Assembly (NCBI GenBank): GCA_038317095.1
Contig: JBBQBB010000009.1
Location: 4,956-68,955 of the forward strand
Reading direction: 5' to 3'
Source of the DNA: Bacteroidia bacterium
Lineage (GTDB): Bacteria; Bacteroidota; Bacteroidia; NS11-12g; UBA955
DNA length: 64,000 nucleotides
In this document: one piece after another, positions 1 through 64,000 of the stretch
Layout: each line of letters opens with the position of its first letter
How positions within the stretch are numbered: position 1 is the stretch's first letter
The notes under the pieces: generated by a model
The model's database searches: none
Seen by the model: the letters and a program-made list of their open reading frames with translations, nothing else
Told to the model about the DNA's origin: nothing
Made by a program: the position numbers and the translations under genes

Positions 1-3000
1 TTAATGCAAAATGTTCAAAATGAATACCTCTAAACCCCAGACCTTCTATTTGCGCACCCCCTTCTCGGCCTCTGGTTCCACTTATAGAAATATCACCCGA
101 TAAATCTGTGGAAGCGCCAAACCCTTCTCTATTGGCAATTATGCTAATTCTAGAAGTAGGCAAAAGCATTAAAGTGCATTCCCAAATTTGGGCTCTAAAA
201 GAATCTTTAGGTTGTATTCTAAACTCAAAAGAAAAATCGCCAGCCGAACTTCTATTTAATGAGGCATTGTATTTTAATTCATCTCTGTCTGAAATGGGCA
301 ATCTGATTTCACCACATAAACCTGCGTTTCTAAAATTGTTGCTCACAAAAGACAAGTAAACCGTATCCAATGAGTAAGCCCAGCCATCTAAATTTCCTTC
401 TTCTACGCGTATAATATTCTCAATAGAAAAACGTGCGCTAAATCCAGTGCCATCTATTAAAACATTGGTAATTGAACCACCTAGTCTTCTCGTAGGATCG
501 CTAAAAGTTCTAAATTTGTGTGGCAATCGCACAGCCAATCTTTTTAAGTAAAATCCTTTCCAGTGCGCAGTTTGGTCTCCACCATACCCCTCAGGATAAA
601 CCATGCTCGCTGAATTCTGTAAGTCGGAAAAATCCAAATAGGCTTCACTGGCTGTAAATCCCCATTCAGGCAATCCAGCTACTTGAAAATCGTCCATATC
701 CAATCGGCATACCCAATTCCCCATTCTTTGCACTTTTACTTGGAATCTTCCTTGTACTTGCCCAGCGCCAGGGGTGCCATCGGCAGCGTCTGGAACCAAT
801 AAATTTCTACCAAATGTTACGGTTCCGCTGATGGCTAGTTCTTTAAATCCGGCACAATCCCAAGAAACGTAAGTACCTGAATCTCTAGGTAGGGTTGGAG
901 ATTTTAATGTAAGTCTAATATCATCGGTATAGGCCAGGTCTCTATCCAACGGTAGAAACAATTTGCCTTGGCCCATATTTAGTCCCCCTGGATGAAAACA
1001 AATGTCATTTGCCCCTAAAGAAAGCCAACCATGCAATTCGGGAACATCTAAACTAACCAAAGCATTTAATGTAGCCATGGTTGAGGTGAATTTACATCCC
1101 ATAATGCCTACGGTAAGTCTTTGCCCATCAATGGTATTGTCAATTCCTAGGGGCATTCCCACTGGGTCACTTCCTGCCAATTGGCTGGTAAGTCTACCTG
1201 CAGTTGTAATCCATTGGTTAATTTCTTGGCCTTGGGTTTCGCCAATTCCGGTAAAAACACCAGTGGCTCTAGCCAAAGCATCCGGAATTAATGAAGCATT
1301 GTCTGTCTCTGTAAAAACATCACCCGAAATCATTTCATTGATGGAATTGATTTGTATTCCTGAAAATGAAACTCTCACAGGTGCATTCATAAATGGCACA
1401 CGGATATATCCTCTTCCTCTGGCGTTTGTTCCACTCCAAGTAATTTCGGTAAGCGTCATGGTAAATTTGCCTACTTTTATATTGCCTCCAATAACAGAAG
1501 TAGCTACTCCTGTTGTGTTTGAAGGCCTGATAGCCTGACAATCGGCTAAACAAGATGGAGGTGTGCTGCGCGGCACATCGGGTACGATTTCAGAACCTGC
1601 AGCTCCGATTCTAAATTGCCAAACTGGACCGGTTACATAAGCATTGCTGTTTTCATTGTTGTCTTCTTCCAGCCATTTTACCCTCCAATAATAGTTTCCT
1701 GTATCCGCAAGGTTTACTAAATTTTCAACGGCACGGTATATTGAATCATTGAGTAAATTGTTGTTGGCAATGCAGGCATTTAAATCTACATTGGGTGCAA
1801 ATCTTTTAGAAATGGTTTTCACAATTCTTGTAAAACCAGCATCTCTGGCTACTTCCAATTTATATCTTTCTTCAACTCCGTGATTGTAAAAATTACTAAC
1901 AGGACGGGAGGAAGTGCCTGAAGAAACGATGGAATAGGAAGGTAAAAAATTGGCGGGAAAATCCGCTGTTTGAAATTTAATGGGGATGTTTCCTGGCGTT
2001 TGGTTGGATCTATTTGCCGGCGATTGATTTACTGGAACACCCATACCGGAAATAAATCCATCGTTGCAAGAAACATTTAAAGGTGCGCTTTCTCCAGTAC
2101 TTCTATGTAAAAAAGAGCCATTTAAATTATAGAGGTATCTCGCGCCTCTTAAAAATTCTTGACCAACAATCGCATTGGATTCATTTACTGGAATGTTTTG
2201 ACTGGCACTTTCTGCAATGGTCATTCCTGTGGCTCTAGTTTGAGATTCAGCAGGTCCCCAAGGCCAGCGCAACTCATCTGTTCTGCGGTATGCTGAGGCC
2301 CCATTTTGGGTTAAATTCAAATCAAAATTAAATCTGTACAATTGATTGTCATAGGGATTAAATCTTACAATAATGGGGAAATAACGCCAAGGAATGTATT
2401 CATTGTTTGTAGGAAATAAGGGACTTACCGTAAATCTACCATCTGAGGCACTTCCATAATTAAAAGAACAAGGTACGGAATAACCTCTATTGGCAAAACG
2501 CAATTGGCCTGCAGGATCTACAACTTTTATTCTTACAGCATACCTGCGACCTGCTTCCAATGCAGGATTGGCAGATGTATAAACATAGGAAGTTAATGAG
2601 GTTACACTATCGGTGAAGAATATTGGGCTAGTGGCACTTTCGAAAGCATCCATGGGATTTCGGTCTATGGGAACCAATTCGATTATTTCAATTACATATC
2701 GAATATCAACGGGTACTTCTGGAGGGGCAATCCAAATGAAAGTGAAATTTTGAATGTCTGAAACTGGCAAAGTACCCCCGCAAACTGCACTCCCAATCAT
2801 AGTGATTTCTGGAGGATTAATAACCCCAATACGCATGGGCGCAGAGCAACCAGAAGGAATAACTGCACTCACCGGTGTTGTATGCCCGCTTGAATTATAA
2901 TCGTAAGCTGTAATGCATAACTGATAAATTCCTGATGGCAACCTTCTGGTTCTAATCACTTCGTTTCTATCCACTCCTGCTGTGGTAATGCTGTTTTGAT

Positions 3001-3340
3001 CGGGAAATAAATTGTATAAATCATCCGATGTTAGCAACCTTGTTTCGCCAGAGGCAAGCACCAAAGGTTGAGGCGGCTGATAATCAGGAGATGTTGCAAC
3101 TGAAATTGTACCATCTACAGTTCTAAAAGTACCACCAAGTTTAATGGATTGAGAACTTGCCGAAGTGTTTGAAACGGTAATTAAAACTTTTGTCGGATCA
3201 GACGAATAGGTAAACAAATAAGGGTCATAGGGGGGATTTATTGTAACCGATACATTGATTGTTTGGCCATGCATTTTGGCAACTAAGCAAAACAGAAGGG
3301 TAACAAATATTTTTTTAGAAAAATAGTATTTTTTTCTCAT
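1..3340 (-). CDS. Large secreted TANFOR/FN3-domain protein, 3' end outside window (>1113 aa)
   Basis: ATG at 3340. My manual translation gives a signal peptide (MRKKYYFSKKIFVTLLFCLVAKMHGQ), then TINVSVTINPPYDPYL...RRLPSGIYQLCITAYDY...FTFIWIAP...LEAGRRYAVRIKVVD. The frame was open wherever I checked (3340-2455, ~1560-1310, 1-80; ends ...GFRGIHFEHFAL at the edge). It is probably absent from the ORF track because there is no stop in the window. Confidence 0.85.
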   Translation of the reverse strand, partial: MRKKYYFSKKIFVTLLFCLVAKMHGQTINVSVTINPPYDPYLFTYSSDPTKVLITVSNTSASSQSIKLGGTFRTVDGTISVATSPDYQPPQPLVLASGETRLLTSDDLYNLFPDQNSITTAGVDRNEVIRTRRLPSGIYQLCITAYDYNSSGHTTPVSAVIPSGCSAPMRIGVINPPEITMIGSAVCGGTLPVSDIQNFTFIWIAPPEVPVDIRYVIEIIELVPIDRNPMDAFESATSPIFFTDSVTSLTSYVYTSANPALEAGRRYAVRIKVVDPAGQLRFANRGYSVPCSFNYGSASDGRFTVSPLFPTNNEYIPWRYFPIIVRFNPYDNQLYRFNFDLNLTQNGASAYRRTDELRWPWGPAESQTRATGMTIAESASQNIPVNESNAIVGQEFLRGARYLYNLNGSFLHRSTGESAPLNVSCNDGFISGMGVPVNQSPANRSNQTPGNIPIKFQTADFPANFLPSYSIVSSGTSSRPVSNFYNHGVEERYKLEVARDAGFTRIVKTISKRFAPNVDLNACIANNNLLNDSIYRAVENLVNLADTGNYYWRVKWLEEDNNENSNAYVTGPVWQFRIGAAGSEIVPDVPRSTPPSCLADCQAIRPSNTTGVATSVIGGNIKVGKFTMTLTEITWSGTNARGRGYIRVPFMNAPVRVSFSGIQINSINEMISGDVFTETDNASLIPDALARATGVFTGIGETQGQEINQWITTAGRLTSQLAGSDPVGMPLGIDNTIDGQRLTVGIMGCKFTSTMATLNALVSLDVPELHGWLSLGANDICFHPGGLNMGQGKLFLPLDRDLAYTDDIRLTLKSPTLPRDSGTYVSWDCAGFKELAISGTVTFGRNLLVPDAADGTPGAGQVQGRFQVKVQRMGNWVCRLDMDDFQVAGLPEWGFTASEAYLDFSDLQNSASMVYPEGYGGDQTAHWKGFYLKRLAVRLPHKFRTFSDPTRRLGGSITNVLIDGTGFSARFSIENIIRVEEGNLDGWAYSLDTVYLSFVSNNFRNAGLCGEIRLPISDRDELKYNASLNRSSAGDFSFEFRIQPKDSFRAQIWECTLMLLPTSRISIIANREGFGASTDLSGDISISGTRGREGGAQIEGLGFRGIHFEHFAL

Positions 3341-3344
3341 TGAT

Positions 3345-5099
3345 TTATAGTGTAAATGTATATCTTACCGATGCCCTTTGTTCATTATAGGTATATATCG
3401 AAACATTTTTTGTATTGTTGAACAGTGCATTTAGCATCAAACTAAAATTGTGTTTTTTTTGCAAAGTATAATTCAAACCTGCGCCAATATTCGTGATATT
3501 TCCATCCAAATTTCCTTGTTTTATTTTTTGCTGAAAAGAAGCATTTGCATTTAAACCCAACTTTGATTTGCCAAAGGTTTTTCTAATATTTACCGATGGC
3601 CCTGCAAGTTGGAAAGTGCCACCCGTGTTGTTTACTTGCGTAAAATTTGCATTAACACCCAAATTCACACCTTTTTTACCATCCCCTTTATTTAAACTTG
3701 CTGAAAAAACCATGGAATTGCTTTCACTATTTTTTCGGGTTATAATATTATTATCTTGCAACGCTTGCAGTTGCCCATTTATTACAAAATTTGTAGTTTT
3801 AGAACCTTTTGTTTTGCTAATTTTAATACTGCCGCCAATGGCCTGATTGATAATGCTGAATAAAATAGAGTCGTTTAATTGTATTCTTCCACTATTCAAA
3901 TCTGTACCGTAGTTTGAGTAATTTACACTCATTCCAAAATTGGGTTTGGGATTAAAATTTAAAAATACTGAACCTATTTTATTGGTTGTAGTGTTTAATT
4001 GGTCTTTTAATAAATTATTGGTTCTAATGCCGTAGCTACCTGTTAAAATTAATCTGTTTTTAAATAGCATAAAGGTAGGGGATATTGTATATTGTTCTAA
4101 ATCGTTGGCAACATAATAACTGCCTAATGTTTGATATTCAGGATCCACCCTCTTATACTCCGCTTTTATCCGGTACCCTTTTCCACCATAGCCTAACGAA
4201 AAATTACCAGCTAAATAGGGTATCGTAGATCGGTTGATTTTAATAATATTTGAATAGGGTTTTATATCCTTTAACTCTGTAATAGAAGAATCTTTATATC
4301 TGCTATCTAAAGTAACTACACTCAAGCCAATGTCAATATTTACATCCAATCTTTTAAATAAAAGATAATTGGATTTTAATCCAAGTGCAATGTTTTCCAT
4401 GGGTTTAATGTTTACGCTATCCGCAACCTTAGCTAAAAAAGTGTCTTGTTTATCTATGGCTCTAAACAAAATGATATCCGTAAAGTTTGGTCCTTTTCCA
4501 AAACCTATTTTGGCACCCATACCCCACCGTTCATAGGATGGCAATAAATAACTATATCTACTTCTATTTTCTGGATTTACTGTAACTTTGTTTCTAAACT
4601 TCCCATACAATGCCGTAAACCTTATCTTTCCCGGATTTAGTTCTATACCTCCGCCCAAAAATGTAGCCCCCGCTAGAGTGTAATCGCTAAAGTACAAATT
4701 TCTCCATCCTGCATGTACCGTTATCCATTTGTAAAAAGGACTGGCTCCATATTTATTGAAGGGTTGCGAAAAACTGCGTTCTTGTTCACTGTAAACAAAC
4801 GAGAATGGAATGGAAACATCATAGATTTTAAGGGTAGGAGAGCCACTGAGATACCAACTAAAAGGCACCCTGCGCGCGTTAATGCCGTTTTGCTGGGTAA
4901 ACATACATCCCACACCCAGGCTGCCTCCTTTATCAAATGCCTTGCTTTTGCCAATCTGGCCTAGGTCTTGTGCTCGCCCTTCCTTTATTGCACATAGGAT
5001 TATGCCGAAAAACCAAAACCAGGCAATTTTGTTTTTACCAATGTTGTAAAATATTTTCAAGTATTTTCCAAAGAAAATATGTTTCCTATTTACCTTCAA
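3345..5099 (-). CDS. Outer-membrane beta-barrel protein upstream of the TANFOR gene
   Basis: 584-aa ORF with an N-terminal signal-like segment ending RAQ, alternating amphipathic strands and a C-terminal VRYTFTL barrel-type end. Its stop is 4 nt from the TANFOR start. Confidence 0.75.
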   Translation of the reverse strand: MKVNRKHIFFGKYLKIFYNIGKNKIAWFWFFGIILCAIKEGRAQDLGQIGKSKAFDKGGSLGVGCMFTQQNGINARRVPFSWYLSGSPTLKIYDVSIPFSFVYSEQERSFSQPFNKYGASPFYKWITVHAGWRNLYFSDYTLAGATFLGGGIELNPGKIRFTALYGKFRNKVTVNPENRSRYSYLLPSYERWGMGAKIGFGKGPNFTDIILFRAIDKQDTFLAKVADSVNIKPMENIALGLKSNYLLFKRLDVNIDIGLSVVTLDSRYKDSSITELKDIKPYSNIIKINRSTIPYLAGNFSLGYGGKGYRIKAEYKRVDPEYQTLGSYYVANDLEQYTISPTFMLFKNRLILTGSYGIRTNNLLKDQLNTTTNKIGSVFLNFNPKPNFGMSVNYSNYGTDLNSGRIQLNDSILFSIINQAIGGSIKISKTKGSKTTNFVINGQLQALQDNNIITRKNSESNSMVFSASLNKGDGKKGVNLGVNANFTQVNNTGGTFQLAGPSVNIRKTFGKSKLGLNANASFQQKIKQGNLDGNITNIGAGLNYTLQKKHNFSLMLNALFNNTKNVSIYTYNEQRASVRYTFTL

Positions 5100-5282
5100 C
5101 TAAAATTGAATATTGAACTAAGATTACTCAATATTTAACCGTTTTGGAACAATATCGGTCATATTCTCTGAGGTATTTTTACGGATGGCTTTTCCTATTT
5201 ATTTTTTATGCTTAATTTACATCTAACCAGAAAGAGTAGAAGTTTATTTTGTTCTCATTGGTTATTTTGCTTTAATTGGGGT

Positions 5283-5996
5283 TTATAGCAGATTTTGCAA
5301 GGCTTCCCAAAATTCTTTACGTCTTGACCTTGATATGCTAAGTTCTCTGCCGTCTTCCATAATGGCACTTCCAGTTTCACCCTTGATAAGTTTCGATACA
5401 AAATCCACGTTCACAATGGATGATTGGTGTATGCGAACAAAATTGGCTAAGCTTAGCGTTTTTTCGAATTCCCCAATGTTTTTGCTTACCATTTTGGTCT
5501 TTCCACCAAAAAGATGAAACGTGGTATAATTCTTATCTGCTAGGCAGTACATTACCTGCTTTAAGGGTACAAACTCAAGACCAGTACTGTCCGAAAGGGC
5601 TATCTTTTGAGGTGGATTTGCAGCCTGAATGTGCAGTTTTTTTTCTACAACCTTAGAAATGGCTCTTTTTAATTCTTCTAAACCTGCAGGTTTTAATAGA
5701 TAATCAATGACATTAAGTTTATACGCCGTTAATGCATATTCTGCATAGGCAGTCGTAAATACCACCTCAAAATTAAATTTCCCCAAATTTTCCAAAAACG
5801 CAATTCCAGTCATTTCTGGCATTTCAATATCCAGAAAAAGCAAATCTATTTGGTTGTGTTTCAAATATTCCACCGCATCCATGGGATTTTGAAAAGCATT
5901 GACAATTATAATTTCAGGGCAATGTCTTTCTAAATCAACCCTAATCGATGAAATGGCCAATGATTCATCATCCAATATTAAGGTACGTAAAGCCAT
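5283..5996 (-). CDS. LytTR-family response regulator
   Basis: Receiver motifs ILDDE, FLDIEMP, FTTAY, YLLKP; LytTR motifs FVRIHQSSIVN and ISRSR. Confidence 0.95.
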   Translation of the reverse strand: MALRTLILDDESLAISSIRVDLERHCPEIIIVNAFQNPMDAVEYLKHNQIDLLFLDIEMPEMTGIAFLENLGKFNFEVVFTTAYAEYALTAYKLNVIDYLLKPAGLEELKRAISKVVEKKLHIQAANPPQKIALSDSTGLEFVPLKQVMYCLADKNYTTFHLFGGKTKMVSKNIGEFEKTLSLANFVRIHQSSIVNVDFVSKLIKGETGSAIMEDGRELSISRSRRKEFWEALQNLL

Positions 5997-6009
5997 CTAT
6001 TTATGCCGG

Positions 6010-6017
6010 CAAATATA
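6010..6017 (-). promoter_or_regulatory. Bacteroidetes -7 promoter element (TATATTTG)
   Basis: TAnnTTTG match 14 nt upstream of the LytTR start. Confidence 0.6.
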
Positions 6018-6230
6018 ACAAAATTAGCCGAATAAGGAGCAGGATTCCGGAGATAATTCGGGTTTAAGAATTCTTTGAAATTTACCTTTTTTTTTTGCTT
6101 AAATTACCCACCAATAGAAAAATGGATCACGGTTTTGGGTTTAAAAAGGGTCGACAATTCTAAGCCGCAGCATTGGATAAAAAAAGATCTATGCGTAACT
6201 TTTGAGGAATGTGAATATTGTTTTTAATCT

Positions 6231-6940
6231 TCATTCATTTAAAACAATTTTTTTACCGCGATAGTTTACCAATTCACCGTTAGCAGATGTTCCTGAAAAC
6301 TGAAAATGGTACACTCCTGCAGGCACTTCTATGCCGTTGTTTTGTGTGCTTTGAAAAATCAATCGGCCATAGGTTTCGAAAATTTGAATCATCTTAAATG
6401 TTTCTGTATTGTTAAGTATTTTAAATTTATTTGTGACTGTAAATTGTTCTTTTTTAATTGTATTGGAGTGATTTATTTCTTTTTTTATTACAAAGAGGTT
6501 TTTATAAAAAGTATCTGCGCAATTGTGACTCGAATTTGCTGCCAATTGAACCGTATAAGTCTCAACTGTATCGGGGTAAAAGATTTGGGGTTCAGAAAGG
6601 ATACTCAAATTGGCCCTACCCAAAAGGTTGAAATTCCATTGGTAATCCAACCATTCCCAAGGATAAATTGTTGAATTGTTCTTTACCGTAAAATGAGGTA
6701 AATCTATGGTTGCAGAGTCTTTAGGCGTGGTGGTAAAAATAGCTATTGGTTTTGGAAAGATCGTAAGTTGCGTTTGAATGGAGTTTTCACAGCCTGTGGA
6801 AGCGTTTTTTGCCAAAAAATACCAAATCCCAATTTGTTTAGTGGGAAAATAGCGCGCATTTCATTTTGGCAATAGGTCTGCGATTGTATGGTAAATTGCG
6901 GATTCCCTTTCATTGTTCGTGTGGGCAACGGTATCTCCAT
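6231..6940 (-). pseudogene. Truncated/frameshifted fragment of a PKD-domain protein with a T9SS-like C-terminal domain
   Basis: ORF 6231..6815 has PKD-like YQWNF...YTVQLAANSSHNCADT and CTD-like IFETYGRLIF..PAGVYHF..KKIVL. It has no signal peptide and an in-frame stop at 6861-6863. A plausible upstream continuation (GNPQFTIQSQTYCQNE) lies in another frame. Confidence 0.5.
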
Positions 6941-6966
6941 TTTAATAAAAGGGTTAAAATTAAAAT

Positions 6967-9591
6967 TCAACCCATCTTGTTCTTCAATTCTTGCAATTTT
7001 AATAAAGCGTCAATTGGAGACAATGTGTTCAAATCTGTGTTTTTTAGAATCTCGCGCACCAGTTTCATGGCAGGGTCATCGGTGGGGAACATGCTCATTT
7101 GAAAAATAGGGGATGGTGCTGTGTTTTTCATGGTTTCCCTGCCAGATATTTTTGCCCTATCCGATTCAAGGTTGTGCAATATTTCGCTGGCTCGTAATAA
7201 AACCTTGTTGGGTATACCCGCCATTTGGGCCACGTGGATACCAAAACTGTGTTCGCTGCCGCCTGGTTTTAATTTTCGCAGGAATATGATACGGTTGGCT
7301 TGTTCTTTGGTTGCAATATGGAAGTTTCGAACGCCTTCCAATTTGCTTTCCAATTCATTCAGCTCGTGGTAATGGGTTGCAAATAGGGTTTTGGGTTTGG
7401 TGGTGTGGCTTTGCAAATATTCGGCAATGCTCCAAGCCAATGAAACCCCGTCGTAAGTACTAGTGCCGCGTCCAATTTCATCCAACAATATCAAACTTCG
7501 TTCACTTAAATTGTTAAGAATACTTGCGGTTTCAAGCATTTCCACCATAAAAGTACTTTCACCCAAGCTGATATTGTCGCTTGCTCCAACCCGGGTATAT
7601 ATTTTATCTACAATGCCAATATGCGCTTTGGTACACGGAACAAAACTGCCAATTTGGGCCATAATTACGGTTAAAGCAGTTTGCCGCAAAACTGCACTTT
7701 TACCACTCATGTTGGGTCCTGTCAAAATAACAATGCGTTGCTCGCGTTCGTCCAAATAAATATCATTGGGGATATAGCTTTCGTCGGGTGGTAATTGTTT
7801 TTCTATTACCGGATGCCTGCAACCATCTAACTCCAATAATAAACTGTCGTCCATAAAGGGCCTAACATACCCACATTCTTCTGCCAGTGAGGCAAAACCA
7901 ATCAAACAATCTAGTTTCGATAAAATGCGTGCGTTGGTTTGAATTTGGGGTACAAATTCGGCAAGCCATAGCAGAAATGCCTCCCAAAGACCTTGTTCCA
8001 CGCCGCTGATTCTCTCCTCGGCATTCAGTATTTTTTCTTCGTATTCTTTTAATTCAGGGGTTATGTATCTTTCAGCACCTGTTAATGTTTGTTTGCGGAT
8101 CCATTCTTCCGGTACTCTATTTTTATGTGCATTGGTAACTTCTAAGTAATAGCCAAACACATTGTTAAATCCTATTTTCAAACTGGTAATGCCCGTTTTT
8201 TTGCTTTCCCTGTTCTGAACTTCCAACAAATAATCTTTCCCACTAAAAGCGATAGCTCTTAGCTGATCCAATTCAGCATCTATGCCCTCTTTAATTACAT
8301 TTCCTTTGTGTAACAGGACAGGTGCATCGTCGTTTATGGTTGACGCGATGCGTTGTATTATTTCGGTACAAGGATGTATTTTTCCGGTAATTTCTTGCAC
8401 AGATGTGTTTTCGCTGTGGCCAATTTGCTTCTTAATTTCAGAAGCGGCTTGAAGACTTCGACCCAATTGCAAGACTTCTCTCGGTCCAATGCGATTTAAG
8501 GCAACTTTAGATACAATACGTTGCAAATCACCCACTGATTTTAACAGTTCAGCGCAAGATTTGGAAACGTCCGAATTTTCTGTAAACCATTGCACTGCAT
8601 CGTGCCGTTCATTTATGGGTTCTATATTTTTCAGTGGCATTACCAACCAATGGTTTAGCATTCTGCTCCCCATCGGAGTTTGGGTTCTGTCAATTACATC
8701 AAAAAGGGAAACTCCACCAGGGAAAATAGACCTTGTAAGTTCTAAATTGCGAACAGTAAATCCGTCCAACCATACATATTCACTTTCATCTAATCTACTG
8801 ATGTTGTTGATATGGTCTATTTGGGTGTGATGGGTTACTTCTAAGTATTGCAACGCAGCGCCAGAGGCGATAATAGATTCTTTTAAGTCAGAAATACCAA
8901 AACCTTTTAGAGAGGAAGATTTAAATTGGCGGCACAATTTTTCAGTACAATATTCTTCTTGGTAAATCCAATCTTCTACAGGCATAGCCGGAGTAATTTT
9001 CCCTAAAAGATTTTGGGCTTGTAGCAATTGATTTTTAGGGCAAAGAAGTTCAGCCGGTTTAAGGCCATTGGCTAATTTTTGAATTTCCGCGTCATCCCCA
9101 ATGGTGGTTAAAAATTCACCCGTACTAATGTCTAAAAATGCAATGCCGTGTTGTTTTTCGCCAAAATATACAGAGCACAAATAATTGCTTTGTCTGGCTT
9201 CCAGTACTTTGTCGTTGAAATTTACACCTGGGGTAACCAATTCTGTGACCCCCCTTTTTACAATGGTTTTGGTAAGTTTTGGGTCTTCAAGCTGGTCGCA
9301 GATGGCTACCCGATAACCAGCCCTTACCAATCGAGGAAGATAATTGTCTAAAGAGTGGTGTGGAAAACCTGCCAAATCCATGTGCGATGCAGCACCATTG
9401 CTTCTTTTTGTGAGAACTATACCCAAAACTTTGGATGCTATTTTTGCATCTTCGTCAAAAGTTTCATAAAAATCGCCGACCCGAAACAACAGCAAAGCAC
9501 CAGGGTATTTAGCCTTGATGCCATTGTATTGCTTCATTAGCGGAGTTTCTCCGCCAGTCTTAGGCAGGTTTTCTTTTGGCACAGCACACAT
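6967..9591 (-). CDS. mutS: DNA mismatch repair protein MutS
   Basis: TPLMKQY, FRVGDFYETF, Walker A TGPNMSGKS, ESTFMVEM, LLDEIGRGTST, FATHYHEL. The exact start is uncertain. Confidence 0.98.
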   Translation of the reverse strand: MCAVPKENLPKTGGETPLMKQYNGIKAKYPGALLLFRVGDFYETFDEDAKIASKVLGIVLTKRSNGAASHMDLAGFPHHSLDNYLPRLVRAGYRVAICDQLEDPKLTKTIVKRGVTELVTPGVNFNDKVLEARQSNYLCSVYFGEKQHGIAFLDISTGEFLTTIGDDAEIQKLANGLKPAELLCPKNQLLQAQNLLGKITPAMPVEDWIYQEEYCTEKLCRQFKSSSLKGFGISDLKESIIASGAALQYLEVTHHTQIDHINNISRLDESEYVWLDGFTVRNLELTRSIFPGGVSLFDVIDRTQTPMGSRMLNHWLVMPLKNIEPINERHDAVQWFTENSDVSKSCAELLKSVGDLQRIVSKVALNRIGPREVLQLGRSLQAASEIKKQIGHSENTSVQEITGKIHPCTEIIQRIASTINDDAPVLLHKGNVIKEGIDAELDQLRAIAFSGKDYLLEVQNRESKKTGITSLKIGFNNVFGYYLEVTNAHKNRVPEEWIRKQTLTGAERYITPELKEYEEKILNAEERISGVEQGLWEAFLLWLAEFVPQIQTNARILSKLDCLIGFASLAEECGYVRPFMDDSLLLELDGCRHPVIEKQLPPDESYIPNDIYLDEREQRIVILTGPNMSGKSAVLRQTALTVIMAQIGSFVPCTKAHIGIVDKIYTRVGASDNISLGESTFMVEMLETASILNNLSERSLILLDEIGRGTSTYDGVSLAWSIAEYLQSHTTKPKTLFATHYHELNELESKLEGVRNFHIATKEQANRIIFLRKLKPGGSEHSFGIHVAQMAGIPNKVLLRASEILHNLESDRAKISGRETMKNTAPSPIFQMSMFPTDDPAMKLVREILKNTDLNTLSPIDALLKLQELKNKMG

Positions 9592-9703
9592 AAATATTGA
9601 AAATATAGGGCATGCAATTTATATCCAATTCTACAGATTGCATCAACATTTTGCCAACGCAGCAAAAGCCAATTTTCAGGATTATGAATGAATGCTTTTT
9701 TTC

Positions 9704-11134
9704 TTATAATTTTGATGGATCCGTGCCCGCAGGGTCTCCGTTGGAATTGGTTCCGCCATTTTTAGGGTTTAGTCTTTTTCTCCCAAAGGTTACATTCATT
9801 CCGAAACGCCAACTGAACGTGCGTGAGGTAGTAATCATAATTGGAAACAATACATTGTCCATAACGGAATATATCTGAAATGCGCCGGCATTTACAGATG
9901 CGCCTAAACCCACATTTAAAAAACTGCGATTGTACATGGTATTGCTTACATTTAAGCTCAAAGCTTTCCCAAGTTTGTAATTTGCATTTAATGTCAATGC
10001 GGGATAGAATCGTTTGTTGTAAAAATCGCCATAAAACAATGCACCTGCAATCCATCGTTTGCTCAATTGATAATTGGCGCCAATAAAGAATTCAGCACTT
10101 AAACCAGAGTTGAAACTTTGATTTTGAAAGGTGTCTACTTTAAAAATCTTTAACAAAGAGTCACCTACATTTTGAAAATATTGGTTAAAATCAGTGTTGG
10201 TATCGGAACTCTTAATGTGCACTCCATCAAACCTATATTTGGCATTTGGGTTGCGGCTGCGTATACTTATGGTATTTTGTTTCCAGTGTATAAAACCCAT
10301 ATCAAGGATGCTCGCATTCACACTCAGTTTGTCTGTAACCTTGTATTTGGCACCTAAGTCAAATGCAATTCCAGTATTTTGTGTTTTGAAGAAATTACTA
10401 GGTTGAGGATCAAAGGTTTGATTCGAATCAGTAGAAATAAATTTACCCAAAGAACTGGCCATGCGCACGTTGAGGTTGGCCCCCACCAAATAACTAAAAT
10501 CATTCGGATCGGTTGTGATATTTATATTTGCAGATTTGGTTTCTAAAATATTCATGCCCTGCAAATATTTAATTCGTCCTCCGAAAGTGAGTTTGTCGCT
10601 AAAATTTAATGCGTATCCAATAGCGTATTCTCGATAATGAATGGCACTCGTTTTAAAATCAAAATTAAAGGTCTCTCCAAGGTTAGAACCCCCATTCCCA
10701 TCTATGATAAAGCGCAGTAAATCTTTTGGAATACTCATTCTAAATTGAACTTTCTCTTGAACGGATAAATGAAAATAATGTTTTTTTAAGAGTTTGAATC
10801 CACCACTTAACCAACTAATTTCTGATTTTACTGCAATGTAATTGTTTTTGCTAAGTACATCCAATAGTTTATTCAAATTTAACACATTGGTATCTGCATT
10901 TATGGGTTCCATAGCATCAAAGACTTTGTTTAAATTAAATGCGCCATTTGTAAAATGCAAATAGGTACTGTTCATTGCTGGCACGCCTATATGCCATTTG
11001 CAATCTGGCACCAACGCCGGATTTAATAAATTGCTTTGGGGAATAGAAGGCATATTGTACAACGTGAAGTTTTGTTGTGCCTTCGCTATTCCGCAAAATA
11101 GAATAAATAAACATAATAATTTAAAATTTTTCAT
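9704..11134 (-). CDS. Outer-membrane beta-barrel protein (DUF5723-like)
   Basis: Signal peptide; motifs PQSNLLNPA, YREYAIGYA, GGRIKYLQG, GIAFDLGAKY, SILDMGFIHW resemble DUF5723 proteins. Confidence 0.75.
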   Translation of the reverse strand: MKNFKLLCLFILFCGIAKAQQNFTLYNMPSIPQSNLLNPALVPDCKWHIGVPAMNSTYLHFTNGAFNLNKVFDAMEPINADTNVLNLNKLLDVLSKNNYIAVKSEISWLSGGFKLLKKHYFHLSVQEKVQFRMSIPKDLLRFIIDGNGGSNLGETFNFDFKTSAIHYREYAIGYALNFSDKLTFGGRIKYLQGMNILETKSANINITTDPNDFSYLVGANLNVRMASSLGKFISTDSNQTFDPQPSNFFKTQNTGIAFDLGAKYKVTDKLSVNASILDMGFIHWKQNTISIRSRNPNAKYRFDGVHIKSSDTNTDFNQYFQNVGDSLLKIFKVDTFQNQSFNSGLSAEFFIGANYQLSKRWIAGALFYGDFYNKRFYPALTLNANYKLGKALSLNVSNTMYNRSFLNVGLGASVNAGAFQIYSVMDNVLFPIMITTSRTFSWRFGMNVTFGRKRLNPKNGGTNSNGDPAGTDPSKL

Positions 11135-12722
11135 GGATACTTAATTTGCTGTGAATTCCCATTTTCAATTTTAAATGTTGCAAGTTTGTAATCTTCACAG
11201 GGACTGAACTACCCGCATTTTTGGAGGTATTTACATAGGCTTTAATCCATAATTTTTTAGCCGTTTTTATTTTCTCTATTTTGAGGCGGTCCATGGTAAT
11301 GTCATATTGCTCTATACTTGTCGAGACAACCGTTCCAGTTGCATCTACAATAGCTCCATTGATAAAATTTCGATACGGTTTGAATAATGAATCTAGGATA
11401 ACATTATTGCTATCCATAAAATAGCCTTGTATTCCAATGGTTGTTGGAATACCGTTGTCTATATTCATGCGCAAAACAATCCATTCAATAAGGTCTATTT
11501 CATTGCCAAGACCCAAATTAAAATCAGAAGTGTCGTTCAATACAAGGTCAACTGCAGTTCCCAAAAAAGGCAATTCAGTAATTACTTTCACCGTTACTTT
11601 AGACTCGGCAGTTAAAAAATTGCGTTGTGTTTTACCGCCAGAATTGCCAGTAACTGTAAAATCGTAATTGATCATTTTTGGTTTTTTATCGATTACAACT
11701 TTAAAATTGCTGTTGTTTTTATCTAGTAAAATAGAATCGGTGATACTTTTTCCAATGTTATTTAAGGCCAATGCTGGAAAACTTTTTGTAGCAGGATAGC
11801 CTGTAATATTTGTAGATGTGCCATTTGCGCTGCCAGATAAACCAAAAGTACTGAATAACAAAGGAAATCCAGTTTCATTTGTTACCCTAAACTTAAACCG
11901 CGGATCTGCAAAGTTGTAGGAACCGGTTTTTAAATTGGCAGAAAAAATTTGCAATTCCAATGAATCTGCTGCTGTTATAAGGTTCAAATTATCTCCAAAA
12001 TAACCGTAAACACGGTTGAATTGCTGATTCTTTAAATCTATATCGACTTGGAAATTATTACTCCCTGTAAAACCATTTCCGGAATTCGTATACGATATGT
12101 CTATTTTTCCAGGTAGATAACTGTAGCCCAATCCGCCTGAGGAAAGGTTAAACTTGTAACCAATGAGGTTAAAATATTTGGAAATGTTTTGCTGGTTGGC
12201 ACTGAATGAAAAAGTGAATTTTGCAGGTGCACCATTTAATTTTAATTGGGGAATTGTAATTACAGCATTGCCGGCATGTGCATAATTGTTGTTAAACGAA
12301 ATATTCAATTCACCGTTCGCATAAGCGACAGAATCTATTTCTACGCCTGGACTTGTATAGTTAAATGAAAAGTTTCGCGTGAGGGTAACATTGTTAGACC
12401 CTGTAAGTGAATTTGCCTCGCCTAAGCTCAATACATCTGTAAAATTGTGAGATTGGTTTTGCAGAGGAACCAATTGATTTCCAGATTTGGAAATTTCAGA
12501 TGTCGCAAACTCTAAATAAATCAATCCGTCAGCATAGGTATTAACCCCAGCAAGACTCCCCACCAATTCTACAGCATCATTTAGAGCTAAGTCTGCATTT
12601 AAAATAGGAGCTGCATAGGTTCCTGTCCATTTTGCTCCGTGCAATTTATCTATTTTGTCGGCTGCTTTTTTTATACAACCTGTGAAAGCGAACGGAAGAA
12701 AAATCCACAATAGTTTTTTCAT
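11121..12722 (-). CDS. Hypothetical lipoprotein, partner of the DUF5723-like barrel
   Basis: Lipobox FTGC; 533 aa, beta-rich; overlaps the downstream gene start. Confidence 0.8.
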   Translation of the reverse strand: MKKLLWIFLPFAFTGCIKKAADKIDKLHGAKWTGTYAAPILNADLALNDAVELVGSLAGVNTYADGLIYLEFATSEISKSGNQLVPLQNQSHNFTDVLSLGEANSLTGSNNVTLTRNFSFNYTSPGVEIDSVAYANGELNISFNNNYAHAGNAVITIPQLKLNGAPAKFTFSFSANQQNISKYFNLIGYKFNLSSGGLGYSYLPGKIDISYTNSGNGFTGSNNFQVDIDLKNQQFNRVYGYFGDNLNLITAADSLELQIFSANLKTGSYNFADPRFKFRVTNETGFPLLFSTFGLSGSANGTSTNITGYPATKSFPALALNNIGKSITDSILLDKNNSNFKVVIDKKPKMINYDFTVTGNSGGKTQRNFLTAESKVTVKVITELPFLGTAVDLVLNDTSDFNLGLGNEIDLIEWIVLRMNIDNGIPTTIGIQGYFMDSNNVILDSLFKPYRNFINGAIVDATGTVVSTSIEQYDITMDRLKIEKIKTAKKLWIKAYVNTSKNAGSSVPVKITNLQHLKLKMGIHSKLSIHEKF

Positions 12723-12749
12723 ATTTGATTTTTTACAAGGTTACGACAA

Positions 12750-13166
12750 TTATTTGGGTTTATTGTCGGGATACAAATAAACGAGTGCACAAATAAAAAC
12801 CAAATTTTTAAAGATGTACTGGCCTACAATGCTAAATCCAAAGGGAGGATTTGTAAAGCATATCTCAGTAAAAAAGAACAAAGGGGTGAAAGTAAAAACC
12901 ATGTGCACAAGCGCAGAACCTATTACAATTTTGGGTTTAAAATTGAGAACAAGCCCTATTCCTATGCATACTTCCCATCCTGCTAGCAAGAGAATTGTTA
13001 GATTGCTGGGTAAGATGCCAAACATCAAATGGTTTATAGTTCCTTTGGCCAAACTTTCGGCTGGACTAAAGCTTGGAAAAAACTTGAGAGCACCAAACCA
13101 AACATAACAAATGGCCAGACTCAAACGCATGAACAGAGATAAATGGGCTTTTAAAAAACGAATCAT
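12750..13166 (-). CDS. DoxX-family membrane protein
   Basis: RLSLAICYVWFGALKFF..SPAE and GQYIFKNLV motifs; TACCTTTG promoter at 13173-13180 on the minus strand. Confidence 0.85.
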   Translation of the reverse strand: MIRFLKAHLSLFMRLSLAICYVWFGALKFFPSFSPAESLAKGTINHLMFGILPSNLTILLLAGWEVCIGIGLVLNFKPKIVIGSALVHMVFTFTPLFFFTEICFTNPPFGFSIVGQYIFKNLVFICALVYLYPDNKPK

Positions 13167-13308
13167 CTCCTACAAAGGTAAAATCTTTAGAAATAAATTG
13201 CAAAGTTTGAACTACAAAGTATATTTCGATTTGCGGTTTTAGATGCATACCAGAAAATTGAATTTTGATTTTTGATTCATATATTCTAGATTCGCTAAAT
13301 ATTAACCT

Positions 13309-14712
13309 ATGAAAAATGCAAGAAGCCTATCCAAACTGTCTATTTTAAGCGCCGTAACCTTTCTATTTGTTACATCGTGCAAAAGAGAAATTAAACCCTT
13401 TGTTTCAACCACTGCAAATGCCCAAGCTTTGGTGGAACCTGTTTTGCTTAGCGGTATTCCAGGGAGTAATTATGTTCCAAATCAACTGCTAATGAAGTTT
13501 AAATTAGGAACCAACCCCGAAATAATGAACCAATTCTTTGTAAGAATAGGAGCAACATTGAATGAGAAAATTCTGACTCATGCAATGATCAGTGCCGGAG
13601 ATCTAAATGGTGTCTATCTGCTCAATGTGCAACAAGAGGTTTATCAAGTTATAGAAAGGTTAAAAACCATGCAAGAAGTGGCCTATGCGGAACCAAATTT
13701 TATATATTCTCATTTTGCCACATCTAACGATGGTTATTTTACGGGTGGCAATTTATGGGGCATGTACAGTGCAAGTTCTAGCCCATCAAACGGATATGGT
13801 TCTGGCGCCGCAGATGCTTGGGCCAATGGACATACTGGGTCTGCTGATGTGTATGTTGGGGTTATTGACGAAGGTATGATGTATTCCCATGAAGACATTA
13901 AAGGCAACCATTGGGTGAATGCAAAAGAAAATCCCACCAACCGAAAGGATGATGATGGCAACGGTTATAAAGACGATATATATGGTTGGGATTTTGATGG
14001 GAATAACAATACGACTTTTGATGGAACTGCGGATGACCATGGAACTCATGTTTCTGGTACCATTGGTGGAATAGGTGGAAATGGAAAAGGCGTTGCTGGC
14101 GTTAATTGGAGTATAAAAATGATAAGTGCTAAGTTTTTGGGTGCGTCAGGCGGCACTACGGCAAATGCGATTAAAGCGGTTGACTATTTAACGGATTTAA
14201 AAACGCGTCAAAGTTTAAACATTGTTGCTACAAACAATTCTTGGGGCGGGGGTGGATTTTCACAATCCCTTAAGGATGCAATTGATAGGGGTGGAGCAAA
14301 AGAAATTTTATTTATTTGTGCTGCGGGTAATAGCACTTTGAATATTGATGTTACCCCAAGTTATCCGGCTAGCTATACAAGTTCTTGCATTATTTCAGTA
14401 GCCGCAATTACCTCTTCAGGGGGGTTGGCTAGTTATTCAAACTATGGCAGTATTTCTGTAGATTTAGGAGCTCCAGGCAGTGGTATATATTCTACCATTC
14501 CTGCAAGCAAAACGGCATCAACATATAGCTCTTATAGCGGCACGTCTATGGCCACACCGCATGTTACAGGTGCGGCAGCTCTGTATGCATCCATAAATCC
14601 CACAGCAACTGCTTCAGACATTAAAAGCGCTATTTTAAATGCTGTAATTTCAAATTCCAACTTAACAGGTAAATGTGGAACGGGCGGAAATTTATTTGTA
14701 GGTGGATTTTAA
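13309..14712 (+). CDS. S8 (subtilisin-like) serine peptidase lipoprotein
   Basis: Lipobox VTSC; catalytic triad motifs VIDEG, HGTHVSGT, GTSMATPHV; oxyanion motif AAGN. Confidence 0.95.
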   Translation: MKNARSLSKLSILSAVTFLFVTSCKREIKPFVSTTANAQALVEPVLLSGIPGSNYVPNQLLMKFKLGTNPEIMNQFFVRIGATLNEKILTHAMISAGDLNGVYLLNVQQEVYQVIERLKTMQEVAYAEPNFIYSHFATSNDGYFTGGNLWGMYSASSSPSNGYGSGAADAWANGHTGSADVYVGVIDEGMMYSHEDIKGNHWVNAKENPTNRKDDDGNGYKDDIYGWDFDGNNNTTFDGTADDHGTHVSGTIGGIGGNGKGVAGVNWSIKMISAKFLGASGGTTANAIKAVDYLTDLKTRQSLNIVATNNSWGGGGFSQSLKDAIDRGGAKEILFICAAGNSTLNIDVTPSYPASYTSSCIISVAAITSSGGLASYSNYGSISVDLGAPGSGIYSTIPASKTASTYSSYSGTSMATPHVTGAAALYASINPTATASDIKSAILNAVISNSNLTGKCGTGGNLFVGGF

Positions 14713-14735
14713 ATAATATTTCTTTGAATGAAGGG

Positions 14736-14769
14736 AAATGGCTACTCAAAAGGTAGCCTTTCTTTTTTT
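14736..14769 (+). terminator. Intrinsic terminator
   Basis: GGCTAC-tcaaaag-GTAGCC hairpin followed by a T tract. Confidence 0.7.
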
Positions 14770-14796
14770 GTTAAATTTTTGTGCTAATTTTGACCC

Positions 14797-15339
14797 GTGC
14801 TGCAGAAATTGAAACTGAGTGAATTAAATCGCCTAGATACCGAAGGTTTCAAAAAAGCAACAAAACTTCCATTCACGGTAGTTTTAGACAATGTTAGAAG
14901 TATGCACAATGTAGGTTCTGTATTTCGCACTAGTGACGCTTTTAGGTGTGAAAAATTGGTACTATGCGGCATTACTGCAACGCCACCGCATAGAGAAATT
15001 ACCAAAACTGCCATTGGAGCCGATAAAAGTGTAGACTGGGTTTATTCCCAATCCACTCTGGAATATTTGGTTCGGTTGAAGCATGCTGGATATACAATTT
15101 ATGGCATCGAGCAGGTTACCAATTCGCAGGCTTTACAAGACACAAAATGGCCAGGTGGAAAAGTTGCTTTCGTGTTTGGCAATGAAATTGATGGTATTAG
15201 CCAAGAAGTTATAGAAATTTGCGACGCATGTATAGAAATTCCACAAGTTGGTACAAAACATTCATTGAACATATCTGTCGCGGCTGGCATCGTGCTATGG
15301 GAATATGCAAGGGTGCATTTGTCGCAATTGCAGTCTTAA
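14797..15339 (+). CDS. TrmH/SpoU-family RNA methyltransferase
   Basis: VLDNVRSMHNVGSVFRTSDAF, FGNEIDG, HSLNISVAAG; TAATTTTG promoter immediately upstream. Confidence 0.92.
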   Translation: MLQKLKLSELNRLDTEGFKKATKLPFTVVLDNVRSMHNVGSVFRTSDAFRCEKLVLCGITATPPHREITKTAIGADKSVDWVYSQSTLEYLVRLKHAGYTIYGIEQVTNSQALQDTKWPGGKVAFVFGNEIDGISQEVIEICDACIEIPQVGTKHSLNISVAAGIVLWEYARVHLSQLQS

Positions 15340-17360
15340 TATTTTCAATAGTCCCGAAATCCGCCCGCGCCCAGGCTAAGGATTATGCAAGTTTGTGCGA
15401 TATGGAACAGACGCGTTTGGATTTGTTGGACGGAAAAAAGGATTCAGCCATCGTTTTTAGCACCGTAGCCCAAAAAAAACGCGGAAAAGAAATTTATTTT
15501 TCCAGGATTGATAGAATTCAACTGAATTTGAAGGCTGGCAGCATTCCCAAAACAGAACAAGAATTTTTTTATGCCAATTTGCTTTCCGTGCTTCAAGGTT
15601 TGAATAGAAACAATTTGAGGTATTTGGCTTATTTCGATCATTTTTTTGGCATGGTAGAATCGTTGAGCAGCAATTTGGGCGGCCAAAAAGATATGGAATT
15701 GCTAAAAAACAATGTGCCATTCGCACTGGATTGCATTCCCTATTTCGTAAAAAGAGCCCATGCCAAGGATGTAATGATTTTTGCGGCAACCAAAAAGCCT
15801 TATGATGTACTGACCAAATACAAAGATTATTCAGGGGAGAAATGGTTTTTAGACGTCCTAGAAACGGTTTCCAGAAATGACCCCAACGCCATAAAACAAT
15901 ATTTTGGATCTCAACATACGGTAAATTTTGCCCTAAAAACATCCAAAGATCCTGTGGTATTAAAACTGTATGATATCTATTACGAATATGGGAGAACCAG
16001 CAGTTGTTTTACCAACATTGATTTGGTGTATAACAACAAACTCAGCATAGAAGAAAGCGAAACGTTGGTACAAAGCGAAAGCCTATGGTTCAATAAATTG
16101 TGCGAATTAAGACGCAATCCCAAAATTTTGGGTAGCTATTCTGTAGACCAGGAAATGGGGTTTCATGCCTTGAAAGAAGTGCGAAATGTGAATTTGTTGC
16201 ATGACGAAAAAGATGAAAAGAGATTTGCTTCTCTGCAAAAAAATACAGCAGAAGAGCTCTACAATTTAATGGTTTATAGCAAGGATGAGATTTTTACATC
16301 CTCCTTTTTGGGCATGTTCAAACGCATGATGCAGCGCAGGAATGACAGCAGTATGTATGTATTTTTTGAAAAAGTGGGATTCAATAAATTTCGCACGTTT
16401 GTCCAAATGTGTGCAGGGTATAATACCATGCAAAAATTGTTAAACACCATGACAAAACCGGAACAAAACCAATTGTTGGATGAAATTGTAAAGGAATTGG
16501 AAAAAACGGGTGGCAATTTAGGTCCCGCAGTGGAAGTTGCAGATATTTATGGCAGCATCACAGATTCAATCTTGCGCATTACAATGGCAGATAAATTGGG
16601 CAAAGAGTTGACAAGGTGTTTTTTGGAAGGCAACAATTATGGTGCCCGGTTGTACGGGCTTTTGTTTAAATTGGCCGGCAGAGATCCTGAAGCCATCACA
16701 GGCAAATCCATAAATTTCGACATTCCAGTGTTGGATAAAGTAGATAGAGATTTACTTTTTCCAGATCAAAAAAATGTTCAACAACATGTGTTTTTTGACG
16801 ATGAAGATGGAGAAAAGGCCTTTGCTAGCTTCCTGTACAATTTTAAAACGGATAAAAATTATAAAATTACCGACGGTGTAAATTATATTAAAATCGAAAC
16901 CATTGTAGGCAAAAAAATTATCCTTTACTGCAACAAACCCAAATCTGAAAATGGTTTAGAATCTTTGCGTAAGTTATTCGAAAGTAGCAATCGATATCCC
17001 GACATTGTGGTGCACCGTGGGCACAGTTACCATTTATCTACCACCATTGAATTGTTAACCAACAATGCAAAAGTTGCTGTGCTTGGAAGTTGTGGCGGCT
17101 ATTTAAATATTTCAAAAATATTAGACAACGCCTCCGATGCGCAAATTGTGAGTAGCAAGCAAGTGGGTACATGGACTGTAAACGATATTTTATTGAAACA
17201 AATGTGCGAAATGATGCGAACTGGCACAGGCGAAATTGATTGGAAAAAGTTATGGACAGGGCTAGATGTGAAATTGAAAACCAATGACAAATGGAAAGAT
17301 TACATTCCGCCTTATCAGAATTTGGGCGTCCGTTTTGTGAAAGCTTTTGAACGTATTTAA
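15297..17360 (+). CDS. Secreted hypothetical protein with a possible C-terminal clan-CD peptidase fold
   Basis: ATG 15297 gives a signal peptide ending ARAQ (track start is 15219). C-terminal VVHRGHS and VAVLGSCGG. Confidence 0.8.
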   Translation: MGICKGAFVAIAVLIFSIVPKSARAQAKDYASLCDMEQTRLDLLDGKKDSAIVFSTVAQKKRGKEIYFSRIDRIQLNLKAGSIPKTEQEFFYANLLSVLQGLNRNNLRYLAYFDHFFGMVESLSSNLGGQKDMELLKNNVPFALDCIPYFVKRAHAKDVMIFAATKKPYDVLTKYKDYSGEKWFLDVLETVSRNDPNAIKQYFGSQHTVNFALKTSKDPVVLKLYDIYYEYGRTSSCFTNIDLVYNNKLSIEESETLVQSESLWFNKLCELRRNPKILGSYSVDQEMGFHALKEVRNVNLLHDEKDEKRFASLQKNTAEELYNLMVYSKDEIFTSSFLGMFKRMMQRRNDSSMYVFFEKVGFNKFRTFVQMCAGYNTMQKLLNTMTKPEQNQLLDEIVKELEKTGGNLGPAVEVADIYGSITDSILRITMADKLGKELTRCFLEGNNYGARLYGLLFKLAGRDPEAITGKSINFDIPVLDKVDRDLLFPDQKNVQQHVFFDDEDGEKAFASFLYNFKTDKNYKITDGVNYIKIETIVGKKIILYCNKPKSENGLESLRKLFESSNRYPDIVVHRGHSYHLSTTIELLTNNAKVAVLGSCGGYLNISKILDNASDAQIVSSKQVGTWTVNDILLKQMCEMMRTGTGEIDWKKLWTGLDVKLKTNDKWKDYIPPYQNLGVRFVKAFERI

Positions 17361-17361
17361 A

Positions 17362-17931
17362 ATGTACAAAATTGCTATTTTATTTCTGGTTATTTTATTA
17401 GGTTGCAGTCAAAAAAAAATTCCTAAATTAATTCATACCCCCACGGGAATAGATAGCATACAAAATTGGGAAACGCTAAAAAGAAGACAAGCTTTTCAAC
17501 CCAATAAAATCGCATTTTGTTTTATATCCTATGATAAAGAATGCCCACTTTGCAAATATTACAGTTCAGTAATTCGTAAAATTGCCGATACGTTTAATAC
17601 CAAAGGAATTCAGTTTGTGTTGCTTCATTTAACTGAATTTAAGGATTCTAATAATTTATGGGATTCAAAATCAATCCAAAAATTGTGGGATAAAGAAAAA
17701 GTTTTCATCAATATACTGGATATGACTGTAACACCTGAAGTTGTGCTGGTTGGAAAAAATGGAGAAATTATATATCGGGGTAAAATTGACGACAGGGCGA
17801 TGGATTCCAATAGGCATAAATTAAATGCGATTTCTTTTTATTTGAAGGATGTATTGTGGGATATTTGTAACGGAAAAAAAGGGAAACACATTTATACAAA
17901 AGCGTCGGGATGTTATATTGAAAAACCGTAA
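17362..17931 (+). CDS. Redoxin/thioredoxin-like lipoprotein
   Basis: Lipobox LLGC; CPLC motif; VTPEVVL..IYRGKIDD; C-terminal GCYI. Confidence 0.85.
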   Translation: MYKIAILFLVILLGCSQKKIPKLIHTPTGIDSIQNWETLKRRQAFQPNKIAFCFISYDKECPLCKYYSSVIRKIADTFNTKGIQFVLLHLTEFKDSNNLWDSKSIQKLWDKEKVFINILDMTVTPEVVLVGKNGEIIYRGKIDDRAMDSNRHKLNAISFYLKDVLWDICNGKKGKHIYTKASGCYIEKP

Positions 17932-19303
17932 GGCAAATATTACAATTTTAACCTTTGTTGCAGTTAGCATGGGCATAGTACTCTCATGTTGCCAAGGGAA
18001 TTCTGCGAATGCTATAAAAAAGCCTACATTCACCGAACATATAGCACCCATCATTCACAAACATTGTTCAGGTTGCCACAGGGAAGGAGGGGTGGCTCCA
18101 TTTTCTCTAATAACCTATGAGCAAGTGAAGAAAAAAGCCAAAACGATTGCCAAAGTCACAAAAAACAGATTTATGCCACCGTGGCCCGCGGACCCGAAAT
18201 ATTCGCATTTTATAGGTGAAAATTTTCTGTCGGAAATAGAATTGGAAACCATTCAAAATTGGGTAATTCAGAAAACACCAGAGGGCAATAAGGGCAAACT
18301 TGCGGCATACGCACCGCCCAATTGGCAAAGCAATATTGGCAAACCCGACCTTGTTTTGGCTTTGGACACAGTTCAGCTTTATCCAGATTTTCGAGATCGC
18401 TTTTTTTTAATGAAAATTGCAGGTCTAATTCCCAGTGATACTTGGGTAAGAGCTGTCGAATTTGTTGCGGGCACCCAAGACCAAGTGCATCATTTTAATG
18501 GGCATTTGTTGTTATATGACTTCAATGCCAAGAAAAATATTTTCGAGGGTATGAAAAGAACTGAAATAAGCAATGGCGAATATGACCAAGATTTTGGTCA
18601 TTTAAAATTGCAAAACGACGATGGCAGTTACCCTCTAAGAATTCATTCTGCGGTAAATTATTTGCCTGGTGTAATGGGCACAGCGTACCCAAATGGTATA
18701 GGCACTTTCAGGTTGACGCGCAAGTTCGCTTTTGTTGGTAATGACATGCATTTTGGGCCAGGAGATCAAAAAACGGTAGATCATAGTTATATCAATGTAT
18801 TTTATTCTAAAACGCCGCCAAGCAGAGAAGTTGCCGAAATAATGCTAGGCACCAATGGCGTTTCCGAAATTGTACCTCCCTTAAAAATTCTGCCCAATAC
18901 AGAGAGTAAGCATGTAACCAAATTTTTGGTACCCAAAGACATTTCGGTGCTTACCATAAATCCACATTTGCATTTGTTGGGAAAATCTTTTTTAGCTTAC
19001 GCCATAAAGCCAAACGGGGATACCGTTAAATTGATCCGCATCGCTGCTTGGGACTTTCGTTGGCAGTATTTTTACACTTTCACCAAAATGGTACCTATCC
19101 CCAAAGGCAGCACCATATTTGCAGAAGCCACTTTTGACAATACAGCAAACAACCCCAATAACCCTAACAATCCACCTAAAATAGTGGGTGAAAGACTGGA
19201 ATATGGCGGAGCCAGCATGCGCGCCGCGGATGAGATGTTTCAATTTATCATCACATACTCAATCTACCAAAAAGGCGATGAGAATGTGAGTTTGGAAAGA
19301 TAA
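17918..19303 (+). CDS. Cytochrome c domain fused to a copper type II ascorbate-dependent (PHM/DBH-like) monooxygenase domain
   Basis: CSGCH heme-c motif, MPPWPAD, VHH, MHF, PHLHLLG, WDFRWQYFY, DEM. Start is uncertain (TTG 17918 or ATG 17969; track start 17849). Confidence 0.8.
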   Translation: MKNRKANITILTFVAVSMGIVLSCCQGNSANAIKKPTFTEHIAPIIHKHCSGCHREGGVAPFSLITYEQVKKKAKTIAKVTKNRFMPPWPADPKYSHFIGENFLSEIELETIQNWVIQKTPEGNKGKLAAYAPPNWQSNIGKPDLVLALDTVQLYPDFRDRFFLMKIAGLIPSDTWVRAVEFVAGTQDQVHHFNGHLLLYDFNAKKNIFEGMKRTEISNGEYDQDFGHLKLQNDDGSYPLRIHSAVNYLPGVMGTAYPNGIGTFRLTRKFAFVGNDMHFGPGDQKTVDHSYINVFYSKTPPSREVAEIMLGTNGVSEIVPPLKILPNTESKHVTKFLVPKDISVLTINPHLHLLGKSFLAYAIKPNGDTVKLIRIAAWDFRWQYFYTFTKMVPIPKGSTIFAEATFDNTANNPNNPNNPPKIVGERLEYGGASMRAADEMFQFIITYSIYQKGDENVSLER

Positions 19304-19321
19304 ATGAATTATTTTCGCCCC

Positions 19322-20434
19322 ATGTTTCAAATCCATCTTGTAAATAGTGGCACTGATATCAGCGATTTTCATGCAGTTGCAGATTTAGTCTATGCGGATG
19401 ATCCAGAATATATTTATCCGCTTTACAATGATATAGAGGAAGTGTTTGACTCCAAAAAAAATCCAGCATTTATAGAGGGTGAAGCCATTCGATTTTTATT
19501 AAAAGAAAATGGCAAGTCTGTAGCCAGAAGTGCAGTTTTTTATCAAAACCGACCCGATGGTTCTAAAATGGGTGGGTTGGGTTTCTTTGAATGTATTCCA
19601 AATCCGATCGCGGCTTTTGCGGTCTTTGATTTTTGTGTTGCTTGGCTAAAAGATAAAGGGTGCAGTTACATGGATGGCCCTGTTAATTTTGGGGATAGAG
19701 ATAGTTTTTGGGGTTTGCTCGTAGAATGCCATACTTATCCATCGTATAGAGAAAATTACCAACCCAAATATTACCGCGCGTTTTTCGAAGATTTCGGTTT
19801 TGAAAAAATTATTGAACAGAGTACATCCGATATTACAGAAACGGAATTCAATCTCGAAAGGTTCGGCAAGCTGGCAAGCCGGGTTCTCCAAAATCCCAAA
19901 TACAGCTTTAGGCTTTTGGACTTTAAACAAATAGATAAGTTTGCACAAGATTTTGTTTCTATCTACAATCAAGCATGGCATCACCATGAGGATTTTAAAC
20001 CATTGACACTGGAAAAAATGCAAGATCGGTTGAAGCAGATTAAGCCCGCCATTGACCCAGATTATGCCATTTTTGCCTATGCCGATGAAAAACCCATAGG
20101 TTTTTACATTAGTATTTTGGAAGTGAACCAAGTCTTTAAAAGATTTAAAGGCAAATTGAATTTATGGAACAAATTACAATTCCTGTATTACCGAAGGTTT
20201 ATCAATAAAGTACGCGGTATTGTTTTTGGCGTAATCCCAGAATACCACAATTTGGGCATTGAAACGGGTATGATTATGAAATTTCACGACAGTTTTAAGT
20301 TGTCAAGCGGACGAATAAAGGTGGCAGAATTGGCCTGGATTGGCGACTTTAATGCAAAAATGCTGAGCATGTTAAAATCTTTAGGCGCCCGCACCACTAA
20401 GGTTCACTTCACATATAGAAAAAATTTCAATTAA
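19322..20434 (+). CDS. YghO-like tandem-GNAT acyltransferase
   Basis: YPLYNDIEEVF..KNP, GFFEC, MDGPVNFGDRD..GLL, FGVIPEYHNLG, LAWIGDFN. Track start is 19304. Confidence 0.85.
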   Translation: MFQIHLVNSGTDISDFHAVADLVYADDPEYIYPLYNDIEEVFDSKKNPAFIEGEAIRFLLKENGKSVARSAVFYQNRPDGSKMGGLGFFECIPNPIAAFAVFDFCVAWLKDKGCSYMDGPVNFGDRDSFWGLLVECHTYPSYRENYQPKYYRAFFEDFGFEKIIEQSTSDITETEFNLERFGKLASRVLQNPKYSFRLLDFKQIDKFAQDFVSIYNQAWHHHEDFKPLTLEKMQDRLKQIKPAIDPDYAIFAYADEKPIGFYISILEVNQVFKRFKGKLNLWNKLQFLYYRRFINKVRGIVFGVIPEYHNLGIETGMIMKFHDSFKLSSGRIKVAELAWIGDFNAKMLSMLKSLGARTTKVHFTYRKNFN

Positions 20435-20460
20435 TTTTTTGTTCTTAATTGAGGAAAACT

Positions 20461-20468
20461 TACCTTTG
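20461..20468 (+). promoter_or_regulatory. -7 promoter (TACCTTTG) for the tRNA-Lys transcript
   Basis: TAnnTTTG with a TTTG (-33-like) element near 20438-20441, followed by GCAGTCCC as in Bacteroidetes stable-RNA promoters. Confidence 0.7.
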
Positions 20469-20523
20469 CAGTCCCGTTAACAAAACGGGTCGTTCTAAAA
20501 CCCACTCGCAAGAGTTAAAATTT

Positions 20524-20647
20524 GATTCCGTATCTCAGTCCCAAAGACTTCTTAAGTCTGTAAGACTTAGAATCTCGAGGGTTCACGACAATCTAATTTG
20601 CCCAAAGCATATAAGATTCGTCGGGATTGGCAGAGTAAAGAATCACC
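20524..20647 (+). pseudogene. Disrupted tRNA-Lys copy with an 88-nt hairpin insertion in the D-loop
   Basis: 20524-20539 matches tRNA-Lys 20701-20716 at 15/16. After the insert (20540-20627), 20628-20638 matches 20717-20727 at 9/11. GAATCACC at 20640-20647 can close an acceptor-like stem. Anticodon and T arms are absent. Confidence 0.7.
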
Positions 20648-20700
20648 CGTTCTGAAAATAACTCGCAAGAGTGAAAATGTTCTCGTAATGAGAAAAATAT

Positions 20701-20776
20701 GATTCCGTAGCTCAGTTGGTAGAGCAATACACTTTTAATGTATGGGTCCTGGGTTCGAGTCCCAGCGGGATCACCA
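20701..20776 (+). tRNA. tRNA-Lys (TTT)
   Basis: GATTCCGTAGCTCAGTTGGTAGAGC...CTTTTAA anticodon loop...GGTTCGAGTCCC...GGATCA-CCA. Confidence 0.97.
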
Positions 20777-20798
20777 ATTAATTTCAGCATTCATATCT

Positions 20799-20832
20799 AA
20801 ATGCCTCATAATCAACGTTATGAGGCATTTTC
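20799..20832 (+). terminator. Hairpin/terminator after tRNA-Lys
   Basis: AAATGCCTCATAA-tcaacg-TTATGAGGCATTT inverted repeat followed by T-rich sequence. Confidence 0.6.
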
Positions 20833-20876
20833 ATTTTCAGGATTTCTCAGTTTAGCTCCGTTTTGGCATAGTTTTG

Positions 20877-20939
20877 TTACACCAATTTTTAACCAAGGCA
20901 AAAGTTTCCGATGGTAACATACAGAATTACAGACACTTA
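20877..20939 (+). repeat. 63-bp direct repeat, copy 1
   Basis: TTACACCAATTTTTAACCAAGG...ACAGACACTTA, identical to 21709-21771. Confidence 0.9.
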
Positions 20940-21129
20940 TACAAAAGAGGATTCATCTTAGAGGCTACGAAATCGTTTAAAAACTTGGATATACTCGTCC
21001 AAGGCAGGTAATAATGAACACTTATTCGCTATATAACCTTGAATTCCAATAACTTTTTATATTGTTTTGCGATTTGGGATTATTATACTATTATTGCCAA
21101 AACAATCCATTATTTTACTTTAAAAATCT

Positions 21130-21309
21130 ATGCTAAAAAAATTCAATATGCCAGAACTAGTCATTCTAGCAACGATAGTAGCCCTAATTTTTATTTCTGA
21201 GTACTATTATCTTTTTTTAAATGATCCTATGAGAGCTATTTTTATTGGATTATGGCCGCCAACAATGATTGGTTTGCTGATATATATAAACTTGAAGAAA
21301 AAACAATAA
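21130..21309 (+). CDS. 59-aa two-TM membrane protein (not in ORF track)
   Basis: Manual translation MLKKFNMPELVILATIVALIFISEYYYLFLNDPMRAIFIGLWPPTMIGLLIYINLKKKQ; A-rich TAAAA upstream of the ATG. Confidence 0.75.
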   Translation: MLKKFNMPELVILATIVALIFISEYYYLFLNDPMRAIFIGLWPPTMIGLLIYINLKKKQ

Positions 21310-21314
21310 GGGCT

Positions 21315-21458
21315 ATGGACAATCTTGATATAATCTTACTAACCGTTTTAGTTGTCATTTCTTATGTTGCTTTTATCGGTTTAACGGCTAGAGAATTTAA
21401 TAAAATGTCTAAAAACTCGGATCAATTGGGAAAAGAAAAAGGCACTGATCCAAATTAA
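21315..21458 (+). CDS. 47-aa single-TM protein
   Basis: MDNLDIILLTVLVVISYVAFIGLTAREFNKM...; ATG lies 5 nt after the previous stop (track start 21252). Confidence 0.7.
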   Translation: MDNLDIILLTVLVVISYVAFIGLTAREFNKMSKNSDQLGKEKGTDPN

Positions 21459-21708
21459 ACGAAATCAACAACTTCATTTTTTTATATTACTGTGCGATAT
21501 TTATGTAATTTAATTTTTTTAAATTACAAATGTAGTGACTATAAATGGGCCAAAAAAAAGACCCTTAATTGTCCTCTGAACAAAACGTTTTCTGAAGGCT
21601 TTTACATCGGAATATTTGGTAACATCTTACAAATGAAATTCATTGAAGTTACAGACGTCACTGCCACGATGACAGCGACTAAAGGCAATTATCGCAGCAA
21701 AGCCTATT

Positions 21709-21771
21709 TTACACCAATTTTTAACCAAGGCAAAAGTTTCCGATGGTAACATACAGAATTACAGACACTTA
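21709..21771 (+). repeat. 63-bp direct repeat, copy 2
   Basis: Identical to 20877-20939 and immediately upstream of the attR-like site. Confidence 0.9.
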
Positions 21772-21805
21772 AATAAAAGCAGATACGTCCCAGCAGGATC
21801 ACAAC

Positions 21806-21834
21806 AAAAAAACACGCTGCAAGCGTGTTTTTTT
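21806..21834 (+). terminator. Intrinsic terminator, probably the original tRNA terminator displaced by the islet
   Basis: AAAAAAACACGCT-gca-AGCGTGTTTTTTT directly after the attR-like copy. Confidence 0.8.
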
Positions 21835-21959
21835 GTTTAAAAGGTGCCCCCAACAGGCGGTATAATTTAATTGCTTTAAAAATTATCCAAAATGAATCTT
21901 ATTTTTCAAAATGATAGATTCAATAAATACATTACATTGCAGCATCAAAATACACTTCC

Positions 21960-23336
21960 ATGAATGAATATTTTCCTATGGTTATTAAAGTAAAACAGTT
22001 TTTCGCAACGGGCAAAACCTTGTCTGTTGAATTTCGTAAACAGCAACTGCTAGGGTTAAAGCAGGCGATTTTGAAAAATGAGGAGAACATTTACCAAGCC
22101 TTATTTTCCGACTTAAAGAAAAGCAAAGAAGAGGCTTGGATTACCGAAATTGGTTTTGTTTTAAATGAAATAAACGTTGCACTGAAAAATTTAGATCACT
22201 GGGCAAAATCCAAGAAGGTGAGTACCAATTTAATCAACCTTCCATCTTCTAGTTCAGTGCATTCCGAACCCATTGGTGCGGTTTTGGTTATCGCCCCTTG
22301 GAATTATCCTTTTCAATTGCTGTTTGCTCCGCTTGTAGGTGCCATTGCGGCAGGTAATTGTTGTGTACTCAAGCCTAGTGAATTGGCTCCCCATACATCG
22401 GCCATAATGCATAAAATAATTGAGGCAGCTTTTCCGAAAGAGTATGTTTTGTTGCTCGAAGGGGAAGGGCATGAGCTAATTCCAAATCTGATCCATGCGG
22501 ATTTGGTAGATTGTGTTTTTTTTACCGGTAGTTCTAAAATTGGCAAGCTAGTTTACAACATGGCTGCCGAGCATTTGTTGCCCGTTACTTTAGAGTTGGG
22601 TGGCAAAAGTCCTTGTGTAATTGATGCAAGTGCAGATATAAAAATTGCCGCCAAACGCATTGCCATTGCCAAATTTAGCAATTGTGGTCAAATGTGCGTA
22701 GCTCCAGATTATTTGCTGGTTCACAGCAGTGTAAAAGAGCTTTTTATAAAAGAAATTATACATTGTATAAAATTATTTTTTGGTGAAAATGATTCCAACA
22801 ATTATCAATATGGTAAAATTATCAATGAAAAACATTTCGACCGTTTGGCGGGCTTTTTGAAAAGTGGGAACGTTTTGCACGGCGGCAATACAAATAGAGA
22901 AACGCTGTATTTTGAACCCACGGTTTTGGATGCTGTAGATTTAAATAGTGAACTGATGCAAGAAGAAATTTTTGGGCCAATACTCCCGATTATTTCTTAT
23001 TTAGCGGATGAAGAAGCCATGTTATTGATTAAAAAACACCCAAATCCTTTGGCTTTTTATATTTTTTCTGCTTTCAGTGAATCACAAAAAACATGGTTAA
23101 AAAATGTGCCATCTGGCGGGGCCTGCATTAACAATGCAAGTTGGCATCTCACCAATCCCAATTTGCCTTTCGGCGGAAGGGGATTTAGCGGAATTGGCAA
23201 ATACCATGGTCAATTTTCTTTTCAAACGTTCAGTCATTTTAAGGCCATATTAAAAACGCCCACTTGGTTCGATCCTGCTTTTAAATACCCACCATTTAAA
23301 GGAAAGTTGAAATGGTTTAAAAAAATATTGGGGTAA
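21960..23336 (+). CDS. Aldehyde dehydrogenase (ALDH3-like)
   Basis: APWNYP, FFTGS, LELGGKSP, catalytic Cys in GQMCVAPDY, EEIFGP, PFGG. Confidence 0.96.
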   Translation: MNEYFPMVIKVKQFFATGKTLSVEFRKQQLLGLKQAILKNEENIYQALFSDLKKSKEEAWITEIGFVLNEINVALKNLDHWAKSKKVSTNLINLPSSSSVHSEPIGAVLVIAPWNYPFQLLFAPLVGAIAAGNCCVLKPSELAPHTSAIMHKIIEAAFPKEYVLLLEGEGHELIPNLIHADLVDCVFFTGSSKIGKLVYNMAAEHLLPVTLELGGKSPCVIDASADIKIAAKRIAIAKFSNCGQMCVAPDYLLVHSSVKELFIKEIIHCIKLFFGENDSNNYQYGKIINEKHFDRLAGFLKSGNVLHGGNTNRETLYFEPTVLDAVDLNSELMQEEIFGPILPIISYLADEEAMLLIKKHPNPLAFYIFSAFSESQKTWLKNVPSGGACINNASWHLTNPNLPFGGRGFSGIGKYHGQFSFQTFSHFKAILKTPTWFDPAFKYPPFKGKLKWFKKILG

Positions 23337-23394
23337 AAAAGAAATTATTTCATTTGCTGAAATTTTTCTCTCATTTTTTCTGTAATTTGCATTT

Positions 23395-24156
23395 ATGTTT
23401 TTCTTCTTCTCAAAACTATTTACCATTCTCATACGTCCGCTATTTTGGATCGTAGTTTTAGGGGCTTGGTCGCTTTTTACCAAAAATACCAAAAGAAAGA
23501 AGAGACTTACGATTTTAGTAATTTGTCTGGCATTTTTTTGTTCCAACAAAGTAATTGTGAATGAATTTTCCCTTTTGTATGAATCTAAGGTTGAAATATT
23601 GGATAGAAATCATCCGAGAACTGCTGTTGTTTTAGGGGGATTTGCAGAATACGATGGGGGCCGCAAACGTGTGCAAATGGCCATGGCAGCCGAAAGAATG
23701 TTCGAGGCTTACCGTTTGTATAAAAACCATACATTAGACACACTCATCATAAGTGGCGGCGCGGCTAGTCTTACCAGCAATCAAAAGCCAGAAAGCCAAT
23801 ACATTCGGAAATATTTAATCGATTTGGGCATGGATTCAACGGTAATTCTCATTGATACAGGTTCTAAAAATACCTTTGAAAACGCAGTCCAGACCAAAAA
23901 AATATTGGTTAGGCAAAATCATAAGGCTCCTGTTCTATTAATTACCAGTGCAATGCATATGCCCAGGGCAAAAAGGGTGTTTTCAAAAGTTGGAATTTTA
24001 GCTCAACCATATCCTGTCAATTTTTTATCTGATTTGGGTCGTGGCTATGTTATAGGAGATTATCTTATGCCATCATCAGAAGCATTATACCATTTTGATG
24101 CTTTGATAAAAGAATGGGTGGGTTTGATAGTATATAAACTGACGGGTAAAGCCTAG
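23395..24156 (+). CDS. YdcF/ElyC/SanA (DUF218) family membrane protein
   Basis: VVLGG, IISGG, SKNTFENA, LITSAMHMPRA, KEWVG. Confidence 0.92.
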   Translation: MFFFFSKLFTILIRPLFWIVVLGAWSLFTKNTKRKKRLTILVICLAFFCSNKVIVNEFSLLYESKVEILDRNHPRTAVVLGGFAEYDGGRKRVQMAMAAERMFEAYRLYKNHTLDTLIISGGAASLTSNQKPESQYIRKYLIDLGMDSTVILIDTGSKNTFENAVQTKKILVRQNHKAPVLLITSAMHMPRAKRVFSKVGILAQPYPVNFLSDLGRGYVIGDYLMPSSEALYHFDALIKEWVGLIVYKLTGKA

Positions 24157-25559
24157 AAATCCAAATAAATAAAGGGCAGGCTATCCATGCCAGTAATTTG
24201 GTAGGCCATAAAAATGGTAGCAACCAATAAAATCGACAATAACGGGGCAGGTAGTTTTTCAAACCAAGTTATCAAATCATCGTAAATAATTTGCAACACA
24301 AATTGAAATAGGAAAGAACCCAAAATAATGGCAAAAACCCATGGATAATTTTGCATCCATTTTCCGAAAAAATGCAATTCGGGTTTGTTGAATATATAGG
24401 TCAACATGGCCACTCCTGATTGAATGCTATCCGCCTTAAAAAAGATACCGCTTAAGGCCAAAAACAAAAAGGTTAGCACAAAAGACATGATGTGATATGG
24501 ATAATTGGGAATTCGTTTTTTTAAACCCTCTCTTAAACGCACGGTCAAAATATCCCAACTTAAAGCTATGCCATGCAGCATGCCCCAAAAGGTATAATGC
24601 AGCTTGGTGCCATGCCAAAAACCACTGACAATAAACGTAATCATTACTGCCAAAACCGTACCGTATTGTTTGAGTCTGCGAAACGAAAAAGCGAGTGGAA
24701 AATACAAATATTCATTCAACCATTTAGACAAACTCATATGCCAACGTCGCCAATATTCTGAGATGTTCTGAGAAACATAGGGGAAATTAAAATTGGCAAC
24801 AATATCAATACCCAACAACAAAGAAATACCGATAATAAAATCTGTATAACCGCTAAAATCGAAGTAAACCACTAGGGCTTGCCCAAATGTAGCCATTAGA
24901 TTTTCTATACCTGTAAACAAGTGTGAGTTGTCGAAAACCCGATTCACAAAATTGATTGCCAAATAATTGGCCAATATATATTTTTTTACAATTCCGGAAA
25001 TAAGGAAAAAAATCGCTGCTCCTGTTTTAACATTCGATGCGTTAAATGGTTTTTTTATTTGGGGTAAAAAGTCGCGCGCAGGTTGAATAGGCCCAACCAA
25101 AATGAGGGGAAAATAACTCAAAAATAACAAATATTCGCTAAAATTATGTTCGGGCTCATCTATCATTTCCCTTTGCACATCCAGCACATATCCAATGCTG
25201 CGAAAAATAAAAAAGGAAACGCCTACAACCCGCGGCCATCCTTTTAAATCCGAGAATGAGAACCAATCTGAAAAATGGTTCCAAGTAAGCAAAATGCCCA
25301 AATCAATAACCAATGACAAAATCAGAAAAACCCGTTTATTAACTTCAGATTTCGATTTATAAATGCTTTTGGCAACGATAAAATCTGAAAATGCAACGAG
25401 AATTAAAATAAAAATTCCTGTTCCACTCAAGAAATAATAGAAACCAAGACTGGCGGCAAGTAGCAACCATTTCCTCGCACTTAGATTTGAAGAAAAAAAA
25501 TAATAGAAAATGTAAAAAATGGAAAAAGAAACGATAAAAAGCGATGAATTAAATTGCAT
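24153..25559 (-). CDS. MBOAT-family O-acyltransferase (AlgI/PatA/DltB-like)
   Basis: Multi-TM; GVSFFIFR, YFDFSGYTD, YWRRWHMSLS, catalytic SGFWHG. Confidence 0.95.
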   Translation of the reverse strand: MQFNSSLFIVSFSIFYIFYYFFSSNLSARKWLLLAASLGFYYFLSGTGIFILILVAFSDFIVAKSIYKSKSEVNKRVFLILSLVIDLGILLTWNHFSDWFSFSDLKGWPRVVGVSFFIFRSIGYVLDVQREMIDEPEHNFSEYLLFLSYFPLILVGPIQPARDFLPQIKKPFNASNVKTGAAIFFLISGIVKKYILANYLAINFVNRVFDNSHLFTGIENLMATFGQALVVYFDFSGYTDFIIGISLLLGIDIVANFNFPYVSQNISEYWRRWHMSLSKWLNEYLYFPLAFSFRRLKQYGTVLAVMITFIVSGFWHGTKLHYTFWGMLHGIALSWDILTVRLREGLKKRIPNYPYHIMSFVLTFLFLALSGIFFKADSIQSGVAMLTYIFNKPELHFFGKWMQNYPWVFAIILGSFLFQFVLQIIYDDLITWFEKLPAPLLSILLVATIFMAYQITGMDSLPFIYLDF

Positions 25560-25560
25560 T

Positions 25561-27351
25561 TTATTTTACTCGTAATACTTGACCTATTCTTAAACTGGTG
25601 CCTCGCATATTATTTAATCTCTGCAACGCTGTTGTGCTGGTGTTATATTTACGGGCTAAACCAAACAAAGTTTCCCCGCTTTTAACTTTGTGGTAAATGG
25701 GTTTTGGAACAACAACCGCAGGCCGTTGAACAGACGGTTTGGCTGGTAGCACTTGCGGTTTGGGTTGCACTTGCGGTTTGGGCGCAGGCGGTATTGTTTG
25801 TTTTTTAACCGTATCTTTAGGTACATTGGTTATTGGGGTAACCGGATTTTGGGGTATAGCAATTGCCACTTTATAAGGCGCATATACTTTCAACAATTGA
25901 CCAATCCATAAATAATTATTTCGCAATCGATTCCAAACTTTAATTTGGTATGCGGTAACGCCGTAATAATTGGCTACGCTAAAGATGGTTTGGCCGCGCA
26001 CTACCCTATGATAAATCCATTTGTATTGGACGGTAGTAGCCACTTGGTTTTTCAATGCTGCAGAATCTACGGGTGGGTGCGCCAGTGAATCTATGTTGTA
26101 AACCAATTTTTGGGTAGTGTCATTTGCCAATAACCATTCGTATGTTTTTTCATAGGCTTCTGCAATTAATTGGCCTTTAAGTTTATACCCTTGACCTGAA
26201 AGATGCACCAAATCGCGGTTTGAGAGCATGGAGCTGTTCCATTTTAACATCGAATACCGGCCTCCTGCAATCCAATACCAATCATAAAATGCTGTATTGT
26301 TTGCTTTGCTAAATGATGCAATAAGGTCCGAATAAACCGCACATTCTGGCAAGCTATATCCACCCCTATAAATATCTTGAGAACAACTAAAAATGATGGT
26401 TATTTCCTTATTGTATCTGCGCAAAATATCAACCATTTTAGACATATTGCTGGTAAATTCTGTTTGATTCAATCCACCACGGTAGAAATCGTTGGCTCCG
26501 ACATCAATAATTACCGCATCCGGTGCTATATAATGCAATTGTTCTTCTAGTAAATTTTCACGCAACAACGAATAAAATCCAGCTCCATTGATGCCAACAC
26601 TGTGGAATAAAACCCCTTTGTCTACTGGGTTTTCAATGCTAATGCCATAAATTTCAAATTCACTTTGCGCCGAATCGGTTTGTTGCAAGTAAAATGACAT
26701 CTCATTTTCGCCCTCTTCCAATGTTACGTCTACAACATTTACTGGCGCTGGTCCTTCTTTTTGCGCATCATAAACATCCACATTGATTTCTTGTCGGGCT
26801 GTTTTTATACGCAAATCATAACTGCTTGCATTGCGTTTACAAAATATTCTAAGTTTTCTAAATTCTGGTTTAATTGTATTTCTAAAATGCAAACGAAACG
26901 ACGCATTTTTATCATACGTTTTACTTGTAATACCGCTAGCGCCCAAACTCAAAGGAGGTAAAGCTTCTATGTTTTTGGCATAAATCCAACGGCCTGTATG
27001 GTCGGTAAAATAATCCACCGCAGCATGCGTGTGTCCGGTAGAGTAGGGAAAAACCATGCCTCGGCCGCCATAGCCAAACGTTTGTTGTAACTGCTCCCTA
27101 ACCTCCCCCGTGAATCCATCCGCTTGAACATGTGAATCGCCAATATGCAATATGGTAACGCGTTTTTTATATGCATTTTGCAACTTTTTAAAAAACGGTT
27201 CAACGGCAGATCGGTTGTAAAACTGAATGCTGTTTAATTCTGGATGTAAAAAGCTATAATTGTAATAATTGTTTGCGGGCCAAAAAGGAAACGCAGGCGC
27301 AGGGTCGCGCAGGGTAGGTGCTGCAAACAATGCAAATGCGCCCAGTGCCAA
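25561..27351 (-). CDS. SGNH/GDSL acyltransferase-hydrolase (PatB-like) with two C-terminal LysM domains
   Basis: HIGDSH, GINGA, GAND, DLVH; LysM repeats YHRVVRGQTIF... and YHKVKSGETLFGLARKY... separated by a Pro-rich linker. Confidence 0.9.
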   Translation of the reverse strand: MALGAFALFAAPTLRDPAPAFPFWPANNYYNYSFLHPELNSIQFYNRSAVEPFFKKLQNAYKKRVTILHIGDSHVQADGFTGEVREQLQQTFGYGGRGMVFPYSTGHTHAAVDYFTDHTGRWIYAKNIEALPPLSLGASGITSKTYDKNASFRLHFRNTIKPEFRKLRIFCKRNASSYDLRIKTARQEINVDVYDAQKEGPAPVNVVDVTLEEGENEMSFYLQQTDSAQSEFEIYGISIENPVDKGVLFHSVGINGAGFYSLLRENLLEEQLHYIAPDAVIIDVGANDFYRGGLNQTEFTSNMSKMVDILRRYNKEITIIFSCSQDIYRGGYSLPECAVYSDLIASFSKANNTAFYDWYWIAGGRYSMLKWNSSMLSNRDLVHLSGQGYKLKGQLIAEAYEKTYEWLLANDTTQKLVYNIDSLAHPPVDSAALKNQVATTVQYKWIYHRVVRGQTIFSVANYYGVTAYQIKVWNRLRNNYLWIGQLLKVYAPYKVAIAIPQNPVTPITNVPKDTVKKQTIPPAPKPQVQPKPQVLPAKPSVQRPAVVVPKPIYHKVKSGETLFGLARKYNTSTTALQRLNNMRGTSLRIGQVLRVK

Positions 27352-27368
27352 TATGGATGTAAAATGTT

Positions 27369-28766
27369 TTATTGTATTTTATTTAAAAGGTTTTCTACCT
27401 GCATTTCATTTTTAATTTCTCCATACATAGCTTTTGCAAATTTCATTTGGCCGGCTGCAGATAAATGGCCATCTAAGTTTGCATAACCTCTTTTAACCCA
27501 TGCAAGAATACCGCCATCTTTTACCATCAACGCTTGCATGTCAAAAAAAGCACAACCTGTATTTTCTGCAGCTTTTCTCAATGCCTCAGCTAAAACGGTC
27601 ACACCAGGGTAACTAAACGCTTGATCATTGGAAACAAAGCCCATATCGCCAGGCGAGATTACCAAAAATGAGGCATTGGGTAAAAGTCTGCGGTAACGGC
27701 TGAACATGCTTTCAAACTCTTTACGGAAATACTCAATGTTTTGATTTGCTTTAATATAGGGAACCATATTGTTGCCAAAATGAAACACAACCAAGTGAGT
27801 GTTCAATTGCCTAGCTTGAGATTGAATAATATTGTCAGATATATACTGCAAGCCGTCGCCAGAATGGCCGCGAATGCCGCAATTGTCTACTTGAATTCCA
27901 CCATTGCCTTCAAGTAAATAGCCGTAATAATTGGTTGCTGAGGGAACCTGAATTTGTACAATGCCGTAGAGTGGTTTTGAAGACAAAAGTACTTTTTCGG
28001 CTGTATTTGTAGGTTGGATGGAGATTTTGCGCTGCTCAGAATCTTTTCCATTCAAACTTACTTTGCCGCCTTTACTATTACCATATAGCAACCACAACGA
28101 TTGATACTTTTGACTTGGAGAAATCCAAATGCCTGTGTTTGCTTTAAAATTGCTGTCGTTTACGTTTAGCTTAAAAACTTTGCCCGCAAATCCAAATCCT
28201 TTTGGTGTTTTATTTACAAAACAATTGAGTTTAAACCAAGAGTTTCCAGGTTTAAGCTCAATCGTACGATAGCTCGCAACATCACTGAATGGAACATAAC
28301 CGAGTCCACTTCCGCCAAAATCTGCTTGCATCAATGTTCTTAAATCTTGCGTAATTCTGTCACCTTCTATCTGCGAATCGCCGTAGTACCAAATATGCAC
28401 AGTAGAGTCTTGTCGATGATCTAATGCATGAAAAAAATTAGACAACGCGCTTTTGTGTGGCGTTACTAAAAAATTTTCTAAAAAATTAACTTTTGATTTT
28501 AGTGTATCGATGGCTAGTTTTTCTGCAACAGATAAGCTGTCATAATTGCGCTGTTTTTTAATTTGCAATTTGGGTCTAGCTGCCGATTTAATAGCTGTAC
28601 TGGGAAACCAAGTGTTTGTAATTTCTGATTGGGCTGGAAATTGCAAACCCATTTTTTTTAATTTAGCAGAAAGTGTTGGATTGGAAAATGCAAAAACAAC
28701 GGCACCCGTTAAGCCCACAGTAAGTAGAACTGTTAAAATAGGTTTGTTGTTTTTTATGTTTGGCAA
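27369..28766 (-). CDS. Membrane-anchored SGNH/GDSL-family protein
   Basis: N-terminal TM; YYGDSQIEGD, GIRG, FGNN, DGHL. Confidence 0.88.
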   Translation of the reverse strand: MPNIKNNKPILTVLLTVGLTGAVVFAFSNPTLSAKLKKMGLQFPAQSEITNTWFPSTAIKSAARPKLQIKKQRNYDSLSVAEKLAIDTLKSKVNFLENFLVTPHKSALSNFFHALDHRQDSTVHIWYYGDSQIEGDRITQDLRTLMQADFGGSGLGYVPFSDVASYRTIELKPGNSWFKLNCFVNKTPKGFGFAGKVFKLNVNDSNFKANTGIWISPSQKYQSLWLLYGNSKGGKVSLNGKDSEQRKISIQPTNTAEKVLLSSKPLYGIVQIQVPSATNYYGYLLEGNGGIQVDNCGIRGHSGDGLQYISDNIIQSQARQLNTHLVVFHFGNNMVPYIKANQNIEYFRKEFESMFSRYRRLLPNASFLVISPGDMGFVSNDQAFSYPGVTVLAEALRKAAENTGCAFFDMQALMVKDGGILAWVKRGYANLDGHLSAAGQMKFAKAMYGEIKNEMQVENLLNKIQ

Positions 28767-28767
28767 A

Positions 28768-29013
28768 TTAAGATTGGGTTTTTATTTGTATTAAATCTAC
28801 AAGGTCGCCAACATTTTTTAATGTAACCAATTCCTTTAACTTAAATTTGATTTGAAAAACGCTTTCAACCTCGGCAATCATGCTGAGGTGTGTAAGTGAA
28901 TCCCATTTTGGCACCATATCCGCATTGAGATCTCTGTGTATCAGAATTTCGGGTTGGTTGAATATTCTTGCAAATAGAATTTGCAAGTTTTTACTAATTT
29001 CTGGACTGTCCAT
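28768..29013 (-). CDS. Acyl/aminoacyl carrier protein
   Basis: 81 aa; WDSLTH phosphopantetheine site; VESVFQIKF..NVGDLVDLI. Confidence 0.92.
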   Translation of the reverse strand: MDSPEISKNLQILFARIFNQPEILIHRDLNADMVPKWDSLTHLSMIAEVESVFQIKFKLKELVTLKNVGDLVDLIQIKTQS

Positions 29014-29014
29014 A

Positions 29015-29665
29015 TTACATAATGCGTTTCAGCGCAATTCTTGTTTTGCTAGGAAGCAAAGTTAGAACAACATCGTCTGCGGCAGTATTTTTTGCGTCTT
29101 CTAAAAATCCACATTTTGTGTATGAGTGTAGCGCTTTTTCGTTGTTTTCCATTAAATGGATCTCTGCATAGGTGGATACAATGTCTTCTGATGGGTAATT
29201 CGCAACAACAAAATCTATCAGTTGGCCTATGATACCTTGACCTCTAAAGTCAGGCGCTGTATATATATTCTCCAATTGAAGTGCGCCATGGCTCCGAGGA
29301 ATTTGAACCATTGCCACGGATTCCAATTGGGATTTAGATTTCTGCCATTTATCGCCCAAAAAATATGACATAGCCTGCGCTTTTAAAATTCCTGAACCTA
29401 AGCCATTTAGTCCTTCAATCCATGCACTTAAACAGGCCGCCTGCTTATTTGCATACTCAGCTATATAAAAATGTGCCAAACACCATTCTTGGCCTTCCAA
29501 TTCTTCATCTAAAATGTTAGATATCAGTTGTTCCACTTCCAATTCAGTAATATTAAATATCCGACTATAGGATAGTACTTCGGTTCCAGATTTTTCAGCT
29601 TCAATAATAGCATTGATAATAAAAGGGATATCCTCCGTATTGGCTTTTCTAAAATGGATATTCAT
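29015..29665 (-). CDS. GNAT-family acetyltransferase
   Basis: FRKANTED, IYTAPDFRGQGI acetyl-CoA motif, NEKALHSYTKCGF. Confidence 0.88.
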   Translation of the reverse strand: MNIHFRKANTEDIPFIINAIIEAEKSGTEVLSYSRIFNITELEVEQLISNILDEELEGQEWCLAHFYIAEYANKQAACLSAWIEGLNGLGSGILKAQAMSYFLGDKWQKSKSQLESVAMVQIPRSHGALQLENIYTAPDFRGQGIIGQLIDFVVANYPSEDIVSTYAEIHLMENNEKALHSYTKCGFLEDAKNTAADDVVLTLLPSKTRIALKRIM

Positions 29666-31158
29666 AGTTTTGAAAAAGCATATTTACGCAATTCTTTTTT
29701 ATCCGTTTTTCCGTTGCTATTGAGAGGAAATTCGGCAATGGAAAGCACCAAATTTGGCGACATATAACCAGGCAGCCTAGAAGCAATTTCACCTTTTATG
29801 ATTTCTGGATCTGCTGTAAGATTTTGAATAAATAAAGCCAACATCCAATTTTCTGCAGCGTCCTGAAAACCAATTGCAATGCTGGTATGAGCAGGTAAAA
29901 TATGCGATGCCGCCAATTCGATTTCGGCCAATTCTATCCTAAATCCTTGAATTTTTACTTGGTCATCACTTCGGCCCACATAAAATATTTCCTGCAATTC
30001 ATTTTGCATCACCAAATCTCCAGTTCTATAATATCGCTTGTTTTCATGGATAAAAAAGCTTTTGGAATTTTGCAATTCGTTGTTCAAATAACCCGTTGTA
30101 ACTTGTTCTCCCGCTATGCAAAGCTCCGCTTCCAATCCAGCAGTTTCAATTTTTTGCTTCTCTTTAAACAATGCTACTTTTACTTCGTGCATGGGCTTGC
30201 CTATGCCCACAATTCCATTTAAGCTATTCAATTCAGGGTTTTTAGCATCAATGGTTTGGGTTGTGCAGTAAATGGTAGCTTCAGTTGGCCCATATACATT
30301 GTCTATGCGCGCATTGGGAATACATTTGCTCCATGCTGCAACCAAATTGAATTTTAGGGCTTCGCCACAAAACTGAGAGTACTTTAACGAGGGCAATTCG
30401 ATGTCATCAAAATAAGGCTTTAATAGGTTAATGGCACTCGGTACCATTAAGCAAAAGGTTATTTCATGGCTTTCTAGCGTATGGTATAAGCCCAAAGTTT
30501 TGATCATGCCACTAGGCAAAGTATAAAAAGAAGCTCCAAGTGTCAATGGGATTGCAAAGCACATTACAGAAAGATCGAAAGTAAGCTCGAACATTTGCAA
30601 AAAACGATCGGTAGAATCTAATTTGTACCCAATTTGGTTAAAACCGTTTATGAAACATTGAAGATTTGCAAAAGAAATAGGAACACCTTTGGGTTTTCCG
30701 GTAGTTCCTGAAGTAAACAAAATATAAGCATTTTTGTTTTCATCAGGGTAGGTGTTAAATGGCGCTGCAGGAGGAAGATCTGAACAATTTACCCAAGTTA
30801 TAGGTGTAAATTCGCTGCTTTTCGATTCCATTTCATTTGACCCTTCGGCACAAAATACATGCGTAATTTCCGACTCTTCAAAAATTGATTTTAACCTTTC
30901 TGAAGGGTAGGACGCGTCAATTGGCACATAGGCTTTTCCAGACAACCAAGTTGCAATTATTGCCGCGTAAGTGGAAATGTGGTTTTGGGTAACAATGCCA
31001 ATGGTTGTGCTGCCTGTTCTGAGTATTTTAGCTTGGATGCTTCCAACCAGTTTGCCAAAATCACGGTAATTTTTTTTAGATTCATTGATAATACAAGCAA
31101 TATTATCGCCTCCATGGATTAGGTTTTGAAGAATTAATTCTGGGAATTGAATGTTCAT
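29662..31158 (-). CDS. Stand-alone amino-acid adenylation enzyme (DltA-like)
   Basis: YILFTSGTTGKPKG, FDLSVM, FCGE, YGPTEAT, YRTGD, GRSDDQVKIQGFRIEL, PLNSNGKTDK. Confidence 0.92.
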   Translation of the reverse strand: MNIQFPELILQNLIHGGDNIACIINESKKNYRDFGKLVGSIQAKILRTGSTTIGIVTQNHISTYAAIIATWLSGKAYVPIDASYPSERLKSIFEESEITHVFCAEGSNEMESKSSEFTPITWVNCSDLPPAAPFNTYPDENKNAYILFTSGTTGKPKGVPISFANLQCFINGFNQIGYKLDSTDRFLQMFELTFDLSVMCFAIPLTLGASFYTLPSGMIKTLGLYHTLESHEITFCLMVPSAINLLKPYFDDIELPSLKYSQFCGEALKFNLVAAWSKCIPNARIDNVYGPTEATIYCTTQTIDAKNPELNSLNGIVGIGKPMHEVKVALFKEKQKIETAGLEAELCIAGEQVTTGYLNNELQNSKSFFIHENKRYYRTGDLVMQNELQEIFYVGRSDDQVKIQGFRIELAEIELAASHILPAHTSIAIGFQDAAENWMLALFIQNLTADPEIIKGEIASRLPGYMSPNLVLSIAEFPLNSNGKTDKKELRKYAFSKL

Positions 31159-32594
31159 GCACCCAGTTTTTTACGAATGATTTCATTCGTTTTTTTCGGA
31201 TCTGCTTTGCCTTTACTCGCTTTCATTACCTCGCCTACAAAGAGAGAAAGCAGGCCAACTTTGCCGTTCTTATATTCGTTTACCTTGTCGGCAAATTTCA
31301 CTAAAACTTCATCAACCAATGTATCAATAAAGGTACCATCTGCGTTTTGGCTTAGATTAAGTTCCTGCACAAGTTCAATGGCATTCTTAGTGGGGTTAGC
31401 CAGCAATGCAGGAAATAAGTTTTGAACAGCTGCACTATGGCTAAGCACTTGCTTATCTACCAATTCAATAATACCTGCCAATTGTTCGGGTTTAAGAATA
31501 AAATCTGCAATGCCCAAAGCATTTTCATTTAAATAACCTCGAACAGCCACTGACATCCAGTTAGAAGCAGCTTTGTAATTGGATGTTTTATTTACCAGTT
31601 CTTCAAAATACAAAGCCGTAGCTTTGTCATCCACCAAAACACCGGCGTCATATTCCGAAAGTCCGTACTTGGAAACAAAACGTTCGAAAAGCACTTCTGG
31701 TAGTTCTGGCATAAGGTGTTTAATCTCATGAATATATTTGTCGGTAAGGATTAAAGGCGGAAGATCTGGCTCTGGAAAATAACGGTAATCATTTACCAGT
31801 TCCTTTTTTCGCATGCTAAAAGTGGTGCCATTAGAACCGTTAAAACCGCGTGTTTCACCTTCAATTTTTATACCTTTTAGAGTCAATTCTGTTTGGCGTT
31901 TAATTTCAAAATCGATAGCACGTTTTACGTTACTTATCGAATTCATGTTTTTAACTTCAACCTTTGTTCCTAGTTCAATTTGACCCACAGGTCGTATACT
32001 TACGTTGGCATCGCACCGCAAACTACCTTCTTCCATATTGCCATCGCAAATGTCCAAATATCTGACCAAACGGCGCACTTCGGTTACAAAAGAATATGCT
32101 TCGTCACCGTTGGTAATGTCTGGATGCGATACAATTTCAATCAATGGAGTGCCTGCGCGGTTGAAATCAATCAGAGAATCGTATAAATCTTGGTCGTGCA
32201 TACTTTTACCAGTATCTTCTTCCATGTGTATGCGAATCAGTCTGATTCTTTTTTTGTCCCCGTTTTTTGGTTTTACGGTTACATATCCATCATTGCAAAG
32301 CGGCGTATCGAATTGGGTAATCTGGTAACCTTTAGGCAAATCTGCATAGAAATAATTTTTTCTAGAATAACTATTTTCTTTGCGAATGTCGCAATGAAGT
32401 GCCAATCCTATTTTAATGGCAGATTCGATCGCTTTTTTATTGTGTTTTGGCAAAGTACCAGGATGCGCCAAACTAATTACGCTAACTTGGGTGTTTGGCA
32501 AAGCACCATATTCCGCACTATCCGCACTAAAAGCTTTGCTCTTGGTGAGCAGTTGAACGTGAATTTCCAAACCTATTACTGCTTCAAATTCCAT
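31155..32594 (-). CDS. gatB: Asp/Glu-tRNA amidotransferase subunit B
   Basis: IGLEIHVQL, RKNYFYADLPKGYQI, GSLRCDAN, DYRYFPEPDL. Start set at MEFEAV because a TAATTTTG promoter sits at 32610-32617. Confidence 0.98.
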   Translation of the reverse strand: MEFEAVIGLEIHVQLLTKSKAFSADSAEYGALPNTQVSVISLAHPGTLPKHNKKAIESAIKIGLALHCDIRKENSYSRKNYFYADLPKGYQITQFDTPLCNDGYVTVKPKNGDKKRIRLIRIHMEEDTGKSMHDQDLYDSLIDFNRAGTPLIEIVSHPDITNGDEAYSFVTEVRRLVRYLDICDGNMEEGSLRCDANVSIRPVGQIELGTKVEVKNMNSISNVKRAIDFEIKRQTELTLKGIKIEGETRGFNGSNGTTFSMRKKELVNDYRYFPEPDLPPLILTDKYIHEIKHLMPELPEVLFERFVSKYGLSEYDAGVLVDDKATALYFEELVNKTSNYKAASNWMSVAVRGYLNENALGIADFILKPEQLAGIIELVDKQVLSHSAAVQNLFPALLANPTKNAIELVQELNLSQNADGTFIDTLVDEVLVKFADKVNEYKNGKVGLLSLFVGEVMKASKGKADPKKTNEIIRKKLGA

Positions 32595-32702
32595 AATACA
32601 ATAGAAAGGCAAAATTACGGCAAACGGCTTTAATAACGTGGGTATGAATGATGAAAATGCATTTTTATTTACCAGATTATTTAAAGTGCCTCATTACTTC
32701 GC

Positions 32703-32710
32703 TAACTTTG
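32703..32710 (+). promoter_or_regulatory. -7 promoter (TAACTTTG) of rnpB
   Basis: TAnnTTTG just upstream of the rnpB 5' end. Confidence 0.75.
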
Positions 32711-32715
32711 CAGTG

Positions 32716-33106
32716 CAGTTCTTCCTGTCGCCTAAACATTATTGTTTTGGAGGAAAGTCCGGGCAACACAGAGCACCGTGCTACCTAACGGGTAGGCTTT
32801 TGATTCGTAAGGGTCGAAAGACAGCCAGTGTCACAGAAACTAAACCGTCAAGGCAAGATTTGCTTCGCCTTGATAAGGGTGAAAAAGCGGGGTAAGAGCC
32901 CACTCGCCGGTTTGTAAAAATCGGTTGGGATAAACCTCACGGGTTGAAAAGCCAAATAAACCCGGTTATGAACTGCTCGTTTAGGTTCGTTGCAAAACGA
33001 ACAACCGGGAGGGTAGGCTGATTGATCCGATTCGCGAGAATCGGACCAGATAAATGACAGGATGTACATAGAAATATGTATAAACAGAACCCGGCTTACA
33101 GGACTG
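32716..33106 (+). ncRNA. rnpB: RNase P RNA (type A)
   Basis: GAGGAAAGTCCGGGC, AGTGTCACAGAAA, GGTAAGAGC, GATAAACC, AGATAAATGAC, ACAGAACCCGGCTTAC; 5' CAGTTC pairs with 3' GGACTG. Ends are approximate. Confidence 0.95.
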
Positions 33107-33185
33107 TTTTTTATTGTGTGAATAGAATGATACTTGAAGAATAAAAATACATAAATTTATTCTTGCCTTTAAGGAGCAGAAGTAT

Positions 33186-33193
33186 TAATTTTG
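33186..33193 (+). promoter_or_regulatory. -7 promoter (TAATTTTG) of tRNA-Gly
   Basis: TAnnTTTG about 35 nt before the tRNA. Confidence 0.7.
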
Positions 33194-33228
33194 CAGCACT
33201 GTAAAAAAGGATATTTATATCCTAACAA

Positions 33229-33304
33229 GCAGAAGTAGCTCAGTTGGTAGAGCATCACCTTGCCAAGGTGAGGGTCGCGAGTTCGAGTCTCGTCTTCTGC
33301 TCCA
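33229..33304 (+). tRNA. tRNA-Gly (GCC)
   Basis: GCAGAAGTAGCTCAGTTGGTAGAGC...TTGCCAA loop...GAGTTCGAGTCTC...TCTGCT-CCA. Confidence 0.97.
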
Positions 33305-33472
33305 AAAGCCCCGGAAACGGGGCTTTTCTTTTGATATGCATTGCGTTTATATATTGTATTCGCCGTTGAATAATAAATTTTATATTGGAGAAACCTCAAA
33401 TATTGAAGAACGGCTCAAGCAACACAATCGAGGCCTAAATCCAAGTACCGCACCATTTGCACCCTGGGAAAT
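33290..33472 (+). repeat. 183-bp direct repeat, copy 1 (tRNA 3' end + terminator + GIY-YIG 5' half)
   Basis: Matches 33756-33938 with 3 mismatches; period 466 bp. Confidence 0.95.
33305..33332 (+). terminator. Intrinsic terminator after tRNA-Gly (repeated at 33771-33798)
   Basis: AAAGCCCCG-gaaa-CGGGGCTTTTCTTTT. Confidence 0.85.
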
Positions 33473-33641
33473 AGCATTTAGTTGCGAAAAGCCCATTCTG
33501 CGAGAAGCATTGAAATTGGAAAAGAAGCTAAAAAACCTACACAGTCATGCCCGGATTATTGCCTTTACCTTGCATTCGCGGAGTCCACTGCGGGAGACTC
33601 CGCGAAATTGGGATGGTTTATGGAAATACCCCAAACTATAA
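33336..33641 (+). CDS. Small stand-alone GIY-YIG nuclease
   Basis: CVYILYS...KFYIGET...ERLKQHN...EALKLEKKLK contains the Tyr, Arg, His and Glu catalytic set. Confidence 0.9.
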   Translation: MHCVYILYSPLNNKFYIGETSNIEERLKQHNRGLNPSTAPFAPWEIAFSCEKPILREALKLEKKLKNLHSHARIIAFTLHSRSPLRETPRNWDGLWKYPKL

Positions 33642-33662
33642 AATAAAATGGGGGTTTGAGAC

Positions 33663-33755
33663 CTCCGACGATTCCATGTTTTGCCCTGAAGGCAAACATT
33701 GGAATGTCGTGAGCCCACGACCGCCTAGGACCCCAAAGTCCAAGGCGCGTCGGGG
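33663..33755 (+). repeat. REP-like GC-rich double-hairpin element fused to a tRNA-Gly 3' remnant
   Basis: Hairpin 1: CGAC-ATTCCA-TGTTT-GCC..GGC-AAACA-TGGAAT-GTCG. Hairpin 2: CACGAC-CGCCT-GGAC-CCCAAA-GTCC-AGGCG-CGTCGGG. Confidence 0.65.
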
Positions 33756-33938
33756 TCGTCTTCTGCTCCAAAAGCCCCGGAAACGGGGCTTTTCTTTTGA
33801 TATGCATTGCGTTTATATATTGTATTCGCCGTTGAATAATAAATTTTATATTGGAGAAACCTCAAATATTGAAGAACGGCTTAAGCAACACAATCGAGGG
33901 CTAAATCCAAGTACTGCACCATTTGCACCCTGGGAAAT
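33756..33938 (+). repeat. 183-bp direct repeat, copy 2
   Basis: See 33290-33472. Confidence 0.95.
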
Positions 33939-33981
33939 CCGAAAATTATTATCAATTATTGTTACCTCTGATGAAATTTAG
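33802..33981 (+). pseudogene. Truncated second GIY-YIG copy (59 aa)
   Basis: First 46 residues are identical to copy 1, then unrelated; lacks the EALKLE catalytic-Glu helix. Confidence 0.85.
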
Positions 33982-33987
33982 GGCAAA

Positions 33988-34015
33988 AAAAAAACCGACA
34001 CTAGGTCGGTTTTTT
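33988..34015. terminator. Bidirectional terminator
   Basis: AAAAAACCGAC-actag-GTCGGTTTTTT between convergent genes. Confidence 0.8.
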
Positions 34016-34032
34016 GATTTTTAAAATTTTAT

Positions 34033-35568
34033 TTACGGTGCTTTGCGGTTTCTTTTGGTTTTCTTATTGATACCACTAGAAGGCAAACCATTGTATTTTT
34101 TCTTACTATTACCTACTGGTGCACCAATGCGAATCATGGCACATCTGAAACCAAGGGTTGAAAGATCTTGTTTTTCATCAAGGAAACGACGTGTACCTGG
34201 AGAAGCCCAATAAACACGATCATTCCAACTTCCACCTTTAATCACACGAGCCTTATTGTTTATCAATGAAGTAACTCCGTATTCATAGGTCATTTCACCA
34301 TCATTGTAATTTTCTTCGTCTTTAAATCCTATGTTGTCAGCTTTCTTATAATTTCGTCGGTTGATGTTTTCAGCTTCAGTTACATCTCTGTAAATTAATC
34401 GACCCAAAGTATCTTTTTGCTCAATGGCTCCGTATTGATCCAATAAAATAGTTTTGTATACGTTACCGCGGAATGGCATAAACTGATCCATATCTTCCAT
34501 ACTTAATGGACGGTATACATCCAATGTCCATTCGGTAACGTTGCCAGACATATTGTATAATCCATAGCTATTAGGCCAGTAAGAGAAAACGGGTGTTGTG
34601 ATAAATCCAGCATCATTTAAGAATCCACCGGCCAAACCACCATTGTCACCTTTGGCACGCAAAACGTTTACACGAATTTTTCCACGGTCCTTTTCTTTGC
34701 CTTCTTTAATGCGAATGGTATAATCATCCCAAGCATATACTTTCTTTTGATCTACATTATCGAACTGTGTTTCGCCCACGTTTGCCTGCGCTGCATATTC
34801 CCATTCTGCTTCAGTTGGTAGTCTGTAATCTGGCAAAAGAATCCCATCTTCCATTTTGGCACGGTAGCGTTTTTGGTCCTTATTTTTAGCCTTAGAATAA
34901 TCTTTTAAAGGTTTTTTGCCCTTTTTAGAGAATTCAAATTGACCCGCAAGATAAGCGCGGGTATTAAAATTATTTTCGGCCACACGGTCTGCATTTACGT
35001 TGTATTTAACGATTCTCTTTTGATCTAGAATCATTTCGTTCACACGATCCGTGCGCCAAGTTGCAAAGTCATTGGCTTGATGCCAGTTAACACCTACTAC
35101 TGGGTAATCTTTGTAGGCAGGGTGGCGGTAATAGTACTCCACAAATGGCTCGTTATAGGCCAACTTACTCCTCCAGCACAAAGAATCTGGCAAAGCGTGC
35201 TGGTAAATGGTTATGTCATCCACAAAAGCTTTTTGTAGCCAATATTCATATTCTAGATATTGAATATTACTCACTTCGGTTTCATCCATATAAAAAGAGT
35301 TCACCGTTACACGACGTTCAACGTTGTCATTGTTATATGTTAAATCTTTTTCGGTTGACCCCATAGTGTAGGATCCACCTTCTACCAAAACCAAGCCAGG
35401 TCCAGTTTCCTGTCCTTTGTAACGTGGATTGGCAAATCCACCCCATTTGGGATCATTGTAGGATTGACCCGTGGTGTTGCTTGCCCTCTTTTTTCCACAT
35501 GAAGATACAGCCATGCTTGCTGCAATGACTGCTATTCCGGCGAATTTTACCAAATTATTGTTTGTCAT
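34033..35568 (-). CDS. gldJ: Gliding motility lipoprotein GldJ (FGE-sulfatase fold)
   Basis: Lipobox VSSC; GPGLVLVEGG, FYMDETEV, YPVVGVNW, YRLPTEAEWEYAA, GFRCAM; divergent from porU. Confidence 0.88.
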   Translation of the reverse strand: MTNNNLVKFAGIAVIAASMAVSSCGKKRASNTTGQSYNDPKWGGFANPRYKGQETGPGLVLVEGGSYTMGSTEKDLTYNNDNVERRVTVNSFYMDETEVSNIQYLEYEYWLQKAFVDDITIYQHALPDSLCWRSKLAYNEPFVEYYYRHPAYKDYPVVGVNWHQANDFATWRTDRVNEMILDQKRIVKYNVNADRVAENNFNTRAYLAGQFEFSKKGKKPLKDYSKAKNKDQKRYRAKMEDGILLPDYRLPTEAEWEYAAQANVGETQFDNVDQKKVYAWDDYTIRIKEGKEKDRGKIRVNVLRAKGDNGGLAGGFLNDAGFITTPVFSYWPNSYGLYNMSGNVTEWTLDVYRPLSMEDMDQFMPFRGNVYKTILLDQYGAIEQKDTLGRLIYRDVTEAENINRRNYKKADNIGFKDEENYNDGEMTYEYGVTSLINNKARVIKGGSWNDRVYWASPGTRRFLDEKQDLSTLGFRCAMIRIGAPVGNSKKKYNGLPSSGINKKTKRNRKAP

Positions 35569-35637
35569 TCGTTTTTTAATAACGTATGTAGTTTAAAAAT
35601 ATTGCGCAAACATAACGATTTTTTCTCCAATTGACTA

Positions 35638-35677
35638 AAAAAAGGTTTTGAATTTGCGTTCAAAACCTTTTCTTTTT
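35638..35677. terminator. Terminator hairpin after the PorP/SprF-family gene
   Basis: AAAAGGTTTTGAA-tttgcg-TTCAAAACCTTTT. Confidence 0.7.
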
Positions 35678-35698
35678 AAATTCTTTTAAAAGTAAATA

Positions 35699-36706
35699 TT
35701 AAAATTCAGGACACTTTAAAGGTTTAAACGGTTTCATGCCTGGAGGAACGCACCAATCAATGGTTGCGCTTATTTCGTGGCTTGATGGTATGGCACTTCT
35801 GCCGTCACTTACAGTGAAATCATAGCTATATCCAAATTTAAAACGATCTTTTCTAAAGCCTATTAACATAATAATTGCATCGGAATTTTTGTATTGGCCA
35901 AATGTTTGACGGAACCACAAACCACTAACCAAAGGACCTTTGTTGGCATAAAAACCCAGATTTAATTGGGTAAAGTTGCGTTGCATCATAAACAATGCAT
36001 TTGGTGATATGCTTGAATTATCAAACCTGTTTCTTGGATTCAAAGGAATTACAGCACCCGTGTGAATGGTATAACGGCGGGGTAATACCTCATCCGGATT
36101 TTGGTAAAAACTCCAGTTTGGTTCAATTACGTTGTGCGCTGCAAAGCCTACATAAAATTTCGAAGAATACATAATCCAACCTGCATTAAAATTTGGATAG
36201 GTTATGCTATTTGCCGGTTTTTGCTCCCCCGTGGGTAACACAAAACCCTGCGTAGGTAAAATTTGGTCTCCAAACTTTAATCTGTTAAAGTTAAGGGACT
36301 TGTTCGTTACGGAACCTTGCAAGCCAAAGCGCATAAACAATTTACCCTTTTTCAAAGGCAATAAGTAACTATAAACGCCACTGATAGTATTGGTTGTCAA
36401 TAGACCAGAACCTGCAACATCGCTGAAAAAACTGGCACCCAAGCCCCCACCGATACTTGGAATATGCTGGTCCCAGGATGCGCCAAAACTTCTAAAGGTT
36501 CCTGGAAGGCCTGGCCATTGGTTTCTGTAATTTAAAGCTACCCTACCCGCTGCACCATAATTACATACTGCAGTACCTGCCATCGCTGGATTGGTATAAA
36601 CGGGGGATGCGTAAAACTGCGACAGTTCTGGGTCTTGCGCATTTACGCGACTTGAATAGAACCCTGAAACTAGAACACCTGCTGCTAACAGTATATTTTT
36701 CCTCAT
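35699..36706 (-). CDS. T9SS PorP/SprF-family membrane protein
   Basis: AQDPELSQFY..NPA, NYRNQWP, GYSYDFT, SHEIS. Start set at MRKN because a TAACTTTG promoter sits at 36718-36725. Confidence 0.92.
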   Translation of the reverse strand: MRKNILLAAGVLVSGFYSSRVNAQDPELSQFYASPVYTNPAMAGTAVCNYGAAGRVALNYRNQWPGLPGTFRSFGASWDQHIPSIGGGLGASFFSDVAGSGLLTTNTISGVYSYLLPLKKGKLFMRFGLQGSVTNKSLNFNRLKFGDQILPTQGFVLPTGEQKPANSITYPNFNAGWIMYSSKFYVGFAAHNVIEPNWSFYQNPDEVLPRRYTIHTGAVIPLNPRNRFDNSSISPNALFMMQRNFTQLNLGFYANKGPLVSGLWFRQTFGQYKNSDAIIMLIGFRKDRFKFGYSYDFTVSDGRSAIPSSHEISATIDWCVPPGMKPFKPLKCPEF

Positions 36707-36858
36707 ACTATATCTGACAAAGTTACAAAGTAAAACGTTTTCTCGCACAAAAAATTTTTATTAAAATACTTTTTTTTACATTTCTGTGGATTAACCCTGA
36801 CAATATTTACCGAAATTTGCAGTTATAAGGTTCTAAAGTAATAAAATCATCTATAAAT

Positions 36859-39800
36859 ATGCGGTATTTACTCTCGATTTGTCTTTTTGTTTTTGGCAAC
36901 TTATATAGTTCAGCCCAAAGTCCCATAGCCTCAGGTTTTTGGGTAAAAGTAAAAATAAGCCGCGAAGGTGTTTATCGCGTAAATTATCAAGATTTGAAAA
37001 ATGCTGGATTTAGTGTATCCACCTTGGACCCAAGGAAAATTCAGTTGCGGGGACATCAAGGTGCCATGTTGCCTGAGTCGAATTTAAACCGGCAAACAGG
37101 TTTGCCCGAAATACCGATTTGGATTGAAGGCGAAAGCGATGGCATTTTTAATCCGTCGGATTTTATACTTTTTTATGGTGGCATAACCACCAAATGGATA
37201 TTAGCCAATGGCAATAGCTGGACCCACGTAGGTCATGATTATGAAAATACAAGCTGGTTATATTTAGGTTTGAGCAATGTAAATGGAATGCGGGTAAAAA
37301 CTTTACCTGAAGCTAGCCAACCGGTTGTCCAAGTAGTTACCAAAACCGATTATGTTTTCTCCCATGATAGTGATATGGTAAATCCGGTGGCTATGGGTAG
37401 AACCTGGTTGGGAGAAAAAATGGGGAATGAAACACTAAAACGTAGTTTTCTGTATACACTTCCGGTACTAAGTGATGATTCTGCTTTTGTAAATATAGGA
37501 TATGCTTCTGCTATGTTTGATGGCAATGGTACATTTATTACTACCATAAATGGGTTCAAAAAAACTTACAGTTGTAACCCTATCAATACCGATGCTCAAG
37601 AATTTGATTTGGGCAACGGCCGAAATTCATACCCAACGAATGGCGGAAGTTTAAATATTGGTTTGGAGTTGGTTCGACCAAATTCTAAATGTGCCGCTTG
37701 GCTAAATTATATAGAAATCAATTGTGCCAGGAAAATTAGGGTAGACGATCAACCTATTATAATAAGGAATAAAGTATTGTATAACCATAAGCCAAGTCGA
37801 ATAGACATGGAAGGTAATTTCAATCTGCGGGTTTGGGGAATTTCAAACGAAAAGAACCCTACCGAATACTTAGTAAGGTCAGAACCAACGGTAAAAGAGT
37901 ATTTTCAAACCGACAGTGCAACCAAAGATTTTTCTTTTGTGGCCTTCAATGCAGATAAGTGTTACCCAGTTGTTTTTGATGGAAAAATAGCCAATGCGGA
38001 TATAATTGCGGGAAATCCAATACAATTTCTAATCATTTCCCATCCAGATTTTATAGAAGCCGCAGAAAAGTTGGCAACATTTCGCAAGTTGAATGATGGA
38101 TATTCTACAAAAGTGGTTACACCCCAAAGTATTTTCAACGCCTACAACTGTGGCATGCAGGATATAGTGGCCATTAGGGATTATATTAGAGATGAATACA
38201 ATAAGTCTAAATCCAAAGGTACAGAATTGGGATATGTTTTATTGATTGGGGCAAGTTCGTACGATTTCAAAAACCGAATTGTCGCCAATACCAACAAAAT
38301 TCCCATTTATGAAGACTATTCGTATTACAAAACATCTACCTTTTGTCTAGACGATTTCTATGGATATTTGGATAGCAATATGGGTCGCCCGGCAATAGAT
38401 CCCAACAAGTTGGGGCTATCTATCGGTCGCATTCCTGCAAGAACCAAAGAGGATGCGAATGCCATGGTTGAAAAACTGATTCGATATTATTCGCCAAAAT
38501 CATTGGGCCCATGGCGTTCCGAACTGACATTCGTTTGCGATGATGTAGACAACAATTGGGAAAAGTTGTTTGTTGCCGAATCTGAACAATATGCTTCAGC
38601 CATCGCAGCTGTCCATCCAGATTTGCAAGTGAATAAAATTTACGCCGATGCGTATAAACAAGTTAGCAATGGCAATACTGAACAATACCCAGAAGTAACT
38701 TCTGCAATTACCAAAAGTATCAATAGTGGTTCATTGTTTCTAAATTACCAAGGGCATGGCGGGGAAAAAGGATGGGCACAAGAGGAAATATTGACTGTTC
38801 CCGTAATTAATGGATGGAAAAACACCTGGAATATGCCTGTATTGTTTACAGCCACATGCGAATTTGGTAGGTATGACAACCCTGCGTTGGTTAGTGGTGG
38901 TGAATTGGCCCTGTTAAACCCGGATGGTGGCGCGGTTGCATTGATGACAACCACGAGATTGGTTTACGTTTCTGGGAATTCACAAATCAACAGTGATTTC
39001 TGGACCAATTATGGATTTCCAAAACCGAATGAACCCGTCCCTACCATTGGAGACTTGTTTAAGCGCATGAAGAATAGACCCACAATCACATCCGAGGATA
39101 ATAAGTTTGCCTTACTTGGCGATCCTAGTATGCGCTTGGCTTTTCCTGTTCACTCAGTTGTGATTGATTCTATCAATGGAAAAACCGAGGGTTCCTTCGT
39201 AGATACTTTAAAAGCATTTTCAATTGTAAGAATGAAAGGCCATATCCATGAAAGGCTTGGAAGTAAATTTTCTACTTTTAATGGACAGCTATGGGTGAAG
39301 GTCTTGGATAAGCCAACAACCAAATACACCTTAGACAATGATAAGGTGAATGCCAAGTTGGCTTTTAAGGACCAAACCAGCACTATATATAAAGGCATAG
39401 TATCGGTTTCAAATGGCGATTTTTCTATCGTGTTTTCTATACCCAAGGACATTGCATACAATGTTGGCTTAGGCAAAATTCTCCTGTATGCGCATAATGG
39501 CGCGACAGATGCTAGTGGCGCTAGAAATTTGTTAATAGGCAGCAGTGAACTAAATTATGCACCAGACTTTACAGGTCCTTTGGTTAAATTATTCATGAAT
39601 GATACCACTTTTAAATTTGGCGCAGAGGTTTTGTCAAACGCCGTATTTCTAGCCCAAATAAAGGATCTGAGTGGAATTAATGCAACAGGCGCGGGCATAG
39701 GGCGAGATATGGTTGTGGTTTTAGACAAAGGTTCTGCCCAAGAAAAAAGCTATATTTTGAATGAGTTTTTCAGTTATGACCTAAACTCATATACCAGTGG

Positions 39801-40230
39801 AAAGGTTTCTTTTCCTATGCAAGGATTAGCAGTTGGAAAACACCAACTGACTTTTAAAATTTGGGATATTCACAATAACAGCGCAGAGGGCACTCTAGAA
39901 TTTGTGGTTGCGGATGAAAATGAGTTGAATGTTACATACCAGAATGTGTTTCCAAATCCATTTACATCAGAAGTTACCTTGTTGTTCGAACACAATAAAG
40001 CTGGCCACAATTTGCAAGCGGATTTGGAAATTTATAACAACAGTGGAATGGTGCAATACAAACACACGTTTGAACTTAACCAAGCAACATCTAGGGAAAG
40101 CCGCGTGCAATGGGATGGGAGATCTAGCGGTGGAGCACCCTTTCCTAATGGATTCTATATGTATCAAATTTTTCTGAAAGCGGATGATGGCAGCCAAACG
40201 ATTGTTCGAGGAAAAATGATCAAAATCTGA
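36859..40230 (+). CDS. porU: T9SS sortase PorU (C25 peptidase)
   Basis: WVKVKISREGVYRV, DDFYG, GRIP, NYQGHG, TATC, LLGDPS, C-terminal T9SS CTD; adjacent to porV. Confidence 0.93.
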   Translation: MRYLLSICLFVFGNLYSSAQSPIASGFWVKVKISREGVYRVNYQDLKNAGFSVSTLDPRKIQLRGHQGAMLPESNLNRQTGLPEIPIWIEGESDGIFNPSDFILFYGGITTKWILANGNSWTHVGHDYENTSWLYLGLSNVNGMRVKTLPEASQPVVQVVTKTDYVFSHDSDMVNPVAMGRTWLGEKMGNETLKRSFLYTLPVLSDDSAFVNIGYASAMFDGNGTFITTINGFKKTYSCNPINTDAQEFDLGNGRNSYPTNGGSLNIGLELVRPNSKCAAWLNYIEINCARKIRVDDQPIIIRNKVLYNHKPSRIDMEGNFNLRVWGISNEKNPTEYLVRSEPTVKEYFQTDSATKDFSFVAFNADKCYPVVFDGKIANADIIAGNPIQFLIISHPDFIEAAEKLATFRKLNDGYSTKVVTPQSIFNAYNCGMQDIVAIRDYIRDEYNKSKSKGTELGYVLLIGASSYDFKNRIVANTNKIPIYEDYSYYKTSTFCLDDFYGYLDSNMGRPAIDPNKLGLSIGRIPARTKEDANAMVEKLIRYYSPKSLGPWRSELTFVCDDVDNNWEKLFVAESEQYASAIAAVHPDLQVNKIYADAYKQVSNGNTEQYPEVTSAITKSINSGSLFLNYQGHGGEKGWAQEEILTVPVINGWKNTWNMPVLFTATCEFGRYDNPALVSGGELALLNPDGGAVALMTTTRLVYVSGNSQINSDFWTNYGFPKPNEPVPTIGDLFKRMKNRPTITSEDNKFALLGDPSMRLAFPVHSVVIDSINGKTEGSFVDTLKAFSIVRMKGHIHERLGSKFSTFNGQLWVKVLDKPTTKYTLDNDKVNAKLAFKDQTSTIYKGIVSVSNGDFSIVFSIPKDIAYNVGLGKILLYAHNGATDASGARNLLIGSSELNYAPDFTGPLVKLFMNDTTFKFGAEVLSNAVFLAQIKDLSGINATGAGIGRDMVVVLDKGSAQEKSYILNEFFSYDLNSYTSGKVSFPMQGLAVGKHQLTFKIWDIHNNSAEGTLEFVVADENELNVTYQNVFPNPFTSEVTLLFEHNKAGHNLQADLEIYNNSGMVQYKHTFELNQATSRESRVQWDGRSSGGAPFPNGFYMYQIFLKADDGSQTIVRGKMIKI

Positions 40231-40360
40231 CAGAACCTCTTATATAAAAACAACGGTAAATATCGTTTAGTTGACAATGTTTAATAAAATGAAACTTCAA
40301 GAGTTTAATAAACTTCATAGATTTAACTTGGTAAATCCTATTTTTGCAGCAACCAAATAC

Positions 40361-41578
40361 ATGAAAATAGGTATTTCAGCAATTTTTTCGATATGCACAA
40401 TTCTGTGCGTTCAAATGGCTTACTCTCAAACCAAACCGGTATCTTCTAAAGATCTTGCGGGTCAGTTAAATGTAGTAACCACTATGGTTCCATTCGTTAC
40501 CATTACCCCGGATAGCCGTTCAGCGGCATTAGGAGACGCTGGTGTTGCATTGTTTTCGCCCGATGCCAACAGCGTGGCTTGGAACATGTCAAATCTGGTA
40601 AATGCAGATAAAAAAACAGGATTTAGTATGAGTTATGCTCCATGGTTGCGGAATTTGGTGCCAGATGTTGGATTTTCATATCTTTCTGGGTATTCGAAGA
40701 TTGGAAAAAACAGCGCAGTTGGAGGAGCCATACGTTATTTTTCTTTAGGGAACATCAATTTTACGGATTTTGATGGCAATCCAACTGGTAATTTTAACCC
40801 AAATGAGTTTTCCGCAGAAGGTGGATATGCTATAAGGTTCAATAAAAAATTCTCTATGGGTGTGAATCTCCGTTTTATCTATTCAAATATTGCCGGAAAT
40901 AGGGTTTTGAATGGGATTTCAACCAAACCTGGCACAAGTGCTGCTGGGGATATAAACCTTACTTACAAAACCAAAATTAAAATTCAAGGCAAAGAATCTG
41001 ATTTTAAATTTGGTGCGAACATTCAAAACATAGGCAGTAAAATGACCTATACCACCAAGGAGCAACGTGATTTTATTCCGACCAATTTGAAAATTGGTGT
41101 AGGCTGGAAGTATGAGGTAGATAAGTACAATAAAGTGGGTTTTTATGCGGATGTTAATAAACTATTGGTACCTACCCGTCCTAAATTTTTGTTAAACTCC
41201 CAAGGTGGAGATAGTTTAAATAGCAATGGCGGCCGTGTAGTTGAATTTGGCAAAAACACGGATGTGTCACCTGTCCAAGGCATGATTCAATCGTTTTATG
41301 ATTCTCCTGGTGGATTCACAGAAGAATTGAAAGAATACAATTTGTCTTTCGGTGCAGAATATTGGTATTTAGAAAAATTTGCAGCGCGCGGAGGTTTGTT
41401 TTATGAAAACAAAACTAAGGGAGGAAGGCAATATGCCACTTTTGGATTGGGTATCAAAATGGAGAAAATTGCGGTAGACGTGGGTATACTTTTCCCTTTT
41501 TTCAAACAGCATCCCTTGGCCAATCAGTTGAGATTCTCACTGTTGTTTGATATCGGTGCAATGGCTGATGATAATTGA
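40361..41578 (+). CDS. porV: T9SS outer-membrane protein PorV
   Basis: VTTMVPFVTITPDSRSAALGD, SYAPWL, HPLANQLRFSL. Start set by the TATTTTTG promoter at 40339-40346. Confidence 0.93.
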   Translation: MKIGISAIFSICTILCVQMAYSQTKPVSSKDLAGQLNVVTTMVPFVTITPDSRSAALGDAGVALFSPDANSVAWNMSNLVNADKKTGFSMSYAPWLRNLVPDVGFSYLSGYSKIGKNSAVGGAIRYFSLGNINFTDFDGNPTGNFNPNEFSAEGGYAIRFNKKFSMGVNLRFIYSNIAGNRVLNGISTKPGTSAAGDINLTYKTKIKIQGKESDFKFGANIQNIGSKMTYTTKEQRDFIPTNLKIGVGWKYEVDKYNKVGFYADVNKLLVPTRPKFLLNSQGGDSLNSNGGRVVEFGKNTDVSPVQGMIQSFYDSPGGFTEELKEYNLSFGAEYWYLEKFAARGGLFYENKTKGGRQYATFGLGIKMEKIAVDVGILFPFFKQHPLANQLRFSLLFDIGAMADDN

Positions 41579-41600
41579 GATAATTTTTTTTTAAAAAATT

Positions 41601-41631
41601 AAAACCCTGTGCGCAACCATGGGGTTTTTTT
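41601..41631 (+). terminator. Intrinsic terminator
   Basis: AAAACCCTGTG-cgcaac-CATGGGGTTTTTTT. Confidence 0.7.
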
Positions 41632-41660
41632 ATGCCCAGATGGTTTTACATTTGCAGCCA

Positions 41661-43202
41661 ATGTTAGACCCAAGAGAAGTGTTATCACAAAAACGTGAAG
41701 AGTCACAATTAGGCGGCGGTGCAAAACGCATTGAATCACAGCATTCTAAAGGAAAATTAACAGCCCGCGAAAGAATTAATTTGTTGATAGATGAGGGAAC
41801 TTTTTCCGAAATTGGAGCATTTGTAACCCATAGAAGTAAAGATTTTGGCATGGAAAACCAACAATTTCTCGGGGATGGTGTTGTAACTGGGTATGGTAAC
41901 GTAAATGGCAGATTGGTTTATGTTTTCTCTCAAGATTTTACCGTTTTTGGTGGGTCTTTAAGCGAAACGCATGCTGAAAAAATTTGTAAAATAATGGATA
42001 TGGCACTAGAAAATGGGGCCCCTTTAATTGGTTTGAACGACAGCGGTGGCGCCAGAATTCAAGAAGGCGTCGTAAGTTTGGGTGGTTATGCCGATATTTT
42101 TTATCGCAACGTTCAAACAAGTGGAGTGGTTCCGCAAATTTCAGCCATCATGGGGCCATGCGCAGGGGGGGCGGTTTACAGCCCTGCACTCACTGATTTT
42201 ATTTTCATGGTGGAAAAAACATCTTATATGTTTGTTACTGGACCCAATGTTGTAAAAACCGTTACAAATGAGGATGTAAGCAGCGAAGCCTTAGGTGGAG
42301 CCTCTGTTCATAGTCAAAAAAGCGGTGTAGCCCATTTTTCATCGGCGAATGAAGTGGTTTGCATTCAAAATATTAGACAATTGCTGAGCTACATGCCTCA
42401 AAATTGCGAAGATCGTCCACCGATGGTTGTTTATCACGAGGGCAATGAAATAAGGGAAGCATTAAAGGGTGTAGTGCCACAAAATGCAAATCAACCTTAT
42501 GATATGCATGAAATTATCGACAATCTTATAGACACGGATAGTTTTATGGAAGTGCACAAGCATTTTGCAGAAAATATGATAGTAGGTTTTGCCAGGTTGG
42601 CTGGCAGAAGTATAGGAATCGTTGCCAATCAGCCAGCTCATTTGGCGGGAGTATTGGACGTACATAGCAGCCAAAAAGGCGCGCGTTTTGTGCGTTTTTG
42701 CGATGCTTTTAATATTCCATTGCTTGTGCTAGAAGATGTACCCGGTTTTCTGCCAGGTACAGATCAAGAATGGAATGCCATCATTACAAATGGTGCAAAA
42801 TTATTGTATGCTTTTAGTGAAGCAACAGTTCCACGCATTACTGTAATTACAAGAAAAGCTTATGGGGGTGCCTACGACGTGATGAATAGCAAACATATTG
42901 GGGCAGATTTGAATTATGCTTGGCCAACGGCAGAAATTGCGGTAATGGGAGCAAAAGGGGCCGCTGAAATTATATTCAAACGCGAAATAGATTTAGCAGA
43001 TGACAAAACAATGGCCCTGAAAATGAAGGAACAAGAGTATTCGGAAATTTTTGCCAATCCATACAGGGCAGCTGAAAGAGGATTTGTGGATGAAGTTATT
43101 TTTCCAGAGGAAACCCGTAAAAAACTGATTGGTGCTTATGCCATGCTTGAAAATAAGGTTAGAAATTTGCCACGCAAGAAACACGGAAATATACCGTTAT
43201 AA
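41661..43202 (+). CDS. pccB: Acyl-CoA (propionyl/methylmalonyl-CoA) carboxylase beta subunit
   Basis: [49 protein letters not shown]; TACATTTG promoter at 41647. Confidence 0.92.
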
Positions 43203-43251
43203 GATTGGTATGGCAATTGTGATTTAAAGATTGTAACATGCTATTTAAATT

Positions 43252-43953
43252 ATGAAAAACAGTATTTTAGGCCTTATGTTTTTGTGCAGTTTAAGTTGCA
43301 GTGCCCGCGGAGGCCCTCGTTTAGGGATGCCTTATAAATCTGGAGATTGGGACAACGATGTACCAGGTTTTACCCAAGGCAAGTTCTATTTTTCTGCCGG
43401 TATTGGAACTGTGAATTTAAATTATGTGCTTGCTTCTAAACTAAAAAATTCCATTGCCCCGAATTGGAAACATGTAACCATTGACAAAAGAAATACCTGG
43501 TATGGAAAAGCCGAGTACGCAATTACACCCCATTTGGGTTTGGGTTTAGATCTGGCTTATAGCGGATTAGATGTGAATGTAAGTATGGATAGTGTAACAA
43601 GCCTAAATATACCCATTTCTGGCAAACTAAGCTATAGAACTTGGAGTGCTTTGGCGCGGGTCAATTATCATATTTTAGAAGAAAACAATTTTGACTTTTA
43701 TTTGGGATTGGGCATTGGATATAGAGCAAATAATCTATCTGTAACGAGCAATGATACCAAAACGGATCGTTGGAATTTTCCGGTAGATTTGGGTTTTATT
43801 ACCAAGAGAATTCCGCACACATTGCGTGTGCCAACCATAGGTGGCGATTTAACACTGGGCATGCGCTACCATATATTGCCACCGGTGGCTATTTATGCAG
43901 AATTAGGCCTGGCAAAAACATTTTTGCAGGTAGGCGTAACAGTGAGAATTTGA
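43252..43953 (+). CDS. Small outer-membrane beta-barrel protein
   Basis: Signal peptide; amphipathic strands RVNYH..DFYLGLGIGY and IYAELG..QVGVTVRI. Confidence 0.8.
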   Translation: MKNSILGLMFLCSLSCSARGGPRLGMPYKSGDWDNDVPGFTQGKFYFSAGIGTVNLNYVLASKLKNSIAPNWKHVTIDKRNTWYGKAEYAITPHLGLGLDLAYSGLDVNVSMDSVTSLNIPISGKLSYRTWSALARVNYHILEENNFDFYLGLGIGYRANNLSVTSNDTKTDRWNFPVDLGFITKRIPHTLRVPTIGGDLTLGMRYHILPPVAIYAELGLAKTFLQVGVTVRI

Positions 43954-44078
43954 TAATTTGCAGGCGAAAAATGCAATAATTGCATTAAAAATACAAAATA
44001 ATTGCCTTTTTTTAACAAAAAGCACCACAAATTGATGTTTTTTGCATTTTCTTTGCCCCCCATCAAAAAACATAAATT

Positions 44079-44552
44079 ATGGATTTAAAGGAAATACAAG
44101 CATTGATAAAATTTGTGTCTATCAATGAAGTGGATGAAGTAGAAATCAATCGCAAAGATTTTAAACTGGTAATTAAAAAAAATCCAGTACAATATGCTAC
44201 CCCTATGGCTATGCCTCAAATGGTTAGTGTATCTGCACCTGCAGCGCCCGCACAAATTGCCGCTGCACCTGCGGTTTCTGAACCTGCAGCATCAGAACCC
44301 AAAGTTGACAATTCGCTTGCCATAAAATCGCCAATGGTTGGTACCTTTTATCGCAGCTCTGGCCCAGATTCAGCTGTATTTGTGAATGTTGGAGACGAGG
44401 TAAAAGCTGGACAAGTCGTTGGGATTATTGAAGCCATGAAACTGTTCAACGAAATTGAAAGTGAAGTAAGTGGACGCATTGTTAAGGTTATGGTTGAAAA
44501 TGCCAATCCTGTAGAATACGACCAGCCTCTGTTTCTTGTGGAGCCCATTTAA
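44079..44552 (+). CDS. accB: Biotin carboxyl carrier protein
   Basis: [18 protein letters not shown]. Confidence 0.97.
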
Positions 44553-44567
44553 ATCTACTCTTTTCAG

Positions 44568-45911
44568 ATGTTTAAAAAAGTATTAATTGCTAATCGCGGG
44601 GAAATTGCCTTACGGGTAATACGTACCTGCAAGGAAATGGGCATAAAAACCGTAGCTGTTTATTCAACCGCAGATGCTACAAGCTTGCACGTTCGTTTTG
44701 CAGATGAGGCAGTGTGTATAGGGCCTCCAGCAAGCAAAGAAAGTTACCTAAATATGCCTCGCATATTGGCTGCGGCAGAAGTTACCAATGCAGACGCAAT
44801 ACACCCGGGATATGGTTTTTTGAGTGAAAATTCGAAATTCAGTGCACTGTGTAGAGATCATGGAATCAAATTCATTGGAGCAACACCAGAGCAAATAGAT
44901 TCTATGGGAGATAAAAGCAATGCCAAAGATACCATGAAAAGAGCTGGTGTGCCGACCATTCCTGGTTCTGAAGGATTGCTTGAAAGTTTTGAGCAAGGAA
45001 AAATTATTGCGGCAGAAATTGGTTACCCTGTCATCATGAAAGCGACTGCAGGTGGCGGTGGAAAAGGGATGCGTGTGGTTTGGAAAGTGGAAGAAATAGA
45101 AGGAGCATGGAATAGCGCCAAGCAGGAAGCCGCGGCCTCTTTTGGGAACGATGGCTTGTATATGGAAAAATACATAGAAGAGCCGCGCCATATAGAAATC
45201 CAAATTGCAGGCGATCAATACGGCAAAGTTTGCCATATGAGTGAACGCGATTGTTCTATTCAACGCAGACACCAAAAATTACTTGAAGAAACACCGAGCC
45301 CATTTATGACCGACGAACTTCGCGAAAGAATGGGTGTAGCTGCCAAAGCGGCTGCTGAGATTATCAAATATGAAGGTGTGGGCACTGTAGAATTTTTGGT
45401 AGACAAGCACAGAAATTTCTATTTTATGGAAATGAATACCCGCATTCAAGTTGAACATCCGGTAACTGAAGAAGTCATTAATTACGATTTGGTGAAAGAG
45501 CAAATTCTTATAGCTTCGGGCGTGCCTATTTCTGGCAAAGATTATTACCCTACCAAACATGCTATAGAATGTCGTGTAAATGCAGAAGACATATACAACA
45601 ACTTTAGACCTTGCCCAGGTAAAATTACGGTGTTACATAAGCCCGGTGGGCATGGAACGCGCGTAGATTCCCATATTTATGCGGGATATACCATTCCGCC
45701 GTATTATGATAGCATGATAGCCAAGCTAATCGTTTGTGCCCAAACTAGGGAAGAAGCGATTGTAAAAATGGAACGCGCCTTAGGCGAGTTTGTGATAGAA
45801 GGGGTTAAAACAACCATTCCTTTGCACCTGCAGCTGATGCAAGATCCGGAGTTTAGAAAAGGCAATTTTACAACAGCCTTTATGAACACCTTCGAAATAA
45901 AACATCCTTAA
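44568..45911 (+). CDS. accC: Biotin carboxylase
   Basis: [46 protein letters not shown]. Confidence 0.98.
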
Positions 45912-45920
45912 TAAAGTACA

Positions 45921-45953
45921 AAAGAAAAGCCCGGTTTACCGGGCTTTTCTTTT
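45921..45953. terminator. Bidirectional terminator
   Basis: AAAGAAAAGCCCGGT-tt-ACCGGGCTTTTCTTT. Confidence 0.85.
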
Positions 45954-46392
45954 ATTTTGCGAATTTGAAACCAGTTGCGTTGAAAAGCAATTTGATTTTT
46001 GGACTGGTGATTTTGTCAATTTCTTCTTGACTTTTATTGTCGTCTTTGGCCCAATCTTTTAATTTTTCTACACTGGTAGTGTCATAGGAAAAGCTGCCTT
46101 CTGCCATCGCCATTTTGCCCTTACAATCTTTTGGGATAGTGAATTTATGGTCGAAATCCACCATCACATCTCCATCTTTGGTTTTGTAGTTAAACCAACA
46201 ACCTTCGCTTTGGCAAACGGCAGAAATTTCACCTTTTACAATCTTTGATTTTGCATCGCCAGATTTAAAAGCAATAAGTGCCTCATCAATTGCAATGGCT
46301 TTGCTGACATCAAAGTCTGTTCCATATACTTTGCTTTCACTACACTGGGATAAAAGCATACAACTTACCAATCCTAAGAATATTTTTTTCAT
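45952..46392 (-). CDS. DUF4920-like lipoprotein
   Basis: Lipobox-like LSQC; VCQSEGCW, FTIPKD, SVEKLKDWAKD; TACATTTG promoter at 46397-46404. Confidence 0.8.
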   Translation of the reverse strand: MKKIFLGLVSCMLLSQCSESKVYGTDFDVSKAIAIDEALIAFKSGDAKSKIVKGEISAVCQSEGCWFNYKTKDGDVMVDFDHKFTIPKDCKGKMAMAEGSFSYDTTSVEKLKDWAKDDNKSQEEIDKITSPKIKLLFNATGFKFAK

Positions 46393-46489
46393 GGTTCAAA
46401 TGTAATCGAAAAATTTAAATTGAATATGGGATTCTGTTTAAATAAAATGGGAAAAAGGTTTTTTGGTGTTTGTTTGCTTTTTTGGGAGA

Positions 46490-46666
46490 AAAGAAAAAAA
46501 CAACTATCCTAAGTTATTATCGGAAATAGATGCATCCCATAGAGCTTCGGGCCTTTGTGGCAAAAAAAAAATAGTACGCAGGGGAGCAATCCTCTGCGTC
46601 CAGCCGCAGCGGTGGCGAGGGCGGACGTAAAGAAAAAAACAACGACGGAAAATTATTGTCGGCAAT
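46490..46666 (+). repeat. Imperfect 38-bp direct repeats flanking GC-rich hairpins
   Basis: 46490-46527 vs 46629-46666; internal hairpins with TTCG and GCAA loops. Confidence 0.55.
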
Positions 46667-46667
46667 C

Positions 46668-48506
46668 TTATTTTTTCTTTTTTGCTTTATCCAGCCTCAA
46701 AGCAGCGTAGCGAGAAAGATTTAAAAGGTTTTTGAAATTTTCAGGAAATGGTTCGGTAGGAATTGCTTTTCCACCATTGTCAAAAGCATATTTTTCATTT
46801 GAATTTCCCAAAATAAAATATTTTCCTTGTTCAAGATATCCTGCATAATTGTCTGACGTAAAGTATACAAAATTGCGGTTTGTTTTAAACAAATTGTTGG
46901 AAAGCGGATGCTCTAAATAGGGTAACCCCAAATAAGCGGCTAGGGTGGGGGAAATGTCTGGCTGGGCGCCTAAACCATGTATCCTTTTCGCTTTGGATTC
47001 TGCGCCTGGTTTGTATATAAGCAATGGAATGTGGTGGAAAGAAATAGGCAAGGGAAAATCTTCTTTCCCAGACATATGCCCGTGGTCGGCCACCAATATA
47101 AAAACCGTATTTTTATACCAAGATTTGGTTTTGGCCACTTCAAAAAACTTTTGCAAACTCCAATCGGCATAGCCAATTAACTGGTCTTTAAGTTCTCCTT
47201 TAAATATTGGAATATTCTGTCCCGTAGGAACAAGAAACGGTTGGTGGTCGCTAATGGTTAAAATGGCATTAAAAATGGGCTTCTTTTTTTTAACCAACTC
47301 ATCCATATTGCGGATGGCAAAAGCCAAAATATTATGATCAGCCGTTCCCCATTTGGAGCCGCCTTCTAGGTCTTTTGGCACATTCACTTTGTCCACCACA
47401 GAATCGAATGAATGACGCCATAAAAAATTTCCCATATTGTCAAAATACCTTGTATGTGGTATATGGAAAATATTGAAATAACCTTGGTTTTTAAACATAC
47501 CCGGAATGCCTTTGTTTTCTGAATATTCCATCCATCTCAGCATGTGTTTTTGGGGAATAGATGCTTCGCCATAAAACGAGGAGAAAATACCATTGTAAGT
47601 ATGTTCTCCGCTGCTGTAAAATGAATCAAAATAAATAGATTTTTTAATGAGTGAATTTAAAAATGGAGTTCGGTTTAATTTAAAAGATGCCATACTTTCC
47701 ATGAGAATAAATACCACATTGGGTTTTGTTTTACTGCTGGTAGAGATTGTTGAGGTTGTATCGAGGTATTGGGTGGCCATTTCCATTACCTCTGTTTCGG
47801 TTTCTGAATTATATGCCCCTAAAGATTCAGTGTTTTCCGTCAAAGAATTATACAAATTATATACAGGATTCATGGCCAATTGATTGAAAAAATAATGCTC
47901 ACTTACGTTGGCATCTTTCATGTTCAGAGGGGTCGCCCTAATTCCCCCCCTTATTCCAAAAAAAACGAGAAGCATCAGTGCACTGTGAATGGCAATGCCC
48001 CAATGGTTTGCGGAGGGTTTGTTTTTTCTATTTTTCAATAAATAAATATGAAGAAACAAAAGAACAACAATGGCAATGAATAAATATAGAATACCCAGTC
48101 TGTATATTTTTTCATGCCACAGCATGCCAAACATTTCGTTAGGTGTTTCTATCCAATTCAGAATAGATGCATTAATATGGGTGGCAAACTGCTGGTAAAA
48201 GTAGATGTCGGCAATGCAAATAAATGCAATAAAGGCAAGGCCAAAACGCAAGTAAAATAATTTGAAATTTACGCAGATCTTGGGAACTATTGTTTTTTTT
48301 ATGGCATAAAACAATTCCAAAAAAATAACAGGGAGAAGCCAACAACAGACTACTGACAAATCAAAACGAAAACCTACCATCATAGATTGCAATGGGGGAT
48401 TGTCAACCAATTCAAAATTGTTTAATCTAAAAAATGCATAACGACAGGCGGTCATGCACAATAGTGCCAATATTGCTGAAATAGAAATAGAAAGTGCACC
48501 CCGCAT
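46668..48506 (-). CDS. LTA synthase-family (sulfatase fold) membrane protein
   Basis: N-terminal TMs with GFRFDLS and GIRGG; NVVFILMES, catalytic Thr in EHTYNG, SDHQPF, VADHG; promoter at 48513-48520. Confidence 0.9.
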   Translation of the reverse strand: MRGALSISISAILALLCMTACRYAFFRLNNFELVDNPPLQSMMVGFRFDLSVVCCWLLPVIFLELFYAIKKTIVPKICVNFKLFYLRFGLAFIAFICIADIYFYQQFATHINASILNWIETPNEMFGMLWHEKIYRLGILYLFIAIVVLLFLHIYLLKNRKNKPSANHWGIAIHSALMLLVFFGIRGGIRATPLNMKDANVSEHYFFNQLAMNPVYNLYNSLTENTESLGAYNSETETEVMEMATQYLDTTSTISTSSKTKPNVVFILMESMASFKLNRTPFLNSLIKKSIYFDSFYSSGEHTYNGIFSSFYGEASIPQKHMLRWMEYSENKGIPGMFKNQGYFNIFHIPHTRYFDNMGNFLWRHSFDSVVDKVNVPKDLEGGSKWGTADHNILAFAIRNMDELVKKKKPIFNAILTISDHQPFLVPTGQNIPIFKGELKDQLIGYADWSLQKFFEVAKTKSWYKNTVFILVADHGHMSGKEDFPLPISFHHIPLLIYKPGAESKAKRIHGLGAQPDISPTLAAYLGLPYLEHPLSNNLFKTNRNFVYFTSDNYAGYLEQGKYFILGNSNEKYAFDNGGKAIPTEPFPENFKNLLNLSRYAALRLDKAKKKK

Positions 48507-48571
48507 GGTGCGCAAAATTACGAAAATGTTAAGCTAACAATTCTTAAAGAAAACAATTTGGTAATAAAATC

Positions 48572-49789
48572 TTATTCTTCTCTAAATCCAATCTCGGAAT
48601 AGCATGAATAAAGCAAATAGGGTTTCCGTTTTATTTCAAATGCAGCCAAACCCGGTATCCAGCTTTTACGGATTTGTGCAGCCGACATGCCACTGAGAAG
48701 TTGTTGCTTTAATGCTGCAGTGCCAGCTAAGTTGTCGAAAAACGGGTTAAAAAATTTACTTTTATCTGGGCATTCTTGCACCAACAATTCCAACCATTCT
48801 ATATAAATGCTCCGAATGTCCACCAGGTAATTTTTGGCAAAATCGGTAACCAAAAAACCTTTGCAAGTATCATTTAAATAAGGAGGATTGATGGTTCTAC
48901 CTGGAATATTATGGGGTACAAATTTATATTGACCGACTTTTAGCCAGGGTGCACCAAAGCACTCGAAAGGATAATCGGTGCCTCTGCCCATGCTCATTAT
49001 GGTGCCTTCGAACAAACCCATGGAAGGGTAAAGAATAATTGATTCAGCCGTTTGAAGATTTGGCGATGGCGGTATTGGAAGAATATACCTGCGGTTGTGG
49101 TCCCAAAATTCATTTTGAATGACCGTCAATTGACATTTTATTTTGCCTTTAAGCCAACCTTCACCGTTGATCATTCCGGCAAGCTCACCCAATGTCATAC
49201 CATGCACCAATGGAATAGGGTGCATTCCCACCATGCTTTTTTTGGCACTGTCCAAAATGGGCCCGTCTGTATAATGTCCGTTAGGATTGGGTCTGTCAAG
49301 CAATATTAATTGAATGTTGTTTTCTGCACAGGCTTCCATCACATAATGCAGTGTGGTTAAATAGGTATAATAACGGACGCCAACATCCTGAATGTCGAAA
49401 AGCACGATGTCAACCCCGTTTAAGTGTTCCGAAGTGGGTTTTATATTTTGCCCATACAAAGAGATTAAGGGTATTCCTGTAACCACATCTTTGCCATCTT
49501 TTACTTCTTCTCCATTGGCAGCATCACCCCTGAAACCGTGTTCGGGTGCAAAAATGGTTTTAATATTTATGCCACGTTTCAGCAGAGAATCTACCAAATG
49601 CGTTTTGCCGATTTTACTGGTTTGGTTTGCAACAATGGCTATGGTTTTACCCTTAAGTTTTGGAATATAAACTTCCGTTTGATAAGCCCCTGGTTTGGCT
49701 AAATCCGCAGCATTCAGTTTTTCTGCCGAAAACTGAAAAAATATATAGACCAAATAAAGTCCAATCGTAGTAATTTTGACCCTCCCCAT
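48572..49789 (-). CDS. DUF1343 / NamZ-family exo-beta-N-acetylmuramidase
   Basis: VANQTS, FAPEHGFRG, FDIQDVGVRYYTY, LDRPNP, HGMTLGELA, PSPNL, GRGT. Confidence 0.93.
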   Translation of the reverse strand: MGRVKITTIGLYLVYIFFQFSAEKLNAADLAKPGAYQTEVYIPKLKGKTIAIVANQTSKIGKTHLVDSLLKRGINIKTIFAPEHGFRGDAANGEEVKDGKDVVTGIPLISLYGQNIKPTSEHLNGVDIVLFDIQDVGVRYYTYLTTLHYVMEACAENNIQLILLDRPNPNGHYTDGPILDSAKKSMVGMHPIPLVHGMTLGELAGMINGEGWLKGKIKCQLTVIQNEFWDHNRRYILPIPPSPNLQTAESIILYPSMGLFEGTIMSMGRGTDYPFECFGAPWLKVGQYKFVPHNIPGRTINPPYLNDTCKGFLVTDFAKNYLVDIRSIYIEWLELLVQECPDKSKFFNPFFDNLAGTAALKQQLLSGMSAAQIRKSWIPGLAAFEIKRKPYLLYSCYSEIGFREE

Positions 49790-51020
49790 GAATTGGCCGT
49801 TTAAAATTGCCCGGCACTTAGCTACAAAAGAACAAAAATCGTTCTCAAAAACAATCATTCGGTTGGCAATAGTCGCGGTTGCTTTGGGCAGTTCTGTCAT
49901 GTTTATAGCATTGGCAACGGTTTCAGGCTTTCAAAATGGCATAAAAGAAAAAGTAATTGGCATTCAAGGACACATAATTGTGGATAATTTGCTCAATACA
50001 GAGGGTTCGGTACCCACCCCTTTGGCCCATAAATTTGAAAAACTGTCCAATTCTATCTTTCAAACCTCAGGTATTCTAAATGTTTCCGCTTGTTTGATTC
50101 GGCCTTGCATTGTCCGGTCGGAGGGTGAAATTGATGGAATGCTTGCAAAAGGTGTCGATCGCAATTATAATTTTGATTTTTTTAAAAGGAATTTGGTCAG
50201 TGGCAAAATTCCCGATTTTGATAAGGATACCAATCAGGCAATTATCTCTGAGGCTACTTCCAAAAGGTTGAATTTGAAAGTAGGTGATAAATTACAGGCC
50301 ATATTTTTTAAAGAAGAAATAGAAGGTCCTCAAATGGCGAGGGCAATAGTACCTGTTATTTGCGGAATTTTTGCAACAGGACTTGAAGAGTATGATAAGT
50401 CTTTGGTAATAACCTACCGCGGTTTGTTGCGCAAAATGCTGCCCAAAAATGAGTCTTTCACCCAATGGGAAATTGTATTGAAAGATTACAACCAAGCAGA
50501 AGCAATAAAAACAAGCATAGAACAAAAACTACCGGCTGGTGTATTTTCTGTTAACACCGTGCAGCGATACAACCGCCAAATCTTTGATTGGCTGGGCTTG
50601 CTAGATACCAATGTGATTATCATTTTGGCATTGATGACATTAATTACCAGCATAACCATGTGCACTACTTTGCTTATTTTGATTACCGAAAGAACCCAAA
50701 TGGTGGGTGTGTTAAAAGCCCTTGGTGCCGCAAACCAATCCATCCGTAGTATATTTATTTACCAGGCTATTTTTATTGCAGCCACAGGCCTTGCCCTGGG
50801 TAATATTTTGGGTTTGGGTGTTTGTTTCCTGCAGCAGAAGTATGCATTTATAAGACTGCCGGTAGAAACCTATTACGTAAACCACGTATTGATAGACATA
50901 GAAGCATGGCATGTTTTGGCAGTAAATTTAGGAACCTTGGCCATCTGTTTTGTGGTTTTATTCTTGCCCGCCATGATTATTTCTAAGCTAACAGCAGTAA
51001 AAACCATGCGGTTTCAGTGA
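49788..51020 (+). CDS. LolC/E-FtsX-family ABC permease
   Basis: SGFQNGIKEK, ERTQMVGVLKALGA, ETYY; TAATTTTG promoter at 49771-49778. Confidence 0.9.
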   Translation: MNWPFKIARHLATKEQKSFSKTIIRLAIVAVALGSSVMFIALATVSGFQNGIKEKVIGIQGHIIVDNLLNTEGSVPTPLAHKFEKLSNSIFQTSGILNVSACLIRPCIVRSEGEIDGMLAKGVDRNYNFDFFKRNLVSGKIPDFDKDTNQAIISEATSKRLNLKVGDKLQAIFFKEEIEGPQMARAIVPVICGIFATGLEEYDKSLVITYRGLLRKMLPKNESFTQWEIVLKDYNQAEAIKTSIEQKLPAGVFSVNTVQRYNRQIFDWLGLLDTNVIIILALMTLITSITMCTTLLILITERTQMVGVLKALGAANQSIRSIFIYQAIFIAATGLALGNILGLGVCFLQQKYAFIRLPVETYYVNHVLIDIEAWHVLAVNLGTLAICFVVLFLPAMIISKLTAVKTMRFQ

Positions 51021-51091
51021 GAAGGAAGATTTAAGTTTTATCTATCTTCAGAAATAAAGTTTTCCTATTCAATTCCAGTCATTTTGCTTCA

Positions 51092-51414
51092 TCACGCCAC
51101 ATAAGCTTCGTGTAGCACCATTTTTACATTTTTAATTTCTTTTTCCGACAGCAGTCCTAAAATTTTAACAATTCTTTTTTATCTATCGTTTTAATTTGGT
51201 CAATTACCGCCCAACCTTTTGTATGGTTGTGTTTAACTGCCACCCTCGTTGGGTATTTTTTGGATTGGGTGGTCATAGCAGCAATTACAACTGTTTGCAA
51301 ATAGACGTTCATCTCATTTGGGGAAATAACAATGTAAGGTCTTGTTTTTTTTATCTCACTCCCCATCGTTGGATCCAAATTCACAAGTACAATTTGGTAG
51401 TGTTTTAATCCCAT
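51092..51414 (-). pseudogene. PemK/MazF-family toxin, frameshifted
   Basis: LVNLDPTMGSEIKKTRP..DQIKTIDK. The natural-looking C-terminus RIVKILGLLSEKEIKNVKMVLHEAYVA* continues in the -1 frame after the A6 run at 51175-51180. Confidence 0.85.
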
Positions 51415-51425
51415 TTTTCAAAACT

Positions 51426-51650
51426 TTAGTCCTCGAAAACATCATTTATTAGCAACTCAATGTCATTCTCTTTTTGCGCAGCTTTAAATGATTTTTCCCA
51501 ACCCAATCTTACATTGGTGTTGGGTTTTAAAATAATACAATCCTCTTCCAATATAATTTCAATGCTGTCATGAATACCATATTTGTCAAGAATCACCTTG
51601 GGCAACCTAATTCCTTTGGAGTTTGCTATGGAAATTATGGCTAGGTTCAT
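51426..51650 (-). CDS. AbrB/MazE-family antitoxin, probable premature stop
   Basis: IANSKGIRLPK..IILKP..RLGWEKSF. After the TAA the frame reads SFEKWD*, overlapping the toxin ATG. Confidence 0.85.
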   Translation of the reverse strand: MNLAIISIANSKGIRLPKVILDKYGIHDSIEIILEEDCIILKPNTNVRLGWEKSFKAAQKENDIELLINDVFED

Positions 51651-51700
51651 TTTTTATATGTAAATACAAATAAGTACATAGAAGTGGATAAAGCAAACAA

Positions 51701-51728
51701 AAAAAGGAGACCTTTCGATCTCCTTTTC
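51701..51728 (-). terminator. Terminator after gyrB
   Basis: AAAAGGAGA-cctttcga-TCTCCTTTT, with a T tract on the minus strand. Confidence 0.7.
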
Positions 51729-51746
51729 CTTTAAGTTTAATTTTAG

Positions 51747-53768
<2,022 letters not shown>

Positions 53769-53861
53769 TTATTGGCTATTTATCCACATTTGGAATTAGA
53801 AAGAAATGACACAAACTTGAGTTTGGCGCGGGATAATATTTGAAATTACCTCACCGTATTT

Positions 53862-55265
53862 TCACGGCTGAATTAAAGTCCACAAAACACCCGAATTTTC
53901 TATGAAATTGACATTGCTTTCTATGTATTTGCGTTTAAATTGGATGTTTTTTAAACGGGCTTCATTCAACCTCAATTCTCGGGTGTTTACCAAAAACATA
54001 TTGCTTTCTCCAGTTTCCATTCTAATCAGTTCAGACTTGTACAACAAGTCGTAGCCATTAACTACTTGGATATAGTTGTTTTTTATTTCTAAATAGCGCA
54101 GCCGCTGTTGCCACAAGGAAATCGTCTTGTTTTGAATCTCTCGCTGCTTTTGTATAAACTTCAATTCATAACTTTCGGTTTTCAATTTAGCCATTTGAAA
54201 ATCTCCGCGTTCTTTTCGCAGAATAAGACTAGTACCGAATTTAATTCCAAATTGATAATCGTTCAATGAATAATCTGGATTTTGATAAAAAGCCCCACTG
54301 CCAAGCGCACGGTATTTTATATTCAATTCTGGCAACAAAGCTTGCTTTTTTAACCGCTGGTCTAATTTTGCCATTTCAATATCAACCCTGCTATTTATTA
54401 AGTTTGGATTTAATTCTAAATGCAGTGTATCTCCCAACGACAAAGCCAAACTATCGAGCAATGTAAACCCAATTTCCTCGGGAATTGCACTCTCTGTGGG
54501 TTCTAAGGGCTGCCCACTATCAGTCCACAAATGCACACTTAGACCCATCCTTGCCTTTATTCTTTTTGCACTCGACTCTGACAAGGCAATTTCAAAATTT
54601 TGTTGTTGTACCCATGTTTCTAAAGTATCTATAAATGCTTTGCTGCCAGCCAAAACTTCATTTCGAATGGCTTGCAACCTCACATTTGCCAATGTTTTGG
54701 ATTCTTGATACATTTCGTATTCTTTTTGGGCAACATACCAGTCTGCATAGGCATTTATTACCTCTCGGCAGAGTTCATTTAGCTGTAAGTTTTTTAAGGC
54801 TTGGTTTTGGCCTATCATTAATTTGGCTTTGCGCAATGTATTTCTTCGCTGGTCCGTTATCAGATTTCGCAATATGGGCAAAGTTAGGCCAATAGAGGAT
54901 AAACCACCGGCTGGGGTAGTTTCATCTGGATTTAAATAGACACCAGAAGCTGTGTTCGTGCCTACCCATAAGTCGGCTCCTGGCCAGGTGGGAATAACAA
55001 GGTTTAAATTTCCAAGGTCGTAATAATTTTTACCGCCATAAAATTTATTTGCGGTTTCATAATTTATTTTAGGGTCAAATGCACCTCTAGAACTAAGCAA
55101 ATTTGCTTGTGCCTGATCCACCAAAATGCCGGCTTGCTTGGCAATGGGATGGTTTTTTCTAACCAGAAGCAATACTTCCTGAAGGGTGAGTGTTTGTGAA
55201 AAAATAGATGAAAAAGTGACAAAAAAAACAAACGAAATAGATAAGAATTTAAATCTTTTTTTCAT
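53862..55265 (-). CDS. TolC-family outer-membrane efflux protein
   Basis: Signal peptide from MKKRF; NHPIAKQA, RGAFDPK, GESNMFLVNTRE. Confidence 0.88.
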   Translation of the reverse strand: MKKRFKFLSISFVFFVTFSSIFSQTLTLQEVLLLVRKNHPIAKQAGILVDQAQANLLSSRGAFDPKINYETANKFYGGKNYYDLGNLNLVIPTWPGADLWVGTNTASGVYLNPDETTPAGGLSSIGLTLPILRNLITDQRRNTLRKAKLMIGQNQALKNLQLNELCREVINAYADWYVAQKEYEMYQESKTLANVRLQAIRNEVLAGSKAFIDTLETWVQQQNFEIALSESSAKRIKARMGLSVHLWTDSGQPLEPTESAIPEEIGFTLLDSLALSLGDTLHLELNPNLINSRVDIEMAKLDQRLKKQALLPELNIKYRALGSGAFYQNPDYSLNDYQFGIKFGTSLILRKERGDFQMAKLKTESYELKFIQKQREIQNKTISLWQQRLRYLEIKNNYIQVVNGYDLLYKSELIRMETGESNMFLVNTRELRLNEARLKNIQFKRKYIESNVNFIENSGVLWTLIQP

Positions 55266-55267
55266 AT

Positions 55268-56587
55268 TTATTTTTTCTTTTTTTCTGGTTTTGTAACTGT
55301 ATAAAAATCTGCGGGGAATCCATTCCATTGGCGCCACATTTCATACCAAACCGGCACAGAATTGAGCAACATAAAACCGCGGGAACCTGTCCCAACCCTC
55401 AGCTGTTTTGGCCAAGTTTTGCCTTTCCATTCTGGTGCAACCAAAACTCTGTATTTCCCATTTGCCGATGGCGTATTGTCGATGGCATAAACTGTACCTG
55501 GAAAAGTACCATAGGTCAAATTAGGCCAACCCGAAAACACAACGGTAGGCCAACCATCAAAAACGAACCGCACCTTATTGCCTTTATTTACAAGGGGCAT
55601 GTCCACTGGGTCGATATACATTTCCACGGCTAGGTTTATGGCAGAAGGCATAATAGTACAAACCGCAGAACCGTCTTTTATGGTTTCACCAATTCCGCTT
55701 GCAAGAGATTTGGTAATAAAGCCGTCCTGTGGCGCCGTTATTGTATAAAATCCGTTCCGTATTTGGTAATTTGAATATGAATTTCTCAATTTACTTACTT
55801 CTGCTTCTGATTCCATTTGAGAACCAATGGTACTAAAACGGTCACCTTCGGCTTTGGCTAATTTTTCGTTGTATTCTGCATTTACATTGCGTATTTCAAA
55901 TTTGGCATTTTCCACGGCTACAGCGGCACTGTTTAATTTGTTTTTTGCCGAGATAAGTTTTGCCATTGATTCCTGCATTTTGGTGCGCCTGTTTTCTAAA
56001 TCTAAAGGTGATTTTAGGCCCTGCTTTAACAAAATACTGTCCCGGGAATACTGGCTTGCTGCTACCGTGTAATTAATTCTAGCCGCTTCCAACTCAGCTT
56101 CTTCGCTTTTAAATTTTAATTGTTCTTGCTGGTATTTATTCTCGCTTTGCTTTATTTTTATTTCTCTATTAATTTCCAACTGTTGTATCTGCATATTTAT
56201 TGCATTTACCTTAGACGAATAAGACAATACAGAGTTTTCCTTTGCTTGTACTTGTTTGTTGGTCTGTTCTAATAGCCTAGGATCCAAATACGAGTCTTTT
56301 ATTTCTGATATTTTTACTATGGTATCTCCTTTTTTTACAAAATCGCCTTCGCGCACAAACCATTTTTCTATCCTTCCCGGTATCATGGCTTGTATTTCTT
56401 GGGGTCGCTGGTTTGGCAACAAAGTTGTAACGGCACCACCACTTTGTATGTTTTGTGTCCATGGCATAAATAGCAAAACAATAACCATAATGAATATAAT
56501 GGCAAGGAGTCTTTTCATTCTCTTAGAAACCCATACGCTATCATGCATTAGCGCAAAGCTGTGAAATTTTTCTTTGTCCTGATTCAT
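55268..56587 (-). CDS. HlyD-family membrane fusion protein
   Basis: TM then PWTQN, PGRIEKWFVREGD, coiled coil, APQDG, FDGWP, YEMWRQWNGFP; ATGA overlap with the ABC gene. Confidence 0.92.
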   Translation of the reverse strand: MNQDKEKFHSFALMHDSVWVSKRMKRLLAIIFIMVIVLLFMPWTQNIQSGGAVTTLLPNQRPQEIQAMIPGRIEKWFVREGDFVKKGDTIVKISEIKDSYLDPRLLEQTNKQVQAKENSVLSYSSKVNAINMQIQQLEINREIKIKQSENKYQQEQLKFKSEEAELEAARINYTVAASQYSRDSILLKQGLKSPLDLENRRTKMQESMAKLISAKNKLNSAAVAVENAKFEIRNVNAEYNEKLAKAEGDRFSTIGSQMESEAEVSKLRNSYSNYQIRNGFYTITAPQDGFITKSLASGIGETIKDGSAVCTIMPSAINLAVEMYIDPVDMPLVNKGNKVRFVFDGWPTVVFSGWPNLTYGTFPGTVYAIDNTPSANGKYRVLVAPEWKGKTWPKQLRVGTGSRGFMLLNSVPVWYEMWRQWNGFPADFYTVTKPEKKKK

Positions 56588-58260
56588 AACCAAATCACTG
56601 ATTTAATGCTTGAATTTATATTTTTGGTATCGAAATTTCCCAAGTCTAAAAATACAGATTCTTCCATAAAATAGCATTTATCTAAACTTTCAAGTATTGG
56701 GGCATAATTACTTATGACAATTGTAGTGCAATTTAATGTATTTATATATTGCATAATATTTTCTATTTCTTGCCGGTTAAAAACCGACCAAATATCATCG
56801 ATTAAAAGCAATTTGGGCTTTCCATAAAGTGCCCTTGCTAAAACTATTTTGCGCATAATATTGGTTGGCAATCCAAGCTCTGCATCAACTTTGTGGTTAA
56901 ATCCACCCGAAATAAAAGTAGTGTATTTGTGAAGGTTTAAAATATCTGCAAGATGGGCAATTTCGTCTAAATTTATGGGCTGCCCTAGGGCTATATTTCT
57001 GGCCAATGTATCCTCAAAAACATCGTTTCCTTGAAGGCATAAACCTGTGATTTGACCCAATGACTGTAGGTCTATATTTTCTAATGGAATATTGTTAACT
57101 AAGGTATGCCAATCCGTTTGAAATTCACCAGTAAGTGTTTTTAAAATACGGGTTCTACCGCTGCCCGGTATGCCACAAATACCTATTTTATCGCCACTGT
57201 TTATTTGAAGTAGGGTTGTGCTATTCAATTTTGAAATAATGCACAATTCAGGCGATTTGTTTTGGGTAAGGTGCTTTGCATCCTTGGGCTCCTCATGCAA
57301 ATGCGCATCGGTAATGTATCCAAGTTTTTCCAATGCTATTCCTGAATCATATATATTTTCAACTGTAAGAATTACTTTTTCAACAGCAGACAACAAAGTA
57401 ACAATTAAAATTTCTGAAGCCAAAAATTGACCCAAACTGATAGCCTGGTTGACCAATAAATAGCTACCCAAAACAATAAGAGACGTGGTTAATATTACTT
57501 TAATAATTACGGCAATGTAAGATTGGCTGTATAAAATTCTAAAATGGTCTTTTCTTCCTTTTAAATACCCTTGTAAATATTCATCGGTTTTTTGTAAATG
57601 GTATGAATCATTGCTTTTTAAATTAAATATGGTTCTGTTTTGTGCAATTTCTATTAACCAATACGCGGTTTTAAATTTATAGTCGCTTTCTGCCCTAGCA
57701 CTTATAATACCGCGATTCCATGTTAATTTTAAAACAGTAAATACGGTAAGGGCAACTACAATTCCGAAAATTGAAAACAATGGGTGGTAAACAACCAATA
57801 GTGCCAATCCAAAAATGATTTGTAAAAGCGAAACTGAAAAATCCAAAATCAGTTTTGAAAAACTTTTTTGAACCGTAATTACATCAAGAAATTTTTGGGA
57901 TAATTCCACAATGCCTGCATGTTTTTTCTTTCTTATATCGGCTTTAACAATTCTTCGGCTAAATTCAAAAGCAGTATTTACAAATAACCTTTGTTGGATG
58001 GTTTCCAACAAACTCATTTGTGCCAGACGAGTAATGCCCGCAATAGAAACCCCAATTGTAATTACCACTACCAATATGTACCAGCCGGATGTTAGAGTTC
58101 CCCCTAAAACCAAACTCATAAGCGCTTGAATACCCAAGGGAAGAACTAAGCTTATTGCTCCGCTTATTATGGCATATGTATAAAGAAAATTAATGTGTTT
58201 TCTTTCTTGGCGGATCAGTTTCCAAATTCTTTGTAAGGGAGTAATTTCTAAATGTTCCAT
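56584..58260 (-). CDS. ABC exporter (TMD + degenerate NBD)
   Basis: Six-TM domain; NBD with GIPGSGRT, LARALYGKPKLLLIDD, VISNY. Confidence 0.88.
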   Translation of the reverse strand: MEHLEITPLQRIWKLIRQERKHINFLYTYAIISGAISLVLPLGIQALMSLVLGGTLTSGWYILVVVITIGVSIAGITRLAQMSLLETIQQRLFVNTAFEFSRRIVKADIRKKKHAGIVELSQKFLDVITVQKSFSKLILDFSVSLLQIIFGLALLVVYHPLFSIFGIVVALTVFTVLKLTWNRGIISARAESDYKFKTAYWLIEIAQNRTIFNLKSNDSYHLQKTDEYLQGYLKGRKDHFRILYSQSYIAVIIKVILTTSLIVLGSYLLVNQAISLGQFLASEILIVTLLSAVEKVILTVENIYDSGIALEKLGYITDAHLHEEPKDAKHLTQNKSPELCIISKLNSTTLLQINSGDKIGICGIPGSGRTRILKTLTGEFQTDWHTLVNNIPLENIDLQSLGQITGLCLQGNDVFEDTLARNIALGQPINLDEIAHLADILNLHKYTTFISGGFNHKVDAELGLPTNIMRKIVLARALYGKPKLLLIDDIWSVFNRQEIENIMQYINTLNCTTIVISNYAPILESLDKCYFMEESVFLDLGNFDTKNINSSIKSVIWL

Positions 58261-58931
58261 TATTTTAATTTATTAGGCAAAATGCTAAAGAGAAATTTTT
58301 CAATATTTTCAACACCAATTGCTGTTTTGGTTTTGTTTTTATGATGGCTTTGTATAAACAATTGTTGCAGGGCGCTGTCTGCAAGGCATATGGCCATGGA
58401 GTTTGAATAAGGGTATAGTTTATTGTATTCTTCAATGTATTCTGCGATGCGAGAGATAAGTCGCTGATAACCTATGGTTTTGCCATGGTCCATTTCGTTC
58501 TGAATATGTATGGTATAATGTGCTTTTACCCCTTCATTTATGGCAGTAAGCAATACATTATTTGCAAAAGTTCTATTCGCTAGAAATTCGAATTCCGGTT
58601 TCGCCAGCGCAGAAATTACCCGCTTAAGTTTTATTTCTGCATTCTCAATATTCTGACAGTTGAAAACAATTACATACTCCTGCCAACTCCAATAGATATT
58701 TAAAATATACAATAACAACTGCTGTTTGTTGTTGAAATATCTGTATATCGTTGCCTCTGTGCAACCCACTTCAATCGCTAGTTTTTTAAAAGTCAACTCC
58801 TCCAATCCAAAATTTCCCAAAAAATGGGCTCCCATTTCAACAATGGATTCACCTATTTCACTTCCCTTCGGATTTTTTAAATACAAACAATTTGGAAAAT
58901 GTAATTCCAAATTTTGTGTCAATTGCTTCAT
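58260..58931 (-). CDS. TetR/AcrR-family regulator
   Basis: GLEELTFKKLA..TEATIYRYFNNKQQLL helix-turn-helix; TAATG overlap with the ABC gene. Confidence 0.92.
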   Translation of the reverse strand: MKQLTQNLELHFPNCLYLKNPKGSEIGESIVEMGAHFLGNFGLEELTFKKLAIEVGCTEATIYRYFNNKQQLLLYILNIYWSWQEYVIVFNCQNIENAEIKLKRVISALAKPEFEFLANRTFANNVLLTAINEGVKAHYTIHIQNEMDHGKTIGYQRLISRIAEYIEEYNKLYPYSNSMAICLADSALQQLFIQSHHKNKTKTAIGVENIEKFLFSILPNKLK

Positions 58932-59062
58932 TATTTTATAGTAAGGCTATAATAATAGTGAGTATTCGTATAGCGTTACAAAAGTAATACATTATAAATC
59001 TAAAACGGTAACCTTTTGCATGAAATAATCCTCGAAAACGACGAAATATCTTCCTTCCTCGT

Positions 59063-60472
59063 TTATTTGCCTCTGCCTTGCACCATAATAAGTGCAGTGT
59101 AAATCATTATTTTAATATCCAAGCCCAATGACATGTTTTCCAGATATAAAATATCATATTTCATACGGTCAACCATTTGATCTACATTTTCTGCGTAACC
59201 AAATTTCACTTGCCCCCAACTGGTAATCCCAGGTTTTATTCTATGTAAACGCTTATAGTATGGTGCTTTTTTTACAATCTGATCTATGAAAAATTGCCTT
59301 TCCGGACGAGGGCCTACTATACTCATATCGCCAATAAGCACATTGAAAAATTGGGGTATTTCATCCAATCGGGTTTTTCTAAGCGATCTTCCAATGCGGG
59401 TTATTCTTTGATCGTTTTCTTTACTCAGTTGCGGTCCCGCTGTTTCTGCGTCTATGCGCATACTTCTAAATTTGTATATTGAGAAGGGTTTTCCAAGGTA
59501 CCCAATTCGTTGTTGTTTATAAAATATTGGCCCTTTGCTGTCAATTTTGATCCAAATGGCCAATAATAGAAACAAAGGAGAAGCAATAATTAGCGCCAGA
59601 ATACCAACGACAGCGTCAAATACCCGTTTTGCAGATTTTTGCCATTGTGGCATTACTTCAAAATCCGCTTCAACCAGCATTGCACCTAAAATGTTGTTCA
59701 TTTTTATCATACCCAATACCATTCCGTAACTGTCGGGCAATATTTTCAAGTGCACTTGTTCGTTTTGCACAAGGTCAACTACAGCAGGTACTTTGTCATG
59801 GTCTTTGTCATCCATGCATATGATTACATCTTCAATCTGTTTTTCCCCTATGATTCGAGGTAAATCTGACCAATTTCCGATATTTGGCAGACCTTCTACT
59901 GTGAGTTGTTCGTCACTTCCTGTAACATAACCAAGGATAAAAAAACCCTCACTCTTTTTTGCACTTTGAAGCTCATGATAAAGGTGATTTGCGTTGATTC
60001 CATTCCCAACCAAAATGGTTTTATAACCCCATTTTCTGCTTTGAATTTTACGAATGGTTCTGGTTGAAATTGTCAAACGTCCCAGTAGCGTAGGAACAAA
60101 ATGGACCAAAAACAAAAAACCGGAGGAAAAATAATAATCGCGATAACTTTGCACACTGTCATCCAAAAGCAGTACGAAAAATAAAATCAGCACACCTGCT
60201 ACTGAAGTGTTAAAGGTGTTTTGAACCTCTCGCAATCTTGAACGTCTAAATATATGATGGTAATAGCCAGAGAAAGTGTAAAGACCCACCCAAAATAGGG
60301 GTAAGATAAATAAACCTAGGGTAAGTTTTATATCGTTGTTAATGGGAATGTCGTATCCATGTTTTGAAGCTTCAACAATGTGTTTTCGGAAATTAAAAAA
60401 CAACCACCAACCCAGACCCGCAGAAAACAAATCCCAACAAATATAAACTAGTGTCTGACGCTTTTTATTCAT
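59063..60472 (-). CDS. Polyprenyl-phosphate sugar transferase (WcaJ/WbaP-like)
   Basis: KRVFD, DSKGPIFYKQQRIG, KFRSM, RLDEIPQF, MSIVGPRPE, KPGITSWGQV. Confidence 0.95.
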   Translation of the reverse strand: MNKKRQTLVYICWDLFSAGLGWWLFFNFRKHIVEASKHGYDIPINNDIKLTLGLFILPLFWVGLYTFSGYYHHIFRRSRLREVQNTFNTSVAGVLILFFVLLLDDSVQSYRDYYFSSGFLFLVHFVPTLLGRLTISTRTIRKIQSRKWGYKTILVGNGINANHLYHELQSAKKSEGFFILGYVTGSDEQLTVEGLPNIGNWSDLPRIIGEKQIEDVIICMDDKDHDKVPAVVDLVQNEQVHLKILPDSYGMVLGMIKMNNILGAMLVEADFEVMPQWQKSAKRVFDAVVGILALIIASPLFLLLAIWIKIDSKGPIFYKQQRIGYLGKPFSIYKFRSMRIDAETAGPQLSKENDQRITRIGRSLRKTRLDEIPQFFNVLIGDMSIVGPRPERQFFIDQIVKKAPYYKRLHRIKPGITSWGQVKFGYAENVDQMVDRMKYDILYLENMSLGLDIKIMIYTALIMVQGRGK

Positions 60473-61362
60473 GGAAGGTAGCAAAAACGTATGTTATCTA
60501 AATATACTTTCACATCGTTTTTGTAGCTTGCTGGCTTTAATACAGTGAAATAAATTTTATAGGAATTGGAAGCAGGTTGCCCATAAATTTCTGGCACCAA
60601 GTTTAAGTAATAACGTTTCCATTCATTAGCCGTAGGGTAAATAAGTAAAAATGGAACATAAGTATGCGCAGGACCATCAATACGGTCAATGGCGATTTGA
60701 ATAGCAACGGGTGATTTAATGTCAAATTCCAAATTAAAATCTGTGCTGTTTACAGAAAGTCCACTGAATGCATTAAAGGATATTGCATCCATATATTTTA
60801 CACTATCGGCCCCTTTTAACGTAATTTCTAGGGCTTTGGTGTTACCTTCAAACCTTCCATTTAAGGAATAGGGTACGGTGCGAATGATCTGCGAATCTAG
60901 CGGTTCGGCATGCGCCGAAACCAAAGAGCTATTGCCATCCTCAAAATCTTCTGTCCACAAAAAAGCAGTTGAAGGCCTGAATTTAAATACAGCGTTGTTA
61001 AAAGTTGTGACCTTGCCTGCAACCAAAGTGGCTGTTGTATCTGCAATTAAAAAGGGTTTGTAAACTGCCCGTTGGCTCTTACTGGCGTTAATAAAAGTCA
61101 TTGCGATTAAAGCAATTTGGTGTTTCCCAGAAAATAGGGCCGGCACCTTGGCAGGAAGTTCAAAAACACCCAGAGATTCTCCATCCACATACAATTGTAC
61201 CGCGTTTATTTCATGAATATTATTGCCTTGCAAACCAGTTGCAGAAATAGACACACTGTCAATTTGGATATAGGCAGGAATAATTTCATTTTTCCCTTTG
61301 CAAGAAAAAAGCAAAACAACAAAAAAGCAAGAAGCTACTAAAAGCCTGAAAGCCAATCTCAT
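60469..61362 (-). CDS. Hypothetical lipoprotein
   Basis: Lipobox LFSC; IPAYIQID, GVFELPA, EDFE, YLDNI; promoter TATTTTTG at 61368-61375. Confidence 0.82.
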   Translation of the reverse strand: MRLAFRLLVASCFFVVLLFSCKGKNEIIPAYIQIDSVSISATGLQGNNIHEINAVQLYVDGESLGVFELPAKVPALFSGKHQIALIAMTFINASKSQRAVYKPFLIADTTATLVAGKVTTFNNAVFKFRPSTAFLWTEDFEDGNSSLVSAHAEPLDSQIIRTVPYSLNGRFEGNTKALEITLKGADSVKYMDAISFNAFSGLSVNSTDFNLEFDIKSPVAIQIAIDRIDGPAHTYVPFLLIYPTANEWKRYYLNLVPEIYGQPASNSYKIYFTVLKPASYKNDVKVYLDNIRFCYLP

Positions 61363-61435
61363 CGGCACAAAAATAGCGATTTACATTCCAAAAAAGAGTC
61401 TTAATTACGTAAAAATAATTTGTGAATGGAAATAC

Positions 61436-62404
61436 TTAAACTTTTGAATAACGCCTCTGCACTCTTTCAATAATCCATTGGGTCGCTGCATTCAAGGTTT
61501 TTGTATGCTCTAAATTTGTAATAGGGCTTAAATGTTTTTGTATGTTTTCTGCAAAATTGCGCAGCTCCATGCGCCAAGGGTCAAAAGGCATAACAGGTCT
61601 TGGAATGTCCATAAACTCATGGTTCGGTTGGTCTTCATCCATTGGTAAAATAGACAATTGGTCGGTGGAATTGGATGGCCTGTATTCAATCAAATGATTT
61701 TCCGAAAAATCCAAATGAAACAATCTGTCCTGTTGAAAAACCCTAAATTTATTCACACCAGGTTCCACCGCACGCCCAGCGGATATGTGACAAATCGCAT
61801 CATTGTTAAATTCGATATGTATGTTCAATAAGTCTGGACTGGTGCCGAATAAAAACAAGGGCCTAGCTGTTAAGTTTCGGATTCCACTGTCTGCAAGTCG
61901 CATGGCTATGTCTAATTCTTGGGCCAAATTTTTATAAAACCAATCCGGAAATTCTCCTGGTTTTGGAGCAGGACAATTTTTCTCAATGCGAATAAATCTA
62001 GGCTTGCGCATATATTGAGCAGCTGTAGTAAACAGGGGTTTATTGTGCAACACGTTGGCTATTTGTATGCAATTTTGACTTTCGAGTTGTAGGTTGTAAA
62101 GGTTTTCAACTATGGTTGATTCCCGAATTAAAAAACCATCAAACAATAAATGTTTCCCTTTTCGAATAAAATTTTCAAGCATCTCTAGCTCTAAATTTTT
62201 CACATGTCGGTCTACCAAAAAAACATCTGCTTGGTTTGCCAATTCTTCGGTAAATCGCAATTTTCCAAACACATCAGCGTTCGCTGCGTCGTCTGGGTCA
62301 TAAAAACCACGAAATTCAAAATCGCCTGAATCGCTGAGCAAATGGCTAAATGCCGCTGATTTTCTTTCTGAGCCGAGGACAACAGCTTTCAATGTAGATG
62401 TCAT
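61436..62404 (-). CDS. Divergent Gfo/Idh/MocA oxidoreductase-like protein
   Basis: GFYDPD, GKHL, KPRFIRIE, PDLLNIHIEFNNDAICHIS..RVFQ, ELRNF. The canonical GxGxxG and EKP motifs are missing. Confidence 0.65.
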   Translation of the reverse strand: MTSTLKAVVLGSERKSAAFSHLLSDSGDFEFRGFYDPDDAANADVFGKLRFTEELANQADVFLVDRHVKNLELEMLENFIRKGKHLLFDGFLIRESTIVENLYNLQLESQNCIQIANVLHNKPLFTTAAQYMRKPRFIRIEKNCPAPKPGEFPDWFYKNLAQELDIAMRLADSGIRNLTARPLFLFGTSPDLLNIHIEFNNDAICHISAGRAVEPGVNKFRVFQQDRLFHLDFSENHLIEYRPSNSTDQLSILPMDEDQPNHEFMDIPRPVMPFDPWRMELRNFAENIQKHLSPITNLEHTKTLNAATQWIIERVQRRYSKV

Positions 62405-62471
62405 TGGGGTTGCTTACTACAACAAATATTTGTTAATTGCGCCTCCTTAAACAAAGCTACGTTTTAAACAG

Positions 62472-63143
62472 ATGTTCACAACCGAACCCATTATAGAGCT
62501 TCCCAAATATGCTGGACTACGACGATTGCTCGTGGAAGAATTGATGCGAAAAGGAATCCAATCAACCGCCGTGTTAGCCGCAGTGGGAAAGGTGCCACGC
62601 CAACTTTTTTTTCCTTCAGATTTTGAACAATTTTATTACCGCGATGCCGCGTTTCCAATTGGACATGGCCAAACGATTTCTCAACCCTATACAGTTGCTT
62701 TTCAATCTGAATTGTTAGACCTTGTGAAAGGGGATAAAATTCTTGAAATTGGCACTGGAAGTGGCTATCAAGCCGCAATTTTGTCTGCTTTAGGAGCAAA
62801 TGTTTATAGCGTAGAATTGGTAAAAGAATTGTTGGTGCAAGCATCCAAAGTGCTTAGAAATTTAGACAGAGAAATTAAGCTATTCTTAGGAGATGGAACT
62901 TTAGGCTTGCAATCTGAAGCCCCGTATGACGGAATTATAGTTACAGCAGGTGCACCAGAAGTGCCGCAAAGCCTCATAAATCAGCTTGCCATAGGTGGGA
63001 AATTGGTAATTCCAGTAGGATCGGATAGAGAAATTCAAAAAATGATGAGAATTACAAGGCTTTCGGTGAACCAAACGAAAACCGAAGTTTTTGGAAACTT
63101 TAAATTTGTGCCTTTAATAGGCAAGGAAGGTTGGGGAAAGTAA
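62472..63143 (+). CDS. pcm: Protein-L-isoaspartate O-methyltransferase
   Basis: QTISQPYTVA, LEIGTGSGYQAA, APYDGIIVTAG, GGKLVIPVG, FVPL. Confidence 0.97.
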   Translation: MFTTEPIIELPKYAGLRRLLVEELMRKGIQSTAVLAAVGKVPRQLFFPSDFEQFYYRDAAFPIGHGQTISQPYTVAFQSELLDLVKGDKILEIGTGSGYQAAILSALGANVYSVELVKELLVQASKVLRNLDREIKLFLGDGTLGLQSEAPYDGIIVTAGAPEVPQSLINQLAIGGKLVIPVGSDREIQKMMRITRLSVNQTKTEVFGNFKFVPLIGKEGWGK

Positions 63144-63145
63144 AA

Positions 63146-64000
63146 TTAACGAGCCATAGCTTGCTCAATTTCTTCTACTTCAATAGGGTATTTTTCCATA
63201 AAATCCACAATACCACCTTCGGCAATGAGCACATCATTTTCGATGCGCACCCCAATCCCTTCTTCGGCAATATAAATACCCGGTTCCACCGTAAGCACAT
63301 TCCCTACTTGAAATTCGCCCCAGCGATGCATCACGTCGTGCACATCCAGTCCCAAATGGTGGCTTGTGCCATGCATATAGTATTTGCGAAATGCATTTTT
63401 ATTGTCTTTTACCTCTTGGCTATCCAACAAGCCCAACTGCAATAGTTGTTCTGTCATTATTTCACAAACTTGGTCATGGTATTCAGGCATTTTTTTTCCA
63501 GGAAGCATCAATTTTTTTGCCTCGCGCTGCACATGCAAAACAGCATTGTAAACTGCTTTTTGTCGTGGACTGAATTTTCCATTGGCAGGCACACAGCGGG
63601 TTAGGTCGCCATTGTAATTGCCGTATTCTGCCCCAAAATCCAACAAAATTAAATCACCGTCTTTTACTTGTTTGTTGTTCTCAATATAGTGCAAAACACA
63701 AGCACTGGAGCCACTAGCAATGATTGGATCAAAAGCAAATCCATTTCCCCTTCTTCTTGTAAATTCATGAATTAATTCCGCCTCAATTTCGTATTCCCAA
63801 ACACCTGGTTTAATAAATTTTAACAACCTTTCAAAACCCGCTTTGGTAATGTCGATTGCTTGTTTTATAACTTCTATCTCTTCCGGTTGCTTTACCATCC
63901 GCAAATTGGCTAAAATAGGAGCACTTCTTTCTATTTTGTGCGCAGGATATTTCGTTTTTATTTGGTTTGCAAAACGCAATCCGTTGTATGGAACTTTATC
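63146..64000 (-). CDS. Xaa-Pro aminopeptidase (M24), 5' end outside window
   Basis: LHY, LLDFGAE..GDLTR, HGTSHHLGLDVHD, TVEPGIY, VRIEND; the frame stays open to 64000. Confidence 0.95.
   Translation of the reverse strand, partial: DKVPYNGLRFANQIKTKYPAHKIERSAPILANLRMVKQPEEIEVIKQAIDITKAGFERLLKFIKPGVWEYEIEAELIHEFTRRRGNGFAFDPIIASGSSACVLHYIENNKQVKDGDLILLDFGAEYGNYNGDLTRCVPANGKFSPRQKAVYNAVLHVQREAKKLMLPGKKMPEYHDQVCEIMTEQLLQLGLLDSQEVKDNKNAFRKYYMHGTSHHLGLDVHDVMHRWGEFQVGNVLTVEPGIYIAEEGIGVRIENDVLIAEGGIVDFMEKYPIEVEEIEQAMAR

Follow-up and report, generated by a model that had tools for sequence, protein, structure and literature searches.

An amino-acid-loading module joined to peptidoglycan O-acetylation genes in a Bacteroidia operon predicts an undescribed cell-wall decoration

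We tentatively favour a reading in which a split NRPS-like starter module precedes the peptidoglycan O-acylation trio of Bacteroidota in the operon described here. Joining an amino-acid-loading module to peptidoglycan O-acetylation genes predicts an as yet undescribed cell-wall decoration, and no published account of an operon combining ligase, GNAT and carrier with Ape1/Ape1/MBOAT genes was found in the literature. The wider proposal, that some Bacteroidota esterify their peptidoglycan with N-acetylglycyl or N-acetyl-D-alanyl groups built on a carrier and exported by the tyrosine shuttle of a PatA-type MBOAT, is conceivable but rather unlikely. If true, it would represent a new class of wall modification. 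It would also imply that fused-shuttle MBOATs can be fed by a carrier, within a portable donor core of ligase, GNAT, carrier and MBOAT that combines with various SGNH transferases of the periplasm, Ape1-like and LysM-bearing in the window (the whole stretch of 64,000 nucleotides that was analysed) and DltD-like elsewhere.

Organization of the operon

Six tightly packed genes lie on the minus strand; they and their neighbours were assigned to families with Pfam and NCBIfam:

29662-31158, minus: DltA-like adenylation enzyme (ligase), 498 aa, AMP-binding / amino-acid adenylation domain
29015-29665, minus: GNAT acetyltransferase of a distinct family, 216 aa, GNAT match
28768-29013, minus: carrier protein, 81 aa, PP-binding
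27369-28766, minus: anchored Ape1-family SGNH protein, 465 aa, Lipase_GDSL_2
25561-27351, minus: LysM-bearing Ape1-family SGNH protein, 596 aa, Lipase_GDSL_2 and two LysM
24153-25559, minus: PatA-type MBOAT, 468 aa, MBOAT family
31155-32612, minus: gatB (Asp/Glu-tRNA amidotransferase subunit B), NCBIfam GatB equivalog, 619 bits, above cut-off
23395-24156, plus: DUF218/ElyC-like gene, convergent, conserved neighbour of the MBOAT gene

From ligase to MBOAT, the junctions in the ORF listing are a 4-nt overlap, two 1-nt gaps, a 17-nt gap and a 1-nt gap, which agrees with the ATGA overlaps or 1-nt gaps and the single 17-nt junction reported in a first-pass annotation of this DNA. The gene content given there was borne out by the family matches, and the motifs that it named (FDLSVM, FCGE and YGPTEAT in the ligase, DSL in the carrier, here as WDSL) are all present in the translations.

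The gatB stop and the ligase start share 4 nt, hence the transcription unit probably begins further upstream. GatB is found upstream in all loci of the window's own family (f1) with room for it, is missing from the other arrangements described below, and is probably context and not part of the operon function. At the other end, the DUF218/ElyC-like gene on the opposite strand runs 4 nt into the stop end of the MBOAT gene. Within the family both genes are conserved as neighbours just as well as the operon genes are, and therefore synteny within the family proves little by itself.

Conservation and linkage of the genes

Conservation of the six-gene neighbourhood had been suggested as a check in the first-pass annotation. 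The six genes are colinear, at protein identities of 34-71%, in 26 of the 37 family loci, which come from related genomes; nine further loci are cut by contig ends and two are variants. The order recurs across related genomes and is not due to chance.

Linkage beyond the family was analyzed in 80 GNAT-seeded metagenome loci that were kept, counting neighbours within 3.5 kb. Among assessable loci the ligase was present in 66/73, the carrier in 61/68 and the MBOAT in 38/49, and the three occurred together in 18 of the 22 loci with full room. At least three gene arrangements were observed. GatB and two Ape1-like genes are found in nine of those 22 loci and the order A-GNAT-CP-MBOAT (adenylation enzyme, GNAT, carrier, MBOAT) in six; divergent MBOAT-CP-SGNH layouts also occur. 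In the four annotated A-GNAT-CP-MBOAT loci an ORF of ~300 aa follows, with a weak match to DltD or DUF1574 in two and no Pfam match in the other two. Moreover, natural fusions join the GNAT to either partner. Ligase-GNAT fusions are found in P0166 and P0230 (716 aa), the former having 42% identity to the window ligase (E 6e-123) and 31% to the window GNAT (E 7e-39), and GNAT-carrier fusions in P0184 and P0188, which contain a GWDS(M/L) serine motif.

These data bear on the possibility that two modules merely share an operon, the last three genes O-acetylating and de-O-acetylating peptidoglycan from acetyl-CoA, as in Bacteroides, and the ligase, GNAT and carrier making a cytoplasmic product or feeding a transferase encoded elsewhere. 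Such a separation would be in keeping with the PatA-type fused tail of the MBOAT, with the Bacteroides ape1b-ape1c-pat cluster, which works without any carrier, with the carrier-free MBOAT-Ape pairs of the same family (L151-L153), and with A-CP pairs located in sugar-modification clusters, with the GNAT in L081 and without it in L080. In addition, the MBOAT and the anchored SGNH protein are missing from three loci of genus g194 in which ligase and carrier persist, and in the two that were checked the LysM protein is without the catalytic Ser and DxxH; hence ligase and carrier can outlive the periplasmic part. However, the carrier gene abuts the MBOAT gene in orders free of Ape1-like genes and gatB (L173, L175, L190, L234, L236 and others), and GNAT-less A-CP-MBOAT clusters exist in other families (L078, L079). 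Adjacency of carrier and MBOAT across such rearrangements is not expected of an unrelated module, and this explanation is considered improbable. The caveat of the first-pass annotation that the A/GNAT/ACP genes could form a separate module is, by the MBOAT linkage, the fusions and the GNAT-carrier model given below, largely answered in the negative: the ligase-GNAT-carrier add-on is largely not separate. Its companion statement, that an MBOAT with two SGNH genes is common in the phylum, is in agreement with the published ape1b-ape1c-pat cluster.

The MBOAT and the SGNH proteins

The MBOAT fold was recognized by PF03062 (E 2.5e-27), and its His316, located in an FWHG motif that aligns with DltB, is conserved at at least 95% in 36 sequences. 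The sole NCBIfam match, the DltB equivalog TIGR04091, reached 167.9 bits, below its cut-off of 375. About 94 extra C-terminal residues end in FIYLDF (residues 463-468, 24156-24173), and all 36 homologues in the loci, including the carrier-linked ones, finish with F-x-Y-x-x-F/Y. The FxYxxF acyl-shuttle motif is defined and its function described in sections of PMC12148441, which also assign a tail of this type to enzymes that use acetyl-CoA; the last three genes might thus still carry out plain O-acetylation from acetyl-CoA. The fused tail is of the PatA type and differs from the form with DltB and a separate DltX. In a preliminary quick tree, MBOATs that have no carrier nearby fall among the carrier-linked ones, which counts against the favoured reading.

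Both SGNH proteins belong by homology to the Ape1 family, of the peptidoglycan O-acetylesterase type. The LysM-bearing protein matches N. meningitidis Ape1 (4k3u/4k40, E 1e-17) and also 8gld over residues 51-398, and the anchored one matches N. meningitidis Ape1 over residues 119-448 (E 2e-6); the identity of 4K40 is confirmed by the portion of the literature available on it. The anchored protein has an N-terminal membrane anchor and GDS (Ser131), GxN (Asn333) and D432-x-H434 motifs, conserved at at least 95% in 32 sequences. The LysM-bearing one has GDSH (Ser73), GAND and DLVH, and its GDSH, GAND and DxxH are kept in 22 of 24 aligned homologues, the two exceptions being degenerate variants; two LysM domains (about 25882-26013 and 25564-25692, E 4.3e-25) occupy its C-terminus. 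Blocks I and II are spaced by about 165-180 residues, consistent with an Ape1-like insert after block I. Neither protein matches the DltD family PF04914 in Pfam, weak matches to it being found only in other arrangements (L079, L190). PatB- and DltD-type assignments, which had served as models in the first-pass annotation, were therefore replaced by the Ape1 type. The peptidoglycan target proposed there is made more likely by the Ape1 homology of both proteins and by the LysM pair. For these proteins a transferase role, rather than esterase activity, is proposed as part of the mechanism below. Ape1 itself is an esterase and not a transferase, a point against that role.

The adenylation enzyme and its substrate

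The best named matches of the ligase in Pfam and NCBIfam are DltA models, all under their cut-offs. Its scores of 299.6 bits against TIGR01733, 263.3 against the DltA equivalog TIGR01734 and 278.2 against NF003417 are below the respective cut-offs of 317.4, 559.85 and 476. The pocket code, DLMSQCVIYK (with Asp195, Cys264 and Lys484), reads D-L-x-S-(Q/L)-C-V-I-(Y/F)-K across the ligase family and shares six of ten positions with B. cereus DltA (DLMSLCTVAK) and six with the Gly-specific LgrA module 2 (DIASLCIIYK); the AlmE code is DLHTFCLIAK. Glycine as substrate of AlmE and LgrA module 2 is given in part of the review PMC11253843. Besides the Cys of FCGE, three pocket positions agree with the Gly enzymes and not with DltA, the best PDB match is LgrA, and AlmE (4OXI) ranks with the best matches in the structural database. 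The pocket thus resembles those of Gly-specific domains as much as that of DltA, and D-Ala is one candidate substrate. The first-pass annotation had taken the Cys of FCGE as favouring D-Ala, an argument that loses its force because the Gly-specific AlmE and LgrA module 2 have the same Cys.

The GNAT and the carrier protein

The GNAT has invariant acidic residues E24, E54 and E84 together with a nearly invariant E60 and, at residues 87-126, a helical insertion that modelling predicts to dock the carrier protein. Its CoA-binding motif is degenerate, which counts against the favoured reading. The carrier shows a PP-binding match (E 7.5e-4), with its phosphopantetheine attachment residue Ser39 within WDSLTH (codon 28897-28899), and W37 and S39 are invariant among 41 sequences. 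The GNAT-carrier complex model passed its controls, with a score of 0.63 against 0.01 for the best of three controls; the mark for passing was attained with 116 of 157 solved complexes and with 2 of 215 mismatched pairs. Across the runs contact agreement was at least 100% and partner pLDDT at least 88. In the modelled interface carrier residues D38-S39-L40 face GNAT residues 87-101, beside the invariant S91 and the nearly invariant K95, and the contacts named do not include the R141-G142 loop, the usual CoA-binding place of GNATs. Location of the Ser39 face at the insert and not at the CoA loop would fit the carrier being the acceptor. A GNAT-carrier complex is already solved (8zt4, SbzI-SbzG, at 9-11% identity), and the pass may owe something to likeness.

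A transfer of the Dlt kind, where a free glycyl or D-alanyl group passes from the carrier through MBOAT and SGNH proteins to peptidoglycan and adds positive charge, would assign the GNAT a role aside, for example in editing, in regulation or in acetylating another carrier-presented group. Ligase and carrier indeed resemble the DltA/AlmE systems that deliver free aminoacyl groups, and A-CP-MBOAT clusters without the GNAT exist (L142, besides the two mentioned above). Nevertheless, in nearly all loci the GNAT gene lies between those for ligase and carrier, and this placement, the fusions to either partner and the predicted docking at the Ser39 face argue for a role on the pathway and not beside it, making such a transfer slightly less probable even than two unrelated modules.

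Curacin synthase has a GNAT loading domain that charges a carrier thiol with acetyl from acetyl-CoA. That the window GNAT does likewise, the MBOAT using acetyl-carrier to give ordinary O-acetyl groups and the ligase providing an alternative acyl group or being dispensable, is the least probable explanation: the carrier is predicted on the GNAT acceptor side and the GNAT-carrier-Ape-Ape/LysM-MBOAT cluster L186 has no ligase within 10 kb upstream, which is difficult to square with a GNAT that does nothing but cap an amino acid loaded by the ligase, but the ligase lies beside the GNAT in 66 of 73 assessable loci and is fused to it in two proteins, the invariant acidic residues suit an amine acceptor, and the detour over a carrier has no obvious use when PatA-type MBOATs, as far as the source consulted describes them, take acetyl-CoA directly.

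Proposed mechanism

The starter-module reading draws directly on the domain identities, the motifs, the conserved linkage, the gene fusions and the passing GNAT-carrier model; from these we infer the amino acid, its N-acetylation, the use by the MBOAT of the carrier over acetyl-CoA, the order of the SGNH steps and the acceptor. The adenylation enzyme would activate an amino acid of very small size (glycine or D-alanine) and load it onto the Ser39-phosphopantetheine of the carrier. The GNAT would then dock on the carrier and cap the amino group of the tethered residue, the most likely cap being an acetyl supplied by acetyl-CoA. On the periplasmic side, the MBOAT would receive the carrier's acyl group on Tyr465 of FIYLDF, from where the anchored Ape1-like enzyme may accept it on its catalytic serine, followed by the LysM-bearing one, so that the group would finally be esterified to the peptidoglycan glycan.

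Comparison with known systems

The closest relative of the last three genes is the O-acetylation cluster of Bacteroides and Porphyromonas, ape1b-ape1c-pat, with the same order of two Ape1-family SGNH genes followed by an MBOAT gene; this order and the O-acetylated peptidoglycan of Bacteroides are reported in the portion available of Weadge, Pfeffer and Clarke (2005, PMC1199599). With that cluster and with the PatA/PatB/Ape1 system of Neisseria and Campylobacter the window MBOAT has in common the catalytic His and the C-terminal FxYxxF tyrosine shuttle, and both SGNH proteins are homologous to Neisseria Ape1, with the insert between blocks I and II. In contrast to these systems, no PatB is present, one of the Ape1-like proteins has a pair of LysM domains and the other is membrane-anchored, and co-conserved ligase, GNAT and carrier genes lie directly upstream. 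Such MBOAT/SGNH pathways are stated in sections of PMC12148441 to lack a carrier protein; given the match of the last three genes, ligase, GNAT and carrier appear as an add-on.

With DltXABCD, which D-alanylates teichoic acid in Firmicutes, the window shares a stand-alone adenylation enzyme loading a small carrier protein, the move of an acyl group by an MBOAT to the FxYxxF tyrosine, and an SGNH-fold protein finishing the transfer, the latter steps being predicted here. However, none of the proteins attains the cut-off of a Dlt equivalog, the shuttle motif forms part of the MBOAT where Dlt systems have it on DltX, the SGNH proteins are of Ape1 and not DltD type, a GNAT lies between ligase and carrier, and the organism, a diderm, has no teichoic acids.

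Envelope aminoacylation in a diderm has a precedent in AlmEFG, which adds glycine to lipid A in Vibrio cholerae. The AlmE ligase shares the Asp/Leu/Cys residues of the pocket with the window ligase and is likewise paired with a small carrier, whereas the window uses MBOAT and SGNH enzymes with peptidoglycan, not lipid A, as predicted target; no AlmG-type lipid A aminoacyl transferase was found among the ORFs of 20000-36800.

The F domain of LgrA formylates a carrier-tethered amino acid (Val-S-carrier). The order of ligase, capping enzyme and carrier is the same in such NRPS initiation modules (LgrA F-A-T), fused forms exist, and the window GNAT, like the carrier-acting SbzI with SbzG (8zt4), is predicted to dock on its carrier. 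Unlike in the NRPS modules, the parts are separate proteins with no condensation or release domain, and the product is proposed to go to a membrane acyltransferase instead of a peptide assembly line.

Organization of the operon and its surroundings

The six genes of the first-pass annotation were recovered in an ORF listing of the window with the coordinates and junctions claimed for them: a gap of 17 nt at one junction, an overlap of 4 nt at another and gaps of 1 nt elsewhere. Searches with Pfam and NCBIfam agreed with the domains assigned to them, and the motifs FDLSVM, FCGE, YGPTEAT and WDSL are present in the translations. Two further genes, gatB and a DUF218/ElyC-like gene, were missing from that annotation and overlap the ends of the operon.

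Operon genes (from ORFs and Pfam/NCBIfam) and the two overlapping neighbours
31155-32612, minus strand: gatB, 4-nt overlap with the ligase start
29662-31158, minus strand: ligase
29015-29665, minus strand: GNAT
28768-29013, minus strand: carrier
27369-28766, minus strand: SGNH protein (anchored)
25561-27351, minus strand: SGNH protein with two LysM
24153-25559, minus strand: MBOAT
23395-24156, plus strand: DUF218/ElyC-like gene, convergent, 4-nt overlap with the MBOAT stop

Both neighbours are kept across almost all loci of the window's family and are absent from other arrangements of the ligase-GNAT-carrier-MBOAT core. The window is an ordinary piece of Bacteroidota chromosome, in which Pfam and NCBIfam also identify MutS, GyrB and, at 34033-41578, a type IX secretion/gliding gene group with a GldJ-like lipoprotein (under the equivalog cut-off), PorP/SprF, a 1123-aa C25 peptidase (PorU-like) and PorV. 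A NamZ-family exo-beta-N-acetylmuramidase gene (peptidoglycan recycling) is located at 48572-49900 on the minus strand, 17 kb away from the operon.

The periplasmic genes and the MBOAT

The two SGNH proteins resemble neither PatB nor DltD, and among PDB sequences (phmmer) they match Ape1. The LysM-bearing protein matches 4k3u/4k40 with E 1e-17 and also a second SGNH esterase, 8gld, across residues 51-398, and for the anchored protein these entries give E 2e-6 to 8e-7. Entry 4K40 is described as Ape1 of Neisseria meningitidis, a peptidoglycan O-acetylesterase with an extra domain inserted within the SGNH domain; in both window proteins blocks I and II are spaced by ~165-180 residues. Alignment of homologues showed that the catalytic motifs are intact and conserved in the anchored protein (GDS, GxN and D-x-H) and in the LysM-bearing one (GDSH, GAND and DxxH). 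Judged by eye, homologues of the former have an N-terminal membrane anchor, and several homologues of the latter a signal-peptide-like hydrophobic start.

The only notable PDB relatives of the MBOAT are DltB structures (E 1.6e-25), its His316 being aligned to FWHG of DltB. It differs from DltB in a C-terminal extension ending in FIYLDF, and the ending F-x-Y-x-x-F/Y is found in all 36 of the 36 collected MBOAT homologues, carrier-adjacent ones included. PatA is reported to auto-acetylate the Tyr of a C-terminal FxYxxF motif, the acyl-Tyr being then used by PatB, while DltB relies on a separate microprotein, DltX, bearing the same motif (Anderson et al. 2025, PMC12148441). A cluster described as ape1b-ape1c-pat occurs in Bacteroides/Porphyromonas, and peptidoglycan O-acetylation in Bacteroides was measured at 27-69% (Weadge et al. 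2005, PMC1199599). Hence, by Ape1 homology, the FxYxxF tail and this precedent, two Ape1-like SGNH genes followed by an MBOAT form a cluster of a known kind, and the novelty of the operon is in the genes that precede this trio. The only other MBOAT of the window's genome (G000, contig C49 2835-5378, locus L161) has FVYFQF at its C-terminus, and the next gene encodes a 364-aa protein without a Pfam match; an AlgH-like gene lies upstream, and neither carrier nor ligase is found nearby.

Candidate substrates of the ligase

Ten Stachelhaus-type positions (GrsA numbering) were read off HMMER alignments to solved structures and placed by the A4/A5 core motifs. The code of the window's ligase is DLMSQCVIYK, to be compared with DLMSLCTVAK in B. 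cereus DltA (D-Ala), DLHTFCLIAK in AlmE (Gly) and DIASLCIIYK in LgrA module 2 (Gly), the substrates being those in the table and text of a review (PMC11253843). Most of the 88 locus relatives share with the window's ligase the code D-L-x-S-(Q/L/M)-C-V-I-(Y/F)-K, and a group of nine ligases has DVQSITFIYK. The pocket points to an alpha-amino acid (conserved Asp and Lys) with a very small side chain (Cys, Ile and the aromatic residue). The Cys of FCGE, read at first pass as a pointer to D-Ala, does not alone discriminate between Gly and D-Ala, since AlmE and LgrA module 2 have the same Cys. In the review cited, the Cys of AlmE is said to discourage L-amino acids above Gly in size, and AlmE to be relaxed towards D-Ala. 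The Val of the window's ligase (Thr in DltA, Leu in AlmE) is compatible with Gly or D-Ala alike, and judging from the pocket residues the two would be about equally probable.

Linkage of ligase, GNAT and carrier to the MBOAT

The ligase is rare phylum-wide (5 of 401 sampled genomes at E <= 1e-60, the window's genome included) and common closer in, being found in 40 of 124 genomes of the window's family and 42 of 191 of the order. The first-pass annotation had cautioned that ligase, GNAT and carrier could be a module apart, and their linkage to the MBOAT was tested. When the surroundings of 37 family loci were compared with the window's proteins, all six genes were colinear in 26, with identities down to 34-45%. 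Nine loci are cut by contig ends and have the expected genes up to the cut, L141 among them showing a variant order, and two (L139 and L142) have room but lack the anchored SGNH gene and the MBOAT, L142 also lacking the GNAT. Within-family synteny alone is weak evidence, because gatB and the DUF218 gene are equally conserved neighbours.

A stronger test is a metagenome scan seeded by the GNAT alignment, in which 227 relatives were found and 80 loci were kept and annotated with HMMs built from the family. Among assessable loci the ligase lies at most 3.5 kb away in 66 of 73, the carrier in 61 of 68 and an MBOAT in 38 of 49, several of the misses being contigs that end inside SGNH genes. Among the 22 loci with 1.6 kb or more of upstream and 7 kb or more of downstream sequence, 18 keep ligase, carrier and MBOAT together; one of the others (L186) reads GNAT-carrier-Ape-Ape/LysM-MBOAT with no ligase within 10 kb upstream, and three (L189, L203 and L210) have the GNAT in unrelated surroundings. 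Of the 18 complete loci, nine carry gatB together with two Ape1-like genes, and six are ordered ligase-GNAT-carrier-MBOAT; in the four of these that were annotated the MBOAT is always followed by an ORF of ~300 aa (weak DltD (PF04914) or DUF1574 matches in L190 and L173, no Pfam match in L234 and L236). The remaining complete loci have a divergent MBOAT-carrier-SGNH unit, some with a double adenylation protein, two GNATs and an FkbH-like gene. GNAT-less versions from other Bacteroidota families are ordered carrier-MBOAT-unknown-ligase (L078) and ligase-carrier-MBOAT-DltD-like (L079). Across the loci surveyed the carrier gene stays adjacent to the MBOAT whatever else varies, and the GNAT is almost always placed between ligase and carrier.

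Several loci show further elaborations. In L199 (4502-13978), L200, L178 and L176, relatives with an FkbH-like gene and two GNATs, the protein with two AMP-binding stretches has ~840-1006 aa and the MBOAT-carrier-SGNH unit lies opposite, a layout that points to assembly of larger acyl groups on the carrier in clusters of this type. In L190 a 4HBT-type thioesterase gene (3250-3681), which may be an editing thioesterase, lies between GNAT and carrier of a ligase-GNAT-carrier-MBOAT-DltD-like cluster. A ligase-carrier-GNAT trio in L081 (9064-12103, genome G223), whose 162-aa GNAT is a different one, is embedded in a cluster for nonulosonic-acid/CMP-sugar that also has NeuB, cytidylyltransferases and an AAC(3)-like gene, and probably represents an independent system for N-acylation of a sugar.

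Variant clusters occur in the genus g194 (L139 6701-8452, L142 9315-11075 and L141, of genomes G588, G577 and G573), where the LysM protein comes immediately after gatB-ligase-(GNAT)-carrier, and both anchored SGNH and MBOAT are missing. In L139 and L142 the catalytic Ser of the LysM protein is replaced by Ile and DxxH is lost, so that the protein has the look of a periplasmic component in decay or put to a new use. Each of these genomes has three to four other MBOAT matches, and in G588 one of them has a carrier gene of its own immediately before it (L154). The retention of ligase and carrier beside a dead LysM protein, in genomes with other MBOATs, hints that they are able to serve those MBOATs in trans.

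The GNAT and its predicted interaction with the carrier

Longer relatives were sought, and a profile was run against 1.84 billion cluster representatives (50% identity). Both searches showed that the GNAT family is sharply bounded, the number of representatives rising from 309 at E <= 1e-30 to 429 at 1e-10 and 2560 at 1e-3; the family would make a simple marker to locate such systems. Two 716-aa proteins are ligase-GNAT fusions: in P0166 the window's ligase is matched by residues 23-489 (42% identity, E 6e-123) and the window's GNAT by residues 499-711 (31% identity, E 7e-39), and P0230 has both Pfam domains. GNAT-carrier fusions are represented by P0184 and P0188 (~300 aa), each of which has a PP-binding domain and a GWDSM or GWDSL motif; P0275, equally long, carries a GWTSL motif but lacks a PP-binding match. 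The family also contains a tandem GNAT-GNAT protein (P0165, 440 aa, 533 bits in two stretches).

The structure model of the GNAT is confident (pLDDT 95.9, pTM 0.92) and differs from ordinary GNATs in a helical insert, residues 87-126, that separates two core strands. Neither Foldseek with this model (generic GNATs only, TM 0.5-0.65, 9-18% identity) nor an Atlas search (unnamed or generic GNAT clusters only) indicated the acceptor. The model of the GNAT-carrier complex scored 0.63, against 0.01 for the best of three controls, passing a mark that 116 of the 157 solved complexes attain, as do 2 of the 215 mismatched pairs; runs agreed in at least 100% of contacts, with partner pLDDT at least 88. 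The predicted interface comprises carrier residues 38-40, which include the attachment Ser39, 42-43 and 59-67, and GNAT residues 54, 56, 87-101 and 107-126; on the GNAT side this is the family-specific insert, where S91 is invariant and K95 nearly so. None of the named contacts involves the R141-G142 loop of the GNAT. The model supports binding of the GNAT to the carrier, although likeness to a solved GNAT-carrier complex (8zt4, 9-11% identity to the GNAT) may have helped it to pass. Linkage, fusions and docking model together lead us to the reading that ligase, GNAT and carrier behave like a split NRPS-type starter module, the GNAT acting on the carrier-tethered group.

Proposed route and alternatives

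The most economical reading is a route of four steps. Gly or D-Ala would be loaded onto the carrier by the ligase, the amine of the bound residue would be capped by the GNAT, the acyl group would be moved to Tyr465 by the MBOAT, and the anchored Ape1-like enzyme, followed by the LysM-bearing one, would hand it to peptidoglycan. The last three to four genes of the operon might keep using acetyl-CoA instead. In a quick tree of 68 MBOATs, with carriers labelled by distance and a few rows mis-scored, carrier-linked and carrier-less sequences were not separated (13 label changes, the minimum being 3), and therefore a donor-specific MBOAT clade is not supported. Alternatively, the carrier might receive acetyl straight from the GNAT, which would account for ligase-less clusters. 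A reading in which the GNAT takes an acyl group from the carrier, in the manner of SbzI, ranks low, the usual CoA site having no named contact in the model.

Peptidoglycan O-acylation governs autolysin activity and lysozyme resistance, and to our knowledge acetyl is the sole O-acyl group known on the glycan. The four-step route predicts an undescribed wall adduct, which makes it of interest to cell-envelope specialists; a carrier-fed PatA-type system, if true, would be new wall chemistry for a major environmental phylum. It would contradict the recent generalisation that only acyl-CoA serves as donor in MBOAT/SGNH pathways whose tyrosine shuttle is fused. The system is directly testable, since ligase, GNAT and carrier are small and soluble and a free aminoacyl group, an N-acetyl-aminoacyl group and acetyl are predicted to differ in mass shift (+57/+71, +99/+113 and +42, respectively).

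Comparison with known systems

Literature searches, confined to main texts, found no paper describing a ligase, GNAT and carrier joined to an MBOAT with a fused shuttle. On its cytoplasmic side the system would work like Dlt and on its periplasmic side like PatA/Ape. It differs from Dlt in that none of its components is recognised by the NCBIfam tests of Dlt membership, and from PatA/PatB systems in that PatB is absent from the operon. The proposed relay from the anchored Ape1-like enzyme to the LysM-bearing one parallels that from AlgJ to AlgX described for alginate acetylation (PMC9487903).

What the first reader, a model, noticed from the sequence alone, without database searches (positions are those of the whole stretch)
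33229..33981. tRNA-anchored tandem GIY-YIG unit with REP-like hairpins: candidate new tRNA-parasitic mobile system
Seen: a 466-bp period of [tRNA-Gly 3' end - terminator - small GIY-YIG gene - GC-rich double hairpin]. The second tRNA remnant GGGTCG|TCTTCTGCTCCA equals the tRNA 3' part with the T-arm removed at a TCG microhomology, and it is fused directly to the hairpin element. The two gene copies differ at only three positions over the repeat, all synonymous (CTC/CTT, GGC/GGG, ACC/ACT). No integrase or transposase is present. Known: small GIY-YIG proteins (Slx1/YhbQ-like) include structure-specific nucleases. Inference: the nuclease nicks hairpin or tRNA-like ssDNA and drives amplification or spread of its own unit, by analogy with RAYT/REP systems but using a different enzyme. 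Three synonymous changes are suggestive of selection, not statistically strong.
Basis: partly seen in the sequence, partly recalled or inferred. Interest (0 to 1): 0.82.

Follow-up and report, generated by a model that had tools for sequence, protein, structure and literature searches.

The report
tRNA-linked mini nuclease cassette, partly duplicated
A tiny nuclease gene with a hairpin-filled scrap of tRNA sits directly behind a tRNA-Gly gene and has started to repeat itself; the same package sits behind many different tRNA genes across the phylum Bacteroidota and looks like a little-known kind of selfish DNA.

Summary
A 183-nt direct repeat (33290-33472 and 33756-33938, 3 mismatches, 466-nt spacing) gives 1.4 copies of a unit: tRNA-Gly tail, terminator, small GIY-YIG gene, hairpin element. 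The second gene copy is cut off after codon 46. Independent metagenome contigs show the same junctions, so it is not an assembly artefact.

It is one instance of a widespread design. In 121 genomes of the same family, 79 of 108 assessable GIY-YIG arrays lie within 400 nt downstream of a same-strand tRNA. In a phylum-wide sample the figure is 56 of 73. Many arrays are followed by a second, partial tRNA copy whose loop or arm is replaced by a GC-rich palindrome, and tandem arrays of 2-4 units are common. The proteins are under strong purifying selection (median dN/dS 0.087).

The closest known systems are the Ssn single-strand nucleases with hairpin repeats (2025) and phage SegB, a GIY-YIG homing endonuclease in tRNA clusters that drives tandem amplification (2008, 2026). 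My 9 paper searches found no description of the chromosomal tRNA-embedded cassette. Earlier notes of this scan report the same design on other DNA. Mobility is inferred from comparison. The nuclease's substrate and the mechanism are untested.

The parts
32712..33114 (+). RNase P RNA gene (context, upstream neighbour)
   Evidence: Rfam RF00010, 242.6 bits, E 6.6e-79
33186..33193 (+). TAATTTTG, candidate -7 promoter box of the tRNA-Gly gene. No comparable box lies between the tRNA and the nuclease gene.
   Evidence: Read. The Bacteroidota consensus TAnnTTTG is recalled, not from a call.
33229..33304 (+). Intact tRNA-Gly(GCC)
   Evidence: ARAGORN; Rfam tRNA 71.4 bits
33304..33332 (+). Intrinsic terminator of the tRNA (copy 1). 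It fills the whole 31-nt gap before the nuclease gene's ATG.
   Evidence: Terminator scan. The same terminator follows tRNA-Gly in relatives without the cassette.
33290..33472 (+). Direct repeat, copy 1: tRNA tail, terminator and codons 1-46 of the gene
33336..33641 (+). Full-length single-domain GIY-YIG nuclease gene (101 aa). The catalytic set Tyr, Tyr, Arg, His, Glu is present.
   Evidence: Pfam PF01541 E 2.6e-16, residues 1-70; conserved columns; PDB relatives UPF0213 and SLX1
33568..33612 (+). REP-like palindrome inserted in frame in the 3' part of the gene. It replaces 9 nt and adds 12 residues. It is polymorphic.
   Evidence: All 4 runs hold an allele that skips these 45 nt and has 9 other letters instead. 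Homologues lack these residues. Copies of the palindrome lie on 6 other contigs.
33651..33755 (+). Hairpin element / decayed pseudo-tRNA-Gly: a T-loop-like piece, then an outer stem 33660-33671 / 33746-33757 that encloses three hairpins
   Evidence: ssDNA fold z -6.5; same architecture in G013 and metagenome contig L236; unique in this genome
33756..33938 (+). Direct repeat, copy 2: tRNA tail 33756-33770, terminator 33770-33798, gene codons 1-46 at 33802-33938
   Evidence: junctions seen in independent contigs
33802..33981 (+). Truncated second nuclease gene. It is homologous for 46 codons, then runs into unrelated sequence. It has no catalytic Glu and is presumably dead.
33989..34015 (.). Terminator hairpin at the end of the convergent GldJ-like gene; marks the end of the locus
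34033..35568 (-). FGE-sulfatase-domain (GldJ-like) gene, downstream neighbour (context)
   Evidence: Pfam PF03781 E 1.1e-38. The same neighbour lies at this tRNA-Gly locus in L005 and L007-L011. The name GldJ is recalled.

Best explanation
The locus holds a tRNA-linked mini-cassette of about 430-466 bp. Its only gene is a single-domain GIY-YIG nuclease of the UPF0213/Slx1/Ssn-like kind. A hairpin-bearing scrap of the same tRNA follows the gene, then a second copy of the tRNA's tail and terminator.

Shown:
- The cassette sits between two copies of [tRNA 3' end + terminator].
- It belongs to a large family that lies directly 3' of many different tRNA genes, or between a 5' tRNA fragment and the intact gene.
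- That family forms tandem arrays, leaves relics and pseudogenes, and keeps its protein under purifying selection.

Inferred:
- The duplicated tRNA segment serves as homology arm. A unit can enter, leave or multiply at its cognate tRNA gene by recombination between the repeats.
- Here one complete unit was followed by a second, which later lost everything beyond codon 46 by deletion.
- The nuclease, by analogy with Ssn and SegB, cuts hairpin or cloverleaf single-stranded DNA at or near tRNA genes, and so starts recombination-dependent copying.
- The gene has no promoter of its own and is expressed by read-through of the tRNA terminator.
For: Local anatomy and reality of the repeat.

Family sample: 53 of 121 genomes had a match, 139 matches in all. 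All were fetched and gave 144 domain hits in 126 arrays.
- A same-strand tRNA ends within 100 nt upstream in 56 arrays and 101-400 nt upstream in 23.
- It ends more than 400 nt upstream in 1 array, and 28 arrays have none.
- 18 arrays are cut by a contig end.
- 14 named tRNA species plus one irregular ARAGORN call are involved.
- Expected by tRNA density: about 0.19% (32 tRNAs in 3.35 Mb; my arithmetic).

Phylum-wide sample: 79 loci, 48 within 100 nt, 8 within 101-400 nt, 17 none, 6 cut by a contig end. 16 tRNA species, arrays of up to 4 units.

tRNA-derived repeat after the gene: 49 of 79 arrays. An exact copy of the tRNA tail of 10 nt or more: 34 of 79.

Reverse layout, [5' fragment][gene][intact tRNA]: L053 and L061 and own C26.

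This tRNA-Gly locus in 11 relatives:
- occupied by a sister unit in G013;
- occupied by a divergent GIY-YIG gene in G003;
- two gene-less relics in G002;
- empty in 8.
A further occupied allele is L236.

Mobility: in G095, units 91% identical over about 510 nt sit behind tRNA-Phe and tRNA-Arg. Their shared DNA starts at the last bases of the tRNA.

Lineage fidelity to a tRNA type: 41 label changes on the tree against a shuffled mean of 73.2, and 0 of 200 shuffles as low.

Selection: median dN/dS 0.087 over 55 pairs. Catalytic residues are conserved.

Expression: a terminator-like hairpin lies in 37 of 56 short spacers, and a promoter box in 2 of 56.

Precedents read: Ssn (PMC11893778, sections 6, 7, 10, 12, 17) and SegB (PMC13096335, passages and section 10).
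Against: - No transfer, excision circle or empty-site polymorphism within one population was seen. The only joints in the four runs were the 45-nt skip and the 466-nt go-back.
- Very low dN/dS and the fidelity of lineages to one tRNA type also fit long vertical residence and a host function.
- 28 of 108 assessable arrays have no intact tRNA nearby. A 9-member clade has none at all.
- The related genomes are not independent, so the counts overstate the number of events.
- The window's hairpins are not the common CCCG..CGGG type, and the published SRM pattern has 0 matches in the window.
- The proteins are only 73-103 aa, with no DNA-binding domain, so sequence-specific homing of the classical kind is unlikely.
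- The intact upstream tRNA would remain a target for any tRNA-cutting enzyme. This model does not explain that.
Confidence: 0.6

Rival explanations
1. A resident, host-useful small nuclease gene (UPF0213/YhbQ-like) is parked behind tRNA genes because read-through from a strong promoter gives it low constitutive expression. The 466-bp period is an ordinary local tandem duplication followed by a deletion, and no element moves.
For: Strong purifying selection (median dN/dS 0.087). Lineages are tied to one tRNA type across genera. There is no own promoter, and terminators lie in the spacers. The nearest solved relatives are uncharacterised UPF0213 proteins and SLX1, not homing enzymes.
Against: Presence is patchy (53 of 121 genomes; whole genera without a match). 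There are 1-7 matches per genome. Fragments and copies with stops occur. Relic arrays without a gene exist (L003). Near-identical units sit behind different tRNAs in one genome. tRNA fragments consistently flank the gene.
Confidence: 0.15
2. An Ssn-type host system: the nuclease recognises its hairpin repeats on single-stranded DNA, for example incoming transforming DNA, and modulates recombination. The tRNA-side location and the pseudo-tRNAs are by-products of palindromes that insert into any hairpin loop in dispensable DNA.
For: Ssn proteins are small, monomeric, single-domain GIY-YIG enzymes whose genes are flanked by 20-50-nt hairpin repeats with a TCCCGCG..CGCGGGA core (PMC11893778, sections 6, 7, 12). 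Similar TCCCG..CGGGA palindromes follow the genes here. PAL18 occurs up to 57 times per genome, mostly in intergenic DNA.
Against: PAL18 presence is only weakly linked to a GIY-YIG match (33/20/25/43 genomes), and PAL18-rich genomes exist without a match. The published SRM pattern is not enriched in this genome (2 hits against 5-9 in shuffles). This does not explain why 73-77% of arrays abut a tRNA. The word tRNA does not occur in that paper.
Confidence: 0.12
3. The repeats are att-site remnants of an integrase-mediated island or prophage that used the tRNA-Gly 3' end, now almost wholly deleted.
For: Direct repeats of a tRNA 3' end are the classical signature of tRNA-targeted integrases (recalled knowledge).
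Against: There is no integrase or transposase among the 10 ORFs within about 8 kb. The repeat includes the nuclease gene's own 5' part. The same roughly 0.4-kb unit recurs at dozens of tRNAs without integrases being needed.
Confidence: 0.03
4. Assembly artefact: a collapsed or mis-joined repeat in a metagenome-assembled genome.
For: The genome is a 115-contig assembly from environmental data, and contigs often break at these cassettes.
Against: Independent contigs from four runs and two JGI metagenomes show the same junctions, including the truncated second copy.
Confidence: 0.02

Closest known systems
Ssn family of site-specific ssDNA nucleases with NTS/SRM hairpin repeats (SsnA of Neisseria meningitidis; Chenal et al. 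2025, PMC11893778; sections 6, 7, 10, 12, 17 read)
   Same: A small single-domain GIY-YIG protein of about 100 aa. Its gene is accompanied by GC-rich hairpin-forming repeats. The palindrome core TCCCG..CGGGA seen after many relatives resembles the NTS core. The authors themselves note an IS-like repeat-gene-repeat layout.
   Different: The paper does not mention tRNA (0 occurrences). Here the hairpins sit inside tRNA-derived fragments, and the unit is bracketed by tRNA-tail duplications and arrayed in tandem. The published SRM pattern has 0 matches in the window and is not enriched in the genome. Clade membership (CDD cd10448) could not be tested.
SegB, free-standing GIY-YIG homing endonuclease in the tRNA gene cluster of T-even phages (PMC2330249, seen as search listing and abstract start; PMC13096335, passages and section 10 read)
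   Same: A GIY-YIG nuclease gene next to tRNA genes. Homologues are enriched within 1 kb of tRNAs (296 phage genomes). The enzyme drives tandem segmental amplification of the tRNA-plus-nuclease segment by homologous recombination at short homologies.
   Different: SegB is a phage enzyme and is described as site-specific. The protein here is chromosomal and catalytic-domain only. Its sequence lies nearer to UPF0213/SLX1 (E 2e-16 and 1.7e-8) than to I-TevI (E 0.0033). Here each unit carries a pseudo-tRNA with hairpins.
UPF0213 / YhbQ and SLX1 structure-specific endonucleases
   Same: These are the best sequence matches among solved structures: BH0048 (1zg2) at 2.1e-16, EF2693 (1ywl) at 1.8e-14, SLX1 at 1.7e-8. 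Same size class as UPF0213.
   Different: My searches found no tRNA linkage or mobility reported for these. SLX1 works with a partner and carries a further domain (recalled).
REP elements with RAYT (Y1/HUH) transposases
   Same: Dispersed palindromes, sometimes in arrays, with a nuclease gene proposed as their mobiliser.
   Different: The enzyme class differs. The genome also has Y1_Tnp genes of its own (C96, C18), which may be what moves its palindromes.

Membership tests
GIY-YIG nuclease superfamily (Pfam PF01541) | Domain match with the GIY and YIG motifs and the conserved Arg, His and Glu | tested here: met
   E 2.6e-16, residues 1-70. Y4, Y15, G17, R25 and H29 are invariant and E61 is present in at least 90% of 25 relatives.
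Ssn family (cd10448) | Small, single-domain protein without a separate DNA-binding domain | tested here: met
   101 aa here, 84-101 aa in close homologues, 73-103 aa in 120 relatives. The domain covers residues 1-70.
Ssn family (cd10448) | Gene flanked by 20-50-nt hairpin-forming inverted repeats | tested here: inconclusive
   Stable hairpins lie downstream (z -6.5), and CCCG..CGGG palindromes follow 37 of 118 relatives' arrays. Upstream there is only the tRNA terminator.
Ssn family (cd10448) | Match of the flanking repeats to the published SRM search pattern | tested here: not met
   0 hits in the window. 2 hits in the genome against 5, 9 and 6 in three shuffles.
Ssn family (cd10448) | Placement in the cd10448 clade; ssDNA-only, site-specific cleavage | not testable with these tools
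Free-standing GIY-YIG homing endonucleases (Seg / I-TevI type) | Catalytic domain joined to DNA-binding modules that read a long target | tested here: not met
   There is no room for such modules and no domain beyond residue about 75. Only the first 32 residues match TIGR01453 and the PHROG homing-endonuclease families, weakly.
Free-standing GIY-YIG homing endonucleases (Seg / I-TevI type) | Presence/absence polymorphism at a homologous site | tested here: met
   tRNA-Gly locus occupied, empty or relic in relatives.
Free-standing GIY-YIG homing endonucleases (Seg / I-TevI type) | Cleavage of the cassette-less allele | not testable with these tools
   No cleavage assay can be run with these tools.
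UPF0213 / YhbQ | Sequence similarity over the whole domain | tested here: met
   Profile of 25 relatives against PDB: 1zg2 at 2.1e-16, 1ywl at 1.8e-14.
Integrase-borne tRNA-targeted islands | Tyrosine or serine integrase next to the att repeat | tested here: not met
   10 ORFs between 25.5 and 43.2 kb, none a recombinase.
REP/RAYT | Y1 (HUH) transposase as partner of the palindromes | tested here: not met
   None at the locus. Two full Y1_Tnp genes lie elsewhere in the genome, and their link to the palindromes was not tested.

The most novel reading that the evidence does not exclude
These units are among the smallest autonomous mobile elements (about 0.4 kb): a structure-specific ssDNA nuclease plus a built-in copy of its target's tail. 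The nuclease cuts cloverleaf or hairpin DNA extruded at heavily transcribed tRNA genes. The pseudo-tRNA then serves as a homology guide that directs recombination-dependent insertion into the cognate tRNA gene without breaking it. The flanking repeats make the locus a copy-number accordion, as SegB does in phages. The palindrome in the pseudo-tRNA loop would be the enzyme's binding site, or the mark that spares the spare copy.
Probability: 0.25. Interest if true: 0.85.

Novelty: new variant of a known kind. Interest (0 to 1): 0.68.

Why it matters
If the reading holds, tRNA genes of Bacteroidota, and by earlier notes of this scan of other phyla, host a very small selfish element that has escaped description. 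It would link three recent threads:
- Ssn hairpin-specific ssDNA nucleases, whose biological role outside Neisseria is open;
- SegB-driven amplification of tRNA loci in phages;
- the long-known preference of mobile DNA for tRNA genes.

It gives a concrete, testable substrate for a 90-residue nuclease, namely the hairpin-bearing pseudo-tRNA. It explains why assemblies break at tRNA loci, and where many annotated 'GIY-YIG family proteins' and odd pseudo-tRNAs come from. Paired enzyme and hairpin specificities are also of practical interest for ssDNA tools.

Tried and rejected
- Rfam scan of 31500-35500 at E up to 1: nothing on the hairpin element. It found only RNase P, the tRNA and sub-threshold sRNA matches over the tRNA and terminators.
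- NCBIfam and PHROGs: only weak matches of the first 32 residues to homing-endonuclease families.
- The hairpin element 33663-33755 has no second copy in the genome, so it is not itself a dispersed REP.
A closer 8-sequence alignment worked.
- The published SRM pattern gave no enrichment.
- PAL18 against GIY-YIG presence across 121 genomes gave only a weak, phylogeny-confounded link. I therefore dropped the idea that PAL18 depends on this nuclease.
- In 20 PAL18 sites of three other genomes, only 1 lay in a pseudo-tRNA. Palindrome-in-tRNA-loop is thus not the palindrome's only niche.
- In run X3 the unit is covered while its flanks are not. By the tool's own warning, uncovered parts prove nothing, so I draw no conclusion about another genomic context or a free circle.
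- No deletion joint (an empty site) was seen in the four runs. Contigs cannot show absence.
- Group I intron origin was considered because tRNA-Leu(UAA), Arg(CCU) and CAU tRNAs are among the hosts. I rejected it: about 160 nt of non-coding DNA per unit leaves no room for a ribozyme, and Rfam found none.
- Not run, because the report does not rest on them: structure prediction, complex prediction, the atlas search and the 1.84-billion-protein search.
- Paper searches that found no bacterial chromosomal description.
Full report
**1. What is in the window**

The + strand reads, in order:
- RNase P RNA at 32712-33114 (Rfam, 242.6 bits).
- tRNA-Gly(GCC) at 33229-33304.
- A terminator at 33304-33327 plus its T run.
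- After only 31 nt, an ORF of 101 aa at 33336-33641 with a GIY-YIG domain over residues 1-70 (E 2.6e-16).
- A very stable hairpin region at 33651-33755. As ssDNA it folds at -33.9 kcal/mol, z -6.5, and 0 of 200 shuffles fold as well. An outer stem encloses three hairpins.
- From 33756, the last 15 nt of the tRNA, the terminator and the first 137 nt of the ORF again.

The repeat finder reports this as one 183-nt repeat, 98% identical, with spacing 466. The second ORF copy leaves homology after codon 46, so it lacks the catalytic Glu. The structure is therefore 1.4 units: most simply two units, followed by a deletion.

The three differences are all third-codon positions. They are not fixed. A metagenome contig carries the first copy's letters in the second copy, and the runs vary at the same sites.

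The neighbours within about 8 kb are housekeeping and type IX secretion genes: GatB, an AMP-binding enzyme, a GldJ-like FGE-sulfatase-domain protein, PorP/SprF, peptidase C25 and PorV. There is no recombinase.

**2. Is the repeat real?**

The genome is a 115-contig environmental assembly. Logan contigs of four runs from four studies were laid on 33100-34100.
- Contigs of X1, X2 and X4 cross the junction 33755/33756.
- The X3 contig closes the cycle 33755->33290.
- One contig runs unbroken from 33613 to 33938.
- Two contigs bridge 33938/33939 into the unique downstream DNA.
- Three contigs are 460 nt long, which equals a 430-nt cycle plus k-1. That is what a de Bruijn assembler makes of a tandem repeat.

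Two JGI metagenomes hold contigs that break at or span the same boundaries. L234 covers 33459-34600 at 98.5% identity. An artefact of this one assembly is excluded. Copy number cannot be read from contigs.

**3. A bonus from the reads**

All four runs carry an allele in which 33568-33612 (45 nt) is replaced by 9 nt. That restores the C-terminus seen in homologues (..IAFI.K.G.W..). The 45 nt are a palindrome with copies on six other contigs, often in arrays. So in this genome a REP-like element has been inserted in frame into the nuclease gene, adding 12 residues. L234 has the insertion as well.

**4. The same design elsewhere**

*This tRNA-Gly locus in relatives.*
- G013, of another genus, has tRNA-Gly, terminator, a sister GIY-YIG gene (53% identity), a T-loop-like piece, two hairpins, then a 53-nt copy of tRNA tail plus terminator.
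- Metagenome contig L236 has the same layout with a gene 48% identical.
- G002, of the same genus, has no gene. It has two decayed tandem copies of exactly the junction 'CGTCGGGGTCG + tRNA tail + terminator'.
- G003 has a divergent GIY-YIG gene 363 nt after the tRNA.
- Eight further relatives have an empty site with the same native terminator.

*Other GIY-YIG loci in the window's own genome.*
- One is behind tRNA-Met (C76).
- One lies between tRNA-Pro leader and 5' fragments and the intact tRNA-Pro (C26).
- One is followed by a pseudo-tRNA-Met (C58).
- One is at a contig end (C57).

*The family census.* I searched 121 genomes of the family with the protein. 53 had a match, 139 matches in all. 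I fetched every match with flanks. An iterated HMM found 144 domains or fragments in 126 arrays: 109 single, 16 double, 1 triple.

The position of the nearest same-strand tRNA end upstream was:

| Position | Arrays |
|---|---|
| within 100 nt | 56 |
| 101-400 nt | 23 |
| more than 400 nt | 1 |
| none | 28 |
| cut by a contig end | 18 |

That is 79 of 108 assessable arrays, at 14 named tRNA species plus one irregular ARAGORN call. From 32 tRNAs in 3.35 Mb I expect about 0.19% by chance. The genomes are related, so the counts are not independent events, but the spread over tRNA types and genera is wide.

*The phylum-wide sample.* Species-representative genomes gave 79 loci, from Chitinophagales, Saprospiraceae, Sphingobacteriales, Flavobacteriales, Cytophagales and others. 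Of these, 48 were within 100 nt, 8 within 101-400 nt, 17 had none and 6 were cut by a contig end. 16 tRNA species were involved, and arrays reached 4 units.

**5. What follows the gene**

- In 49 of 79 tRNA-adjacent arrays, a piece of the same tRNA recurs after the gene.
- In 34 of 79, an exact copy of the tRNA tail of at least 10 nt recurs.
- Usually the copy runs from somewhere between position 36 and 75 to the end, plus 20-60 nt of 3' flank with the terminator, at 95-100% identity.
- Often a 5' piece (about positions 8-30) stands just before it. The part between them, an anticodon arm, D loop or T stem, is replaced by a GC-rich palindrome of the form TCCCG..CGGGA.
- A perfect CCCG..CGGG palindrome (stem of at least 6) lies within 220 nt after the gene in 37 of 118 arrays. 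The control windows gave 0 of 106 and 4 of 103. The phylum sample gave 7 of 76 against 0 of 63 and 0 of 73.
- Among the 29 arrays without an intact upstream tRNA, 10 have tRNA fragments. Two of them, and own C26, show the reverse layout [5' fragment][gene][intact tRNA].

So the gene sits between one whole and one partial copy of a tRNA. A single crossover between a chromosomal tRNA gene and a unit carrying a partial tRNA would give this result. So would insertion with a long target duplication.

**6. Signs of movement and of function**

- On a tree of 120 full-length proteins, the tRNA label is strongly clustered: 41 changes against a shuffled mean of 73.2, and 0 of 200 shuffles as low. I dropped 24 of the 144 domain hits from this tree because they were partial or held N.
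- The window's protein pairs with G013's tRNA-Gly protein.
- One well-supported clade of 11 near-identical proteins sits behind Phe, Arg(ACG), Arg(CCG), Met and Ala tRNAs. Two of them are in one genome, G095, 91% identical over about 510 nt.
- In that pair the shared DNA begins at the last bases of the tRNA. It ends with a T-loop-like/acceptor-like remnant plus a terminator. This defines the unit's ends and shows a change of host tRNA.
- A 9-member clade has no tRNA nearby.
- dN/dS over 55 pairs has median 0.087 and is never above 1. Pairs were taken at nucleotide identity 0.72-0.985 and dS 0.05-2, with same-locus pairs excluded, and they are not independent.
- The catalytic Tyr, Tyr, Arg, His and Glu are conserved.
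- Spacers between tRNA and gene mostly hold only a terminator (37 of 56) and almost never a promoter box (2 of 56). Expression therefore probably rides on tRNA read-through. This is an inference.

**7. The palindromes**

One 18-nt palindrome, PAL18, fills the anticodon loop, and sometimes also the T loop, of pseudo-tRNA-Met copies in many genera. In the window's genome it marks two tandem pseudo-tRNA-Met copies in front of the intact gene (C6), a pseudo-tRNA-Asp piece (C26), and the pseudo-tRNA-Met after the C58 gene.

PAL18 is also a dispersed repeat in its own right.
- It occurs in 58 of 121 genomes, up to 57 copies per genome, against 0-1 for the reversed control.
- It lies mostly in ordinary intergenic DNA. 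In 20 sites inspected, 1 was in a pseudo-tRNA.
- Its presence is only weakly tied to a GIY-YIG match: 33, 20, 25 and 43 genomes in the four cells of the cross-table.
- The genome also has two full Y1 transposase genes.

Who moves the palindromes is therefore open.

**8. Comparison with what is known**

By sequence the family is nearest to the solved UPF0213 proteins (2.1e-16 and 1.8e-14) and SLX1 (1.7e-8), and far from I-TevI (0.0033).

I read its sections 6, 7, 10, 12 and 17.
- Ssn proteins are small, monomeric, single-domain GIY-YIG enzymes that bind a hairpin repeat and cut ssDNA beside it.
- Their genes are flanked by such repeats.
- The Neisseria repeat has a TCCCGCG..CGCGGGA core much like the palindromes here.
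- The paper never mentions tRNA.
- Its SRM search pattern is absent from the window and not enriched in this genome.
- I could not test clade membership.

The SegB papers show a phage GIY-YIG enzyme that sits among tRNA genes, cuts tRNA-containing DNA and drives tandem amplification of tRNA plus its own gene by homologous recombination. Its homologues are enriched near tRNAs in phage genomes (PMC2330249 seen as listing only).

Nine paper searches found no description of small chromosomal GIY-YIG genes embedded at bacterial tRNA genes. Supplementary tables of both papers were closed and might bear on this.

Earlier notes of this scan describe the same design on other DNA, including Patescibacteria. 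I tested only what is reported above.

**9. Verdict**

- Its proposed mechanism is plausible by analogy with Ssn and SegB, but untested.
- The system is best called an undescribed tRNA-embedded variant of known kinds, not a wholly new class.
- A host function cannot be excluded, given the very low dN/dS.

Noticed in passing
window 33568-33612: A REP-like palindrome (CGCGGAGTC..GACTCCGCG) is inserted in frame inside the nuclease gene and adds 12 residues. Four metagenome runs carry the allele without it, one JGI contig carries it. Copies lie on contigs C45, C20, C36, C79, C66 and C87, often in arrays.
   Followed up: partly
own genome C6:87436-87711: Two tandem pseudo-tRNA-Met copies (period 96) stand directly in front of the intact tRNA-Met(CAT). 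Each has the full 5' half, the 18-nt palindrome in place of the anticodon, and a decayed T arm. No nuclease gene lies between them. The contig ends 75 nt after the tRNA.
   Followed up: partly
own genome C26:20950-21710 and C26:3382: A GIY-YIG gene is framed by three copies of the tRNA-Pro leader. The first copy carries a tRNA-Pro 5' fragment with a 14-nt palindrome containing CCGCGG in its D loop. Separately, a pseudo-tRNA-Asp piece with the 18-nt palindrome lies 80 nt upstream of tRNA-Asp.
   Followed up: partly
family-wide; e.g. L213, L220: The 18-nt palindrome TCCCGATAGCTATCGGGA is a dispersed repeat with up to 57 copies per genome. It is often embedded in AT-rich 14-nt tandem repeats or in larger MITE-like repeats. 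Some genomes rich in it had no GIY-YIG match.
   Followed up: partly
own genome C96:4574-4918, C18:45270-45614: Two full-length Y1_Tnp (IS200/RAYT-type) genes are possible mobilisers of the genome's palindromes.
   Followed up: no
window 33290-33780 in run X3: The 430-nt cycle is present without a single other letter at depth about 8, while both unique flanks have no cover in that run. This could be another genomic context or a free or tandem form, or simply missing contigs.
   Followed up: no
own genome C45:1-95, C87:9650-9710, C2:56700-56745: G/C-only simple repeats around CCCCGCCGCGGCGGGG occur in a 38% G+C genome, two of them at contig ends.
   Followed up: no
L007 (G003) 100-240 after tRNA-Gly: Two copies of another hairpin repeat (GGGACATCCG..CTGCGCAGCAG..CGTCTGGATATATC) lie between tRNA-Gly and a divergent GIY-YIG gene in a same-genus relative.
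   Followed up: no

Follow-up and report, generated by a model that had tools for sequence, protein, structure and literature searches.

The region under study belongs to a stretch of 64,000 nucleotides (the window) of genome G000, in which ARAGORN and Rfam detected only three RNA genes: a tRNA-Lys (20701-20776), an RNase P RNA (32712-33114) and a tRNA-Gly (33229-33304). The features of the window described below are on the plus strand. The intact tRNA-Gly (GCC; ARAGORN, Rfam 71.4 bits) is followed by a 466-bp tandem unit (33290-33755), which comprises the tRNA-Gly 3' end, a terminator, a gene for a small GIY-YIG nuclease, a T-arm stub and a doublet of hairpins. The unit is defined by a direct repeat and by 460-nt unit contigs in the metagenome runs X1 and X3. 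The repeat extends over 183 nt (33290-33472 and 33756-33938, 98% identical, spacing 466) and spans the last 15 nt of the tRNA-Gly, its terminator and the first 137 nt of the ORF. In the first copy, a terminator-like hairpin with a T run (33304-33334) closes the tRNA gene and the ATG of the ORF lies 2 nt further on, with no room for a separate promoter between the two.

The ORF (33336-33641) encodes P0001, a protein of 101 aa with a Pfam GIY-YIG match (E 2.6e-16) over residues 1-70. A 45-nt insert with a palindrome of a different type (33568-33612) is present inside its 3' end and absent from the metagenome variants. In contigs of the four runs examined, the insert is replaced in all cases by nine letters beginning with TAG, an early stop that leaves a protein of about 77 aa in the four variants; residues 79-101 of P0001 are read from this insert. 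Downstream of the ORF there is a tRNA-Gly T-arm stub of 13 nt (33650-33662), made of the T-stem 5' strand and a T-loop-like stretch as compared by eye with 33276-33289; the orthologous locus of genome G013 (L058) shows a clearer stub. Then come hairpin 1, of the reverse-complement type (33663-33713; minus-strand match of the covariance model R1 at 33664-33712, E 7.4e-6; DNA folding z -6.7), and hairpin 2 (33714-33755; exact pattern match, R1 E 2.6e-6, RNA folding z -5.6). The second copy begins immediately afterwards with the last 15 nt of the tRNA-Gly and the terminator (33756-33800), followed by a truncated second GIY-YIG copy (P0002, 33802-33981) whose homology stops at 33938. The doublet lies between the T-arm stub and the duplicated last 15 nt of the tRNA-Gly, and both of its hairpins are 3' of the ORF. 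The only ORF of the unit is that of the GIY-YIG protein, and no tyrosine or serine integrase is encoded in it. We read this site (site 2) as a cassette present in 1.4 tandem copies.

A related arrangement was observed some 13 kb upstream, next to the intact tRNA-Lys (UUU, 20701-20776; ARAGORN, Rfam 73.1 bits). At this site (site 1), direct repeats (20491-20521 with 20648-20678, 84%; 20517-20539 with 20694-20716, 91%) reveal a duplicated tRNA-Lys leader or upstream region (20491-20523) and, behind it, a dead tRNA-Lys copy. The copy starts with nt 1-16, from the acceptor 5' strand to the D-loop (20524-20539, 15 of 16 nt equal to the start of the intact gene), and is then interrupted by two hairpins. 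Hairpin 1 (20540-20581) is of the reverse-complement type and has decayed termini; its reverse complement folds as a hairpin of the family described below (DNA z -2.9). Hairpin 2 (20583-20626) matches the pattern and R1 (E 1.3e-8) and folds. In the rest of the dead copy (20627-20647), read against the intact gene, nt 17-28 of the D arm are followed by what is left of the acceptor 3' end; the anticodon and T arms are absent. The doublet is therefore placed in the D-loop of a dead tRNA-Lys copy beside the live gene, and we read it as a gene-less doublet, either non-autonomous or a relic. G004 has a doublet at this very position of the tRNA-Lys D-loop, and there the basal stem of arm 2 of G000 is found in arm 1.

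The initial annotation had proposed that one hairpin signature, CACGAC-N-CCCAAAG-N-CGTCGGG, recurs at the two tRNA loci as the second of two hairpins. Both statements were confirmed: the pattern has two exact matches in the window (20584-20625 and 33716-33754, both on the plus strand) against an expected count of 0.00 in 100 dinucleotide-preserving shuffles, and at both sites the match is the second of two neighboring hairpins. The two matches fold as RNA hairpins (z -2.8 and -5.6, respectively) as well as DNA hairpins (z -3.9 each), and the RNA folds of the whole regions are also stable (z -3.2 and -5.9). Searches of Rfam over both sites gave nothing at the gathering score, and nothing meaningful even at E values up to 10. 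Other parts of the proposal had to be modified. The inner stems pair at both sites, as claimed, but they are not wholly unrelated in sequence, since one layout is common to both. In addition, the 3' end of each doublet does meet tRNA-derived sequence, although mere abutting is not an adequate description: tRNA-derived sequence is found on both flanks, so that both doublets lie inside dead partial tRNA copies beside a live gene. The CCCAAAG loop, which had been taken as a fixed feature of the family, was not upheld. CCCAAAG is confined to these two among 28 units, an apex of the form C-AAA-G or C-TTT-G (read by eye) is present in only 11 of the 28, and the 7-mer itself is not enriched in the window (19 observed, 12.6 expected).

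The single hairpins of the family share one layout. It opens with CC, a bulged A, CGAY and a 5-bp stem ending in CT; next come an A.A mismatch and an apical stem, which varies, and it closes with AG plus 3 nt, a bulged C, RTCG and GG. Both window hairpins follow it, with CGAC and GTCG at the CGAY and RTCG positions. Hairpin 1 is a reverse-complement version of hairpin 2, and the two therefore form an inverted doublet with the same reading on either strand, a module of about 90 nt with the termini YCCCGA...TCGGGR. Doublets with one reverse-complement and one direct arm are present at site 1, at site 2, on contig C28 of G000 and at the loci of relatives. To evaluate covariation, 16 units from G000, its congener G002 and G013, which belongs to another genus, were aligned over 11 basal pairs. 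As much as 96.4% of the cells pair, compared with 76.6 ± 1.9% after shuffling, and none of 500 shuffles reached the observed value; since the 16 units were chosen with a pattern that fixes the outer bases, the free evidence in these figures comes from the inner five pairs and the Y-R pair only. Seven of the 11 pairs change on both sides, cells changed on both sides number 32 where 8.2 were expected, and when the partner is slid by 1-3 columns pairing falls to 24-50% of cells. Furthermore, 26 of the 28 units adopt the same DNA hairpin, and the conservation of the termini, of the bulges and of the internal loop CTA...AAG extends over different tRNAs and 10 genomes. The idea of a single structured element family with conserved termini, maintained by compensatory change, is thus borne out. 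We read the hairpins as the arms of an inverted doublet that exists at the DNA level, and not as an RNA gene. It is possible that the doublet can also adopt a tRNA-like cloverleaf fold, with its outer ends paired and the central palindrome as a hairpin.

The search for further copies was carried out with the covariance model and with patterns. In G000, R1 gave six matches at E < 0.01, all of them copies already seen: both arms of site 2, arm 2 of site 1, both arms of the C28 doublet and one unit on contig C72. Pattern searches added three short tandem units beside the SRP-RNA gene on contig C49, and R1 with its filters off added a weak single hairpin in the leader of a tRNA-Pro on contig C26. 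On C28, the intact tRNA-Leu is followed downstream by a 3' half-copy, in which the doublet is placed at the exact boundary of T-stem and T-loop. The copy number is low, at about 10 per genome, and the terminal 7-mers show no enrichment in G000 (64 observed, 100 expected), which indicates that this is not a high-copy REP family. Unrelated plug types coexist in the same genome (contigs C6, C26, C50 and C76).

Among 41 related genomes, convincing copies with the exact pattern were found only in G000, G002 and G013; a match in G022 was rejected because it lies in coding-looking DNA. With R1, 13 of 125 family genomes, G000 included, gave a match at E 0.01 or better, namely G000 and all four of its congeners, the sole genome of genus g10, five of 12 genomes of genus g9 and two weak cases in other genera. 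The two weakest matches (G135 and G115, E 0.006-0.009) are in coding-looking DNA with no tRNA and were set aside as likely false. The covariance-model scan yielded 12 loci outside the model-building set, in nine other family genomes, and all 12 are inside tRNA-derived fragments, several of them in tandem arrays of 2-5 fragments. At the new loci, tRNA-Lys and tRNA-Phe are split in the D-loop by a clean insertion of the doublet between nt 15 and 16, which leaves no target duplication; two tRNA-Met species are split between nt 10 and 11; tRNA-Leu, tRNA-Arg(CCU) and tRNA-Arg(CCG) between T-arm positions 53 and 54; and a tRNA-Met in the T-loop. Across the genus and the family, the doublets are located in dead, incomplete tRNA copies next to the intact gene and at stem/loop junctions, between positions 10 and 11 or 15 and 16 of the D arm and between 53 and 54 or about 61 and 62 of the T arm. 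Single units face either way with respect to the tRNA: that of G002 (L053) is direct, and that in the C26 leader of G000 is of the reverse-complement type.

The association with tRNA genes was also evaluated in metagenome contigs, where a stricter pattern gave 117 loci and the non-pairing matches served as an internal control. An ARAGORN tRNA was found within 400 nt at four of the eight loci in which all four free positions pair, at one of the 26 in which three pair (a true doublet) and at none of the 83 in which two or fewer pair. By eye, nine metagenome loci are true hairpin loci, six in tRNA fragments and three (L177, L195 and L222) free-standing intergenic doublets between protein genes. 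The enrichment at tRNA genes suggested in the initial annotation is therefore present in both data sets, with 12 of 12 new family loci in tRNA fragments and, in the metagenomes, four of eight pairing loci near a tRNA against none of 83 non-pairing ones.

Several observations are signs of movement. One compensatory pair and a loop indel of 2 nt distinguish the unit in a tRNA-Leu fragment of G000 from that in a tRNA-Phe fragment of G002. A metagenome contig of a close strain (L240) has two tandem units where C28 of G000 has one, and in genus g9 two T-stem variants of tRNA-Arg exchange places from genome to genome, one being in the live gene where the other is in plugged fragments. The site-2 unit appears in contigs from four runs of four studies. 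In two runs it takes the form of a 460-nt contig, as expected from a collapsed tandem or from a circular 430-nt unit, and its record depth is 1.3-4x that of the flanks, depth not being a measure of copy number. The metagenome contigs showed neither an excised form nor an empty site, although the direct repeat would hide the latter in contigs.

Regarding the protein, P0001 has only an overlapping T5orf172 match besides the GIY-YIG domain and consists of the catalytic domain with no separate DNA-binding domain. Seg proteins are larger and have a DNA-binding region. NCBIfam gave no family above the cut-off for P0001, its best solved relatives are SLX1 (E 4.6e-4) and UPF0213 BH0048 (E 0.007), and the ESM Atlas returned only generic clusters named 'GIY-YIG nuclease family protein', of about 80 aa and mostly from Bacteroidota. 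The search for close relatives in viral contigs gave none. Among the 41 related genomes, the closest relative is that of G013 (53% identity), whose locus L058 behind a tRNA-Gly has the layout of the P0001 locus together with the hairpin signature (R1 E 4e-7). A locus of G091 at a tRNA-Ala (L113) also has this layout, with a recognizably similar doublet that R1 missed. The order tRNA, terminator, GIY-YIG gene, T-arm stub, doublet and tRNA 3' end is common to the tRNA-Gly loci of G000 and G013 and to the tRNA-Ala locus of G091. A sister subclade of proteins, with the C-terminal motif LKNLNT(E/K)DL, is accompanied by a different doublet between positions 53 and 54 of the T arm, in tRNA-Lys of G002 and in tRNA-Arg of G013. 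The doublet type predicted for another member with LKNLNT, from G006, was then found at the tRNA-Arg of that genome. A third doublet type is present in G004_C6.

In a wider set of P0001-relative loci, 34 of 42 have a tRNA or tmRNA on the same strand within 183 nt, which is upstream of the gene in 20 cases and downstream in 14; in four of seven loci with no tRNA the match is within 416 nt of the contig end. These loci come from Bacteroidota, Omnitrophota, Elusimicrobia, Saccharibacteria, Balneolaceae and others. Apparently, in a 'KLKNL' clade the gene is downstream of the tRNA and the plug is in the T arm, and in a 'REKxxK' clade the gene precedes the tRNA and lies behind a 5' fragment whose plug is in the D-loop.

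The initial annotation had named the GIY-YIG protein as a candidate partner of the hairpins. This is reasonable, given that at three tRNA loci a doublet of this type comes immediately after the GIY-YIG ORF and that the doublet type changes with the protein subclade. As to co-occurrence, a private GIY-YIG profile matched three of the 117 metagenome loci, all three of them true hairpin loci, and with the three tRNA loci this speaks for the association; on the other hand, a P0001-like GIY-YIG gene is absent from the ±1.5 kb around all 12 new doublet loci, and most doublets have no GIY-YIG gene nearby. Genome G012 has a doublet and no P0001-like match, and carries a small GIY-YIG protein of another clade. 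It should be noted that the match between subclade and doublet type could equally reflect the inheritance of gene and doublet as one cassette.

The best working analogy for the combination of doublet and GIY-YIG cassette is provided by the Ssn nucleases. According to the main text of Chenal et al. (2025, PMC11893778), these are single-domain GIY-YIG nucleases of about 94 aa that bind and cut only single-stranded DNA next to the NTS/SRM hairpin repeats flanking their genes, an arrangement that the authors remark resembles an insertion sequence. P0001 is likewise a single-domain GIY-YIG protein, comparable to the range of about 90-100 aa given in that text, and likewise lies next to hairpin-forming repeats with conserved non-palindromic flanks (PMC11893778). 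There are also clear differences with respect to that source. The published SRM motif has two matches in G000 against 3-10 in each of five shuffles, and none within 20400-20800 or 33200-34000; SRM repeats reach tens to hundreds of copies, whereas the hairpins of the window type have about 10 copies per genome, exceed them in length (39-49 nt) and are paired as inverted doublets; and, unlike SRM, the site-2 hairpins are not on both sides of the gene (PMC11893778). The doublets studied here are inside tRNA gene fragments, and the main text of the Ssn paper makes no mention of tRNA. For Bacteroidota, the rows sampled from Supplementary Data 4 of that paper show no SRM enrichment, and a match to cd10448 (GIY-YIG_unchar_3), the CDD entry for the Ssn clade, is recorded by the looser criterion only (PMC11893778).

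We propose that the doublet would be the cis-acting end and recognition structure of a cassette that targets tRNA genes, whose sole gene would encode a single-domain GIY-YIG Ssn-like nuclease of about 77-100 aa; we consider the chances of this interpretation to be about even. The nuclease would bind or nick the doublet in the form of a DNA hairpin, single-stranded or extruded, in which the bulged A and C are conserved features; the demonstrated action of Ssn on NTS hairpins serves as the model. The cassette would carry a replacement piece of the tRNA, so that the host gene stays whole, and the displaced stub would stay behind, plugged by the doublet. GIY-YIG enzymes hydrolyze DNA and, to our knowledge, do not join strands; insertion would therefore need functions of the host. 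In a broader and more tentative proposal, which we judge somewhat less probable than its negation, the doublets and the genes for GIY-YIG proteins of about 80 aa would represent a distinct, undescribed class of minimal mobile elements in many bacterial phyla. Their bare nuclease would recognize folded single-stranded DNA, both in its own hairpin ends and in the cloverleaf loops of a tRNA or SRP-RNA gene, and the element would insert at D- or T-loop junctions with no target duplication, carrying a replacement tRNA segment so that the essential gene survives, and leaving hairpin-plugged stubs and tandem arrays. A literature search that left subscription journals largely outside found no description of small bacterial GIY-YIG cassettes with hairpin-plugged tRNA fragments.

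Two other known systems share part of this anatomy. SegB of phage T4 is a free-standing homing endonuclease, site-specific, that leaves mostly 2-nt 3' extensions; like P0001, it is a GIY-YIG protein whose gene is lodged among tRNA genes, and its inheritance drags flanking tRNA sequence along (PMC2330249). The corresponding position, in or beside the tRNA target, was observed in the 34 of 42 P0001-relative loci mentioned above. Unlike SegB, P0001 is a bare catalytic domain, its host is a bacterial chromosome, and the cassette unit includes hairpin doublets and partially duplicated tRNAs. Integrase attL/attR sites resemble site 2 in that an intact tRNA and a displaced partial copy bracket the inserted DNA, with the 3' end duplicated (PMC9897764). 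Unlike such elements, the 466-bp unit has no integrase, both 5' and 3' tRNA fragments occur, and the fragments form tandem arrays with hairpin plugs; in the integrase/tRNA paper, hairpins and GIY-YIG have 0 occurrences each (PMC9897764).

A different explanation is that the doublet is an independent MITE- or REPIN-like element, moved by another enzyme such as a Y1 transposase (RAYT/IS200-type), which prefers hairpin-forming tRNA gene DNA and merely shares hot spots with the GIY-YIG cassettes. In fact, the inverted hairpin doublets have the layout of REPIN/BIME: as in REP, BIME and REPIN sequences, they are short imperfect palindromes in inverted pairs with a conserved base, presumably recognized as folded DNA (PMC2817692). 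G000 also encodes two full Y1_Tnp genes (E 3e-27 and 5e-27), free-standing intergenic doublets exist, and a GIY-YIG gene is lacking near most doublets (0 of 12 new loci). However, when the surroundings of the Y1 genes were searched for R1-type hairpins (about 1.5 kb, filters off), only noise with E above 2.9 was obtained, and no inverted repeats of 14 nt or more were present near them; no association of the doublet with a RAYT was found. Moreover, RAYT-type REP sequences exceed 100 copies per genome (PMC2817692), in contrast to the roughly 10 copies found here and to terminal 7-mers that are less frequent than expected, and insertion in tRNA gene loops is a further difference from them. The position of the doublet directly behind the GIY-YIG ORF in three cassettes is also at odds with a merely shared hot spot, and we consider this explanation unlikely.

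A less probable origin, to which we give little credence, is that of repair or recombination scars made locally at breaks in tRNA genes, by fold-back synthesis or as hairpin-capped ends. It would fit the almost constant presence of the doublets in broken, partly duplicated tRNA copies, the high variability of the apical sequences and the unrelated plug types of G000 (C6, C26, C50 and C76), but it conflicts with termini, bulges and a CTA...AAG loop that are conserved across tRNAs and 10 genomes, with near-identical units at different tRNAs of different genomes and with doublets that lie away from any tRNA. Finally, a role of the hairpin as RNA, whether a structured element in tRNA-operon read-through (for processing, stability or as a 3'-end signal of the GIY-YIG mRNA) or a tRNA-like small RNA, agrees with the strong covariation, with probable transcription from the tRNA promoters (site 2 having no room for its own) and with the stable folds of the whole regions (z -3.2 and -5.9), but is very improbable in view of the strand symmetry of the doublet, single units that face either way with respect to the tRNA (L053 of G002, C26 of G000), the lack of an Rfam match even at E 10, free-standing copies between protein genes, and a basal hairpin that, at one tRNA-Lys D-loop position, forms arm 2 of the G000 doublet but arm 1 of the G004 one.

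If the cassette with a hairpin-recognizing nuclease were correct, small GIY-YIG nucleases that read hairpins, biochemically proven yet biologically unexplained, would be tied to a selfish life cycle on tRNA genes. Each protein subclade would be expected to bind or cut its own doublet type, and nature would offer a choice of very small nucleases, each paired with a defined hairpin as its substrate and differing from the others in specificity. The same cassette would also account for a common nuisance of annotation, the partial tRNA copies, which in G000 are found beside eight of the 32 tRNA genes detected.

In the G000 assembly, the genome that holds the window, ARAGORN located 32 tRNA genes; 8 of these have partial copies no more than 1.2 kb away, and a hairpin insert (a plug) was seen at seven of these eight. 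Outside the window, loci with such partial copies lie at C6:87443-87711, C26:20972-21710, C50:99-389 and C76:115-272. Besides the family hairpin, at least three further types of plug were found in this genome: two are hairpins, of the forms TCCGCC...GGCGGA and TTCGCC...GGCGAA, and one is a CCCGAT-AGCT-ATCGGG palindrome that stands in place of the anticodon loop. Six loci of other lineages (L024, L027, L008, L010, L113 and L114) present different plugs at equivalent kinds of site; several of them have in common a stem of the form CCCGAC...GTCGGG or CCCGCCCGA...TCGGGCGGG, and in L113 and L114 the whole anticodon arm is replaced by a simple CCCGAC hairpin.

The family doublet, an inverted pair of hairpins that spans about 90 nt in all, interrupts the D-loop of tRNA-Lys between nucleotides 15 and 16 both in G000 (window 20540-20626) and in the related genome G004 (L095/L104). 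Along the tRNA sense strand of G000, the arm whose basal stem is AATCTAA...TAAGATT comes second; in G004 the hairpin with this stem forms arm 1, in the antisense reading. Either the doublet has been inverted, or insertions have occurred independently at this one site. In addition, the SRP-RNA gene (ffs) is adjoined by three tandem units of about 100 nt, each of them carrying one family hairpin, in G000 (C49:26522-26750, L052) and in the related genome G002 (C97:21659-21902, L046); the inner stems of these hairpins differ between the two genomes. Free-standing family doublets were also observed between protein-coding genes in three metagenome contigs (L177, L195 and L222), with no tRNA sequence around them.

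Regarding copy state, a plugged tRNA-Leu fragment is present as two tandem copies in L240, a metagenome contig of a near-identical strain, whereas G000 has one (C28:15900-16700). The tandem unit at tRNA-Gly (window 33290-33938) appears in the metagenome runs X1 and X3 as a contig of 460 nt (a 430-nt unit plus 30), as would be expected if a tandem array had collapsed in assembly or if the unit were circular. In X1 the record depth of this unit was 20.1, where its flanks had about 5.3; the corresponding values in X5 were 8.85 and about 3. Such depth is not equivalent to copy number.

The class A bacterial RNase P RNA gene (window 32712-33114, 242.6 bits) and tRNA-Gly are on the same strand, the latter starting 115 nt downstream of the former. 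Only 2 nt separate the end of the terminator T run from the ATG of the GIY-YIG ORF (window 33327-33338). There is no space for a promoter of its own, and expression of this gene would depend on read-through from the promoter of tRNA-Gly or of the RNase P RNA. The comparison with metagenome contigs also revealed, in the 3' end of the ORF (P0001), a 45-nt insert (window 33568-33612) that contains a perfect 11-bp palindrome, TCGCG-like and of a type other than the family hairpin. In the contigs of all four runs the insert is replaced by nine letters beginning with TAG, so that the ORF stops there after about 77 aa; therefore, residues 79-101 of P0001 are a reading of the insert.
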